NCBI GenBank assembly: GCA_009103225.1
Contig: RHPI01000249.1
Location: 246,348-310,347, forward strand
Length of the DNA stretch: 64,000 nucleotides
DNA from: Chlorokybus atmophyticus
Lineage: Eukaryota > Plantae > Mesostigma and Chlorokybus algae
Direction of reading: 5' to 3'
Position numbers and translations under genes: made by a program. The notes beneath the pieces were generated by a model. It had not been told where the DNA came from. It ran no database searches and was given only the letters and a program-made list of their open reading frames with translations. Position 1 is the stretch's first letter. Each line of letters opens with the position of its first letter. Positions 1 through 64,000 of the stretch are shown here, piece after piece.

Positions 1-2690
1 CGCCAAGGGTACAACCAGATCGCCATCAAAGAGGAGGACAAGCACAAGACTTCCTTCTGGGGAAACCGGCAGCTGTACCAGGGGAAGGTCATGCCCTTCG
101 GACTGAAGAGCGCTCCGGCCAAGTTCCAGCGCGTCATGGACAAAGCCCTCAAGGGGTTGGACTTCGCACGCTGCTACATCGACGACATCCTCATCTTCAG
201 TCACAGCAATGAGGAGCATCTCCAGCACATCGAAGAGGTGCTACAGAGGCTGAAGGAAGTCGGGATGACGGTGCACCCTGACAAGTGCACCTTCTTCACC
301 CACAAGGTACCCTACCTAGGACACATGATTGTGCCCCATGGTGTGTACGTACAGCAGGCCAAAGTGGAGGCACTGGTGGCTATCCCTGCCCCCGCAGACC
401 TCACGCGGCTGCGGGCCTTCCTCGGCCTTGCCAACTATTACCGCCGGTTTGTCAAGGACTTTGCCAAGACGCAAGGCCTCTCAACGAACTACTGAAGAAG
501 GACACCGAGTTCTTGTGGAAGGAGGCACAACAGGAGGCCTTTCAGGAGCTGAAGCTCCGCGTCACCACAGCTCCCATTCTGCAACGCCCTGACTACACCA
601 GGTCGTTCATCCTGCACACAGACTGGAGCAAGCTCGGCATGGGGGCCGTGCTCGTACAGCACGACAACAACAAGAAGGAGCGCGTAGTGTCGTACGCCAG
701 CCGCAGCAACAACAGTGCTGAGGCCAACTACAGCAGCTACGAAGGGGAGTGTCTCGCCGCAGTGTGGGCCATCTCCTTCTTCCGACCCTTCCTGTTTGGA
801 CGGCAGTTCCAACTGGTCACTGACCATCAACCCCTGAAGTGATTAATGAACAACCAGCACCTGACAGGAAAGTTAGCACGATGGGCGCTGCTGCTCCAGG
901 AGTACGACTTCGATGTGGAACACCGCGCAGGCCTTGCCAACCAGGATGCGGATGGCCTCAGCCGTAACCCCCACCTCAGCACCAACGACGCCACAGGCGC
1001 CCGACATGAGTTGGGTCCTACAGCTGCACCTTCAGGTGTGGCCACCATGTTCGCTGTCGCTGCGCTATGCTCAGGACGCAGTACTCAGATCGCTGAGGCA
1101 GCAGCAGACGGGGACATGCCCGCTCTCGAGCCCGCCATCACCACCACAGATCCTTTATCAGAAGAAGCGATCGCTGCCGACCCTGAGGTGGATGATGAGG
1201 AGCTGGCACCCACCGACACACGACAAGACATCTGGCTGGACGAGCCATCCCTCGCACTGCTTCAGACTGGACAACTTCCAGCAGGCATGAGCGCACGCGA
1301 GAAGGACCGTGTCCGGCAACGCACTCAGCGTTACCGCTGGGCCAACGACAGGCTGTATCGACGGATACAAGATGCAGATCATAAGGTCCCCACACCAGCT
1401 GCACGTGAAGGCATCATCTCCTCCCTTCACACCGAGCTCGGGCACTTCGGTGTCAAGTGCACGGTCAGCCTGGTCAGGACCCAGTACTGGTGGTATGGGG
1501 TGCACAGACAGGTGCGGGAGTTCGTCAGCAACTGTCAGCAGTGTGACATGGTTCGCGCCAGCCTCAACACGCGCAATGCCACCTTGCATCCCCTTCCCAT
1601 TTCCGGGTTGTTCTACCGCTGGGGACTGGACATCCTCGGAGACCTAGCGCCCTCAGCGCGAGGCAACCGCTACATCCTCGTCATGATCGAGCACTTCTCC
1701 AAGTGGGTGGAGCTGGTGCCCCTGCCCGACAAGAGCAGTGAGGGAGTAGCCCAGGCTTTCCTCTCCCATGTACTCGGACGCTTCGGCAGCTGCGCTGAAG
1801 TCATCACCGACCAGGGTACGGAGTTCAGAGGAGCCTTCGACAAGCTTATCGACAGATGCTTCATCGACCACCGTCGCACCTCACGCGACCACCCGCAGGC
1901 CGACGGCCTCGCCGAGCGTACCGTGCAGACCATCAAGAAGGCACTGCGCAAGTACGTCCTCGCCTACGAGAAGAATACCTGGGATGATCATCTCCCATGG
2001 GTAGCAATGGGCTACCGACTGTCCAAGCAGGCAGCCCTGCGAGAGTACAGCCCATACTATCTACTGTTCGAAAGGCAGCCATTGCTCCCTTTCCGCGCAC
2101 AGCAGGAGGTCAACAGAGTGGTGGACAATCTCGACAACCCCGACGAGATGTTGTATGATCTGACAGTGCGCAGTGCGCTGTTCGAACACACACTCCCCAT
2201 GGCCTTCAACAACCTGCGCATCGCGCAGCACCGCGACACGCTGCGTTACGAGCGTGTGCGCAGTGGTTTTTACAAGGAGCGGGAGCGCCGCTTCGAGTCA
2301 GGAGACTTCGTCTACCGTATGGCGTCTACACGCGACACCCTCGATACCTCCGTCGGGCGTGCTGTCTACAAGATATTGAATGTGCACCCCACAGGGGTAC
2401 TGGACCTGTTGGGACAACGAGGCGAGCGCATGAAGAACAACATGGTCAACTGCGCGCCCTGTCATCTCCCCGACATTGCTGGCTTCACCAAGATCCAGCA
2501 CCCGCGTCCGCTGCGCAGCACCCGATGCGAGAAGTGTGGCAGCGCTGACGACGACCCATCGATGATGTTATGCGACGGCTGTAATCAAGGCATGCACTGC
2601 TACTGCCTTGACCCTCCACTGGACGCAGTACCCTTGTGGGAGTACTGGTGCGATGACTGCCGCATCAACGGTTCCCCACACAGTCGGTAG
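1..2690 (+). pseudogene. pol: pol remnant: RT, RNase H, integrase with C-terminal PHD finger
   Basis: Motifs: RT MPFGLKSAPAKFQ and YIDD; RNase H TDWS..GAVL, YEGECLA and TDHQPL; integrase HTELGH..CQQC, WGLD, TDQGTEF and GLAER; PHD C4HC3 CEKC..MLCDGC..GMHCYCLDPPL..WCDDC. There is a 1-nt frameshift near 470 and an in-frame TGA at 840-842. Confidence 0.95.
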
Positions 2691-2735
2691 GAACTGAGTT
2701 CTGGAGCAGAGAGCTACCCCAGAATCTCAGGGGGG

Positions 2736-2974
2736 TGGCTTGTTGACTGTGTGCACTACGACACAGTCTGTACACAAAGGTGGCGAGCGGCATCGGCTCG
2801 TCCACTGCACTGAACACCGCGTAGGCTCATCTTCAAGCATATGCCCACGATTGGGGGGTTGTCTTTTGCTTGAATGACTCCAATGCAATGCACGGCACTA
2901 GCATGCGTGCAGCACTAGCACTCCTCCGCAGCCTGTCCGAAACAAGGTTGCCCTCGACCATGGCAGGCACGACA
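2736..2974 (+). repeat. LTR-terminal direct repeat, copy 1 (239 bp, TG...CA)
   Basis: tggcttgttgac...gcaggcacgaca, directly after the PPT; near-identical to 4049-4286. Confidence 0.9.
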
Positions 2975-4048
2975 GCTGTCATGCCATCTACCCTCGCATG
3001 CCAGTCCTTCTCGAGCATGCCTACACCCAGCCCCACGCCCGGGCTACCAGCATGAAGACCGCGCGAGCCCCAGCCTACTGCTAGCTACTGTACCGCTCAT
3101 GTAGCATGTAGCTAGGGCTACTTTATAGACCTGTCTGTAGGGACCGCGCGTAGCTGATCAGTTGTAAGTCTGTTAATAACACATGTGCTATATCGAGTCT
3201 TAGTGTTGACATACACACGTGCAAGTGACACGCCAACAACATCAACACAAGAGCATGACTGCTACTGCCATTAATGCCATACAAGTCCAGGGGTTTTATA
3301 CCCCGCCAGTTTCTACACACGTCTACATTTGCAAGCACCGCGTGCGCAATACTCAGCCTTTCAACGCGTTCTAAGTTGCGCTGTTTAGCTCACGACCAGA
3401 GCTTTCCAACAAGCTAAGCCACGCCTGCTAAGCTTACGTATCCATAAAGCTACGCGGTTTCTCCCAACGCTCTACTCAGCATCTGGTCCGGAGTCCGTCC
3501 TGGCTCGACCATCTTGCTAAGTCCGGAGTCCACGTGCTCAGCCCATACCTTCGACTCTCGACTCTTGTGTAGAGGGCAAGCTGACCGGATACAAGCATCA
3601 CCCATGTGATACCTTCAACACTTAGGAGATTTCCGAAATAGCATGAGGCCTCGATGTGACCGTTGGCCTAGTGCCCGCGTGGCACTGCACAGTCATGATT
3701 TGACATGTATAAGTAGGAAGTCACGTCACCAGACTGGCTGGTGACACTGTAAGTGAGTACTAGGAGTACTAGGAGTACCAAGAAGTAAAGACTCTGTTTC
3801 TAAAGAGCTTGTGAAGCGACTTGAACTGGAAGCACGCTGCCCCGGTTGCCAAGAATTCCCTTACTGCGTGAGACACGGTGCATGCTCTTGTGCGCTATGC
3901 CTGTCATTGTTGTGAGCTTGACGGTGGTGTGTTGTTTCAGTAGTCAGGGTGTTGTATCCACATGTTGCACACTCATTCACCTCACTTAACAGTGTATCAT
4001 TATATCCACTCATGCAAAGAACTGTGTCCACAGCACTACCTATCGTAG

Positions 4049-4286
4049 TGGCTTGTTGACTGTGTGCACTACGACACAGTCTGTACACAAAGGTGGCGAG
4101 CGGCATCGGCTCGTCCACTGCACTGACACCGCTTAGGCTCATCTTCAAGCCTATGCCCACGATTGGGGGGTTGTCTTTTGCTTACATGACTCCAATGCAA
4201 TGCACGGCACTAGCATGCGTGCAGCACTAGCACTCCTCCGCAGCCTGTCCGAGACAAGGTTGCCCTCGACCATGGCAGGCACGACA
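4049..4286 (+). repeat. LTR-terminal direct repeat, copy 2 (238 bp, TG...CA)
   Basis: Same sequence as 2736-2974 with only a few differences. Confidence 0.9.
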
Positions 4287-5586
4287 ATAGACTTGACAAG
4301 GGCCGTTGCCACAGAAGGCGAAAAAATGCCAATTATTGCAAAGATGTTCAAAATTATTCTAAAGGCATCTCGACGGCAACGCCATTCTTAACGGCGAGTC
4401 TAGGTCCGGGCTTTTGGGCGCTATCTTGGCGGCAGTTAGCGGGTAAAACGCGCGCTCTTTTGGTGGTACGAGGCCGGGGCCCCTTATCCCAAGCATCTTC
4501 CGCCATCAATAACCATCACTTTAACTGTTTCACACCCTACCACTTAACACTAACGGTTGAACACTAACATAAAAGGGGCACCAAACATGGACGTCAGCCT
4601 AAATACTGCCGCATGTGCATGCACATGGACGACAATTCAACTTATACCATAAACATCGAATTAAGGTATCGTTAGGGTTTGGGTTTGGGTTTTCAGCCAA
4701 GATAGTATAATACGTTATTGATCGTGCATTGTGTACAGTATAATATTGTTTTATTTATATATAATATAATATATATAATATAATATAATTAACATACCGC
4801 AAATGCATATATCCCTGTATTAAGCACTTTGGTATGCAAAATGTGCGATTACACACTTAGCATGTCAATGGTGTGCATGTAAAACTGTTCACATGGCAAG
4901 CTTTGAATGCATAACTAAGCGGTGAGTATCATGGAGGAGAGGACAAGTGTCAGACACCATTTGCCCAGCGTCATGTCCGCTCAGGAAAATAAGTCGCTTC
5001 ATAAGTCGCCCCTCTAGCCAGAATTGCCCGTGACCCTCATCATGACGATGCGACCCACGCGATTCGCACGATTCGCGCGACGCTGCCCATGTTGCAATGT
5101 GGGCCACATCATGTAGCATGGCAGCGTCCGCCATAGCCGATTTTCATCGTGACCATAGTGATCGCCGGCGAGGGTGGCCACCAATGAATAGTCGGCTTGG
5201 CTACAAGGTCTGAGTTGACTTGCCAACTAGGTTAGTAGCGCCGAACAAGGGTGCCACCTGTTGGTGGTCTATTTCAAATCGAAAGACATGCACCACCGTG
5301 AGTGCGTCAAGTGTACGAAGAAAAAATGTGGCGACTAGGTATTATATATGAGTCAAAGAGTTGCAGGTTGCACGGTGTGCTTAATTACTCGCTTTGCTGT
5401 TGATAGGTACAATGGCGCGATTGTCCGCGAGGGGGGGGGGGGGGGGGGGGGNCGAAAGCGATTATCATGTGCAACGCTTATACTGACGCTTAAGCATGTT
5501 GTTGATGAGGAGCAATTGTGATATGCTGATATAGTTGGGTTTGATCGGTTGCATTTTATGTTGGTGCGTTTCATCCGGGCTTAACG

Positions 5587-5879
5587 CATGGTGTATGATT
5601 GCGTTACGACATTTGTCATTGGCGGCTGACGAGTGGACTTTACGTCCCAGCGGTTACCGTGACTCATGGGGTAGTACACGCAATTAGCTGGGTATGAAAG
5701 TTGGAATGATACCCATCAACATATTTAAATGGTTGCATGGAGTGATGTGTATGCTGATACGGACTTTGATATTGGTGGGTGTCATCCAGGCTTTCATACA
5801 TGGTGTATGATTGTGCTACGACATATGTCATTTGCGGCTGAGGAGTGGACTTTATGTCCCCGCGGTTACGGTGACTCAT
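5587..5879. repeat. Diverged ~80-bp direct repeat pair (5587-5667, 5799-5879)
   Basis: catggtgtatgattg...gtgactcat is present twice. Confidence 0.8.
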
Positions 5880-6169
<290 letters not shown>

Positions 6170-8189
6170 TAGATAGATAGATAATTAAATAGGTAGATAT
6201 GTAGCACTTGCAAACATCTATGTACGAAAGTTGCAATGATACTTAACAACATCTCCAGTAGGTAGTTTGCATACTACCATTGTTTTATAAGGAAGCCATC
6301 AGCAGAGTTTACCTAAGATCACAGTCGCACGTTACAGTCGTTAAGCAACCAAAGTTGCATGTATTAATGTACTTGCCGGTCCAATAATATGTGTACATAT
6401 ATGTGTGAGCGGGTGTGTATTTACGCGAGACAAGTGAAGTCTACAAGGCGTATGAAGTTAATTGTCACTCGGGTACGTATGCATCACCTGTTGCAGCTTT
6501 TGCTCTTTACAATGCATAGATGCAATTGTACCTACCTTCCTCATGAATCTAAAAGATGCATATAGGGACTACACATGTGCTTCAGTGTCGTTACATCTAT
6601 ATTGTACATATCCACCACTGCTGTTGTTGACGGAACGCCTATGACCGTGTTTATTATGTCAATGCGCACATTTTGTTGCATCGCGCAATCAATACGGATA
6701 CTACAACATAATAAATGCTGTTCAACCTCGTTCATCCATTTGATGTCGTTGGAGGTTTTATATCGCTGCCAGCAACCTTAACTCGTACACTCATGCGTAA
6801 GCTATACCAGAGATGATGTCTAGATGGGGTTCAATGTTTTCAGGGTCTTCAACACTTCTCTTGACCATGTCGCTGAAGGGCAGCTCCAACAAGTGCAGGA
6901 GATGAATGGGACAACCGGCCTCTACTATCATGTCTTAGGCTTGATGAAGAGGTATGAACTTGTTGATGCCCAGTATGGTGATGGCATGCAGGTTGTGGTT
7001 GTGGTTGAAGACTGCAAGGTGTTGTGTGTGAAGTTGTATTCTCCGTGGGTTGATATGCTTGTCAAGTGTACCTATTATTACATTCATATACAAATTAAAT
7101 TCAACTTGTGACAATTATTGTTCCCTGCATATATAGCAACACAGATGTTTACGGTTATAAATCAAGTCACTATTATGATCAGGAAACCCTGCATATAGCA
7201 CAACAGGCAGTTACAGCTTTTACAGGATTATCCGTGTATAGCAACACAGACAGTTGGGGCTATAGATCGGGCCAGTGTCATGATAATGGTACCATATGTC
7301 TAAATGTTTGTGTATGTATATATATACATAGACAGTCATAGCTTGCATGCAATAATCCATATAGTTAATGTCATGATTATTATGTTTATAATATCATATC
7401 TACTATTACATTCAAGCTTATATACTTGACAAGTGTCATAATTTGACGTCCGTAATAAATTAAGTATATCAATAGAGATGGTTATGGTTTAAGTTAGTTA
7501 ATTCTTTTATTCAATTCTATTATTCCATTGGGTTGACTATCAATGTGCCACAGTGTGGAGAGTTGCAAACGTGTTCAGTTGACAGCGGGCCGGGAGGTGT
7601 CTTTTGCGCTTTGCGCGCAGCATCGTCATGTGCCACCTTCAGCAAGCCCAGGCAAGGGCCGAGATTGCCACTTCATCTCGTAATCATCGTCCTCCGGTGT
7701 CACTTCAGGTTACTACATATGGTGCTCAGCAGAAATGAGCGTAACATTGCCCACATAAGAGCGCTTGCGCACACCTGCAGATTCATGCGTGGTAGATAAT
7801 AAAGTAGAAGCAAACTGGTTAAAGCAACACTACATCAATGTGTACAACACAATAGGTGCTAGAGGGTACAATACTTTACGAGGTCGTTCGGGATTCGGTT
7901 ATAAATTCTGAAAGTTATTCAAAATGTCGAAGTTAGCAGTGCAAAGACAGGTTGAAGTAACAAGACATTATGGACATATGCATAATGCTCAATGCACCTC
8001 TTTCTATCTTTTGCGCTCTGCACATTATTACTTCCTGCTTGCTGTTGTTTCTGCATCCTACACACTATCCAATTACATGTGCATCTTTTCTTCCATTCTT
8101 CTGTGCATTGCCAGTTACGACTTCCTGCTTGCCTGTTGTTGTTGTCTACAACCCACACCTGAACGTATTTCGGTAACCAATTGCTCATT

Positions 8190-8730
8190 CCCTCCATTGA
8201 CATGCAACACGCTGCCGCCGCATGCACAACGGCCACGTCGACCCACTGCCGCCACGACCTACGCCACATTGGAACTACCCAGATGTTTATGTGTGCCATA
8301 AGCACAATTAATAACATGCACACATTTACTCAACTTATATGCAAAAATGTACATATTTTGTTATCCTATCGCTCAGTCCCTCGACTGACTTGTGACCCGT
8401 CACCACGACCTACGCCACATTTGAGCTGCCTAATGTTCACGTGTGCCATAAACACGATTACTATGTGATGCTCATTGGGCAATGAGCGCGCACGTATTTA
8501 CAGATGATGGATGTAATTGAATCACATCGTGGATGTTTCTAGCATGCACACATTCTTTCAAGCCTAAATGCATGCAACATCGTACATACTTTGTTAACAT
8601 ATTGCTCACTCCCTCAGCTGCCATGCGACACGCCGCCACCGCCACGTACTACGCCGCATTTGATCTGCTCAATTTTGACATGTGTTCTACATCCGCATAT
8701 TACATGATGCTCATTGGAATATGAGCGCAT
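8190..8730. repeat. Three degenerate tandem repeat units
   Basis: The core ccacgacctacgccacatt / ccacgtactacgccgcatt recurs near 8250, 8405 and 8640 with similar downstream sequence. Confidence 0.55.
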
Positions 8731-10062
8731 GTGTGTATGCGCAATTGCATGCACAATGACTCAATCCACATATTGAGTCATGTACTTATGCAATTGCATG
8801 CGCACCTATTATAAAGTGTCATGGCCAACATAAACAAGCATCATGTATGTGTATTCCAATATTTTTAAGTAACCGACTAATGTTGCTAATGCTTGCTTAA
8901 ACCTCGATATGCATAATCATGATGTATACACCCAAATCACGCCAGCAAGGGGCATAAAATGGAAAAATATATTAGAGTATATGAACTTGAAGAGTGTGAT
9001 ATTGCATCAGCAACATCTGGTCAGCCTACCAGGTATGCACAATATATACCGGGTTATGGTACATTGATATTAGATTCATCTGCTGCCGTTGCTTAATCGC
9101 GCCGCCACACATTGTCTCCGACTGATATGGTGCATTACAAACAATCGACGGCGCTCGACAATTGGGCTGATCGATGGGACAGGTCATCTGGTGGCGCTCG
9201 CGACCCCAAAAAGGCCTTCCTGACAAAAATAAAATGAAAAACGGCATCCATTTTATCACTAATACTCTGATCATAATGACTGTAAGTCTTGTCACAGTCA
9301 GTGCTATGATGACTATTCCTATAGTAATCTACACTTGCAGTGACATGCTGCATGCTATAGGCGTATCACGTGTACGCGCGGCGTCCGTAACGGCGTGACG
9401 AGCTGATCGGACGGCCCAAACGGCATCCTCAGCATCCACGTCGTCATAATGGACGGTCCGATGGCCGTCCGCGGGGTGTCCGCCTGGTACTGATAAGTAT
9501 GCAACATGCATGATACTATGCAATTTTTACATTCGTTTTTACCTCACCCCCTCCCCTTCTAGCTGCGTAGGGTAGCTTCAGCTATAGATTTGAAAATAAA
9601 CGTTTTGCGTCTTACGGCTATCGCAAACATTGTGGCTTACTTTATATACCATATTGATACATGCTAATATTATATGTTAAGCATCGAAAATTTGACATTA
9701 TCTTGCACATACGTAGGGTTAATCAACGATATAGTGATATCGTTGTTATAACTCAATTGGAATTGTTAAGAAGATTATGTATGCGTTGCACGTAGTTATG
9801 ATATACATATGTATCATTATCTAAGCATAGGGCTTTTCGTGTAATTGCAAACTCGGCTGAAGTAATGTATTTCAATGTGTGTTATATAAGTTAGAGGGTT
9901 TCGCAGCTAAACATACAATTCTTCAATTGCAACATGTGTGCCCGCATGCGCACGCGCACATGTGAGCCCTATTTTGCTTCTTGGCATCTACGCAAACATT
10001 CCATGCTCGCAACATCAACAACAGCTTTAACATAAGTATCACATCAAGCTTAACGTAGTAAA

Positions 10063-10250
10063 TCATAACGGCGGCGGCGACGGCGATGGCCATAATGACG
10101 GCAAACCTAAGTGCCCATAGACTTGCCCACTCTGCTGAACGTGTCCTTGTAATACTGCCTCCTGAGTTCTTGGATCGCTGCGTCGCTTTTTTTGTGCAGA
10201 TGTAAGATATCCTCCTACGATTTTGCTACGTCCTTGTGCATATTGGAGGC
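10063..10250 (-). pseudogene. 3' exon of a decayed coiled-coil gene whose intron holds the composite LTR element
   Basis: An AG acceptor at 10251-10252 is followed by ASNMHKDVAKS*EDILHLHKKSDAAIQELRRQYYK. It joins in phase to the exon ending at 28138. Confidence 0.4.
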
Positions 10251-10469
10251 CTACTTGCATTGCAAAGCGGCAATGTAAAGGGAGAAATGCCAACTCCCCC
10301 TTTAATCTTCTACCCCAACACCCACGCCAACGACCCTCATGCCGCCATGACTGTCGTGTTAAAAAACCATGTTCCCCCACTCTGTAACAAACCACTAGGC
10401 CACAAAAGCACGAAGTGTGTTTTGTGGCCATTGTGGCGTTATTATTTGGTCGTCCGTGACATTCCCCCC

Positions 10470-11626
10470 CACTTAGGTATCTAATGTCCTCATCAGATGT
10501 GAGTTTTTACAGGGCTTCTCGTCACTGAGCAGTGGAAGCGATTTTGCAATCATTATTGAGCAGCCTCAGCGCGCATTGCGCGTATGGGACCGACTGTCAA
10601 CCAACAGGCGCCACTTGCGCGCATATACATCAGCACTGTTGTTGCCCATTCAAAGTTTGGCCAACTTCTCATCTGCTTCCACCCAAGGCGCAACACTCTG
10701 GTAGTGACTGCGCATGTAGTCCAGCAGTGCTTGCATGGTATTGGCAAACTTGCCCTTCTCATGCTGCATCTGCACCTCAGCTGGTGCCAGATTGAGAACA
10801 ATGTTGAACTTGTCCTCCTGTGACATGTCATTGGCTAAGGCCGATTAGTTGTTAATAGACACGATCCACTTCTTAACAGTAGTCTTCCTGGCAGTGGGAT
10901 CAAACTTGGATGGCTTGACTAATGCCATCTTGGCACTGGCAGACACACTGCTTGTGGCGGGTGCAGAGCGCAATGCCGTCACTTGCTGAGACAGATGAGA
11001 GATCAATGACTCCGCATTCTCCAATCTAAAATAACGCCTCGCGCCAACGGTTTTTGATGGCGACAATACTGTGCCAAAAATTGGAATGCGCAACGCGGGC
11101 CATTGGAAGCAGCGTCAAAGATGCGCAGTAAATTTTGAATGAATTCATCACTAGTGGCAGTGCGTTGCAACACAAAAGGTTGGCTCTGTTGAGCTCCCTC
11201 TAAAGTGGTGCGAGTAGCTTCGGGTGCAGGTTGTGTAGTTTTCTCCCTATGCTCATTGACATCAACATGCACAATCTGAGCAGGGTCTGCAGGCAACTCC
11301 CATGGGGAATTGCCCCCAGTTCACAACATCTTTCAACCGCTTTCTACATCAAGTATAAGGCGCTGCTGCCTAGCGGGTTCAAGTTTGTCGAACAGTTCAC
11401 CAGCCAGCAGGTGCCTTCGTATATCACATGCAAAACGCTTCGCCTCCCCCACGGAGTAGGGTTGACTGCAGAGAAAGCGTTCTTGCTTGGTGAGCTCAAG
11501 GAGAATGGCCCCTTCAATCTCATCTAGTGGGTCAACTGTAATCTCCTTTTGTCCCTCTACTTGCGTAGCGACAAGCGAAGAATTCTCGGTGCCCTGAGAT
11601 GTCTTTTTTGACTTGCCTTTTGCCAT
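10470..11626 (-). pseudogene. gag: gag-like remnant, no pol
   Basis: Reads MAKGKSKK... and LVKPSKFD..VKKWIVSINN*..., and lies between the PBS and PPT. It has several stops and frameshifts, and no RT or integrase is present. Confidence 0.6.
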
Positions 11627-12589
11627 GTCTGAACACAGCAATACAGCTTGTAAGAACAAAGCTGTATAAGCAAAAAGAGTTGTGCAAGCAAGGCTTGCAA
11701 CAACAACAAACAACAAGTCTTATGCCTTGGGCTGCTCGTGTTGTAAAACCACTCATTGAGTGTAATGCCACTTTAAAAAATGATGTTAACGTGTGAGTGA
11801 GTGCTGTCACTTATTGCAATGCAAAGTAAAGCAACTTAATGATTAAATGCTTTATTGCAGCGCAGAGGAATATCCAAGAGGCTCCCTCAATTAATGAGAG
11901 GATTATCTCGAGAGGCTCTCTTTGCTATTGATTGTGCACAAATACGCACACAATGCACGCGAGCCACCAAACACTCACGCACATCCACCTCTCTACAAGG
12001 AAGAGGGGCCAGATGAGCACAAAACAACCTATACAAGCTAACTATTTACTTGCTTAGGTTGAAAGTCTGGTTGGTCGCGGCGACTTGCTAGGCTTTGGTT
12101 GCCGCTGGCCTGGCTGCGGTCGACCGCAAGGGGCAGGAAATGACGCGCGAGGCAGTCAGTCTGACGGCCGATACAATGGTACCTGCTGCAACGCAGGTTG
12201 CGTCGCAGGAGGTTGCGCAGTAGGTGGCTTGCCAGGCTTTTGGCCTGAAGGATGTGAACGGCGGCGCTGCTAGCGGCCTGGTGGCTGTGAACGGCGGCGT
12301 TGCTCTACCACAATAAATAACCACAATAACACAATCAGGCCCACCCACAAAGAGGACCGTGCTCCGATACCAAATGTGAAGGGAGAAATGCCAACTCTGT
12401 TTCAGCCCACTCGACCACAAAAGACTTGGTGCTTTTATGGTCGATTTGTGGTAATTTAATCGTCGCAATATGTTTTCCCTGCCGGCCGACTAAATATTAG
12501 CAACGGCCGTGCATCTGAGGACATTAATTTAGACTGTCGTGGCTCAGGCCACCTGTAATTTTGATACAGGGACCTAATAGTTACTTCCG

Positions 12590-12930
12590 TTACTGTCAGG
12601 CCCTTTTTGTTACAATTCAGACTTTAACAGTTGACTATGCATAACTAACAGGCGCCTGTTAGTTACCTGTCAGGCGTTAACAGGTGACTTTATATAATTA
12701 ACAGGCACTTGTTGGTCACACACCAGGCCTCAACAAATGACTTTGTGTAATTTACAGGCAACTGTTAGTTACACATCAGGTCTTATTAAGTGACTACAAC
12801 TAACCAACGGGCACCTGTAAGTTACACATTAGTCTTACTTAGGTGACTTAGCCTATGTGACAGGCACGTGCAGGTTACACACCAGTCCAGCGCAGGCGAC
12901 CAAGCCTAATTAACAAGCACCAACTAGGTA
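12590..12930. repeat. Left subterminal repeat array of the transposon
   Basis: Repeated TAACAGGCRC-like units, including the perfect 24-bp palindrome taactaacaggcgcctgttagtta at 12642-12665. Confidence 0.7.
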
Positions 12931-13281
12931 ATTATCAACAAAATAATGCATTCCTTAACAACTGAAGGTGATTAATGCCTAATTGTCGTCATATGTATTT
13001 GCATAGCTTGACTACACGCGATTGTCACTGACTTCCAGCATTGTTATGTGCCTGTGCTGTGTACATGTACCTGAAATGTGTACAGTGTCTCTCAGTCACT
13101 TGCCAAGGCTTGTAGTTCGATTATGTGACTCGAATGCAGTTCTGTTGTATATCATAGGGATGCAAGTATTGATGTGCATGAGCATAATGACGATTGACTA
13201 AGCTGGTTTAAGATGCACAACACTCAGTCACAAGAGCCTTGTAGCTATGTACACTACCAGCTAAACGGACTACCAACTGCG

Positions 13282-15109
13282 CTACAGCTCCTCTCCATCA
13301 TCGCTGGTCTCGTCATTACGGAACAAAGCACCACGCGCTGGGGCCTGTGGAGGAGACGCCGGAGCTTGCTCTTCCTCCTCAAACGGTTGTGCCAGCCAAT
13401 CAAATGCCGCTTCTGCCTCAGCGAGCGGGTCACGAGCTGCTGTCTCTTGCGGCCGGCGCCGATTGGGATCTTTCAGGTATTCGACACAAGATGCAGTGCG
13501 GCGTTTCACAAGGGTGAATGGCTGGAGGGCTGCGTACCGTTGCCTCATCTCCCGCTTCATTGACATGATCATGGTGTTGATTTCGCTGAGGTACTCTTCA
13601 TGTGTGTCTATGCTGGCAGCTAGGAGAGGGTCTCCATCCTTGCCCTTTAGGATGCGCTCCACCTGCGTAGTTTACAGGCATGTCTTAGTGGCATCGAAAG
13701 CCACTATTCACTGCAACGCGTCTGCAAGCCTGTAGTTTGGGGCTACAGCATTCCTGAATTGCTAATGATGGAGTTCAGAGTGCTCACCGTAAGCAACAGG
13801 TATGCGAGGTGGTTGACTGTCAGCTGCCGGCGACCAGGTGTAGTGACGGCGTAAGACCAGCATTGCACGATCATTTGCCAGATTATGGGATTGCCCCATT
13901 CATGGATGTATCTCCTCCGCTCCGGGTCTGCAGTGTCGGTCACCTCAAATCTCCGCCATGACTTGTCTGCGACAGTCATACCGACAAGGCATTAGTCACG
14001 AAATAGATAGTTCAAGTTGAGCCTGCACCAGGCTAGAATAGTGCCTGTGACTTACTTTGGAGCGCGTTGCGCATCTGGGCTTTTTGGGTCTCGGGGTCCA
14101 TTAGGGCGTCGATGTGCCTGATTGAATCGGTTACAATAGGCGAGATGAGTACGTGTGTATGGAGGCTGAGTAAGAAGGCAGTGTTGCATAGCAGACATGG
14201 TGGTGAGGGACCCAACTCACTTGCGCTTGTTGCTGTTAAACAGTGTCCACTTGTACTCCTTCTCAAGGACATGCTTGATCTTGGTGACGTTCTCAGACCG
14301 GACCTGCGTAGCTTTCTTCAGGGCGACACTCCAGTGGAAGGGGCACTCCTTGGGAGTCCAGTACACCTCATAGAACTTGGCCGCATCGGCCTCGTCGTCA
14401 TGGTCGAAGCCAACTACCTGTCACGGGCAGGTTGGTCAGTGTCACGGTGCAGTGCGGTCATGAAGCATTAACAGCACCTGACACATGACGTTACGAATAG
14501 TGTCCTCCTTGGGATAAACGTGGCTCTCTACCCAGTGGCCGTTTATGATTTCAGCGACGGCATCTCGCAAATGCTGTCCACAGAAGAACAATCCGTTACA
14601 CACATACACACAGTGTCACAGTGTCACACAGTGCGTACCTCGTTGCCAACCTTCCACTTGCTTGGGGAAGGGTTGCTGACGGCCGAGGTTGCCACGTCAC
14701 GGCCAAATGCGTTTGGGTTTGGGGTTCCAATCGACCCTCTGCAAGCACAACCACATGAGTCATGCTGCCAGCCATGAAAGATGCAACCCTCGCAGTTGCA
14801 AAAGAAGAACAACGTGCACAGTGTATCCAGAACGCATGCAGTGAGTCACTGTGCTAGTCATGATAGAAGCAAGCATCCAAGTTAGAAGTTGAGCAAGAAG
14901 AAACGTGCACAGTGCATCAAGAACGCATGCAGTCTAGCTTGCCCTTGCGACTGCGGTGTCAGGTGGAGTTGTTGTGATGTGCTGGGCGTTAGCGCGGGGT
15001 CTTGCTGCAATTGGTTGGCGACGGTTGCCTGGTTGAACACTGGGGGCAATGTGGACAACTGGCGCCGACCTCCACGACGAGGTGCACTTACGGATGGACC
15101 ACGAGGCAT
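13282..15109 (-). pseudogene. Transposon cargo gene A, spliced, unknown function
   Basis: GT-AG exons (e.g. 14478-14573 and 14221-14417) splice to HLRDAVAEIINGHWVESHVYPKEDTIRNVMCQVVGFDHDDEADAAKFYEVYW...WGNPIIWQMIVQCW...NHLAYLLLTVERILKGK... One in-frame TAA at 13992-13994. Confidence 0.65.
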
Positions 15110-15414
15110 CTCTCCAACTGATAGTCGGGTGCCGCCTGTTTAGCTGTAAGTGGCGCTGCCGCCTCCAACGCTGCCGCCGCCGGTTGGCCCGCCCGAATGT
15201 ATGAGGCGCGAAAACGAAAATGAGGCGGTTTTGAACGTCTAGAGTCCCGCACTAGAGTCGCACTTGTAGTGCGTCCTTGCTCCTATGGTTGATGGTACGA
15301 CTTATGCATTCGTGCCATGCATGCTTCGTACAACCATTGTTACCAATGGTTGTGTCGTAACATTTATGGTACGACAGAGGCATCTCCCGTCCAACCCCAG
15401 CGATTGCCGTACAA

Positions 15415-15450
15415 TGGCTCTGTCGTACCATTCATGGTACGACAGAGCCA
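15415..15450. promoter_or_regulatory. Palindromic GTACCAT-N2-ATGGTAC site (17-bp arms) between divergent cargo genes
   Basis: tggctctgtcgtaccat-tc-atggtacgacagagcca; more half-sites lie at 15290-15380. Confidence 0.55.
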
Positions 15451-15499
15451 GGCATTGCTCGATCAGCCCAAATGGGAGTTAGCATGCACTCACCCAAAC

Positions 15500-15930
15500 A
15501 CGCTTCATTGATGGCCGGATGATGGCACGCAGGGGCACCAGGTCGATGACCGGTCGAATGTCAGGCTTGATGGGCCTGGGTTCGACTAGGAGGCGGAGGA
15601 CCAGGAGTCGGAGGAGGCGGCGGCGGCGGCGGCGTGGCACATCTTGCGAGAAGTTGTGGTCGTAAGAGTTCAAGCAGCGAAGCCAGCTACTACCGGTCGC
15701 CACGTCATGGATCATGGCAGGCGTCAGCAATGGGGCTGTCCAACATGCATCACCAACATTGGACAAACCAGCAGGCAAGCCATTAAAGACCATCTTCACA
15801 CAGAGAGCTGCTTGGTGGCTCGCTTTCTGCAACAGGGAGTGGATCAGGAGCTGCAGTCCTTGGAGCCCCTTGTCAGAACCATGCGGGACCAGTTGCGGCT
15901 GTGGGAACAAGCACAAAGGAATGCAGAGGT
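15500..15930 (+). pseudogene. Cargo exon with acidic N-terminus and zinc-finger-like motif, probably the 5' part of the OTU gene
   Basis: Reads WGCPTC...QAIKDHLHTESC, with an in-frame TAG at 15587-15589 and a GT donor near 15930. Confidence 0.45.
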
Positions 15931-16968
15931 ACGCTCAACAGTCACATGCATTTCCTTGCAAGAGCAATTTGTTTTTTAGCGCAGTCCATGTGATATATGT
16001 AGCGTGGCTGCAGGCCTCCACTATTCACCCATACCCACCCTACAGTCAAGCCGACATTGCGGAAGCAAGAGCAGATAGACAGAGCTGGGCGGCGGTATGT
16101 TGTTGCCAATCTCGCTGTGCATGTTGACTGCAATGTCGGCTCCAATGCATGCCTACCTTTCCATGCTAGGATGTGCGTGAGCGTGCGAAGTCGCGCGCGC
16201 GTGCCGAACGAAGTAGGCTGGGTTTGAGCACATGAGCGCGTGGCCATTCGTCCGGCATTCAACCAATAGTGCATCAACCAGCAATGACGCAGTCCATGCA
16301 ATTATTCGTGCATCAACCAGCAATGCCGCAGGTGACTGTTCGAAGCAACCAACTGATGACGGTGTGACGCAGTTGACTATTGCAATTGCAGTGTCGCAAG
16401 CATGCAGCTAACCCACATGTGATTGGTTGACAGCACCACAGTGCACTAAGTCCTGTTGGAGCTCCTATGCAAGCCTGGATTCAATCCCATCAACTGGTCC
16501 TTCAATCCCACTTGCTGATGGGCGCGGCGGCAATGCGGCATCAGTTTAACATGCATGTTGGCCTGTTGAATCCCGACATGTCCATTGGGGCAGTGGCGCA
16601 TGATGTGCCCATGGCTCAAGAGCTCCGTGACGAGTCTGCCATGGAGGGTGGCGGGGAGAGTGCAGCCAATACCACCTTGTCAGCCCCCATGGCTTCCCCT
16701 GCTCCATGCAGCCCACGGGCCATTGAGGTAAGTCGCTGTCTTTTATGCTCGTGCCTTGGTAACAATGCGTCAGGCACTGCATAAGCTTATATTCGTCCTT
16801 TGCAACATTGTGAGCCATCTTATCCTGGGTCCTGTATACAGCCCCCCTTGCTGCATGCACAAGTGGTCTCACCTGCAGCTCCTGCTCCCCTCCCAGCCAG
16901 AGCGCAACCACCTTCCGCGGCACCAGTCCTTCATGCACTGCCATCTCCTCCACGAGCAGCACCGGTGA

Positions 16969-18489
16969 TTGCGGGGCAACAATCCTTCTTGCCGCCACCG
17001 GCGAGACCACAGCACAATGCAACAACCGATGTGGCTTCTGCACCTACCTTACCCCACCCGCTGCAAGTTGAAGCCGGCAGTCTGCCCCAAACTCAGGTAC
17101 TTTATCAGTCACTGTGACTCTTGCCGTCCACAGTTGGACACACCATGTGAGTGCTGTATGCGCATGCAGCAGGGGTCACCAACTGCCAGCGAGTCATCAG
17201 AGGAGCTGGCCGCAACCCGCATACTGCCATCAGTCATGCTAGGTGGCCAGCTCGCCTCATGGGACCACTTCAATGCGCCAACGGATGGTAACTGCTTCTA
17301 CCATTGTGTATTTCGCGCCAGGCCATCCATAGCGCAAAGTGTCCTGGATGATCACAAGTGCCCCAGCTCGAGCAGATTTTGGGCCATGCTGGACACCATG
17401 GACGACGACGGCAGGGGGCACACTCTCCGCAAAATCACCGCCAAGGCTGTCGATGCAGGCGTGGCGAGCAGAATCCTAGACTTCTGCAGAGCCACTGGTG
17501 CCGCGGGAGAGATGGCGCAGTATTACAACAAACTGCCTGCGACCATGTTGGCTGATGTCAACTACAACATTGACCTAGACATGGCCAAGGTGCGACAGAT
17601 CGTGCAAAGAAAAGATGTGTACGTCGAGCACCTGCAGATGACCATGTTTGCCAACAAGCTGGGCTTGTTGATTGGCTGCGTAACCGTTCAGCGCGAGCAT
17701 GGGGAGTGGGTGCCACGGCCCGGCAGCGCAGTTTGGGTTGGAAATAAAGAAGCCCCCAACTCAGTCCTGGTGGTGGGCAACACTGCTCCTGATGAGCCAG
17801 AAGCACACTTTTGGCTCCTCAAGCCTGCAAGCACCGAACAGTGGTCGTGGCCTATGCATGAAGTGCCACCGGAGGTAACACACCTGATCGGAGAGTGGCG
17901 GAATGGCGTTGCCAATTCCCCGCTACCACCGGCTGTGACCCAGAGTGCTGCGCAAACGCCTCAGGCCTCGCCTTCGTGTGCTAGGCAAAAAGTAGCCGAG
18001 TGTTCTGCACATCCTGCCTCCCCTCAACCACAGCCACATGCTCGCAATCCCAATTCAGCACCCTCCCTTCCTGCCGCGGAGACTCACTTGCCACCGCACT
18101 CTGACCATCCGGAGGCATCTCCATCAAGAAGCAGCTGTAGCTCGCCCTCTCCCTCTAAGCTTGCCACATTGATCCCAGCCTGTCTTGTTGGTAAAGAGAT
18201 TGATCGAGATGTCCTGAAAGCTGCGCTGAAAGACAAAGGCTTCATGCTCGATCTCATGAAGCAACATGAGGTCGTGGAGGAACGGGAGGCAACCAACAAG
18301 CGCAAGGCTGTGGAGCAAGAAGATAACGCCTTACCTCCTCTGAGTGACAGAGCCACGGAGAGCGCCTGCCAGGATGTGCAGGGTGACAAAAAGAAGAAGA
18401 AGAAGGTTGTTAGAACAAAGGACGCTGACAGGACCAAAAAAGGAAAGGTGAGGCATCGTTACAACATTAGAAGAAGCACAGCGCCTTGA
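16969..18489 (+). CDS. OTU-like cysteine protease (deubiquitinase) ORF with basic, NLS-like C-terminus; transposon cargo
   Basis: Catalytic Cys motif APTDGNCFYHCVF, followed by LRKI, VEHLQMTMFANKL and the His motif EAHFWLLKP; a KKKKK tract near the end. 506 codons are open, but the true start is probably in upstream exons. Confidence 0.7.
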   Translation: MRGNNPSCRHRRDHSTMQQPMWLLHLPYPTRCKLKPAVCPKLRYFISHCDSCRPQLDTPCECCMRMQQGSPTASESSEELAATRILPSVMLGGQLASWDHFNAPTDGNCFYHCVFRARPSIAQSVLDDHKCPSSSRFWAMLDTMDDDGRGHTLRKITAKAVDAGVASRILDFCRATGAAGEMAQYYNKLPATMLADVNYNIDLDMAKVRQIVQRKDVYVEHLQMTMFANKLGLLIGCVTVQREHGEWVPRPGSAVWVGNKEAPNSVLVVGNTAPDEPEAHFWLLKPASTEQWSWPMHEVPPEVTHLIGEWRNGVANSPLPPAVTQSAAQTPQASPSCARQKVAECSAHPASPQPQPHARNPNSAPSLPAAETHLPPHSDHPEASPSRSSCSSPSPSKLATLIPACLVGKEIDRDVLKAALKDKGFMLDLMKQHEVVEEREATNKRKAVEQEDNALPPLSDRATESACQDVQGDKKKKKKVVRTKDADRTKKGKVRHRYNIRRSTAP

Positions 18490-18547
18490 AGCCTCACTGA
18501 GGCTGACTGTGTGTCCTGAGTAGGCACAGGCGGGATTATAGCGTCAA

Positions 18548-19781
18548 GTGGCTGCTCAGCATCGTCCAGAGAGACAGCCGGTGCGGCACGAGCTGCCTAA
18601 GCTCAAAGCACCGACGCGCAGACGCTTTGAGGGGCTGACTCGTAGTGCAAAGGAGTTAATTACCCTACAGTACGTCCAAGACGCGCTGCATCACCGCATG
18701 CGGCATGCCTCGAGGTGGGTGACGAAAGTTTGCAATAAGTGGGAGCAAACGCGGAGAATGCGGTCTAAACAGACCTCTGGGGATTGGCCGTGGTTGGAAC
18801 CCATACACGATATGGCCATCCGTAGTACGTTGTTGCCCCTCGCCGTCCTCGATATGATGGTGTTGTTGCTGCCGCAGNAAAGGAGTTACCCTACAGTACG
18901 CCCAAGACGCGCTGCATCACCGCATGCGGCATGCCTCGAGGTGGGTGACGAAAGTTTGCAATAAGTGGGAGCAAACGCGGAGAATGCGGTCTAAACAGAC
19001 CTCTGGGGATTGGCCGTGGTTGGAACCCATACACGATATGGCCATCCGTAGTACGTTGTTGCCCCTCGCCGTCCTCGATATGATGGTGTTGTTGCTGCCG
19101 CAGCAGCCCGGCAATGTGCAAGAGCTATCTGCGGAGCATTCGACCTGCTGCAGCAGATGTACCTGTCGATGTCGACTAATGCGGGTCGAGATGTGTGCCA
19201 CTACCTGAGCAAACATATTGGGTGGCAAGTAAAACCATTCGAGCTGTACTTGGCATGCTTTGGCTGGCAGTGGCTGTATGTCATACGGCACGTCGAGCTG
19301 ATTCTGTGGAAGCTCGAAGAAAATGACGATGCGGGGGAGTACACGAGTGACGACAGCCATGTCGAGGGCCTGGATGAACGCATGCTGGACGAGACCACCA
19401 AGACCAGCAGGTGGTGTATGGCGGCAGATGGGCGTCAGGTGATCGAGCAGGCAGTGGAGCGTTATGCTGCGCCATTTAGATGGGAGTCGTTATGCCTGCG
19501 ACACAATAAAAATGTTTGGTGGCAGAGGCAGCTTGCACACCCGCGTGCACTATATGTGCTGATTTGTCGCATTGAAGAGCCACCCCCCCCCAGCGGATGG
19601 GGAGACGCCCTGTTGCAAGAAAGCGATGTGCCATGTCTGCATCATAGCACATCAGAAGACTGTGGCAAATAAATCAAAGAATCTACAAGCGTGTCCATTC
19701 TGCAAGCAACCTCACCCGTTTTGGTCGCCACGCCTGATGCAAGACGCCAACGTGTCGGCGGTGATTTGGCCCCCGCCTTGA
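18548..19781 (+). pseudogene. Cargo gene C with C-terminal RING-like Cys cluster
   Basis: TPCCKKAMCHVCI...ACPFCKQP at 19572-19781. The upstream coding is frameshifted, and an assembly duplication sits at N 18878. Confidence 0.5.
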
Positions 19782-20103
19782 TGCCAATTGTGCATGTAGT
19801 GTAGTTCTGTGTTGGCTTCCTGTGAACCATGTAGGTACATGTATAGTTGCAGCATGGTGCATGGTGCACCAGAGATCTGCTGTTGTTAGAAGCATTGGCT
19901 GTACATGTGTATAATGACTGCCCGGCGCATGAGTCAGTGCAAGGCTTGCATACCTCGCTGGTTTAGAGCGTGGTTGACAGCAACAAACTCGGACAGCGCT
20001 CTGGGTTCCATGGCATGACAGCACAGTATTACTCTACGATCGTGATAGTATGCGAGTATCCTTGTAGTACCATTAACAGATGGAGTACCATTCATGTTGA
20101 TGT

Positions 20104-20121
20104 AGTACCATGCATGGTACT
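20104..20121. promoter_or_regulatory. Palindromic GTACCAT-N2-ATGGTAC site upstream of the Tudor-MTase gene
   Basis: agtaccat-gc-atggtact, with further gtaccat half-sites at 20067-20091. Telo-box-like tttagggtt/aaccctaaa motifs follow at 20169-20216. Confidence 0.45.
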
Positions 20122-20259
20122 GCAATAGCGTATAAGGTACAGTCGTGCTTCACTTGAAGTTTGACCCATTTAGGGTTCCTAAGCTGGCAACCCTAAATTG
20201 ATGCCCATACCCTAAAGTCTCGCTCAATTTGTGGGCAGCCGTGCCGATTCCTATTTTGC

Positions 20260-22003
20260 ATGATGTCGGCGGCAGCAGTTGAATCACCCTCACCTAGGAG
20301 ACCATGCTTGGTGTGCCCACAATGCAATGCGTACGTATGTGCCAATGGCCGTAGGCAGCAAATGCGAGCACACTTGACCGAATGCCAGCGAGTGCAGACA
20401 GTGTGCCACGGTTTTAGTGCTGCTTGCTAGCATCACACCACACACAATGTCGACGTGTTTGGCTGCCGCCTTGGCCAAGTGCTGTGCAAGAAACCCTAGT
20501 TTTTCCAGTGCGTGCAGTGCGTGTGCGAATCGTGCTCGCGCTCATGCTTCGAGTGGCGAGGGGAACCCATGCGCTTCTTCACATGGACAACACCGGGACA
20601 TGTGGTTAGTGGACAGGTGGTGGATGCTGTGGAGGTAATCCACAAGAGTGGACCGCGACGTATCACTGCATGTTATGTTGGGCGTATGCTTATTTCATGC
20701 ATGTTGAAGCTGTTGTCGCATTCAGAGCAGTCTTGCACGGTGTGGGCGTGGGCAGTTCCATCCCCTGGCCGCTGTAGAGGAGGCAGACCATCGACCGTTG
20801 GACACCGCACTGCATCGGCTGCGGAACGCAGTTAAGTTGAGATGCGAGCAGCTGATCGGTGTGAGTGTCATGGTGCATTGGCCGCTGGATGGGGAATGGT
20901 ATGCGGGCGTTGTGGAATCATTCAAGCAAGCGTCACGTCAGCATCGCTTCGTGGCGTGCGAGATTGAGGACGCATCATATATGCATGGTGCAATGAAAAA
21001 TGTCTTTGCAGGGCAGCACCGTATAGTATTCGATGACGGTGATCGACCACAAACCATCAACTTCAAAGGGCACAACATATTCGCGTACACATCAGTTGAC
21101 GGGGCACGCCATGTTCTGCGCGTCGGAGGGGAGAACGTCAGTCGCAAAGTAAGCCCGGACGGCATCATTGTTGGTCCCTGGCCAGCACCACGGCCAGCCT
21201 TGACCACATACACGCCATTTGACAACAAGGTGGGACGCACACGCAGACCAAGGGCCCTCGACCTATTCTGCGGCGGTGGCGGTGCCAGTGTCGGTCTATA
21301 CCACGCAGGCTTTGACGTGACCGGGATGGACATAAGTCCCTCCTCTGAGTACCCGCTGCCCTTCATACACCGCGATGTATGCACCTTGAGTGCAGGAGAG
21401 CTGAGCGAGTACAAGCTCATCTAGGCCAGTCCACCATGCCAGGCCTATTCAGGTGCTATCCCGGCACCTCAACGAACGGCACATGGCATATCCTAGAGAC
21501 ACCAGGATATGATACCGCTCGTCCGACGTCTGCTGCTTGCAAGCCAGGTCAAGTTTGTGATTGAGATCGTGCTAGGAGCAGCTTCCTCATTCAGACCCAA
21601 TCTGTCCCTTTGTGGCACGATGTTTGGCCTATCAACTTTCTGACACCGTCTGTTTGAGACACAGCCAGTGGTAGCTACCCCACCAGCACGCTGCTCGCAC
21701 GCGGGCAAGGCAGTTGGACTGCTATCGCCGCACCTGTCCGCTAGCGCGAAGAAGACAATCGTGACATCAAACGCGCCACAGCAGATGTACCCGGTCTATG
21801 GCCTTCCAAGCACCAGAGGCGGCATTGCTGCGTGGCAAACAGCGCTGGGAGTGCCATGGATGACCTCGGCCGTTTTCATAGCGAATGCAGTTTCTCCCGC
21901 AATGGCGGAGTGCATAGGGCGTCTCATGCTTGAGACAATATGCGCTGTGACTACCCTCCTGTGTCATGGAACTATGAGGCTTGAGTGTGGTGCACTGTAT
22001 TGA
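20260..22003 (+). pseudogene. Tudor-like domain fused to a C5-cytosine DNA methyltransferase (short phage/bacterial type); transposon cargo
   Basis: Removing intron 20937-21011 restores VHWPLDGEWYAGVVESFKQASRQHRIVFDDGD (Tudor-like). One frame then gives motif I LDLFCGGGGASVGL, motif II GMDI, motif IV I*ASPPCQAYS, a motif VI remnant FVIEIV, LCGTMFGL, motif VIII *HRLFE, and motifs IX/X ALGVPWMT..NAVSPAMAECIG. Stops lie at 21422, 21494 and 21641. The 5' exons are tentative. Confidence 0.85.
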
Positions 22004-22182
22004 TGCTTAATGCCACACGGCGGACTGATTGTTGAATGTTGCACATTCGATTGTGGTGACAGTTGTGCAGTGACAGCTGCCCGGTATTGTACATGTCCAC
22101 ATGCAAAAGTCTTGCCATACGATTAGCAATGCCTAACTGACTGGTATGCTCCAAACTCAGAGTAGTGAGACAAGTACATGTG

Positions 22183-25112
22183 TCACGTGGAAGTGCAGTG
22201 AACGTTCACCCAATACTTGCCCTCTTGTACACGGGCGCTGTCCTTGTCAAACATGGGGAGCAGCTGGATAATACTTTTTACTTGCTCCAGAGTCACGACA
22301 TCGAGATGTGGACCGCCATGACGCTTTTCCCATTTCAGAGCGATGCACTTTGTGTCGCTCGTCACATCCAGCTTCGTGTACCAGCGGACAAACACGACCT
22401 CCTTCCACACGCGCTCGCCGCTACCACCCCACACCACCACGCGCAGAAAAAGGAGTGCCTGAGCCCACCACGTCACGTTCACACCGTCCTCATCACCTTC
22501 CAACTCAAGTGTAGAGAACCAAGGCCGCCCATGGAACATCCCAGTTGCGCGCGCCATGCTGACTCCTGATGTCATGTACACCGCTGCGCCTCCGTTCACC
22601 ACGCAAACAGCACGCCACCCGTCGGCCAACTCCAATTGTTTCCTCCTCAACCAGCTGTCCAGGGTGGCAGGCAGCTTGTCGGCGAATGGAGTCTTCAAGG
22701 CGACTTGGCGGCTACGCGCAGATCCGCTCCAGTGCGGGCTGGACTCCCTCCTTGTCAGCACATCCATCCGTAGCAACTTGTCCGTCTTCTCCATGACATT
22801 ACAGCATTGCTGCTGCGCCTGCGCTATGACCGAGCGCATCTCGGGATCCACGACCATGCCATCCTCTCTCACATATTCCGCACAGCTCCATGCCTTCAGG
22901 ATACGAGCCTGGTAGTCCCGGTTGTTGCCACCACGCGCCCACCGTTTGATATTTTGGGCGTGCGTCTGCTCCATGCGGTTGGCGCTGAACCAATCTGGGT
23001 GTCCACTGCTGACAATTGCCGGCCCAAAATGAGTGAGCTGATGCATCTTCTCGATCTTCCAACCTGACTTCTGTACAGAATATGACGACAGTAGCGGATG
23101 CAACACTGCAGCTTTGAAGGCAGCCAGCTCGTTGTCGGCTGTGGTCAGGGTCTCTCTTGTGTGTTCATGCGCCTTCAGCAACTTCTTGTTCCACTGGGCA
23201 AGCGATGCGGCAGCAATGGTGAAGAAATCGTTGCCCTCACTGTCGAGCAGCAAACCGTCTGCGAGGACCGGCAGCTGCTGCAGCACCGCCACTTTCTCCA
23301 CCACCTGAAAGGAGTGGTCGGACAGGAAGAAATTTACTGTGCTTGTGGGTGCCTTGAAGTGCGAAACCCGCAGAGTCGCCTTGCATGCATTCAGCCTGTG
23401 CACATCTGCTCGTGAGCACGTGTTGTTGGCTTTTGTGTTCAACACAAAAGCAACACCAAAGACATGCCTGGCCTGCAGAATCTGTCTCGTGGATGGACGC
23501 ATTCGTTCCTTCACGGCGTCGTACACAGCAGCAAGCAGGTGGTCAATGATGCCTCCCAGCACATGCATTGCGTCAGGGGCAAGACGAGAGTAGCAGTCAG
23601 CTCCCGGCACCCGCGACTGTCGCCAACCCCACAGTGCATTCTGTTGCCAAACCACATTGCCTGGTTTCACGGAAAGCCATTCATCCTCACGAATGCCGAT
23701 AATTTAACCGTTACCTCCTCGACATGCATGGAGTGTTGCTCTTTGAAAGCCTTGGCTGTCTGGCGTGCATTCCTAACACCGCTATGCAGGTCCGCCCGCA
23801 GTTAACGTATTGCTGGTGTGTAGAAGGCCTCGGTTCTCAATTCCCAGTCCTCATCCATCTCCAACAGATCTGATTTGGTAACGAGACAAACATCGCAAGG
23901 ATGTCGTGTTTGGTTGCCCGACACAGTGCGTGCGAGTGTGGCAGGCTCCTACAACACGACAAACTCAGATGTTTTACTGACAACATCCTCCATGCACTGT
24001 TTGCTGGCAGGCTGCATCCGGTTACAACCATTCATGCCCACTACCTACAAATCGCTGATGTAGTTGGCAAGTGTGAGAAACACACGACGCTCGATGCCAT
24101 TCAGGTCGATGAGCTGCAGACCTTCCCAACTCGCCCGCTTCACATCCCCTAACACTACATTTAAAGCGTCATGAAAAATTTCACGTTTCCAAATGGAGAA
24201 CGATTCCTTGCCCTGCGCCCAGGTGGGTTGCCCGGCCACTGCGTGAACCACCGGCAGAAGCGCTATCATAACAACCCCCATGTTGCTAGCATACATGTCC
24301 CAGCTGTAGTTGGCAAGCGATGCCATCAGAGGGTAGCCAGAGCGCTTGCCCGCGCTGTCCAGCGTGGTCTTGTCACTGTACAGAATGGCAGGCGCCAAGT
24401 AGGACGCTTCCCCCACCTCTCTCCTCAAATCCACCTCCACATCCTTCCACCAATCGCCCGTGGAAGGATGGCCAAAGCTGTGCTCGTCACCAGTGTACTG
24501 GAGATTGAAGCCATTGGCGGCATGTGGATTGCCATACAACCGCGCGAGCCATACCTGCTCCGACCAAGAGCATTACTTACTATGCTGGCCTCAGAATAGA
24601 TACTGCATCGATACTGCATTAGGTACTGCATTTCACAGACCTTGGCCGGCATATATGTGACGCAGATGTCCTGATCCTCAGGGTCTCCAGGCTTGCACAG
24701 GTCAGCCGTTACGTAGTTCTGATACGGCAGCACACTCGCATGTGCATATGTGACATGGCTCTGATGGTTGAAGCACATGCACCGCACACCGTGAACACAC
24801 CTCAGACTGAGAGAAAGCAATCGTGGTCCGGAGGTAGCTGGCCGCATGCACACCGGTCTCCCACTGGAGCTCTTCCGTCAGGAAGTGTGCATTTCGGATG
24901 CACTTGATGATCCGCCCCATGTCGGAGGCCGACAGGCCTTGGCCGTTGTTGCACTGCACGAATGCCACTGCAAGAGCATGCTCCGAGCCATACCACCTGG
25001 ATTCCGACGCGTGCGAAGGGACGCCTCCACTTCCATGTTGGCGTGCCACAGGTTTCTCAGGCACACGCACACATCGAAAGCCCTCGTTCACTTCCTCCTC
25101 CTCCTGTTGCTG
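22183..25112 (-). pseudogene. Plavaka-type transposase with C-terminal BAH-like domain, spliced; 5' end in the N gap
   Basis: Motifs: HPSTGDWW, AILYSDKTTLDSAGKRSGYPLMASLAN, LANYISDL(*)E..RHPCDVCLV, LAPDAMHVLGG, KMHQLTH, WFSANRMEQTH, and C-terminal VFVRWY..DVVTLEQVKSIIQLLPMF..YWVN. GT-AG introns are present, and there is a TAG at 24045-24047. Confidence 0.85.
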
Positions 25113-25410
25113 NNNNNNNNNNNNNNNNNNNNNNNNNNNNNNNNNNNNNNNNNNNNNNNNNNNNNNNNNNNNNNNNNNNNNNNNNNNNNNNNNNNNNNNN
25201 NNNNNNNNNNNNNNNNNNNNNNNNNNNNNNNNNNNNNNNNNNNNNNNNNNNNNNNNNNNNNNNNNNNNNNNNNNNNNNNNNNNNNNNNNNNNNNNNNNNN
25301 NNNNNNNNNNNNNNNNNNNNNNNNNNNNNNNNNNNNNNNNNNNNNNNNNNNNNNNNNNNNNNNNNNNNNNNNNNNNNNNNNNNNNNNNNNNNNNNNNNNN
25401 NNNNNNNNNN
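25113..25410. other. Assembly gap (298 N)
   Basis: Read directly from the sequence. Confidence 1.
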
Positions 25411-25463
25411 ACCGCTACCGCTACCCTTGCATGCCAGAGGCGGGAAACTTGGCCGCCAGTCAC

Positions 25464-25642
25464 TGGCTCCGTCGTACCATTATAATGGTACGAACGAGCC
25501 ATTGCACGTCCAGGGTGAGTCTCTGGATATTTTTATATACATATATATACTGATTGAACCGTTTCAATGGTACGAAGATGCCTTTGCCAAAAGGTATAGG
25601 CATTGTACAAAGGTACCATTGAAATGGTACCTTTGTACAATG
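25464..25642. promoter_or_regulatory. Two palindromic GTACCAT-N4-ATGGTAC sites between the transposase and divergent gene E
   Basis: tggctccgtcgtaccat-tata-atggtacgaacgagcca (25464-25501) and a perfect 19-bp-arm inverted repeat at 25601-25642. Confidence 0.55.
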
Positions 25643-25823
25643 GCAATGACAGTTCGCACTATTGACAACTCTGGCAATGTCAGTCCCCCTGCGCATGAAA
25701 ACACCATTGATAGCTCCGCCAGGCTATGCCCTTACAGGGGCGTGATGCCGAGGGTATGTGGCGTTTGGAGAATCGTTGGCGGCGCTACCAGGGGCGTAGT
25801 GGGCATTGTAGTCGAGGTCCGGT

Positions 25824-26772
25824 ATGAATTCCATGTTCGCACAGGGCGGGCAGGGTGCCGGAGGGGTGTCCTCGGTGTCAAACCCCACCAAGACTACCAA
25901 GGGCACATCCAATGACAACAGTGACTCGGGCGATATCTTACAGGGCTCCCCCTCCGAGTGGGCAAAGGCACACCACAATACTGCCGCTAAGAAAATCCGA
26001 CCCACCAGCAGCTGCGACCACGGCGACATGATTGAAGGGACCAAACAAGACTGGCTTAACCAAGGTGGGTTCTTCGATGCACTGTCACGATGCACTGTCA
26101 ATGCCACATGCTAGGGTTCTTTTATCTTGCACATGCACAGCCTCAAGTATCTTGCACTTGACATACATTGTCAATACCACATGCACACCCACATGCACAA
26201 CCTCCAGTGTCATGCACATGAACAGCATGACCAATCTCGCAAATGCACAGCCTATTTCTACTTGCGGGAGCTCGCAAGTCGCAAAAGAGAAGCTGCGGAG
26301 TACCACGAACGGGTAATCCATGACCTAGTTTAATGTTTCCAGCGGTAATTAAGCAGTATGCTTGCAAATTGCCATGTTGGTCAGAGTGAACCAAGAGCAG
26401 CGCGGCAGGCTGACTGTCTGCCTGGCGGAGTGCAACAAAGCGGAAGACGAGGTAAGCGTGTGTATGCTGATGGGCTAGTCCTCTGGCAGCACGCCACTCT
26501 TACAGCATTATCAAATGCAGGTGGTCACTCTCAAAGCGACCATCAAGCGCATGCGCGTGCACGGCGAGGCGCTGACATTCAAGATGAAGGACGAAGTAGC
26601 CAGTGTACTATTAGCGAGCGAGGCAGCGGATGAAGATGACTCCGGCGTTGAAGCAGAAGACTCGTCGGAGGAGGAACATGAGGAGGGGGTTTGGAGAGGA
26701 GTTCTGAGGCAGGCATCACGGGTTGACAAGCTGCGCATGAGTCCAACAGCTAGACTCAATGTTATAGGGTAG
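25824..26772 (+). CDS. Cargo gene E, probably spliced, with acidic C-terminus; unknown function
   Basis: Exon-like ORFs ..GDILQGSPSEWAKAHHNT.., ..YFYLRELASRKREAAEYHER.. and QVVTLKATIKRMRVHGE..DEDDSGVEAEDSSEEE.., with plausible splice signals. The gene model is tentative. Confidence 0.4.
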
Positions 26773-26899
26773 TTTTATGCGCAAGTCAGCTGCTCAGTCA
26801 TACGTGGACATACTCTCACCACTGCCCGTACATTGTATATATTGTGGGCTTTTAGGTGCAAGACCAAACAATCAGTCCAAGGTTTGTACAAGCTGCATG

Positions 26900-27240
26900 G
26901 CATGTTAGTGTTGGCTTACGGCAAGAATTGCCAACTTTTGTCAAACGGCAAGGGTCACATATTAACAGCAGTGTAACGGCAAAGAAACTGCCGGCTATTG
27001 CTGTCAGCTGTCCGTAACTACCGGCTAACGGCCGTCTGTGCACATCAATCAAAGGGTAACTGGTTGACAACTCTTGGCCGGTTAGTGCCACTCACAACCA
27101 CTTTCGGCCCGCGGCCGTCTGCGTCAGTCCACTTAAGCCAACGGCAAACCCAACAGTCCAAAAGTAATATTTCAGGCATCGACAGGCAGGCTCAGGCAGG
27201 CTTAGGCACCGGTCAGTCCCTCAGTCCTTAGTCAGTCACC
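26900..27240. repeat. Right subterminal repeat array of the transposon
   Basis: About five AACGGCAA-like units plus short cagtc/aggc repeats close to the right end. Confidence 0.5.
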
Positions 27241-27275
27241 GTGTAAAATTTGCAATAATGTACCTTCCCGTTACA

Positions 27276-27649
27276 TTGCCCCCCACTTAAGAACGCTGAC
27301 GTCTTCGACAGCTGCGTATGCTTAGCTGGGGAAGTATCCCAGGGGTTTGTTGGGTCGGTCACCGGCCCCACGGTCAAGGACCGGCCAACTTAGGCCCATA
27401 CCGGTCAACGCGCGCATAGCACCGCTGCCGGCCCCACAGGTCGCATCGCGACAAGCAGGTCGCGTCCTGCCGCGTCAACTGAACATCGGCGCGACTGCCA
27501 TAAGGCAAGTCGCGACCCATTGATAATGGTACTTATAATGTGACCATGTACACTGGATTGAGAAACAGCGAGCGCGAAATTCGTGTGCAACTTGCAACTT
27601 GCAACTTGAAGGCAGGAATTGAACCTGGGTCTCAAGCTCCAATGACCAA
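27276..27649 (-). mobile_element. TRIM internal region (tandem unit sharing LTRs)
   Basis: Highly similar to 42141-42514; PPT at one end, PBS at the other, no ORF. Confidence 0.85.
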
Positions 27650-28137
27650 TGTCACAGATGCCGGCGTCGCCACCGACAACCCTTCAATCCTCTACCCCAA
27701 CACTCGACCACAAAAGACTTGGTGCTTTTATGGTCGATTTGTGGTAATTTAATGTAACTCCCCTTTCAATCCTCTACCCAACACCCATGCCAACGACCCT
27801 ACCCATGCCGCCGCCATGACTATCGTGTTAAGAACCCACGTTCCCCCATTCACTATCAGCCATACCTTTAACCAGTTTGGTTGATGTTAATCAATTAGGG
27901 TAAGAATCGTGGATATCACCCGTTGGGACTCATAACTTTAATAAGACTCATATAAGGGTCTTAATTAAGCATAGAGCGAGGAACCAATGGAGCTTGGCAT
28001 ATAATTGACCAATTAAGGTCATATAAAATGATGTCAAGGTGAAAACCTTAAATAAGGGAAAAGCCCTTGACAGGCAAGAAGCAACTTGAAGCAACGGATT
28101 AAGAAACCTCAACAAGGCCCATGTATAACCTACTTAC

Positions 28138-28470
28138 CGCATATTGTAGTACATTGCCAGAATGCCATGACCGTTGCTGTAGCTGCAACTAGCAGGCGTT
28201 GACCAACCGGATCAACCCTTGCAGATCAAGATAGTTCTTTGCTGTTGCGGAGTCATTGAGGGACTGTGCGGGCTGAGCGTTCCGCTGGTCGCCCGCCCCG
28301 GCCCGGTTGGACTTGCCAGGAGCGGGTGAGCTCGCAAGCCGCTGCTCGTCAGCAGCGGCTTGCGAGCGCCTCACCAAGCATAGTCGTCGTGGCGGCTGCA
28401 GTGGTGACGGCAGAGGCGGCCGCAAGAAGAACCCCAGACTGGGACGGCCTGCTCCCGCCCACCCGGCCAT
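28138..28470 (-). pseudogene. 5' exon of the decayed gene split by the composite LTR element
   Basis: ORF MAGWAGAG..LVNAC*LQLQQRSWHSGNVLQYA ends at a GTAAGT donor (28137). Removing 10274-28077 leaves an 83-nt intron that ends at the acceptor at 10251. Confidence 0.4.
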
Positions 28471-29444
28471 CTACCTTAAGCTTAATGCCGCCGACGCCAC
28501 CGACCACCTGCGCGGCCACGGCGCAGACCTCAACTTCAATAAGTCAAAACCTCAAATGTTGGGCTTTAAAAAGGGTTTAAGTTGATACGATGGTCCGCAA
28601 CCAAATGAAATGAATGAAATTGTCGTCGCCAAGGGCGAGCTCATGCGGTTGCCGGTACATGGATAGTATGCCTAACGCTAGCGGGCGTGTGTGTTAGGCA
28701 CAAAAATAAATGATGTTGCATTCTCAAGCGAAGTGTTTAAAACCGGCGATGTTAATATGATGTGTCTTATCAATCATCACGTCGTAACTTGGTACACGTA
28801 TCATGCATATAGTGCGATATGCAGCATGATTGACAAGATGTGGACATATATTAAAGACTTCAGTTCAAAATCCCATAGTCTATAGCACGGTGCTTATAAG
28901 GGCGGAATCTGGGGAAAGGGAAGAGAAGCAGGCAGTAATCATAAACCGATGTTTGTAAAACCACGAGGCTTAGTCAAGAGCATATATGTCACGCAAAGAA
29001 GGCCCGATTGCAGGTGTGTCTCGCAATTGGGGTGAGTACATCAAAGCGCGCAAGTGTGCGTTTGGGTGGAGCTGCAGGGCAGCATGCAGGGTTGGCAGCA
29101 GAGTGAAAGCAGTTGCGGAGTCCAAGTGCGAGAGTAGTGGTGGAGCCGCAGTGTGTAAGAAGGCAGCTGAGGGGGAAACAAACTAGGTGGTCCTTTTGTA
29201 CCAGCAAAAAGTAGTAGTCACTTAACAAGCTCTTGAACAAGAACACTTGGGGAAATGCACACAGCAGTCTCAATCATGCATTCGTGTGATTTTTTGCAAG
29301 CTTAGTAGAATGAGATTACGCACCACAAGCACCGATCTCGCACAATAAAAGTGTATGCCAGTTTAACATGCATGCATGCAGAAACAGGCAAGCATGATCA
29401 CCGTAAGACAGTAGAGAACCTCAACATAATGTACACACCATTAT

Positions 29445-29554
29445 TGTAACGATGCTCGTGCTCACATACTCAGCACACAAGTCATACAACACATGTGTGC
29501 ACACATGTGTTGTATGACTTGTGTGCTGAGTATGTGAGCACGAGCATCGTTACA
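29445..29554. repeat. Perfect 110-bp palindrome replacing the 5' LTR
   Basis: Two 55-bp arms with no spacer. The right arm equals the last 55 bp of the 3' LTR. Confidence 0.95.
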
Positions 29555-29629
29555 GTGGTATTGGAGCCCTTTGAGTGGTTGGCTTTCTTGTTTTAAGGGG
29601 ATATTGACTATCTCTTTGGTGTGTGAGGT

Positions 29630-30634
29630 ATGTTTTTGTTTATGGACGCTACCATGGATGATGCACGTGTTGTGGAGCTTCAGCAAGTGCTGGTGGCTGC
29701 TCATGAGGAGCTGCAACGTGTCCAAGCATCTGCCCAAGCTCAAGCGGCACAATTTCAACAAGCCATGGCGCAAGCTCGCGCGTCCGCGTCCATTACAGCT
29801 CCTGTGGTTGCTCCATCAGCCTCTCGTCATGTGAAGCTACTAAAACCAAAGTCATTCAAGGGTCAAAGGGACGGTGACTGTGTCGAGGAGTGGGTGTTTG
29901 ACGTTTCGACATGGTTGAAGCTCACCGAGGTACCCATACATCTCCGTGTCGATGTGGCTGCTACTTTCTTTGAGGGAGCTGCACTTGTGTGGTGGCGTCA
30001 TCGTTGTGCTCGTGTGGAAGCTGGTCTTGAGGTTCCTTTCACTACCGTGGCTGAGCTGGCTGCTGAGGTGAAGAAACAGTTCGTACCGGTGGAGAGTGTG
30101 AAGACGGCGCGCGACCAGCTCTCTACGCTTGTGCAATCGCAGTCCGTGATGGCCTATACCTCTGCGTTTCAGCGTCTTGTGCTCTCCGTACCCATGACTG
30201 AGGAGGAGCAGCTAGACCGCTACACGCGCGGGTTGAAGACTCTTTGTCGCAAGGAAGTTGATCTTCGTGACGCGAAGACTCTCGCGGAGGCCATTCGCAT
30301 CGCCGAGCGTACAGACGTGTTGTACTTCAAGGGGACTGCCAAATACGCTGATCGTGGACACTTCAATCAGTTTCGTGGAGGTTCGTATCGCTCGTACGCA
30401 TCTGTTGGGGCTGGTTCGGGAGCTGTAGCAGCTCATGGGGCTGGCTCGGGGCCAATTCCAATGGAGTTGGGTGCTCTCCATGTCTCCAAGAAGGGGACAA
30501 GGGGTCGAGAAGATTCCAAGGCAGTTTGGAAGTGTTGGGAGTGCTGTTCCGCTGATCATGTGCGCTCTAGCTCCCCATCTTCAAAGCAAAGTCTGCTGCA
30601 CATGCCCGCAACGCTCGCGGCGGTGGACGCGTGA
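29630..30634 (+). CDS. gag: Retrotransposon Gag (zinc knuckle degenerate)
   Basis: KPKSFKG..VEEWVF, ARDQLSTLVQ..VMAYTSAF, GPIPMELG and CWECCSADH. Confidence 0.85.
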   Translation: MFLFMDATMDDARVVELQQVLVAAHEELQRVQASAQAQAAQFQQAMAQARASASITAPVVAPSASRHVKLLKPKSFKGQRDGDCVEEWVFDVSTWLKLTEVPIHLRVDVAATFFEGAALVWWRHRCARVEAGLEVPFTTVAELAAEVKKQFVPVESVKTARDQLSTLVQSQSVMAYTSAFQRLVLSVPMTEEEQLDRYTRGLKTLCRKEVDLRDAKTLAEAIRIAERTDVLYFKGTAKYADRGHFNQFRGGSYRSYASVGAGSGAVAAHGAGSGPIPMELGALHVSKKGTRGREDSKAVWKCWECCSADHVRSSSPSSKQSLLHMPATLAAVDA

Positions 30635-30704
30635 ACATGGTGGAGGAGGATAGGTTACAGCTGGGAAACGGCTCACCTCAGTAGCTGAAGAGGCTCCTGC
30701 TGGG

Positions 30705-33700
30705 GTGGTGATGCAGCCTCACTATGATGTTGACGGTCCAGCGGCTGGCGTAGAAGCATTGTTGACGGTTGGCGGCATGTGCGCAACGGCAACGCAAAGC
30801 GGTATGTTTCGTATGCCCGACAAGGCGAGGCAGCTGTTTGGAGTCATGGCTCTGATCCGGGAGGGCAATGGGCCTTGGATGGAGTGTAAGATGCTAGTGG
30901 ATTGCGGCGCGAACAGCAACTTTATGAGTCGTGAGGTTGCGCGTCGGCACAAGTGGCTGTCATGGGCAAATGCTGGCTCGGTGGCTCTGGCGGACGGCTA
31001 TGCGCTAGAAGGAGGAGCTTCTAAGCAAAACAAAGAGCTTGAGATGCACGTGGAGATGATGAAGGATCGCCTACGCTTTTGCTGCATCGAGCTGAACAAT
31101 GGCTTTGATGGCATTTTGGGGCTGCCTTGGCTTTGAACACATAACCCCGCCATTAATTGGAGGAAGCGCGTGCTCGCTGCCCCGGAAGCCGGTGGTGAGG
31201 TCTTAGTGTGCTTCAATGCTTCAATGCAAGGCGAGTGTGTGGTTCAAGAGCATGTCAGGTGCGTCGAGGCTGCTAGCAATGTGCTGCATACGCGTGACGC
31301 GCACGACACGAAGGCGCGCCAGCAAGCTGCACCACAACATGCTTCTAGCTCAAGGGGAGAGGTTCCGGAGCTGGTGTCACGAGTTTCTAAGACCGAGATG
31401 GAGCAGATCTGGTCCGGGAACGACGTGAAGGATGCATGGCTGTGCATGGTGCGTGAAACACCTCCCAAGTCGGACTTGAAGCTGGTCGGCATTGTTACGG
31501 AAAGTTTGGAGGACCCTGAGGTGCAAGTTGCTTAAGGAGTTCAAAGACGTCATGGTGGATGGGCTACCAGCTGGTCTGCCACCCACGCGAAGTGTTGATC
31601 ACCGTGTGGAGCTGATAGAGGGCGTGCACAAGCCGCCGTATAGACCGGTGTACAAATTGTCTCCGGCTGAGCTCGAAGAGGCGAGCACCCAAGTCGAGGA
31701 CCTTCTACAACGTCGGTACATCAGGCACAGCAAGTCTCCTTACGGTGCACCTATCCTACTTGTACGTAAAAAGAGCGGAGCCTTGCGCATGTGCACCGAC
31801 TATCGGCCAGTCAACAACATCACCAAGAAGAATGTGTTCCCTTTGCCAGAGTTGTTGGAGCAGCTCGAGGGTGCCAAGTTTTTCTCAAGCTTGGACCTAG
31901 CTGGTGGCTACCACCAGATCCGTGTTGCACCTGAAGACGTTGAGAAGACGGCTTTCAACACTTGCTACGGCCACTACGAGTGGTTGGTGATGTCCTTTGG
32001 CGTGACAAACGCTCCGGCAACCTTTCAAACCTTGATGAATGAGGTCTTTGCTGATCTGATCGGCAAGGGTGTGCTAGTGTACCTCGACGACATCCTTGTG
32101 TACATGAAGAGCAAGAGGGAGCACGTGGTGTTGCTACGCAAGGTGATGCAGCGTTTACGTCTAAACAAGTTGTTTGCTCAGCTCAACAAGTGCCGCTTCT
32201 TGCTTGAGGAGGTAGAGTACCTTGGCCACATTGTATCCAAGCAAGAAATTAAGGTGGACCCGAACAGGATTGCCGCAATGCGCAATTGGGCTACTCCGAA
32301 GGACGTGAAGGGGGTCATGTCGTTCCTAGGGCTTGCCGGCTACTATCGCAAATTTGTGAAGGGCTTCTCGCACTTGGCGGCACCATTGACGGCGTTGCTA
32401 AGAAAGGGGGTGGCTTGGAGCTGGTCGGAGGCTGCAACAAAGGCATTTTCTGACTTGAAAGCGGCCCTAACAACGGCTCCCGTGCTGCTGCATCCCAACA
32501 TGCAATTGCCCTTCGTGGTGGCGTGTGATGCGTCCGACAAGGCCATTGGGGCAGTTTTGCAGCAAGATCACGGCAACGGCATGCAACCGGTGGCCTATTT
32601 CAGCAAGAAGATGAGCGGATCTGAGCTCAATTACCCTGTTCATGAGAAGGAATTGTTGGCGCAAATGCTAGCGCTACATCAATGGCGTTGTTTCCTTAAA
32701 GGCAAGCGCTTCACACTTGAAACGGACCACTCGCCATTGAGGTACCTTCAAACCCAGCCTCATCTCTCGCGTCGGCAAGCTCGTTGGCTTGAGTTCTTCC
32801 AACTCGTTGACTTTGAAGTGAAGTACAAGCCCGGCTCTTCAAGGTGGCGGACGCGTTGAGTCGCCAACTCAATGCGCTCGAAACGGTGGTGCAAGTGCAG
32901 CCCGCGTGGTTGGATCAGATCCGAGCCTTGTTGCACGAGGACGCGGTAGGTGACAAGACTATCAAGGCGCTGGAGAATGGGTCTGAGCATAGTGGCCTTT
33001 GGGCATTGAAGGAGGAGCTGCTATGGCATGGCGATCGCATGTACATACCCAACATTGCGCATATGCGCGTAGCATTGATGCGAGAAACGCATGACGTGCC
33101 AATGGCTGGTCATCAAGGGCTGGAACGGACGTAGGCTTTGGTGAAACAGAGTTTTGTCTGGTCGGAGATGCATCGTGATGTTAAAGACTATGTGGCATTG
33201 TGCGACACTTGTCAAATGGTAAAGGCGAGCACTCAACGCACCAGCGGGCTGCTCCAACCATTGCCAATACCTTTAACGAAGTGGGAGCAAGTTACTCTCG
33301 ACTTCATTACGGGGCTGCCACGTACACGCGAAGGGCATGATGCTATCTTGGTGTTTGTGGACAAGACCAGCAAAATGGTGCGATTGGTGCCATGTACGGA
33401 GACTTGCACGGCTCCTGAGGCTGCCAAGTTGTTCATCAAGCATGCGGTGCGGTCTCATGGCCTTCCAAGGAGCATTGTAAGTGACAGAGACCCGCGGTTT
33501 ACTGGCAACTTTTGGAGAGCTCTCCACTCAGCTCTAGGCACGAGCTTGAAGTTCAGCACCGCGTACCACCCCGAAACGGACGGCCAAACTGAGCGCGCCA
33601 ACCGCGTGATCGAGGACATGGTACGATGCTATGTGAACAGACGTCAAGACAATTGGGGAGACATGCTGGATTTGACCAAGTTCACCATCAACAACCACAA

Positions 33701-34376
33701 AAGTGCAAGCACGGGCGTGACACATTTCCTCATGAACTACGGGCAACATCCTTTGACGCCATTGACGGCGTGGGTGCCTAGCATGTAAAGCTCCAACGTG
33801 GAGGCCGTGGATGGCTTTCTTGTGAGGTGTGCAGACATTACCAAGGCAGCTCGTGAGGGTCTAATTACGGCATCAAACAGGCAAAAGCAATACGCCGATG
33901 CACATCGCAAGCATGTTATCTTTTCGGAGGGTGAGCGTGCGATGCTCTCTACGAAGCATGTGCAGCTGGTCACAGGTGTGCGCAAGCTGAGTGAGCGATG
34001 GTTGGGGCCTTTTAATGTAATCAAGGTCATCTCAGAGGTAGCGTACAAGTTGGAGCTGCCCGATACCATGCACGTGCACCCCGTTTTTCATGTCTCGCTC
34101 TTTAAAGCTTACAAGGGGGAGCCGCCACCTCACCCGCCTCCGGTTTTAGTTCGTGAGGGCCAAGCTGAGTGGGAGGTGGAGGTAATTGTCAAGGATAAGC
34201 TGGTGGGAGGTGTGCGCAAGTATTTGGTAAAGTGGCGCGGCTATCCCATGCACGAGGCAACGTACGAACCCAAGAAGAGTTTCGCCTACGCCGAACAGAT
34301 TTTGCAGGAGTACAAGGCCAAGGGAGGCACTCGTCAGCTTCGAGGGCGAAGCTTCCCCAGGGGGGAAGGGGTGTAA
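30705..34376 (+). pseudogene. pol: pol: protease, RT, RNase H, integrase and chromodomain; disrupted
   Basis: LVDCGANSNF, YLDD, CDASD, TDHSPL, LDFITGL, SDRDPRF, DGQTERAN and EWEVEVI..YLVKWRGY; stops and frameshifts separate the ORF pieces. Confidence 0.95.
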
Positions 34377-35033
34377 CAGCCTGGACCCTTTTCCATATTT
34401 TAGTGCATGTATAATATGTGTTTTACCCTTTTTGGGCTTAATAAAGGGTTTTGTAAGGCCTTATTGGGCCCTTCTGGCGCCGGCTCTACTGCAGCGCGCG
34501 ACTTCGCCTTCGCCAGCAGCTGCCAACCTGCGACGTGACTGCCGCGGCATGTGACGTCACACCTGACTAGACTGTGCCAGGTGACGCGGACTTCGCAGTC
34601 AGCTACCTGCTGTACAGTACCTTACAACGCGGAGTGCACAGTCAGCTGCCGCGTGAAAGGTACCCGACGCGAGGGGCAGCAGCCTGCACTTATACAGTCC
34701 TTTAGAGTTGGTAAATCATGAACAAAATGCCTGGTTATTAACCTGCTTAGTTTTGGTGCTGGTATAAATAGGAAAACCCTGTGTAATGCAACCAACTTTG
34801 CTTTCTGCTCTCTGCTGTGAGTATACTGGTGTATGCTTGAGAGAGGCGTGATCCAAGGCACACTGCTGCGTTCTTGCTTGGTGTGAGAAGTAGTAGTGTT
34901 CATGTGCGTGTGCGCGCTCAACGCATGCGTATGTGCGAGGGAAGGCAAGGTTCCGGTGTGAAGACTGTGCTCAGTGTGCACACATGTGTTGTATGACTTG
35001 TGTGCTGAGTATGTGAGCACGAGCATCGTTACA
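34372..35033 (+). repeat. 3' LTR (662 bp, TGTAAC...GTTACA)
   Basis: Follows the PPT and is followed by the target duplication. Confidence 0.93.
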
Positions 35034-35239
35034 ATTATGATAGGGTTAAGTTGTTAACGTCTTCAATATAAAATCAGCTCTCACCACCCGCACCTGGCCA
35101 TTGAAGTACGGTAATCACATATGAAGTAGTATCCAACGCTATCTTGCCAAGTATACCACAATGTGAGCTAATTAGCGCTTACTCCGTATGAATGATCACA
35201 TGAAAACAAATCACTTGGAAAGAGTATACGGACGTGAGA

Positions 35240-35440
35240 GTCTCTGTGGCCTCTTGCATATGTGTGTGTGTGTATATATATATACACGTACATGTACATA
35301 TATACACGTATATGGATGCGAGAGTCTCTATGGACTCTTGCGTATGTATGTAAATATACATATATATATATATGTGTATATATATGTATATATATATGTG
35401 TATATATATTTATGTATATATATATATGTGTATATACATA
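35240..35440. repeat. (TA)/(TATG)-type low-complexity repeat
   Basis: Read directly from the sequence. Confidence 0.85.
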
Positions 35441-36305
35441 GTTTTTATAAAGGCTGAGTTGATAGCGGCAATAGGTTTCATCAAGCAATTATGAGGCGTA
35501 CCTCTAAGTCTGCAGCACACATTGCCCCGCGCGTATCCTGTACACTGCAAGGCTTGAGGCAGAAGCACACTGTGATTGCTTAACCCCCCCCCACCCCNAA
35601 AGTGGGCATCTGTCTGCGCATTTAGCAGACTCGCCGTGCCACGAAAGGACACAACAAGCCTGCGTCTGGAGAAACAGTCAAAAATTTGAGCGTAAGTTTG
35701 GACGTGAGTGTAGGTGTGGGTGTGGGTGTGGGTGTACGTGTCAGGGCGAGTGCGTTTTGCCTACTCTGATTTCACAATGACTGCATGTGTGTCGGTTGCC
35801 TTGTCTTCTGCTTCAGCGATGAGTGTGTAGGGTTCACTCTCGACAGAGTGTCCTTGCAGCAGTTGGCTGTGCATCACGGGACCGGAGCGGTATGCTAGCT
35901 TTGTGAAGTTGAAAGCGAGGACGCTAAAGACAACAATATACCCCCAGTTCAGGTATCAGGGTCCATGCCTACTGGGGCATGCAGCTCTATGCATGTAGGA
36001 ACAGCAGCTTTGGCTGTTGCGGAATTGAGCGGGAGTAGGGCACAATAAGCATGCCAGAGTTGTACGAGTGTACAACTGGTTGCAATGGTATTGACCAAGT
36101 ACATCAGCTCGCGAACTTCACAGAGTAGCTTACTCTGTGAAGTTCCTATGTTTGCACACGATGTGCAAACATAGGATCACACATTAGCTAAGAGAACCAC
36201 ATCATTGACTTGTCAACCTGGCAAATGACCTTCCCTACAGCAACAGGAAAGTCTCTCCTCTGATCTAGAACCATCCACTCACGCGCGATAAACCTTCCAT
36301 CACTG

Positions 36306-38264
36306 CTACCTCAACTGTATCCGTCGAAAAATGGCACGAAAAGTTTGCCCTTGGTTGCGAGCGACCTGATGTTATCGTCAAACATACAATCATCAGCAGC
36401 AAAACACTGTTCAGCGACTTGCTGCTGTCAGCAATATCAAATCATAAACGAGGCTGGAAGCACCGAGTGTGTCACTGTGAAGGCCTTTGATTGCCTACCT
36501 TCTGTCCCTCTTCAGTGCCATCAGTTAACAACTGCGCCGCGCGATCATTTTCTATCTCTTCATCCGAGACTCGCTCAAATAGCGGGTGCGCTTCGAGCCT
36601 CTCCCTCATCCATACACCCAACTCCTCCACATCAGTGATGGTGTAAAGCCAACCTGTACCCAAATAGAGGGGATGGAGCTGGTGAGCAAACAATCAATAA
36701 ACACATGAGCACAACACAACAGCAATTGTACCTCCCGGGGCGAGGAAATACGCATATTCGGCGAGGAGTTCTCGTGAGATAATGCGTCTGCGATGATTGT
36801 GCGTTTTGAAGTGTGGGTCGGGGAAGAGAAAGAACATCTTTGTGAGCTGGCCTTTACGGAAGTAGTTGGGAAGGTACTTCATGGCATTGGTGCGGATCAC
36901 GCTGACGTTGGTGTACCCTTTGCTGTTGATGTTGGCCGCCCGCAATGCCGTTATCCGCTCACGCACGTACTCGCACACTTTGTCCCTCAGCTCCATCCCC
37001 ACCATAAGAGTGTCAGGATATATAGGCGATAGCCTGACTGCGCAGAACAATATGGTTGACACGAGAGCGAGGCGAGCAGAATGTGGCCATGTTGTGGTCA
37101 TACAGCTGACTGCAGGTGTACTAAGTTTGGTGCATCATGACAACATAATGCCATTGAGCTGGAACAAACCAACAACCACTACCCCACATGCAGATGACAG
37201 CTAATCTAGTGCAATATACTTCACACCAACCAAAACACACCTCCACTGCTGCACACATGCGCATGCTAGTACAATGCATATCTGTTGAAAAATAACCACA
37301 CTCCTTTGCTCTTACCAAGCAGCCCACCAAACCCGCAGCCGACATCAGCAAATCGCACGAGCGGTCCGCCGATATCCGCACCATCGCCGTCTCGGTCGCT
37401 CCCGCACGGCGTCGCCTGACTGATATCGCCATCATTGCCGCCGTCATCGCTCTCGACCTTTGCTCGCTTGGGGATGAATGCTGGGTAATGCTTAGACCAA
37501 TCGCATGCTGCTGGTGTCAACGGCCTGCACAGGTCCGTTGAGTGTTGTGGTGGTGGTGGAAGTAATTGTAACAACAACAACAACAACAACAGCAGCAGCA
37601 GCAGCAGCAGAACCAATGGCAGCACCCAGCGGCAACAAGAGTTTGTTCTTCCTGCAATGCGCAAGTGCATGCTAGCTGATAGCTGGCGGGGTGCATGTGT
37701 TAGTTTGGCTCTACGTACACAAGCACAATCCTCTCTTGTATGCCGGCACAAATCCGGGTGCAACACTCACAGGTAGGGCACAGTGCAGCAGATTATATGA
37801 TATCAGCCTCTCAGCTGCTTCGCTGCTAAGCATAGGAGAATGCTGCACACCGCCGCCAAGCGCATGCGCTGCAATGATTTATAATTCACAAAAAAAAATT
37901 GCAATGCGCAAAAGCAAAGAGTTCACAACAAGCACGCACAAGCAACATCCATGCAGACAGCACCGCACAGTATGCATGTGCCTGTTGTAAGGCTACGCTT
38001 GCTGGAGTCTGATAATACACAATCACAACGACCGCGTGAGCAAGGACTTGTGTTGATATGTTCCAACCCTACACAACCCAGAGTTCAGCAAGGGGAGCAG
38101 AGACGACCAAAGCAAAGCACTTACACGGAAAACTGCGCGTCTGAGAGGGGGTTTGAGTGCGCCCTGGCCCTGTACAACCGCTTCTTGGGCAGGCCTCCTC
38201 CTCCTCCTCCTCCCCCTCCCCCTCCTGTTCGTTGCCCGCCGCCGCCGCCGCCTCCGCCGCCCAT
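36306..38264 (-). CDS. TRM8: tRNA (guanine-N7)-methyltransferase catalytic subunit, 5 exons
   Basis: Exons 38125-38264, 37316-37524, 36732-37037, 36499-36653 and 36306-36365. Motifs: [69 protein letters not shown] and TEEGQKVARN. Confidence 0.95.
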
Positions 38265-38529
38265 GCTCACTGTCGCCAGACAAACTTCGGCCCTCAACAT
38301 AAGCATAACTATTGGAAGGCATCGTTCATAAGGCCCATGAGGGTTTGGATTGCACATACGTCGGTCCGGTTCATTGCCGATGAATCATCGGGTTGTTTGT
38401 CATGTCAGTTAGACACAAGGCATTTTTATACTCCAGGCATTGCGGACTTGGGCTCAGGCGGTGGCGGTGGTGGCGGCGCCATCGTGGTGTTCGTTGTCGT
38501 TATTGTCATCGTCCGGGACCAGTCCTGTC
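38265..38529. promoter_or_regulatory. Probable bidirectional promoter for TRM8 and RPE
   Basis: The two start codons diverge 265 bp apart. Confidence 0.55.
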
Positions 38530-40591
38530 ATGGCACCCAAGAGCGTGATCGCGCCTTCGGTGCTGGCGTCGGACTTCGCCAACCTTGCTAGCGAAGCCAA
38601 GCGCATGGAAGAGTGTGAGAGTGTTGTTGGCTTGCTGCGAGTTTAGTGGATCTTATTGATAAAGATTCAGCGTTTGTTTGAACAACTCAGTGTTTGCATT
38701 GACTGGCTGACTAAGTGATTGACTGAGAATTGGTTGTGTAATCGCTGATTCGACTGACGGATCCATGCGTTGAATGCGTTGTTGAAATAGCTTACTGTTG
38801 AAGGTGTTGTGTGTAGCGTTGTTTGTTGGAATTGCTACAGTAGTAGTACAAGTAGTTACTGTTGGTTGTGTTGTGTCATGCAGGTGGAGCGGACTGGCTT
38901 CACATGGACGTTATGGACGGGTTCGTGGCTGATTGTGGTGATGGTTGTTATGCAGTTGTTATCTTGCTGATCTTATTGACGTCATTCATAGTTGGTTGAT
39001 GAGTGGAATGGGTATATATGCGTGTGCACATGCATACATACCCATTCCATACCCAGAGCTTGTGTGCACGCCTGTATGCGTATATCCATGCACAGGTGCG
39101 TGTGCGTGTGCACGCACACGCACACGTGTTTGTGCCAGGGCGCACGTGTGCAACCATGTGCGTATGGGTCGCATGATTTGTGCTGGTGTGTGAGAAAGGA
39201 GTGTTACACACAGGAGCATTTGCTACATGACCAAAATACAGTACATCAACTCACATGCGATAATGCGCTGAGTTGCCCCTCCTTGATTTCTTGCAGGCAT
39301 TTTGTCCCAAACCTCACGTTTGGCCCGCCGATAGTCGCAAGCTTACGAAAGCACACAAGGTAAACACAAACATGCCCACACTGCAGCATATGCTACGTAT
39401 GGTACGCATCGCTTACCAAAGTTGCGTATCTTAAGTTGGTGTGCGTGTATGCTCACTTCACATGCTTGTTTGTGCATATTGTTGTGCAGAGATTTCATTG
39501 GGACAGTAGTACATGCACGCACGCACGCACGTACACGCGTTCACACATCTGCACCCATGCATGCGCACTTACGAGCACGCGCAAGCACCTACATGATCAC
39601 ATATACGCACATACGCGTGCGCATACATGCACGTGAGCGCAGAGACAGAGACAGTGACAGCCACACTCTTTCCGTGCAGTATGTACATGGATTGCCACTT
39701 GATGGCGACGAATCCCTTCGACTACGTGAAGCCGTTGGCGGAGGCGGGCGCTTCGGGCGTCACCTTTCACGTCGAGTCCACCGACGACCCGCACGGCCTC
39801 ATAAAGGCCATAAAGGACGCGGGCATGCGTGCGGGCATCGCGCTACGGCCCAGCATGCCTGCAGAGGAAGCTTTCCCATACGTGAGTTGTGCTGTGGTTA
39901 TGGAGGAGTTGTGTAGTATGTTGGGTTGATGTGTGACTGGGGTTTGTGTCATGCAGGTTGAGGCGGAGACCCCGGTTGATATGGTGCTTGTTATGACGGT
40001 GGAGCCGGGGTTTGGTGGGCAGAAGTTCATGCCTGAAATGATGCCCAAAGTAAGTTGCGTTGCTTGTGCAGTCCGGCTTGCGTGTGCATGCGTGTGCCTG
40101 TGCGTGCGCGCGCGCGCTTGTGTCTGAGTATGTGTCATTGCCCACTATCACTTCTTCTTGTGCAGGTATCAACCTTGCGAAGTAGATTCCCCCACTTGGA
40201 CATCGAGGTGCGCAGCTTTCTCTGTTACCCAGTGGGTCAGCTTCTCATAGCGCTCTCAACACACTCATAACGTCTGTCTCAACAACATTTCAGTCATGTT
40301 TGTGCATAAGCACATTTAGGAGCAGACATTGAGAGATATGCTCCTATGAAGAATTCAGGACACAACCACCGCGTCTAACAAGCACGTCACGCATGTCGTC
40401 CCAATGTAAATATATGTTGTGTGTTGAAGGTTGATGGTGGGCTTGGGCCTTCCACGGTGGATCAAGCAGCGCAGGCGGGTGCCAATGTCATCGTGGCGGG
40501 CACGGCGGTGTTTCACGCGAAAGACCCAAAGGAGACCATTGCTGGTCTCAGGTGCAGCGTAGATGGCGCTATGCAGCTGGTGGCTGCTTGA
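38530..40591 (+). CDS. RPE: Ribulose-phosphate 3-epimerase, cytosolic type, 7 exons
   Basis: Exons 38530-38614, 38884-38920, 39297-39359, 39680-39881, 39957-40049, 40166-40207 and 40430-40591. Motifs: [57 protein letters not shown] and [12 protein letters not shown]. Confidence 0.96.
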
Positions 40592-41718
40592 TGCAAGGCT
40601 GACTCTTTGACTTGTGTATACATGTATACTTAGTAATGGAGTAGCTTGCACCCCTCTTGAGTGACATCCAAGAGCGTAAACCTTGGATAGGTGACGGTTA
40701 TCGGTGCGTAAGAGTAGTTGGAACGCACTTCAAGGGATGTGTGCACTCCATCAAGTGCACTGTTGTGGGGATGGACCATCGCTTGGTGTAACTCAGAGCG
40801 TTGTTCAGACAGTGGACAGCTTGCAGCTTGAAGTACTCAACAACACATTGTATATCTATGCCGTTTTGCAGAAAACGCTCTAGCAAACTCAAGCACTCTT
40901 ATGAGGGCACTTGCCAAAGTCTTGAACACTGTCAATTTCATGCATTCCAAGGATAATGGTTCCGACTAGATGAATCCGTTGAACATCCATAAGTTGGTAG
41001 GGTTCACATGGTTTCGTAACACTTCGCGTCGGTCCATTCCGCAAGAACTACCCTTTTTCAGTTTTAGTTCAAACATGGAAACGCGGGTGTTTGAACAGCA
41101 GCGGGGTAAGTGGCAGCAGCCAAGCTCGGAGTCAGTCGCTCTTGCAGCGGAGGCGGCGGCGGCGGTGAGAGCGTTGTCTGCTCTGTCCGCCGGCAAGAGT
41201 TCAAGGGTTTAGGGTAGGGCAGCCTCCAAGCTACTATGCTTGCTTGCCAGTCGCCGCAATGTCGCCTCCAGCTACCAGGTGCTTCTGCTGCAACTAAGCG
41301 CACAGGCCTCAAGCAAGAAAGATTGCCACCATGATTGTCCTGTGTGCTCGTTGTCTTAGCGATGTCGCTCTGCTTGTCATCGACATGCAACCGTGCGCTC
41401 TGACATGATGCTTATAACGGTTGACTTGTTGAGTATTGCATTGCCATTGCAGGCAATCTGAGTTGCAGTTGGGTAGACCCTGTTCAGCTCATCAACAAGT
41501 GAGCACTTGACATGATAAGCATTGTTAACATAGCCCTTTTCACAGCAAGCTGCATGAGCATAACTACCAAATGCTTCTCTCTCGTTTTGCAGCAAATACG
41601 CCATCAGCTATTGTATGTTGTTTGACAGGTAGCACTCGTGTGACTTTAACTCGTGTCAAATGTCATCTGTAAGCACTGTTAGCAAAGCCTGTGCTCACAT
41701 CAAGCTGCATAGGGATAA

Positions 41719-41752
<34 letters not shown>

Positions 41753-41915
41753 GTGTGGCATGTTGTTCACCTTGAGAAGGACATGGCTTATATGCTTAGA
41801 TCTTCTTTCCTTCTCCAACTTAGCGCTCTGTTGCTTTCTCTCTTAATCGCTGTGTATATCTTGTCATGCAGGACCACCTGATGGCGCCTCTTGTGCCAGA
41901 GGTGCCGGTAAGTGG

Positions 41916-43221
41916 TACTCAACCCTACATGATCCACTGCTTGCATGCCCTACGTCTTTTGTGAAGGCGTCCATGCAACTCCATGCTATAGAACATGGCA
42001 ACGGTTTCAAGTTGCGCGCTGGTAAATTATTCAAGGGCGAGCAAGGTGTCACAGCCCACTCGACCACCAAAAATTGGTGCTTTTATGGTCGATTTGTGGT
42101 AATTTAATGCACCTTCCCGTTTAATGTACCTTCCCGTACATCCCCCCCCACTTAAGAACGCTGACGTCCTCGGCAGCTGGCGCCCATCTGCTGGGGAACC
42201 TTCCCCAGGGGTATGATTTAGGGTCGGTCACCGGCCCCACCACCCAAGGACCGGCCAATTAAGGCCCATACCGGTCAACGCGCGCATAGCGCACCGCTGC
42301 CGGCCCCACAGGTCGCATCGCGACAGGCAGGTCACGTCCTGCCGCGCCGACTGAACTGGTCAGTCCGACGCGACTGCTATTAGGCAAGTCGCGACCTATC
42401 GATGATGGCACTTATAAAGTGACCATTTACGATGTTATTGGATCGAGAAACAACGACCGCGGAATTCGTGTGCAAGGCAGGAATCGACCCCGGGTTTCAA
42501 GCTCCGATGACCAATGTCACAGCCCACTCGACCACAAAAGACTTAGGGCTTTTATGGTCGATTTGTGATAATATAATGTACCCGTTCCCGTTACACAAGG
42601 TCTCAGGAAAAACTCCTGTCGCAAAGCTGCGCCCTTGACAAGCTGCACCTGCTGTCGACTTCTCACTCGCATCACCAACAAGATGAAGGCACCGGAGGAT
42701 TGAATTGATGAGAAGTCAAGCGACAAGGTGTCAGGGCTGAACATGGCCATGAAGCATCAGCGTGCAAAAGATGGCAATCTTGCAACTCTTGCGGACACGC
42801 CCTTGCGTCCACTATGTCTTAAGAAGCCAACCCTTCTCACAATTAAGAGTTTGTGAGAAGCCAACTCTTCTCACAAACTAGTGAATGCAAGGGCATGTTC
42901 CGAAGAGTTGCAAGATTGCCATCTTTTGCACTCTGATTCTTCATGGCCATGTTCAGCCCTGACACCTTGTCGCTTGACCTCTAATTGGGTTAATCCTCCG
43001 TTGCCTTCATCTTGTTGGTGATGCGAGTGAGAAGCCAAGCAGGTGCAGCTTGTCAAGGGCGCAGCCCTATGACAGGAGTTTTTCTTGAGACCTTGCTCGC
43101 CCTTGAATAATTTACTAGCGCGCAACATGAAACCGTCGCCATGTTCTATAGCATGGAGTTGCAAGGACGCCTTCACAAGAGACGTGAGGCATTCAAGCAG
43201 TGCATCATGTAAAGTTGAGTA
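41916..43221. repeat. Fold-back element with ~345-bp inverted arms; the left arm is interrupted by a TRIM
   Basis: 41916-42046 plus 42601-42814 is the diverged reverse complement of 42879-43221. The 64-bp centre holds two agaagccaacYcttctcacaa units. Confidence 0.85.
42047..42595 (-). mobile_element. Complete TRIM (terminal-repeat retrotransposon in miniature), 549 bp
   Basis: LTRs at 42047-42140 and 42515-42595 (TG..CA); PBS reverse complement at 42501-42513; PPT reverse complement from 42141; CAAGG duplication at 42042-42046 and 42596-42600. The empty site is visible in the opposite palindrome arm. Confidence 0.93.
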
Positions 43222-43956
43222 ATGCTCTGTGTGTGTGCACTTGCATACGCATGCTTGCTGACCGCTTCTCTTGTCTATTGTCGTCATGACTCCTGCTAGT
43301 TTGTGTGTACAATGATTCAGCAGCGCTAGCCACTTGGTTGCGCAGCTGCAGATTGTGCCAGTTTTTGATGTAATTGTAGCAGAATTGTTACTTGCTCGTC
43401 TATGTGCCTGTAAAGCGCGCATGTGCGCAAGCTCGAGCCTGCGTGCGGGATTACACGGAGCCTGCGTCAGCTTGTATGACTGTACGGGTTAGCTTGTATG
43501 ACTGTACGGGCGCCTCTGTGCATGTGGGAGTTGCTTATTCCATGGGACTTGAAAGAGACAACATCGTAGCTCCTGAGATATTTGTTGGTGGATCTTTTGT
43601 AGGTAGATGTTGAAATGGGTGCATAGCTAGTCCGCAGCCCAACTGTACAGTGTGCCAGAGTTGGTATTTGCAAATCATTTGCGCATGACACGCTCGTACG
43701 CACACACACACGGTTCTGCAAGCTTGTAAGCTCTCTGACTCGATGAGTTCTAAGGTATCGACTGATAATCACCCACACATAGGCACGTGTGCGCATGCAT
43801 GCACGCCTTGCGACCCACCCATCCCACACCTACACTTGCAATTGCAATGACAGCAAAAGCGCGCATCTTGGAGCCAAGCTTGATAGACTGAACAGACTCG
43901 ATCAAGTCAACACAAGCTAGCGGCAGTCAACTACCTCCGCGACACCAGCAGCGCGC

Positions 43957-46900
43957 TCACGTGCAGTGAGTTCCACGTGCAGCGTGCGTTGGACTTGTGA
44001 TATTGGTTGACTCGCGGCTTTCAGTGGCGGCCTCGGTGTCCGGTGTCCAGAATTTCAGGAAAGGTGTTGCCGATGACGAAGCGCCTCCTTTCTTCACGTG
44101 GGCTTTGCTGTACCATCGCTCCAGCGCTTGCCGATACCTGCAACAGAAGTTGTCCACATGCGATGTATGTGCAATACCGCGCACAGCATATTCTCTGCAT
44201 TTTTACATGCTGGCGCACGCGCATGCGCGTGTCTGTGTCTGTATATATGTGCGTGAGCGCTTGTGCATGCATGAGTGTAGGGCCCTTGAGTAACGAGCGA
44301 TTGTCACATCTTCACTGCTTGACCTGATGAGTAAGTGGCATTTTGTTGATGAGCTCGCAAATGTGTGAAGGATGGCGAGGTCGGTCCATGGCGGGTCCAG
44401 CAGGAGGTCGCTGTTGTCCGAGTTAAGCAGCACCACCTTACCCGCGTGAGCAAACCCAAGTATCATCATCGGCACCTTTGTCACCTGACGAGGGGAAGTC
44501 TGACAACTCATGTTGGTTTGTGCTTGTTGTGCTGTCTTTGGTACTCACCGTGTCACGCACGTGCACCATGCGAAAAACGTTGGGCACGAGCGTGTTGATC
44601 CGGTTCGCCAAAGCCTCGTTGCCCACTCTGGGTGCTCCAAAGGTGTACACGGTCAGCTCCTCTGAAGCACCGCAGCAATGGTAAGTTGGGTTGTTGATTG
44701 TTGTAAGCTTTTCAGGTGGTCTATCCGTTCACGATCTATTGCACTGACACGTCAGGACTTTGCCACTCCTGTCAGGTACCTGCGAGGACGCCGGCATGTG
44801 TGCGCAGGTGATAGGAGCAGAGCATGGCCAGAGCGCCGCCAAGGCTGCGTGCAGGAAGCCAGTGGGCCACATGGATGGCAATGTTCAACAACAATAACAA
44901 CAACAACAATTACCTGTGGCCGGTCACAAGCACGGGCAGCCCTGTGATGCGTCGCTCGTTTTCAACCACACTCAATATCTGAAGAGAGAGAGTTCAAGCA
45001 CGCCATGCTCTCTAGCCTACTGACAGCACTCCATGAGAGTGTGTAACAGTTCCCAGTACCTGCGCGGCAATGCTTTGATAGGCGGCGCAGAATCCCGCGT
45101 GCACTTTCATGCCTTCCTGCAGCGTCACCCTCCTGCCCCAAGTCTCCAACACCTGCGCACATGTTGTGCTGTCAGACATAGTGTCAATGAGTTATCGTCG
45201 CAAGACACTACCAGATATGGTCTTGTGACTTGTTTTTGCTAAGCTAGGACCAAACCAAAACTGAAGGAAGGGGTTGTCGGTTTGCGTTTGTGATGCTGTT
45301 TGTACAAAGCTCAATGCCTTGTACTCTTGTACTGTACCCGTCAATTAAAGGTCAGCTTTGCTGCATGACGACTCGAAGTGGTGACTCCATAAGGATCAGT
45401 TACACAATAGTATCGCTGCGCTAACGTGCTCTGGGTCATGCTGTACATGAAGACACACGGGCGCACACACCCACCTCTGCTGTGCCAGCTATAGTGTTGC
45501 TAATCTGCTCTGCTGTCTGTCCAACAGCACTCTGCACCGCATTGCCATCGCCGGGTGTTGCATCGCCACGGTCATCATTGTCACGCATGTCTACAGCCAC
45601 TTGACCGCCGTTCACACCCTGCGGCCGCTCCGTCGGAAAGTTTACCAGCGCAAAGTGGGCATCTGTCTGCGCATTTAGCAGACTCGCCGTGCCACGAAAG
45701 GACACAACAAGCCTGCGTCTGGAGAAACAGTCAAAAATTTGAGCGTAAGTTTGGACGTGAGTGTAGGTGTGGGTGTGGGTGTGGGTGTACGTGTCAGGGC
45801 GAGTGCGTTTTGCCTACTCTGATTTCACAATGACTGCATGTGTGTCGGTTGCCTTGTCTTCTGCTTCAGCGATGAGTGTGTAGGGTTCACTCTCGACAGA
45901 GTGTCCTTGCAGCAGTTGGCTGTGCATCACGGGACCGGAGCGGTATGCTAGCTTTGTGAAGTTGAAAGCGAGGACGCTAAAGACAACAATATAATCAGCA
46001 ACATGCCAATGTAAGATGATGCACACATGCGCATGCACGTGCATTTCTGCGTAATCGTGCCTGCTTGTGGATTCTGTGTCACGCGTGCGAGCACGTCTAG
46101 TGAACAGCGCATATTGTGACATACCAGGTCTCAAGGCAGAACTGCAGGTTCTTTGGAGGCCAAGTCTCTTGCAGGGAGTAAGACACCATCTGCGTGTGCT
46201 CTAGATCGTATGCCCAGTCGAAATCTGGGTTGCACCTGCCAACGCTTGCAAGTTGACACAGCGTGTCGTACGTACTTACTGTATATGGTTTCCTTGCTTG
46301 CCAATGCATACATAGACCCGATGCATACCTGAACCATCCGCATACGGGCCGTCCGTGGGCATCGGCAGGCAGGTGTATCAACACCTGATAGCCGGAGTGC
46401 ATGGTGTGGATGCTATTGTTCTCAACACCGTGCGCAAGACGTGTGCATTACACCCGTGGCGTGTGCATGTGTGCGTGTGCAGCTGCATGTCCGTACACAT
46501 GTTCGTGTGTATGTGTACATGTGTGTCCGGCATGCACCTGGACGAACAGCCAGGCGACGGTGAGGAACGACAGCCCGAGCAGGAGATACGGCGGCCCTTC
46601 AAAGTAGCCGAAGCGCGGCGGGTGCGTCCCGGGAACCAGAAACGTGTCCAGCGGCACTGCCAACAACGCAACCACCGCCAGCAACACTATCGCCGCCCAC
46701 AAGCCCCCCGTCATTATCTGTCATTAGTGATTGTGTTGGATGAGAGCGTGTGCGCGAGTATTTAAAGAATGCAATGCGATATTGTGCGTGTGCATGTGCG
46801 CGTGTGCGTGTGAGAGAAGGGTCATGGCTTACTGCAAAGAGGCTGTAAGAGAGGACTTTGACGCGGTTGTAGGGCACGTTGCGGAGGCGTCGTCGGGTTT

Positions 46901-48905
46901 TGATGGAGTTCCACAGCACCAAAGAGAGAGCAGCGCAGTCAAGGGCGAGCATGACGAATGACACAACCACCTTGCTGATGACGCCCTTGTCGCCAATATT
47001 GTGCGCCAGCACCCGTATTGCCGGCACTATGTACCTGTACACAGAGCGCGTGAGTGTGCGTGCGTTTGCAGTGCACGCATGCGCGTGTGTGTGTGCACGC
47101 GCGCACGCATGCACTTGCTGCTATAAGATGAGCATCACCAAGTACTAGCATAGTACGTGGTGATGCTGACCTAATAGCAACTTATATGATTGTTTATTGT
47201 TGTTGTTGGCGTACACGATAGGGATGCCACCGGTGTCCACGTCTGCTGCCGCCCCGAGCGCCACCCGCACGATGTAGTAAACAATCCCGAAGAGCAGCAT
47301 TGGTAAGAGGAAGGGGCACATGCGGACAGGGGGCGCGGGCGGCAAGCTCCTCTGCAGGGAAGACTGAACCAACCTGATGGTTGGAAACAGGATTGTGAGT
47401 CGCGTTGGTTGATGGTTAACTGGTTGTGTAACCTGTTTGCGAGCACGCAGGCGCTGACTGCTGAGCTATAGGGCCATTTGTTGCATGTGTGTGTGTGTAC
47501 GTGCACCCCTTCGTGGGTGTGCACATGTGTACAACACTTCTGCTGCTGTTTGTGTACCCTTGGCGTGACCGACTGGCAAACAAGATTGGGGCACACCAAC
47601 ATGCCGTTCATACACTGCCTGCCTATTCATCTTACCAGTACACGTAGAAGAGTGCCAGAGGCAGGGGCTTGGCCACCTCACCTACACGGGATTCAGTCGG
47701 AGATTGGCCTTGAAACCCTTTTGTGACAGCCAGCGCAATCACCACTGCCAGTAAGCTGACAAACATTGCCAGCAGCAGCGCCAATACTACCACCTGCAGG
47801 GAGACGGGACGCGTGTGTTGAGTAGGCAAGGGTAACACAGGCACATGTGTGTGCACACACGCGTGTACTCACTACATGAGGCTCGCGCGCATGCGCACGC
47901 ACTCGTGTGCTCAATTACACACTCACAGACACGCTCACATTCTCACTCGCTCTTCATTTCTCACTGTCGCACACTTACTGACGCACACTCACGCTGCCCC
48001 CCTGCACACGCGCGTGCACTCATGCGTGGCACGCGCCCACGGCCACGCACTCAATGAGTGTGGCACACAGACACATGCGTGCAGCATGCAGGTGGTTGGG
48101 GCAAGCACTCTCACACCTGCTCGACTGTGCGCTCGCTTTTGGGCAGCCGGAAAATGCGCAGAGTCGCAGTAACAAGCACTAGGAATATAAACGCGTCATG
48201 CGCCAGCGTAATGGCAACCTGTGTAGGGTTTAGGGTTTTATTATGTCTGTGTCCATGTCAATCAAGGTTGTCAACTGTAATGGTGAAAGCCAGCGCACGA
48301 CTTACCGTTGTTATGACGGCGGACTGTGGCAAGCTGTCGTTTCGCATTCTCCATGCGTTGTGGCTCATGATGATGGCAAAGACCTCATACCCAGTGGCCA
48401 GCAATATGCACAGCAGGACCACCAGGCGGATTGTATTCACCTCAGCCTGTATGTAAGCAGAGTAGTGTGATGTGTGTGTACAGCCCTGTATGTGCGTTTG
48501 TGTTGACAGAACAAAGCCAACCCAACGCAACACATCTACCAGATTACACAAATGAGGCAGACCCTACTACGCCATATGTGTGTGTGAAGTTTCTTGTTGC
48601 CAGAGCAATTGTGGCACACATCATGTAAGAATGCAGTATGTATTTTGAAGTATGCTTTCTTACACTTGACAGCACTTCCAGCAGCAGCTTTGGCCTGGTG
48701 GGCGTCTGAGCGCTCACACAGGAGTCGGAAGAGGCCTCCGCAGAGTACAAGTCACCTGTCAAGGAGCAGATTGTGTACGTTGCTAACGCATAGCTAAATT
48801 AGCCCACATTTGCTGAAGACTTTGCCCTAATTCTCGCCCCTCACCCTTGCCCTCGTCCTTGTCCTGCTGCTGGTCGCCCTGGTTGTCCCCGCCAGTGTCC
48901 TCCAT
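43957..48905 (-). CDS. Multi-pass membrane protein with a C-terminal class-3 lipase domain (DAG-lipase-like architecture), many exons
   Basis: Spliced VHAGF, VTGH|SLGGALA, VYTFGAPRVGN, VHVRDT|VTKVP and CHLL give the Ser-Asp-His triad. Several hydrophobic exons lie at 46400-48500. The start MEDTGG at 48905 and the 3' end are approximate. Confidence 0.85.
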
Positions 48906-49126
48906 GCTCTCCTACTCGTGCTGCTCAGGAGGGAGGCTCGGGGGGCAGCGCACGTGTGTATATATGCGTGCACCTTGACCCTGCCGCCGCTGCCGCCACC
49001 GCTGCAGGAGCATGCAGCATGTTGACATCAGCTGTGACAGCAGCTGTCATGCCTAGCGTGCATGCATCCATGCGTGCTGGGCTCTGCTTTGTTCCCTTTG
49101 CGACAAGGGCCTGTGGCCTGCATTCA

Positions 49127-49535
49127 CATTATACCACCGCAACGTCAGTGACGTTAGCTGTAGTAAATGACTACTAGTCATAGACATCCTAGGCTGGGCA
49201 AACCAATGGACTAGAGTGAAGACTCCATTGGAGAGTCGCCACATCAAGTATTTGATAACGATGATGCTAGCACATTAAGATTAATTTGATTTACTGTGTA
49301 TTGTTAATTTTAACCAGCCGTGCATGCACATTATACCACTGCATTACCCGCAACGTCAGTGACTTTAACTGTAGTCAATAACTACTAGTTATAGCCTTTT
49401 TAGCTGGGCAAACCACTGGACGAGAGTAAAGACTCCACCAGAGAGGCGCAACAAGTGTTTAATAACGATGATGCTAGTACATCAAGATTGATTTGGTTTG
49501 CTGTTTATTGTATATATTAATCAACCATGCATGCA
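49127..49535. repeat. Diverged tandem duplication (~205-bp unit, two copies)
   Basis: cattataccac..gcaacgtcagtgac..gggcaaacca..gatgatgctag..gcatgca is present twice. Confidence 0.85.
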
Positions 49536-51598
49536 AATACTGGGCGCTGTGAAGGCAGACGCTCTTTTTATATCCAATTGCAAGCGCTTGTCTGTTGACT
49601 GCGTTATCTATCCCTTAACATAATGCTGCGGCACGTAAGGTGTAACTTCAGGTACATCATCATGTATATGGTTCGGCTTTAAGTGTTTTCTTGCCTATGA
49701 TGGCGTCTTTTGCTACCGTAGCCCAATGGTTTAGATTCTTGATTATTGCACAAGGTCTGCATTTTGCACGCCGTATTTAAAAAGTGGAAGTAAACATGTT
49801 GATTATAATCATTCATAATGCTATATGCTTGATGATATATGAAATATGCTACTCGATCAGCATATACAATCTTATGCTCGTTATTGGCTATTCTTGTGTA
49901 CTTATACCATATAAGCATAATGCTATTATATAAAATGCTAGCTCAGCATCAACAATTGAAAGATGACAAAAGCAATGAGGTCTCAGAAGGCTTGTATACT
50001 GCATTGACACATGGAGAATGAAACGTTTAAGGGTTTACATAAGAGTCCCATTTGCTTGTGGTTGATGAATATAACAAAAATTGTACGTTATGTTATATCG
50101 ATGCAATAATATGTACATCTTGCTAATTTTAAAAAATTGGCGGATATAAGTCCACCTTGGCAAACATAACATCATATAATATATAATGAGATGATGTTAC
50201 TGTATGCATGGGCGTTATGCGCTTACGGGTTTGCCATGAATACAACTTGTAAATCATAATAACATTTTTGCTACATTATAAGTTCATGTCTACGACATTT
50301 GTCACTATCAACCTGCGTTACATTTGACATATGCTACATCATGTTGCAAAAGTGAATTTCATAAAATCATTGATTTATTATCACATGTGTCAAATCAATG
50401 CATGTAGCTACGCCATCGACATGAATTAGCGCGATATAGTCTATATTACCAAGTTCATCACAACATTTATTACATGAGCAGTTCACATGCTATGCGCATT
50501 GGCATATATTATTATTATGTATACTTGAAACTTTGTTTAGACTATTAGTAATGTTTGATGATAACTTCCAACATTTGTGCAAGCGACACATGTCTTAAGA
50601 TAGATCTTGCTAGTGAAATGGATGGTTCTCACACATTGTACTTGGGGTTGAGAGTTTTAAATTTCAACGCTTTACGATGCCCCCTCAAGTTGAGTTGTGT
50701 GGTAGCTGCACCGTCCCTAATAGGTCCTCAAGCTCCGGTTCGGGTCCCACAATCAAGGCCCCAAAAAGATAGAGACCCAGCACGCGCATAAGTGAATCTG
50801 GGCCCGCCGGCTGGTTGGATCCGAACCCAGGCACGCGGCGATATTCAAGAGGGGGGACCTGGCTCCTGGGTCCTGAGAGGGAGAGCTCGTAGGCCTGCAA
50901 GCCTACCCGCAGGCGCGGCACAGATCTTTACGGCAGCCTCAATCGATTCGCTACCGTTAACAGGGCCACCACTGGTGCTGCATCAGCACCGTTGCTGATC
51001 GGTTTATGATTAAAAGTGATTCACAACAAGATGAACCGACGCTTCTCTGCGCGCCGCCTACTACGCGGGACAGCCTTTTGGGCACTAGAATCAAATGGAT
51101 GCATGTCCCTAAACCAACTGCCTGGGGTCCCTGCCCTGACAAGGCAATCGAGTGCGGGTCCCCCTACCGGTCGGACCTAGTACCGAAGCGACGGCAACAG
51201 CATCGTTGGCCAGCGAAGCAAGTGGCAGCTGCCAGTCCTGGACCCGGCCCCTAGAAGGACCCGGGTCCGCGGGTCCAATTTTGTGTAACCAGGCGACTCG
51301 GCGTCAGGCTGCAAAAGCGCACTGGTAAACTTCAATAACGACGCAATCATCACAGCCCCTCCGCACGCCTCAAGGACCCGCTCAGTCCTGGCTTCACATA
51401 GGACTCATGCTGTGCACTTCAACAAGCATTCTTTATTCTTAACAAGGGAGGAAAACGTTCGGATTATGTGAGCAAGGTCCCGTCTTGGGGGGGATTGTTA
51501 TACCGGCGCGCACGGCGGTCTAATTCCGAGGTGAATTTGAAGTACGATGAGCCGCGATCTGTCGCTGCTTGAGGGCTGAACGAAAAAGCGGGACACGG

Positions 51599-54500
51599 AT
51601 GGGCCACGCAGGAGGAGGCGGAGGAGGAAGAGTAGGAGCAGGAGAAGGAGCAGAGGGAGAAGAAGTTGAAGGAGGCGCAGGAGCAGGTGCAGAAGCAGGA
51701 GGACGAGGTGGAACAGAGCTTGAGGGAGGTGGAGGAGGCGGCGGCGGCGTTGCTGGTGTCCTTGAAGAGGGGGACAGCATGGTTAACAGCATCGTCCTGC
51801 ACAACTGTCACGTTATAGACACAGAGTCTAGCACCGTCCTGGAAAACAGAGAGGTAATACCCAGAGCAAGTGTGGTCTAACTTACCTCTGGTCTAGCCTG
51901 CCCTGGCTTGCCCTTGCAGCTTTGTACTCTTTACTATAAACTTGGGTCGTACCATATTTGTGGAAGGCCACGACTGTTAGGTGTGTGTGTGTGTGGTTGT
52001 GCGTTTCTGTTCATGAGAATTGTGTCTGCATATAGTTGTACATTTTATATATCTGCATGTGGTTACGGACGTATCGTGTGTGTGTGTGTTTTAAGAAAGG
52101 GGGGGAGAGGGGGACAACGCTATGCGTGAGCGCATGCATGCATGAGTGTGTGGGTGCGCTCATATGTGCGTACATGCATGTGCGCCTGTATACTTATGCT
52201 CAACAACTGTAACCACGTTCAGATTGTCATACACGGCTCCCGCATCGTGTCGGTTCACCACACCTCCACATCCGCACACCCCTCCTCACCCTCGCTTTCA
52301 ACGGTGTCCCGGATCGGCTTCAGTCTCGGTCCTGATGGAGGTGGAGGAGGAGGTGGAGGTGGAGGAAGTAGTGGTGTGCCACACCCACCCACAACCTCAG
52401 GCAACGTACAGGGAAGCACGGTCCAGCACATAGATGTGGGGGGGAGATATGTCATGCCGGGACTCTGCGATGCACACGTTCACGTCACAGGCAAGTGGGA
52501 TGCGCGTGCATGCGTGCGTGTGTGTGTGCATGGGCCGTGTACGCGTGTGCACACACATGCGTGTGCCTGAGCCTGTGTGTGCTCGCACACATGCATGCGT
52601 GGGTTGGAGCGGGTGCACGCGCGGGTGCCTGTTAGTGCGTGACCTTGTGTGCGTGTGTGTCCACACGCGTGCGCAAGTAGTGTGGGGCAAAAGAAAAGGG
52701 AGNTTTAGTGTCAGATTTGATAAAATGTGATCACTATCTCGTTAGGTACCTTACGATAGGTATCTTTCGATAGGCACCTTATTGATAGGTACTTTATCTG
52801 AGCTGTGATTGGCTCACGCAAGATTTCCTAACTACCTATCGGTAGGGTCGATATTCAGTTGTGAGTTAATTATCGAGAGGGGGCATTGTTTCTATGTGGG
52901 TATGCGTGCATGTGTGACTGCAAGCATGTTTCAGCGATGCCAACACATGCCCTCTTATCAGCCTCTACGGCGGACTTGGCGTCGATGTCGTCGATCCCCC
53001 CGAGCCTGCTGGCGGCGCGCGCAGCCAAGGTGCTTGCGGGGATGCTGCTGAGGGGATTCACAACCGTGCGAGACTGCGGCGGCGCAGACTGGGGACTCGC
53101 ACAAGCGGTCGAAGATGGAAGCTTCATAGGTGAACATTGGGATGCTATGCACATGTGGCTGGGTGGGTGGGTGGGTGGGGGTGCACGTATGTGAGTATGT
53201 GTGCGCGCGCACACACACGCACACATACTCACATATGCACACACACGCACTTGCACGCACACACACGCGCGCAGGCACGCATGCACATACACGAACTGAC
53301 TGACCTGAAACTGTCACTGAGATTTTATAACCTGTGGCAACCAAGGAGCTAAGGAACGCAGCACCATTGACGTGAGCTTAAGCGAGTTGGGGACTTAGTC
53401 TGCGTTGTGTTGTTGTTGCTGCTCAGGGCCTAGGATACTTTACTGTGGTCACGCGTTGTCTCAAACGGGTGGGCACGGGGACTTCCGTTCCCGCGGGGAT
53501 GCGCGCGAGCCCTACTGTTGTGGTGCCGGGGCTGCCACCAACACAACAATAGGTACATGTGGTTGTGTGCTAGGTTTGTTGTCTGTCCGTGTGCTTAAAC
53601 TATTGTATGCGTGTGCGCAGGTCGCGTGTGCGATGGCGTGGATGAGGTGCGCAAGGCAGCGCGGGATGAGCTGAGGAAAGGCGCCCACCACATCAAAGTC
53701 ATGGCCAGCGGCGGGGTGGCCAGCCCCACCGATAGGCTAGAAAACGTTCAGGTGAGTGGTGTAATAGCAAGCCCACTCTTACAGGTGTATGTCTGTGTGT
53801 GTGTGCACATGTGCGTACGTGGGTGTGTGGGTATGTGGTTGCGGGTGTGTATGTGTGCATGCGCGCACATATGCAAACGCTGGCACAACACGTGTACCAA
53901 CCCTCTAACCGCGTCGCATGTGCTCGTCCCAGTTTGCGGAGGATGAGTTGAGAGCATTGGTTGAGGTGGCTGAGAGTTCGGGTGCGTACGTAAGCGCGCA
54001 CGCGTACACGCCGGCGGCGATATCGCGCGCGGTGCGGTGCGGCGCGCGCTCCATCGAGCACGGCAACATGCTCGATGAGGCCACAGCCGACCTCATGCGC
54101 AACCGCGGGGTCTTCCTCGTCCCCACACTCGTCACTTACGACAGGTCAACCAAACACTCTTATGATCTCACGTCTGTGAGTGTATGTGCGCGCGTGTATG
54201 CATGTACGTGTGTGTGTGTCTGCGCGCGCACGCGCGCATGTGCATACGTGTGTTCGTGCGTGTGCACCTGTGTGAGCATGTGTGCTTGTAGTCACAGGGC
54301 TATGGTCATGGTGATATGCATGTTGTGTTCATGTCGTAGGAAACACGGCAGGTTGGCAAAGGAGGGCGCGGCGTGCGGGTTGCCGTTGCCGCTGGTGGCG
54401 AAGGTGGGCAACCTGTTGGAGACGGGGCTGGCGGCATTGAAGTTGGCTCACCAGGCGGGCGTAAGGATCTGCTACGGGAGCGATCTGCTGGGAGACATGC

Positions 54501-54938
54501 ACAAGCACCAGCTGCATGAGATGCTGCTCAGGAGCTACGTGCAGAACTCACCCTCCATAATCAGCGCACTCACCACCAACTGCGCAGCACTGTTCGGGCT
54601 TGAGGTACAAGTGTTCTGCATGGACATGCGTGCGCGTGTGCTTGTGCATGTACGTGCACATTCGGGGCGTGTATGCATGTCTCTGTGGGTTTGCGCGTGT
54701 GCGCGCGCTCGAGTGTGTGCAAAGGTGTCACTAGATGCTCATGTGCATCTGTCAACGCGTCGTTGTGTGTTCATGTGTGTAGGGTGAGCTTGGAGTTGTG
54801 CGCGAGGGTGCGCTTGCCGATCTCCTGGTTGTCGACAAGAACCCCCTCAGCAACATCACCGTCCTGACCGACCCCTCCAACCTGCGCCTCATCATGAAGG
54901 CCGGTGTGACATTCCGAAATACCCTCCCACCCGCATAG
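51599..54938 (+). CDS. Metal-dependent amidohydrolase (Xaa-Pro dipeptidase/peptidase M38-like), 8 exons
   Basis: Motifs: [63 protein letters not shown] and [10 protein letters not shown]. One intron has a GC donor at 52491. Confidence 0.93.
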
Positions 54939-55834
54939 CATTTACTTTTCTGGTGACGGAACCAGATTGTTGGCATCCATTCTTTGCTCCTGATTTCCCC
55001 TTGCACAAGGGGATGCTCTCCTCCCTCCCTCCCAACACATTGCGTTGCTGTTGGTTTTGCATCACTGGTGTGTGTGCATATTTGGCATTAGGTAGGTTAG
55101 CACCAGTTGGCACACACCTGCAGCGGTGCATACCTCTCTTGAGGTGTTGCATTGGTACAGTTGGGGTCACCCAATCTGGGTGTCATTAGATGCCACAACA
55201 CAGTTGTGAGCAGCAGATCAGTTGTTGTCTATGTTGTTCTTGAGACAGCGAGCGCTTCGGTCTAGAACGCAACACTTCACAGTGCATTTTTGTACTTACA
55301 AGTGATTGTACATTTACTTTGTGGTATTCATAAAGATTTCTTGCTGAGTCTTGTTGTTGGTTGGTACAGCGGCTAAGTCATGCATTATACTCGTGATAGT
55401 CAGTGTCACAGCCTTGTGTGTGTATGAAGATTCAGGACATATTGAACACACTTTAAACGTGTTCAGCACCAGCTTGCTTGAACACATGGCACACAGCACT
55501 TCACATACCCTACACACACCTCAAGCAGACCACCTCCAACCACCTTGTGTGGGAGCTAATATTGGCACAAGAAAGATTTTGCACTGCACCTTATGAAGCG
55601 CATCTAAGCGCAGAGGCCTGTAATGATGGTGAAAAGGGGCTCGTTATTTCGTATGCCTGGTTATACAATCTTGGTATGCACAAATGCGACAACAATACTT
55701 GTAGTAGCAGGAGTGCAGCATAGGCCATCTTCCCATTACACTATGTCTTGCTCCCTGAATTTTTTGGGAAGTGTTATTGCAAGGCGTGCATCCTCGCCAA
55801 CTTCCAAGACATGAATAATCACTGTTGCTTTGAA

Positions 55835-58542
55835 TCATATATGCCTGGTATTACGCCTTGGTGACCAATCGTAGCTTGTCGCAACGGGAAAACGTTGTCC
55901 AAAGTCCGTTGATGGAAACTGTATTACATTCTGCCAGAGTGAGAACCGTTTGCTGAAAGAGCGTGAGGTTACTTGGAGGTACCATAAGCATGACATCCGC
56001 GACACATCAACAGAAGGCGGTGGTCTGACCACCAGTGTGATACTCATGTCACCATCAGAGTTGTCGAGTTCAAAGTTGAAGATGAAACCTGCGCCAGACA
56101 GCCAGATTGAAATCAGTGATCAGTGATTGGTGCATTGCCATGGTACATCTCCCATGCGCGCACCAAAGTATATACATTCAAACCTTGCAAGATGCGCGTG
56201 GGCAACATGTATACTGGCACACCGGTTGTGATCCTGTCCATTCGGTAGCTGTACAAGCCATTACCAGAAAGGGTGCGCGAGTCAGGACGAGGGTGCGCAA
56301 CAGCCTCGAGTTTCAAGCTTTTTGCACCATTCATGATTGATGTTTGAGCTGGGTCAGAGCGAGAGCCTACCGCCTCGTGCATCAGATACTCATGGCCGCG
56401 CATGAGACTTGAGAGCGCCACAATTTCTTTGAAGTAGCATGCTGACATGAGTGGGAAGCAAATGGTCCCAACCAACTCTGCAAAGGCGTCACGGGCTTCT
56501 TCAGACTCACGCGTGTCTAAAGAGGAGTGTGCACTGTGCACCCACAAACCCACAAGACAAAATGCCGACTCTTCATCGCCCGCAAGCGTCCTACTCTCCA
56601 GCAGCTTGCGAACGACCTGACTGCCCAAGTAAGCAACACAGCAGAACATCGTCACTTCAGTTTGGTTGTCTCACAATGTGGCATCCTGGTCTCGTATGCA
56701 TGTAGCATGCAGATATGCAACAGCATGTCTGCTGCATTGCTGCAACATCAACACTTACTGGAAGCTTAAACTTCATGAGTCCGCGTCGGGAGGCAGGGAT
56801 GTTGCCAATGCTCTTGTAGTACTTGGACAACATTTGCACAACACCTGCCTGCAAGAAGAAAAGAAACATTTCTCATGCCTTGCATGTAACCAAGTACTGT
56901 GTGTGGCAGTGCACGCGCACACAAGCACGACACATACCTGAAGCTTAAATACAGCAGCATGCGTAAGTAGATGTTCCGGCATGTCTAGCAATTGCAGGCA
57001 GTTGTCAAGTTGTTCAGCCGCAGCCTGCTCATCGAGTAGTTCTTCGGGCCACAAGTACATCACGCACCGCTCCACGCATAATTCAACCGCGTACTTGTCG
57101 GCCGCTTGCAGCAGCCGGAAGAAATCTGCCTCCGTGCGTGCGGTGGACATGCACCCCTGAGTGTAGATGAAGTGCAGCAGCTGCTGGAAGGGAAGCAACT
57201 CTGCAAAAGCAATGGCAAGTCTGTGTGTTGTTGAACTGAACCTGACTGGCCTCAGGCTCATACAATGCGGCAACGTTCTGTACGTTCACAGCCAAAATGG
57301 CTTAGGCTTGCAGTTACACATGCACTGTAATATACAGTTACGCGCACAATAACTGACCTTCAGAACAAGCCAGGTCAATTTGCACAACACAAGTTCACAC
57401 GTACAATGCAATGATGAACTTGAAGATTGCTACAAAACACCACGTTGTACTGCCAGAAACAACGGGTAACATGCAGCACTGTTGATTACTTGTAGCGCTC
57501 ACCATTGTGGCACAATGTCACATGAATGGGCTCTCTATTTGTAAGCGTTGCGGACTCCACCATGCCACTCTCAAACATCTTCCGGAAAACAACGGATCTC
57601 GCAGCCAGGATCGGCCTGCTGAGGTGAAGCTTGAGCTCAGGTGCAGGCGCTGCGCATCAAGGTTAGCCTATCCTGGCAGCCACATGTGCAGCCTAGTACT
57701 GCCACTACTACTGCTCAACGCAGCAGTTGCAAGCGTTGAGCAAGTGCAAAGCAGGGGGCAGCAGTACATGCAGTATACGCGTGCATGCCTGCACGTGTGT
57801 GCGTGCATGCGACCGCTTGTGCATGTGCATACGTGCTTGTGTGTCTGGATGCATGCATGCCTGTGTGCGTGCGTGCGCGCCTGTGTGCCTGTGTGCGTGT
57901 ACAACGCATGGCAGCTGACTCACTTCAAAAGTGTGACCCTATTGTGACCCCATACCTGAGGTGCTTGGGCCATAGGTGGGCGCAACACGTATGTGGACAA
58001 CGCAGTCAGAGTATAAGGGATTGTCGAAGGCGAAGCCGAAATTGCCCTTGTCATTGTGTGGGCACTTGGATGCGTCCAACTCTGAGCAGCGACGTTGCTC
58101 TGGTAGCGCCTCCAAGGACAATATCTCCACAGGGCCGGACATTCTACCTGGATGACTGGGGTTAGACATACTCGTGCTTATGCAGTTGAACAAAGCATGT
58201 TACTACTATACTGCTTTGCAATTGGCTGCATGGGACAACTGTTGAACGCTTGTTTGATAACGAGCGCACAGCCGCATGCCTTCGCTAACGCAGCGCTGAG
58301 TGAAGCCTCGGTTGGCGCCTGCCGGCTTACCTGCTAGCCTAGTATGGTATGGCGTGGAACAGTCCAACCTCCTCTTCACAGTCGGCAGCCCAACCAACGG
58401 CCTGCCCTGGCCTGGCCTGAACCCCCGAGCCCACAACGACAGCTGGCGCTGTCAGCTGCCGTCTTTCGGCTCCTGCACCAGTCTGTCGCCGGCGCACCGC
58501 CGACAGGCTGGAGCACATCGCCGCCGCCTCCACCCCCACCAT
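55835..58542 (-). CDS. BTB/POZ-BACK domain protein (POB1/LRB-like); 5' end unresolved
   Basis: FGFAFDNPLYSDCVVHI, LHLSRPILAARSVVFRKMFESGM, LLHFIYT, LLQAADKYAVELC, LLESRTL..DEESAF..W and FPLMS. Confidence 0.8.
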
Positions 58543-59899
58543 CTAGGTGACCTTGCCGCCCGCTCCCAGACGAGCCCAGTGGTCATAGGCGCGACTGTTG
58601 AGTCTCGCATGTGCGATGTCTGCATTGCATGGTGGCAGCCTATGCAGCTGGTGCATCTTTCTCACACGTTTTGGACAGAATTAAGGCCGCACATAAGTGG
58701 TCAGCGTCCAAGGTGATGTGTCAGCATAGGGTACAGCTGCTGTAACCTTGCTGTACTATAGCAATGAGGCAAAGACCAAGATGAGGGACAAGCAAGTAGA
58801 CTTTGGTATGACAACGGTAGTACCACTAGCAATAGTAATCATACAATTGGATCAGCATCCAATATTGCATTGTCGTTCACAAAGTATTCGACTGCCAACA
58901 TGGCGTTTTTTTAGGATTGGCTAGTAATGGCATCCAGGTTTTGTGCACGAGCAAGCCGTAAGATTGCGGACTGCTCACGCGTTCACAATCTCGCAACATG
59001 TGGTAAGCTATTGGTATACCCATGTGTGTTTGCAATGTATCATCTATTCAGTATTCGTATAATCAATAAGTTATTGATTATACGAAGATCACCAATGTGA
59101 GGATTGTTCTCAATGTGGGTTAAAACTCTCAAGGAAGATTTCTATAATCATGCTGACATATGTAAACATTTGCTGGTATGTCATAGGCCTGGGGGAAAGG
59201 CATCATCAGAGCCTTGCACAACATATGTGAGAGACTAAAAGGCAATGAAAGGTACAAGCTCTATGCATGAAGCCCTCCCTCAAAGCATTGTCTAAATGCA
59301 CGGTGCCTTTTGCTTTACGGATGAGCCACTGTGTGTGGGGCTACAAGCTCAAGGGCTCTACATACCATTCGGTGCAAATGGTACTTCATGCCTTTTGTGC
59401 GTGCGCGCTTATGTGCCATGTGTGTCACGCGCAAAGGGCTGGCGAAAGTCACTCTAAGTTCCCTACTTATGTGGTAAGTAAGAGGGACCAAGTGAGGATT
59501 CCGCATGCCATGGTGTGTAGCACTTGGCATGTGTGCTTATGCGGTCAGTCCTTGTCTACTTAGTAGCTAGGGCTATGTAGCTGCACAAGGCACTGCATAT
59601 CAGCACGCACAGAGCTGTTCGGTGCCATATGCTGTGCATGACTTGTAGAGTGCCAGTGCAGCGACACTGGGGCAGCGTACGTGCTGCAAGTGGCAAATCG
59701 CAGGTCAGTCATGCGGATTGCCAGTATGATATGTTTGGACAAGCACAGGACAGATTTTGGCATTTTGCAAATACTTGTCATATGTTGAACAATCTCGATG
59801 AGAATCCCGAGGTCGATGTCCTGTGATGGGACAGGTCCTTTGTGGACACAGTCAGCATGTGCTGGAAAGTTAGCACACAGTGACAAGGCCTTGGACCTT

Positions 59900-62800
59900 G
59901 GAAATGCTGTGTGCCAGGTCGGGAGAGCGGCAGGCGGAAGTGGTATAAAAGCTCAGTTGCTACCTTGAGTAGGGATCAGAGTGTATTCACCACTAAAGGG
60001 CCACTTGTGTGTGGGGTGCCTGGTTGTAGCTGTTGAAGGGGCTCTCCCCCTCATCCCTTACGGGGTGTGTGTGTGGCGTCTGTGGGTGGCACTTGTGTGT
60101 GTGGGAGCTGTTGGAGGGCTGGTCATCCTCTCCTACCAACTCTAGTGCTGTGTCTTCCCTCCACGAGGTGCTGCACCAGGGTGTGTTGTGCATAAGTCTT
60201 TTGTGCTTGTGCGCAAGTTGGTGNGGGGCGCGTCTATGGGTGGCACTTGTGTGGGTGGGAGCTGTTGGAGGGCTAGCGGTCATCCTCTCCTACCAACTCT
60301 AGTGCTGTGCCTTCCCTCCACGAGGTGCTGCACCAGGGTGTGTTGTGCATAAGTCACTTGTGCTTGTGCGCAAGTTGGTGAGGCTCACTGGCAGGTAAGT
60401 AAGTGGTATCGTTACATTGGACTCGGAGCTTGTTTCCAAGCCTTGCATGCTTGCCTATCAGCTTGTGCACTTGCTGGACGGCGCATGCGTTGCATCTTTG
60501 GCTTACATGCGCTGCACGGCGGTGTTCTCATGCTGATTATGCATGTAGTTGGTCACTCCAGCTGCACACACACTTACATGCACAGTGTGGGCCATGCTGC
60601 ACGCTGAGTTGTGCATTATTTGAGAGTGCTTAAGCACTATGTAGAGTGCAAGAACAGGAGCGCGCGTAACACAAGTGCATGTGTCATTGTGCCCAAGTAT
60701 AGAGGACCGTGGTCGTCCCTTGTCAAGGGTACGCAAGTGTTGCAGGAGATTGACAAGTCACCATCTGGCATATGGTGTTTGTTGCGAGCCATGTATGACC
60801 CGCCTGAGCGGAGCCTTGATGTTCAGCTCCTTGGACTTGATTAGTGGGTATCATCAGATCCGCATCACACCGGAAGATGTGCCAAAGACCGCGTTTCGTA
60901 CGCCGCTTGGCCATTTTCAGTACTACTGAAAGCACTTTATAGTATAAAGTGCTGCCCTTCGGGCTGACGAATGCGCCGGCCACCTTTCAAGCTATGATGA
61001 ACCGTGTGTTTCACAAGCTGATCGGGAAGACAGTACTTGTATACTTGGACGACATCATGGTCTTTAGTAAAGACCCTGAGTCGCATGTTGCACATGTATG
61101 CGAAGTGTTGGAAACGCTGCGTGCGAACCATAACTTTGTTGAACATGCTTGCGTGAAACGTAGTAACATACCTTTTACACCAGTCACGTCGTATGTACGT
61201 GCTGCTGGTTCCACCCTCAATGCATTGGGGAGGTGAAGGGGCGTTCTGTTATCAACAGCCACAAGACTCGACCAACTTTCATCATGGTGGATATAGGTAT
61301 CCCCGGGGTGGTTGTTGTTTTGGGTGAACAATGGCACACCAAAGCAGGTTTGCAATTGAACTCTCGAGCAAATACGTGCACCCTTCGTAAGGGTAAACGT
61401 AAGGTGACGTTAACCGCACCTGTACTCGCACGTGTTGCTCGCGAATGTTCCGCTCCTCTCTGCTATACAACTGAAACGTTGCATGCGTAAACGTGAGAAA
61501 GTATATTTAATGCACTTACAACAGGTGGAGACACCTGTTGAACAGACCGTAACTGACCCTATGGTACAATCACTTACGGAACAATACGCAGATGTATTTC
61601 AGGATGAACTCCCGGAGTTGCCTCCTAATAGAACATACATTATACCATTCCGTTGGAAGAGGGGGCAACGCCACCTTGGCGGCCTATTTATAGGCTAAGT
61701 CCCTTGGAACACGCGGAAATGGAAAAACAGCTTAAAGAGTTATTGGACAAAGGTTTGATATCAAAGAGCGTATCTTCTTTTAGTGCACCAATTTTGTTTG
61801 TGCCTCCTTTTGTTTGTGCCCAAAAAGAATGGCAAGCTACGCATGTGTATTGATTACCGTGCGTTAAACAAGGTAACTCTGAAAAACAAATACCTTTTGC
61901 CTCGGATTGACGATTCTTTGATAAGCTATCAGGTGCAACAGTGTTCAGCACACTGGATTTGAGCAGTGATTATCATCAAGTCAAAAGTCACCCGTCAGAT
62001 ATACCAAAAACTGCATTTCGCACCCCCATAGGACACTTTTAGTATAAGGAGTTATTATTTGGGTTAACATATGCACCAGCTACATTTCAGGCAGCAATGA
62101 ACGCGGCATTTGCTGATGAATTGCACAAGTTTGTATTGGTATATCTTGATGACATTATTGTGTTCAGCAAAACCTGGGAGGAACACCACAAGCATGTGAA
62201 ATTGATTCTAGCTAAGTTACGCGAACACAAGTTCTATGCCAACCTGTCCAAATGCAACTTTGCAAGAGATAAGCTACCCTTTTTAGGGCATGTGATTGGC
62301 AAAGAAGGATTGAAATCAGATCCCTAAAAGGTGTGTGCGGTGAAGGATTGGCCACCACCCAATGATGTACATCAGTTACGTGCTTTCTTGGGGCTAGCTA
62401 ATTATTTCCGCAAGTTCATGCGAGCATATTCTAGCATGGCAAACAAACATCTTTACTGAGTAAGGATGTTTAATTTGTGTGGACGGAGGCACACGTGGTT
62501 GCTTTTACACGCATTAAAGATGCATTAACATAAGCCTTTGTGTTAGCCTTCCTCGACCACACCAAGCCTTTTGTGGTGATCAGTGATGCTTCCACCATTG
62601 GGTGTGGGGCAGTCCTTCCACAGGATAACAGCCCATGTGCATATGAAAGCAGAAAGTTCATTCATGCTGAACGTAATTACACAACCAGTGAGCAGGAATT
62701 CCTCGGGGTGGAGCACGCGCTGCGCACATGGCGTTGCTACTTAGAAGGTGTGAAGTTTTCAATGATTATTGATCACAACCCGCTCACATTCTTTCATACG

Positions 62801-64000
62801 CAACACAACCTGTCGAGGCGGCAAGCTAGGTGGAATGAATTCATTTCTCGTTTCACTTTCACTTGGCAATACCGTCCGAGTTGCACCAATATGGCGGATC
62901 CACCAAGTCGTAGCCCTGCCCTTTTGGCACTTACGCGCTCTCGAAGTACGCGTAATGTGCAACAGCCTAAAGATCCTTTCCTAAAGAAAGTGTCCACAGG
63001 TTATAACTCAGATGATTGGTTTAGCAGTTAAACCCACTCGTAACAGCTTACTGCTATTAGCAATCTGTGGTATAAAGGGGAGCATTTGGCAATTGCCAAC
63101 TCGGGCGACTTGCGTAAGCAATGCTTACAATCCATGCATGATCCGCCGTATGCTGGGCATTTGGGGAAACACAAAACACTCAAAGCTGCGCAACAGCTAT
63201 ACTGGTGGCCGTCAATGTCACCTGATGTGGATCAATATGTTCGCACATCTGACGTGTGTCAACGTAATAAGCCACTACGACAAAAACAAGCGGGATTTCT
63301 TAAAACATTAGCAATCTCAAACAAAAGTGGGATAGTGTCAGTATGGATTTGATTACTGACCTACCTTAAACAGCAGCCAAATACACTGCTATTGCGGTTT
63401 TTGTCGACCGTTTGACAAAAATGGTGCATTTTGCCTCGTGTTGCACAACTGTGAGTGCACGGGACTTAGCACATTTATTTGTGTCCACGGTCTTTCGAGT
63501 TCACGGTGTACCGCGGGAGCTTATCACAGATCGTAATCCTCGGTTTGTCTCCAAGTTTTGGAGAGAAGTCTGTAATTTATTGAGGGTAAAACAAAGCATG
63601 TCGACTACTTTCCACCCGCAAACGGACGGACAAACTGAGCAAGCAAATCAAATACAGGAAGAAATGCTTCGCCACTATGTGGCTCCTAACCATGCTGATT
63701 GGGACAGGTACTTGCCAATGGCAGAGTTCGCTGTGAACAATGCGTGGCAGAAAAGTGTAAAGGAAACCCCATTTTTCTTGAATTATGGGATTCGCCGAAC
63801 ACACCAGCGTCATTGCGTGTACCTCGCAATGCCCTAACTGTACTAGCGGCAAAGAAATTTGCCACTGATATGCAAGAAAATTTGGCTTAAGCCAAGCTAT
63901 GTCTGTAAGAAGCACAGGACAGGCAAAAAGCTTATGCTGATACACATTGAAGAATGGCCACTTTCGATGTCGGCAATAAAGTTTTGCCTAACGCAAAGAA
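59900..64000 (+). mobile_element. Degenerate, rearranged Ty3/gypsy element running off the window end; 5' boundary approximate
   Basis: An LTR-like end GTTACA at 60416 and a PBS-like sequence at 60418-60429. An RT fragment at ~60790-61135 (LDLISGYHQ, YLDD) is followed by a protease tail, a second RT (YLDD), RNase H (SDAST, DHNPL) and integrase (HDPPYAGHLG, TDRNPRF, DGQTE), with many stops. Confidence 0.9.

Follow-up and report, generated by a model that had tools for sequence, protein, structure and literature searches.

The window analysed here, a 64,000-nucleotide stretch of Chlorokybus atmophyticus DNA (assembly GCA_009103225.1, contig RHPI01000249.1, positions 246,348 to 310,347 of the forward strand), contains a 14.8-kb Plavaka (CMCT) DNA transposon at about 12460–27260, whose insertion split the long terminal repeat (LTR) of a small retroelement (Table 1). 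Besides its transposase, the transposon carries cargo genes A, B and D and a gene in which a C5 cytosine methyltransferase domain is likely fused behind a Tudor domain. The transposase matches Pfam PF18759 (E = 4.8e-21, at 24048–24572) on the minus strand and is convergent with the methylase gene, as proposed in an earlier note on this DNA; the transposase gene ends ∼200 nt past the methylase. The motifs YSD, CxxC, D..H..H and E are visible, with CDVC and DAMH..H read by eye against the family description in the partial text of PMC12730594; Plavaka transposases have C(2)C and H motifs located between their second D and the E. No relatives of two transposase ORFs were found in viral contigs, and no viral core gene was found among the ORFs examined with Pfam and PHROG. 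The OTU likeness of gene B is weak (PDB E = 0.22, without a Pfam family) and is a lead only.

Table 1. Features of the transposon and of the retroelement that it interrupts (window coordinates).
Feature	Coordinates	Strand	Remarks
Left LTR piece of TRIM-like small LTR retroelement	12398..12460	+	Outside transposon; aligns with both LTRs of the 42047-42596 copy up to the junction
Left end of transposon	12459..12468	+	Inverted-repeat core CGTCGCAA at 12461-12468; X1-X3 depth rises here
Cargo gene A, several exons	13270..15200	-	Limits approximate; within family contigs; without Pfam family at curated level
ATGGTAC half-site cluster	15292..15440	.	Holds one full palindrome (15425-15440); lies where genes A and B diverge
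Cargo gene B, several exons	15479..19672	+	CxxC..H..C finger-like and OTU-protease-like stretch, DGNC near 17280; limits approximate
Four ATGGTAC half-sites	20067..20120	.	One full palindrome 20105-20120; 140 nt upstream of methylase gene's first ATG
Cys/His-rich N-terminal region, likely first exon	20260..20683	+	Two stops, sense in runs
Putative intron 1, GT..AG, 94 nt	20684..20777	+	From frame arithmetic only; brings exon 1 into Tudor frame
Exon with first Tudor half	20778..20936	+	Trp and Tyr matching RDM15 Trp616, Tyr623
Putative intron 2, GT..AG, 75 nt, in frame, no stop	20937..21011	+	25 codons, equal to gap in RDM15 alignment
Second Tudor half and linker	21012..21244	+	FDDGD, whose Phe and two Asp align with RDM15 Tyr641, Asp643, Asp645
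Short C5 cytosine methyltransferase domain, one exon	21245..21984	+	Three stops, EIV for ENV, 4 nt lost at 21937
Plavaka transposase gene, several exons	22183..25110	-	Start in or beyond N gap 25113-25410; Pfam PF18759
Five ATGGTAC half-sites	25474..25630	.	Two full palindromes; separates gene D from the transposase start
Cargo gene D, short exons, acidic stretch	25650..26900	+	Without family match; limits approximate
Right end of transposon	27250..27260	+	Loose contig ends, X2 agreement 0.5
Remainder of interrupted small LTR retroelement	27256..27755	+	Outside transposon; 82% mean column identity to copy at 42040-42610

The interrupted retroelement defines the limits of the transposon. A whole copy, 550 nt long and flanked by two copies of CAAGG, lies at 42047–42596. 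The LTR is split at 12460/27256, and contigs of sequencing runs X1, X2 and X3 connect 12456 directly with 27256; the 14.8 kb was therefore inserted into the LTR. One X2 contig connects 12397 to the flank past the retroelement remainder. Run contigs and the retroelement alignment together place the left end of the transposon at about 12459–12461 and the right end at about 27257–27260. A 53-nt exact direct repeat at 12408 and 27701 was considered as the transposon ends and rejected, as the LTR of the interrupted retroelement accounts for it; no Rfam match was found in that retroelement. The left end is ATCGTCGC, with the first C absent from the window copy, and the insert starts ATCGTCGCAA. Its 8-bp inverted core is the complement of the right-end sequence that the runs show. 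Past 27253, the window reads AATAATG and six X2 contigs read GACGATG before diverging from one another. Both terminal repeats contain CG sites, and the right repeat has decayed in the window copy via C-to-T and G-to-A changes. The sequence fits ends of CATCG..CGATG (with a small junction loss) or of CG..CG with an AT duplication; at the split-LTR junction, AT and TA are both compatible as the target-site duplication. Plavaka elements have CA..TG ends; in PlavakaB these read CATCA..TGATG, with a 2–3 bp target duplication, in the available part of their description (PMC12730594), and CATCG..CGATG, if these are the true ends, would be close to them.

Depth of coverage and contigs from the sequencing runs (X1–X4; at most three samples from two studies, one possibly the window's own source) indicate that the transposon is repeated as a unit. 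In X1–X3, depth is flat over ∼12,400–27,700, the methylase and transposase genes included, and drops in the flanks. In X2, it is 115–331 inside the transposon, 31 in the N-gap bin, and 5.06 and 3.17 in the outer bins. A total of 1021 X2 contigs align to the transposon in four identity classes (273, 371, 250 and 127), the summed depth giving no copy number. The six X2 contigs that exit the right end, with an agreement of 0.5, support dispersed copies with different flanks. Moreover, one 2521-nt X1 contig covers 20631–23142, comprising the Tudor domain, the methylase and the 3′ end of the transposase. The methylase thus lies inside the element ends, as the earlier note held, and is linked to the transposase within one repeated unit.

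The genes of the transposon also share a palindrome. The sequence GTACCAT-N2-4-ATGGTAC has four matches in the 64 kb, all within the transposon and upstream of gene starts, and none in 100 shuffles. Likewise, 13 of the 26 ATGGTAC half-sites in the window sit in three clusters. The cluster ahead of the methylase gene is likely a promoter element of that gene.

Examination of the methylase frame (translation of 20100–22200) recovers the C5 methyltransferase motifs in the order previously reported: LDLFCGGGG, stop-ASPPCQAYS, FVIEIV, LCGTMFGL, stop-HRLFE, ALGVPWMT and NAVSPAMAECIG. C5 methyltransferases carry motifs I (FxGxG), IV (PC), VI (ENV), VIII (RxR) and X in a canonical order. The window copy is intact at motifs I, IV and X and damaged at VI and VIII, both of which are canonical in the majority letters of X1–X3. 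No stop interrupts the frame, the proposed 75-nt intron included, between 20708 and 21422, where the first one lies; the methylase core spans 21245–21937, and the tail continues in a shifted frame to a stop at 21982–21984. Of 3338 candidate proteins, 1821 match the translated domain (with X at the stops) at E ≤ 0.001, the best of them at 3e-45, so that the likeness is not due to chance. The domain also matches the PHROG 363 DNA methyltransferase family (E = 3e-21) and scores 21.1 bits against Pfam PF00145 (DNA_methylase), for which the curated cut-off is 22; its relatives P0003, P0004, P0029 and P0040 score above this cut-off, and P0001 and P0010 have no match. The predicted structure (pLDDT 75.5 and pTM 0.77, from a 14-row alignment) has DNMT3B, a prophage methylase and M.HaeIII as its top PDB matches, which points to a C5 methylase fold. 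The target-recognition region is only ∼45 residues long and is partly disordered in the model.

The window copy is dead. Its three methylase stops (21422, 21494 and 21641) and the EIV substitution were already on record and are borne out, but that list of lesions was short: there are also two upstream stops, a 4-nt loss and a changed donor base. Across 20230–22060, X1, X2 and X3 concur on 29 substitutions and two insertions relative to the window; X4 has no contigs in this interval. The majority letters of the runs encode sense codons at all five stops and restore ENV. Compared with 164 homologues, the run residue is N at a column where all 164 have it, R where 161 do, P where 158 do, and W where 75 do (the commonest residue). 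At the ten protein-changing sites compared in this way, the run letters bring back the commonest residue in four conserved columns and in one variable column, and the other five carry no information. The 4 nt absent at 21937 relative to the runs shift the methylase tail, which in the other frame reads DYPPVSW (cf. DYKPISY in P0001 and NYPPISY in P0010). In comparison with X2, C-to-T and G-to-A changes in the window copy outnumber those in the opposite direction by 184 to 81, an excess as expected of a methylated, decaying copy. The decay points to no sequence context, as CHG sites (7/204) are not significantly enriched over other cytosines (12/809; p = 0.08). The open majority form shows that a recent ancestor was intact; contigs collapse copies, so it bears on that ancestor and not on a living intact copy. 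Literature searches found no demonstrated activity for members of this family of short C5 methylases. To judge from its sequence, the methylase would be catalytically active in its family form.

The methylase is related to short phage and giant-virus enzymes. The earlier note had read its compact layout as that of a phage or bacterial orphan methylase, and the phage-type kinship stands: 306 phage records match, and in 276 of these the match covers 80% or more of the query, with best identities of 36–39%. The nearest relatives, however, are not phages as such but a giant-virus/Klebsormidium clade nested among phage-type enzymes. The best viral structure match is the C5 methylase of Pithovirus LCPAC201 (A0A481Z4Z4; E = 5e-15, 32% identity; next match 1e-7). 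The proteins that match best are longer and carry an insert where the target-recognition region lies: an MBD in P0001 and P0010, and another insert in P0003 and its kin. The P0001 cluster contains Klebsormidium nitens GAQ92615.1; in the Atlas, the Klebsormidium domain adjoins clusters of mostly tailed phages (scores 0.88–0.89), a side observation that we note as a lead only. An alignment of eight long-insert proteins retrieved a full-length member (E = 3e-83) on a giant-virus MAG contig (L196), whose label comes from the contig name and whose packaging-ATPase-like ORF is weak (Pox_A32, E = 0.09). Motif order and compact size are shared with the short orphans of actinophages (PHROG 363; e.g., Mycobacterium phage Pukovnik gp82) and with the enzymes of LCPAC201, L196 and GAQ92615.1. 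The signatures LCGTMFGL..RHRLFE and MYPVYG..RG, the latter common to the giant-virus/Klebsormidium subclade, are likewise shared with short phage, giant-virus and Klebsormidium methylases at 36–45% identity. In contrast to the giant-virus and Klebsormidium methylases, whose target-recognition region holds a long insert or an MBD, the window enzyme lacks an insert and has an N-terminal Tudor domain.

Phylogenetic analysis supports this placement. We built a quick tree of 165 rows (the window, 132 fetched proteins and 32 viral-locus proteins taken from every third locus) and a careful tree of 55 rows picked from these and from six loci. Both trees are read as unrooted; their remaining rows are all phage-type or unlabelled, with no host DNMT among them. 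In the quick tree, the window groups with the giant-virus and Klebsormidium members (SH-aLRT 98). In the careful tree, it joins L196 and GAQ92615.1 with support of 94/95, just below the star mark, and is itself sister to the long-insert group (91/81). The earlier view that the methylase is not of the DNMT1, DNMT3 or CMT type also holds on similarity: its identity is 12–15% to solved DNMT3 structures (12–17% when DNMT1 is included), and no protein of the host DNMT1/2/3/5, CMT or DRM families, with their BAH, chromo, PWWP/ADD or SNF2 domains, is among the best 120 matches or six longer relatives. Viral contig scans with P0029 and P0010 found no relative. Scans with P0001 and P0012 and a metagenome scan found only phage-type enzymes, with a PVYG-like motif at 3 of 195 loci and no members of the subclade. 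Because the nearest clade unites giant-virus with Klebsormidium enzymes and sits within the phage-type ones, a giant virus appears a likelier carrier of the methylase than a phage. The simplest reading of these sequences is a path from phages to giant viruses to algal nuclei, with the direction of transfer assumed. The plant-type Tudor, the Klebsormidium relative and the many introns of neighbouring genes would all suit a green-algal host.

A Tudor domain precedes the methylase in the same frame. The earlier note had placed such a domain here, visible only after splicing; the Tudor identity stands, but the unspliced stretch (20828–21091) already matches the Tudor domain of Arabidopsis RDM15 (PDB 7DE9, E = 6e-6) in two pieces (5–42 on 8–45 and 63–74 on 41–52). 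The other eight PDB matches lie at E about 1, and seven of them are 53BP1 Tudor structures. Excising the 25 codons of 20937–21011 makes the two RDM15-aligned pieces collinear. Moreover, the runs carry AG before the GT donor of intron 2, a better splice donor than the changed base of the window copy. A Pfam Tudor match did not materialize, as the unspliced frame matches no Tudor family; the second Tudor half alone has no PDB match, and a single-sequence model of the unspliced stretch reaches a pLDDT of 33.6. Splicing and the fusion of Tudor and methylase are nonetheless likely on the sequence evidence. The Cys/His-rich first exon matches no Pfam family and contains a weak chromodomain-like stretch (E about 1; a lead only); we infer that it is joined to the Tudor exon. 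No Tudor-fused homologue was found: of the 21 candidates that the Tudor stretch drew from a 5.8-billion collection none scored, and the six longer methylase relatives out of 4542 have no reader domain; both are weak negatives.

The residues of the Tudor domain suggest which mark it reads. In 7DE9, the RDM15 Tudor is bound to H3K4me1; Trp616, Tyr623 and Tyr641 form the cage, Asp643 and Asp645 select the monomethyl state, and Glu647 binds H3R2, according to the accessible text of PMC8184781. At these six sites, by a count along the aligned residues, the window reads Trp, Tyr, Phe, Asp, Asp and Pro. It thus resembles the RDM15/PDS5C Tudor in its aromatic cage and both H3K4me1-reading aspartates (PMC8184781, in part), and by analogy its ligand would be H3K4me1. 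Unlike in RDM15, the H3R2-binding Glu is unmatched, and with Pro in its place the ligand specificity may differ. RDM15 itself is a host factor, described in the same partial text without a methylase domain.

We conjecture that the fused protein acts as a histone-read/DNA-write enzyme whose targets are transcribed copies of the transposon encoding it, a reading in which we place roughly even confidence. The methylase would have been captured via a giant virus and spliced in frame to a plant-type Tudor domain. The resulting protein, a finger-rich N-terminus followed by Tudor and methylase, would be produced together with the transposase, the palindromes shared upstream of every gene start switching both on at once. 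It would bind methylated H3K4 and write 5-methylcytosine on nearby DNA; an active copy, being transcribed, would carry the mark that the Tudor domain reads. Methylation of its own copies might damp the transposon after a burst or make a copy match host methylation. Targeting is probably set by chromatin, since the target-recognition region is minimal and the protein has an N-terminal reader where its kin instead carry an MBD or insert in that region. The argument for self-methylation, made for retrotransposon cDNA in the part of PMC5890265 available, carries over only partly, as a cut-and-paste element moves as existing DNA.

H3K4me1 also lies on host gene bodies, and no feature of the protein confines it to the transposon. 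The enzyme could thus act in trans, directed by its Tudor domain to H3K4me1 gene bodies genome-wide, methylating short motifs and changing the host methylome with an indirect benefit, or none, for the transposon. We consider this unlikely. The mark is reported to label active plant gene bodies and to recruit the Tudor domains of MSH6 and RDM15/PDS5C, but the same partly available report describes its gene-body enrichment as absent in Chlamydomonas (10.1101/2024.10.15.618488). Moreover, although the phage relatives are stand-alone methylases, a selfish element would more easily retain cargo that benefits the element itself. An extension of this idea, in which the transposon supplied de novo methylation to H3K4me1-marked DNA, including host genes, so that part of gene-body methylation is transposon-written, following a logic that animal DNMT3 attained with its PWWP domain, we regard as quite unlikely. 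The cargo might instead be a mere passenger, methylase and Tudor being captured fragments without benefit or two separate genes that share a frame, but we give this little credence. A young burst can carry an open frame into many copies with no selection at work, intron 1 is conjectural, and the (weak) searches found no Tudor-fused homologues. Yet the methylase keeps every catalytic motif in its family form at ∼0.9 changes per site from its nearest relative, the Tudor cage is retained, the frame is continuous from Tudor to methylase, and the upstream palindromes are common to the methylase gene and the transposase.

Similarly low in our estimate, and improbable, is that the methylase controls transposition, methylating the ends or the GTAC palindromes to time transposase production or binding, with the Tudor domain as a tether only. 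End methylation does govern bacterial transposases, as cited in the part of PMC3627910 available; here, the palindromes precede each gene start and contain cytosines, both terminal repeats have CG sites, and the right repeat shows C-to-T and G-to-A decay. The palindromes may, however, be transcription factor sites, and the decay is equally consistent with host silencing. That an endogenous giant-virus fragment or a host DNMT gene adjoins the transposase by chance is highly improbable, and the junction data already contradict it: the unit has sharp ends with an inverted-repeat core, it interrupts an LTR, and the uninterrupted form is present in three runs. Giant-virus enzymes are indeed among the nearest relatives, but introns are present, viral core genes are absent from the ORFs examined, transposase kin are absent from viral contigs, and DNMT3 structures are only 12–15% identical. 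Self-methylation by a histone-reading enzyme is our preferred reading.

Known DNA transposon cargo related to 5mC removes this mark, as do TET/JBP in fungi and VANC in plants. The transposon in the window would instead write 5mC, aimed by a reader of an active mark. The fungal case, mentioned in the earlier note, is confirmed for PlavakaB families, which resemble the window element in transposase family, in cargo acting on cytosine methylation and possibly in their CATCA..TGATG ends and 2–3 bp target duplication, but whose TET/JBP dioxygenases oxidise 5mC (PMC12730594, in part). Giant Plavaka elements (17.4–19.1 kb) of the red alga Bostrychia carry PAG2, an N6-adenine methylase (PF01555) with a SET domain (10.1101/2025.02.11.637652). 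As far as the available text describes them, they share with the window the Plavaka transposase, giant size, accessory genes and a DNA methylase joined to a chromatin domain; the window enzyme differs in acting on C5 of cytosine, in having a Tudor reader rather than a histone writer as its partner, and in the other cargo that surrounds it. Mariner-1_OLpv, in a giant virus, encodes a C5 DNA methylase and an EcoRII-like endonuclease (PMC3627910). It likewise places a C5 methylase within a cut-and-paste transposon, but it belongs to another superfamily, resides in a virus genome, and pairs a 344-aa standard methylase, described in the partial text without a chromatin reader, in a restriction-modification-like arrangement.

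C5 methylases in retrotransposons of dinoflagellates and Klebsormidium, also mentioned in that note, are documented as SymbioLINE-Dnmt, SymbioDIRS-Dnmt3 and KnitGypsy-Dnmt3 (PMC5890265). Like the window enzyme, these are C5 methylase cargo of algal nuclear transposable elements, and self-methylation was proposed for them; they differ in being Dnmt3-type or orphan enzymes in the Pol or ORF1 of retroelements, and the accessible parts of the report describe no reader fusion. The architecture of a foreign methylase joined to a eukaryotic histone reader has a parallel in N4CMT of bdelloid rotifers, a bacterial N4 methylase fused to a chromodomain (PMC8885841). According to the partial text, N4CMT also reads histones and writes DNA, but it is a host gene that acts against transposons, modifies N4 of cytosine, and has a chromodomain for silent marks, whereas the window Tudor resembles a reader of an active mark. 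Reader domains, mostly PHD and Chromo, are commonly fused to transposon proteins in the part of 10.1101/2021.11.30.470311 available. Every ingredient of the window element thus has a precedent, and the assembly has none in the literature searched. The earlier suggestion that the combination is new to cut-and-paste elements holds for the Tudor-fused C5 assembly, which the partly available sources do not report, but not for DNA methylase cargo as such, as a C5 methylase in Mariner-1_OLpv and an N6 methylase in Plavaka were already known. In the literature searched, no nuclear DNA transposon is described as carrying a C5 methylase fused to a reader, though an example may be present in Repbase or in closed supplements.

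The element also suggests how orphan methylases may enter eukaryotic chromatin. Orphan DNMTs of viral origin, generally without companion domains, include one in Acanthamoeba close to that of Pithovirus, and such an entry route has been inferred from their scattered distribution (PMC12344493, in part). Similarly, ten orphan DNMTs lie in viral inserts of Amoebidium, according to the available text of PMC11244446. The window would supply a concrete route, in which a phage enzyme passes through a giant virus into a nuclear transposon and becomes fused to a host reader. One small protein makes two questions testable: what transposons gain by carrying methylases, and which DNA the widespread short C5 enzymes of phage type modify. 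Its ∼240-residue catalytic domain and separable targeting module also make it a candidate for compact epigenome editors.

Every gene start in the Plavaka element is preceded by GTACCAT-N2-4-ATGGTAC palindrome sites (Table); full palindromes number four, against zero expected. One regulator is likely common to all genes of the element.

The element's methylase has relatives in the database that carry a further domain. The Klebsormidium nitens protein GAQ92615.1 (P0123) and two others (P0001 and P0010) have this viral-type C5 methylase too, but in them the target-recognition region contains an inserted methyl-CpG-binding domain (MBD). This combination is a predicted read-5mC/write-5mC design; database annotation of the three proteins gives only MBD or hypothetical protein. 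In the probable exon 1 of the Plavaka-borne gene, a WxG..TW stretch weakly resembles the CBX7 chromodomain (E about 1) and may be a decayed second reader within the putative Tudor-methylase fusion protein.

Elsewhere in the element, diverged tandem repeats lie just inside the left end and resemble the subterminal repeats of CACTA elements. An ORF shows a DGNC..H arrangement resembling an OTU protease; its top PDB match, an OTU-like stretch of a viral polymerase, is weak (E 0.22 only). An exact duplication spanning an N at 18878 is likely an assembly artefact, because it is absent from the contigs of sequencing runs X1-X3, which skip it.

Features of the Plavaka element and retroelements elsewhere in the window
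Feature	Position	Strand	Details
53-nt tandem repeats	12602-12866		n=5
Palindrome sites	15292-15440, 20067-20120, 25474-25630		
OTU-like ORF	16969-18489	+	506 codons
Duplication	18660-19103		218 nt
WxG..TW stretch	20548-20634	+	
Ty3/Gypsy integrase	843-2690	+	Terminal PHD finger, Pfam E 4e-7
Ty3/Gypsy element	29439-35039		Chromodomain-bearing
Perfect palindrome	29445-29554		110 nt
Inverted arms	41916-42051, 43086-43221		136 nt
TRIM-like retroelement, whole	42047-42596		550 nt; LTRs about 80 nt with hairpin; CAAGG on both flanks

Outside the Plavaka element, the TRIM-like retroelement is nested in a unit that has the inverted arms and also an inner inverted repeat of 184 nt. The perfect palindrome lies in the left end of the chromodomain-bearing Ty3/Gypsy element.
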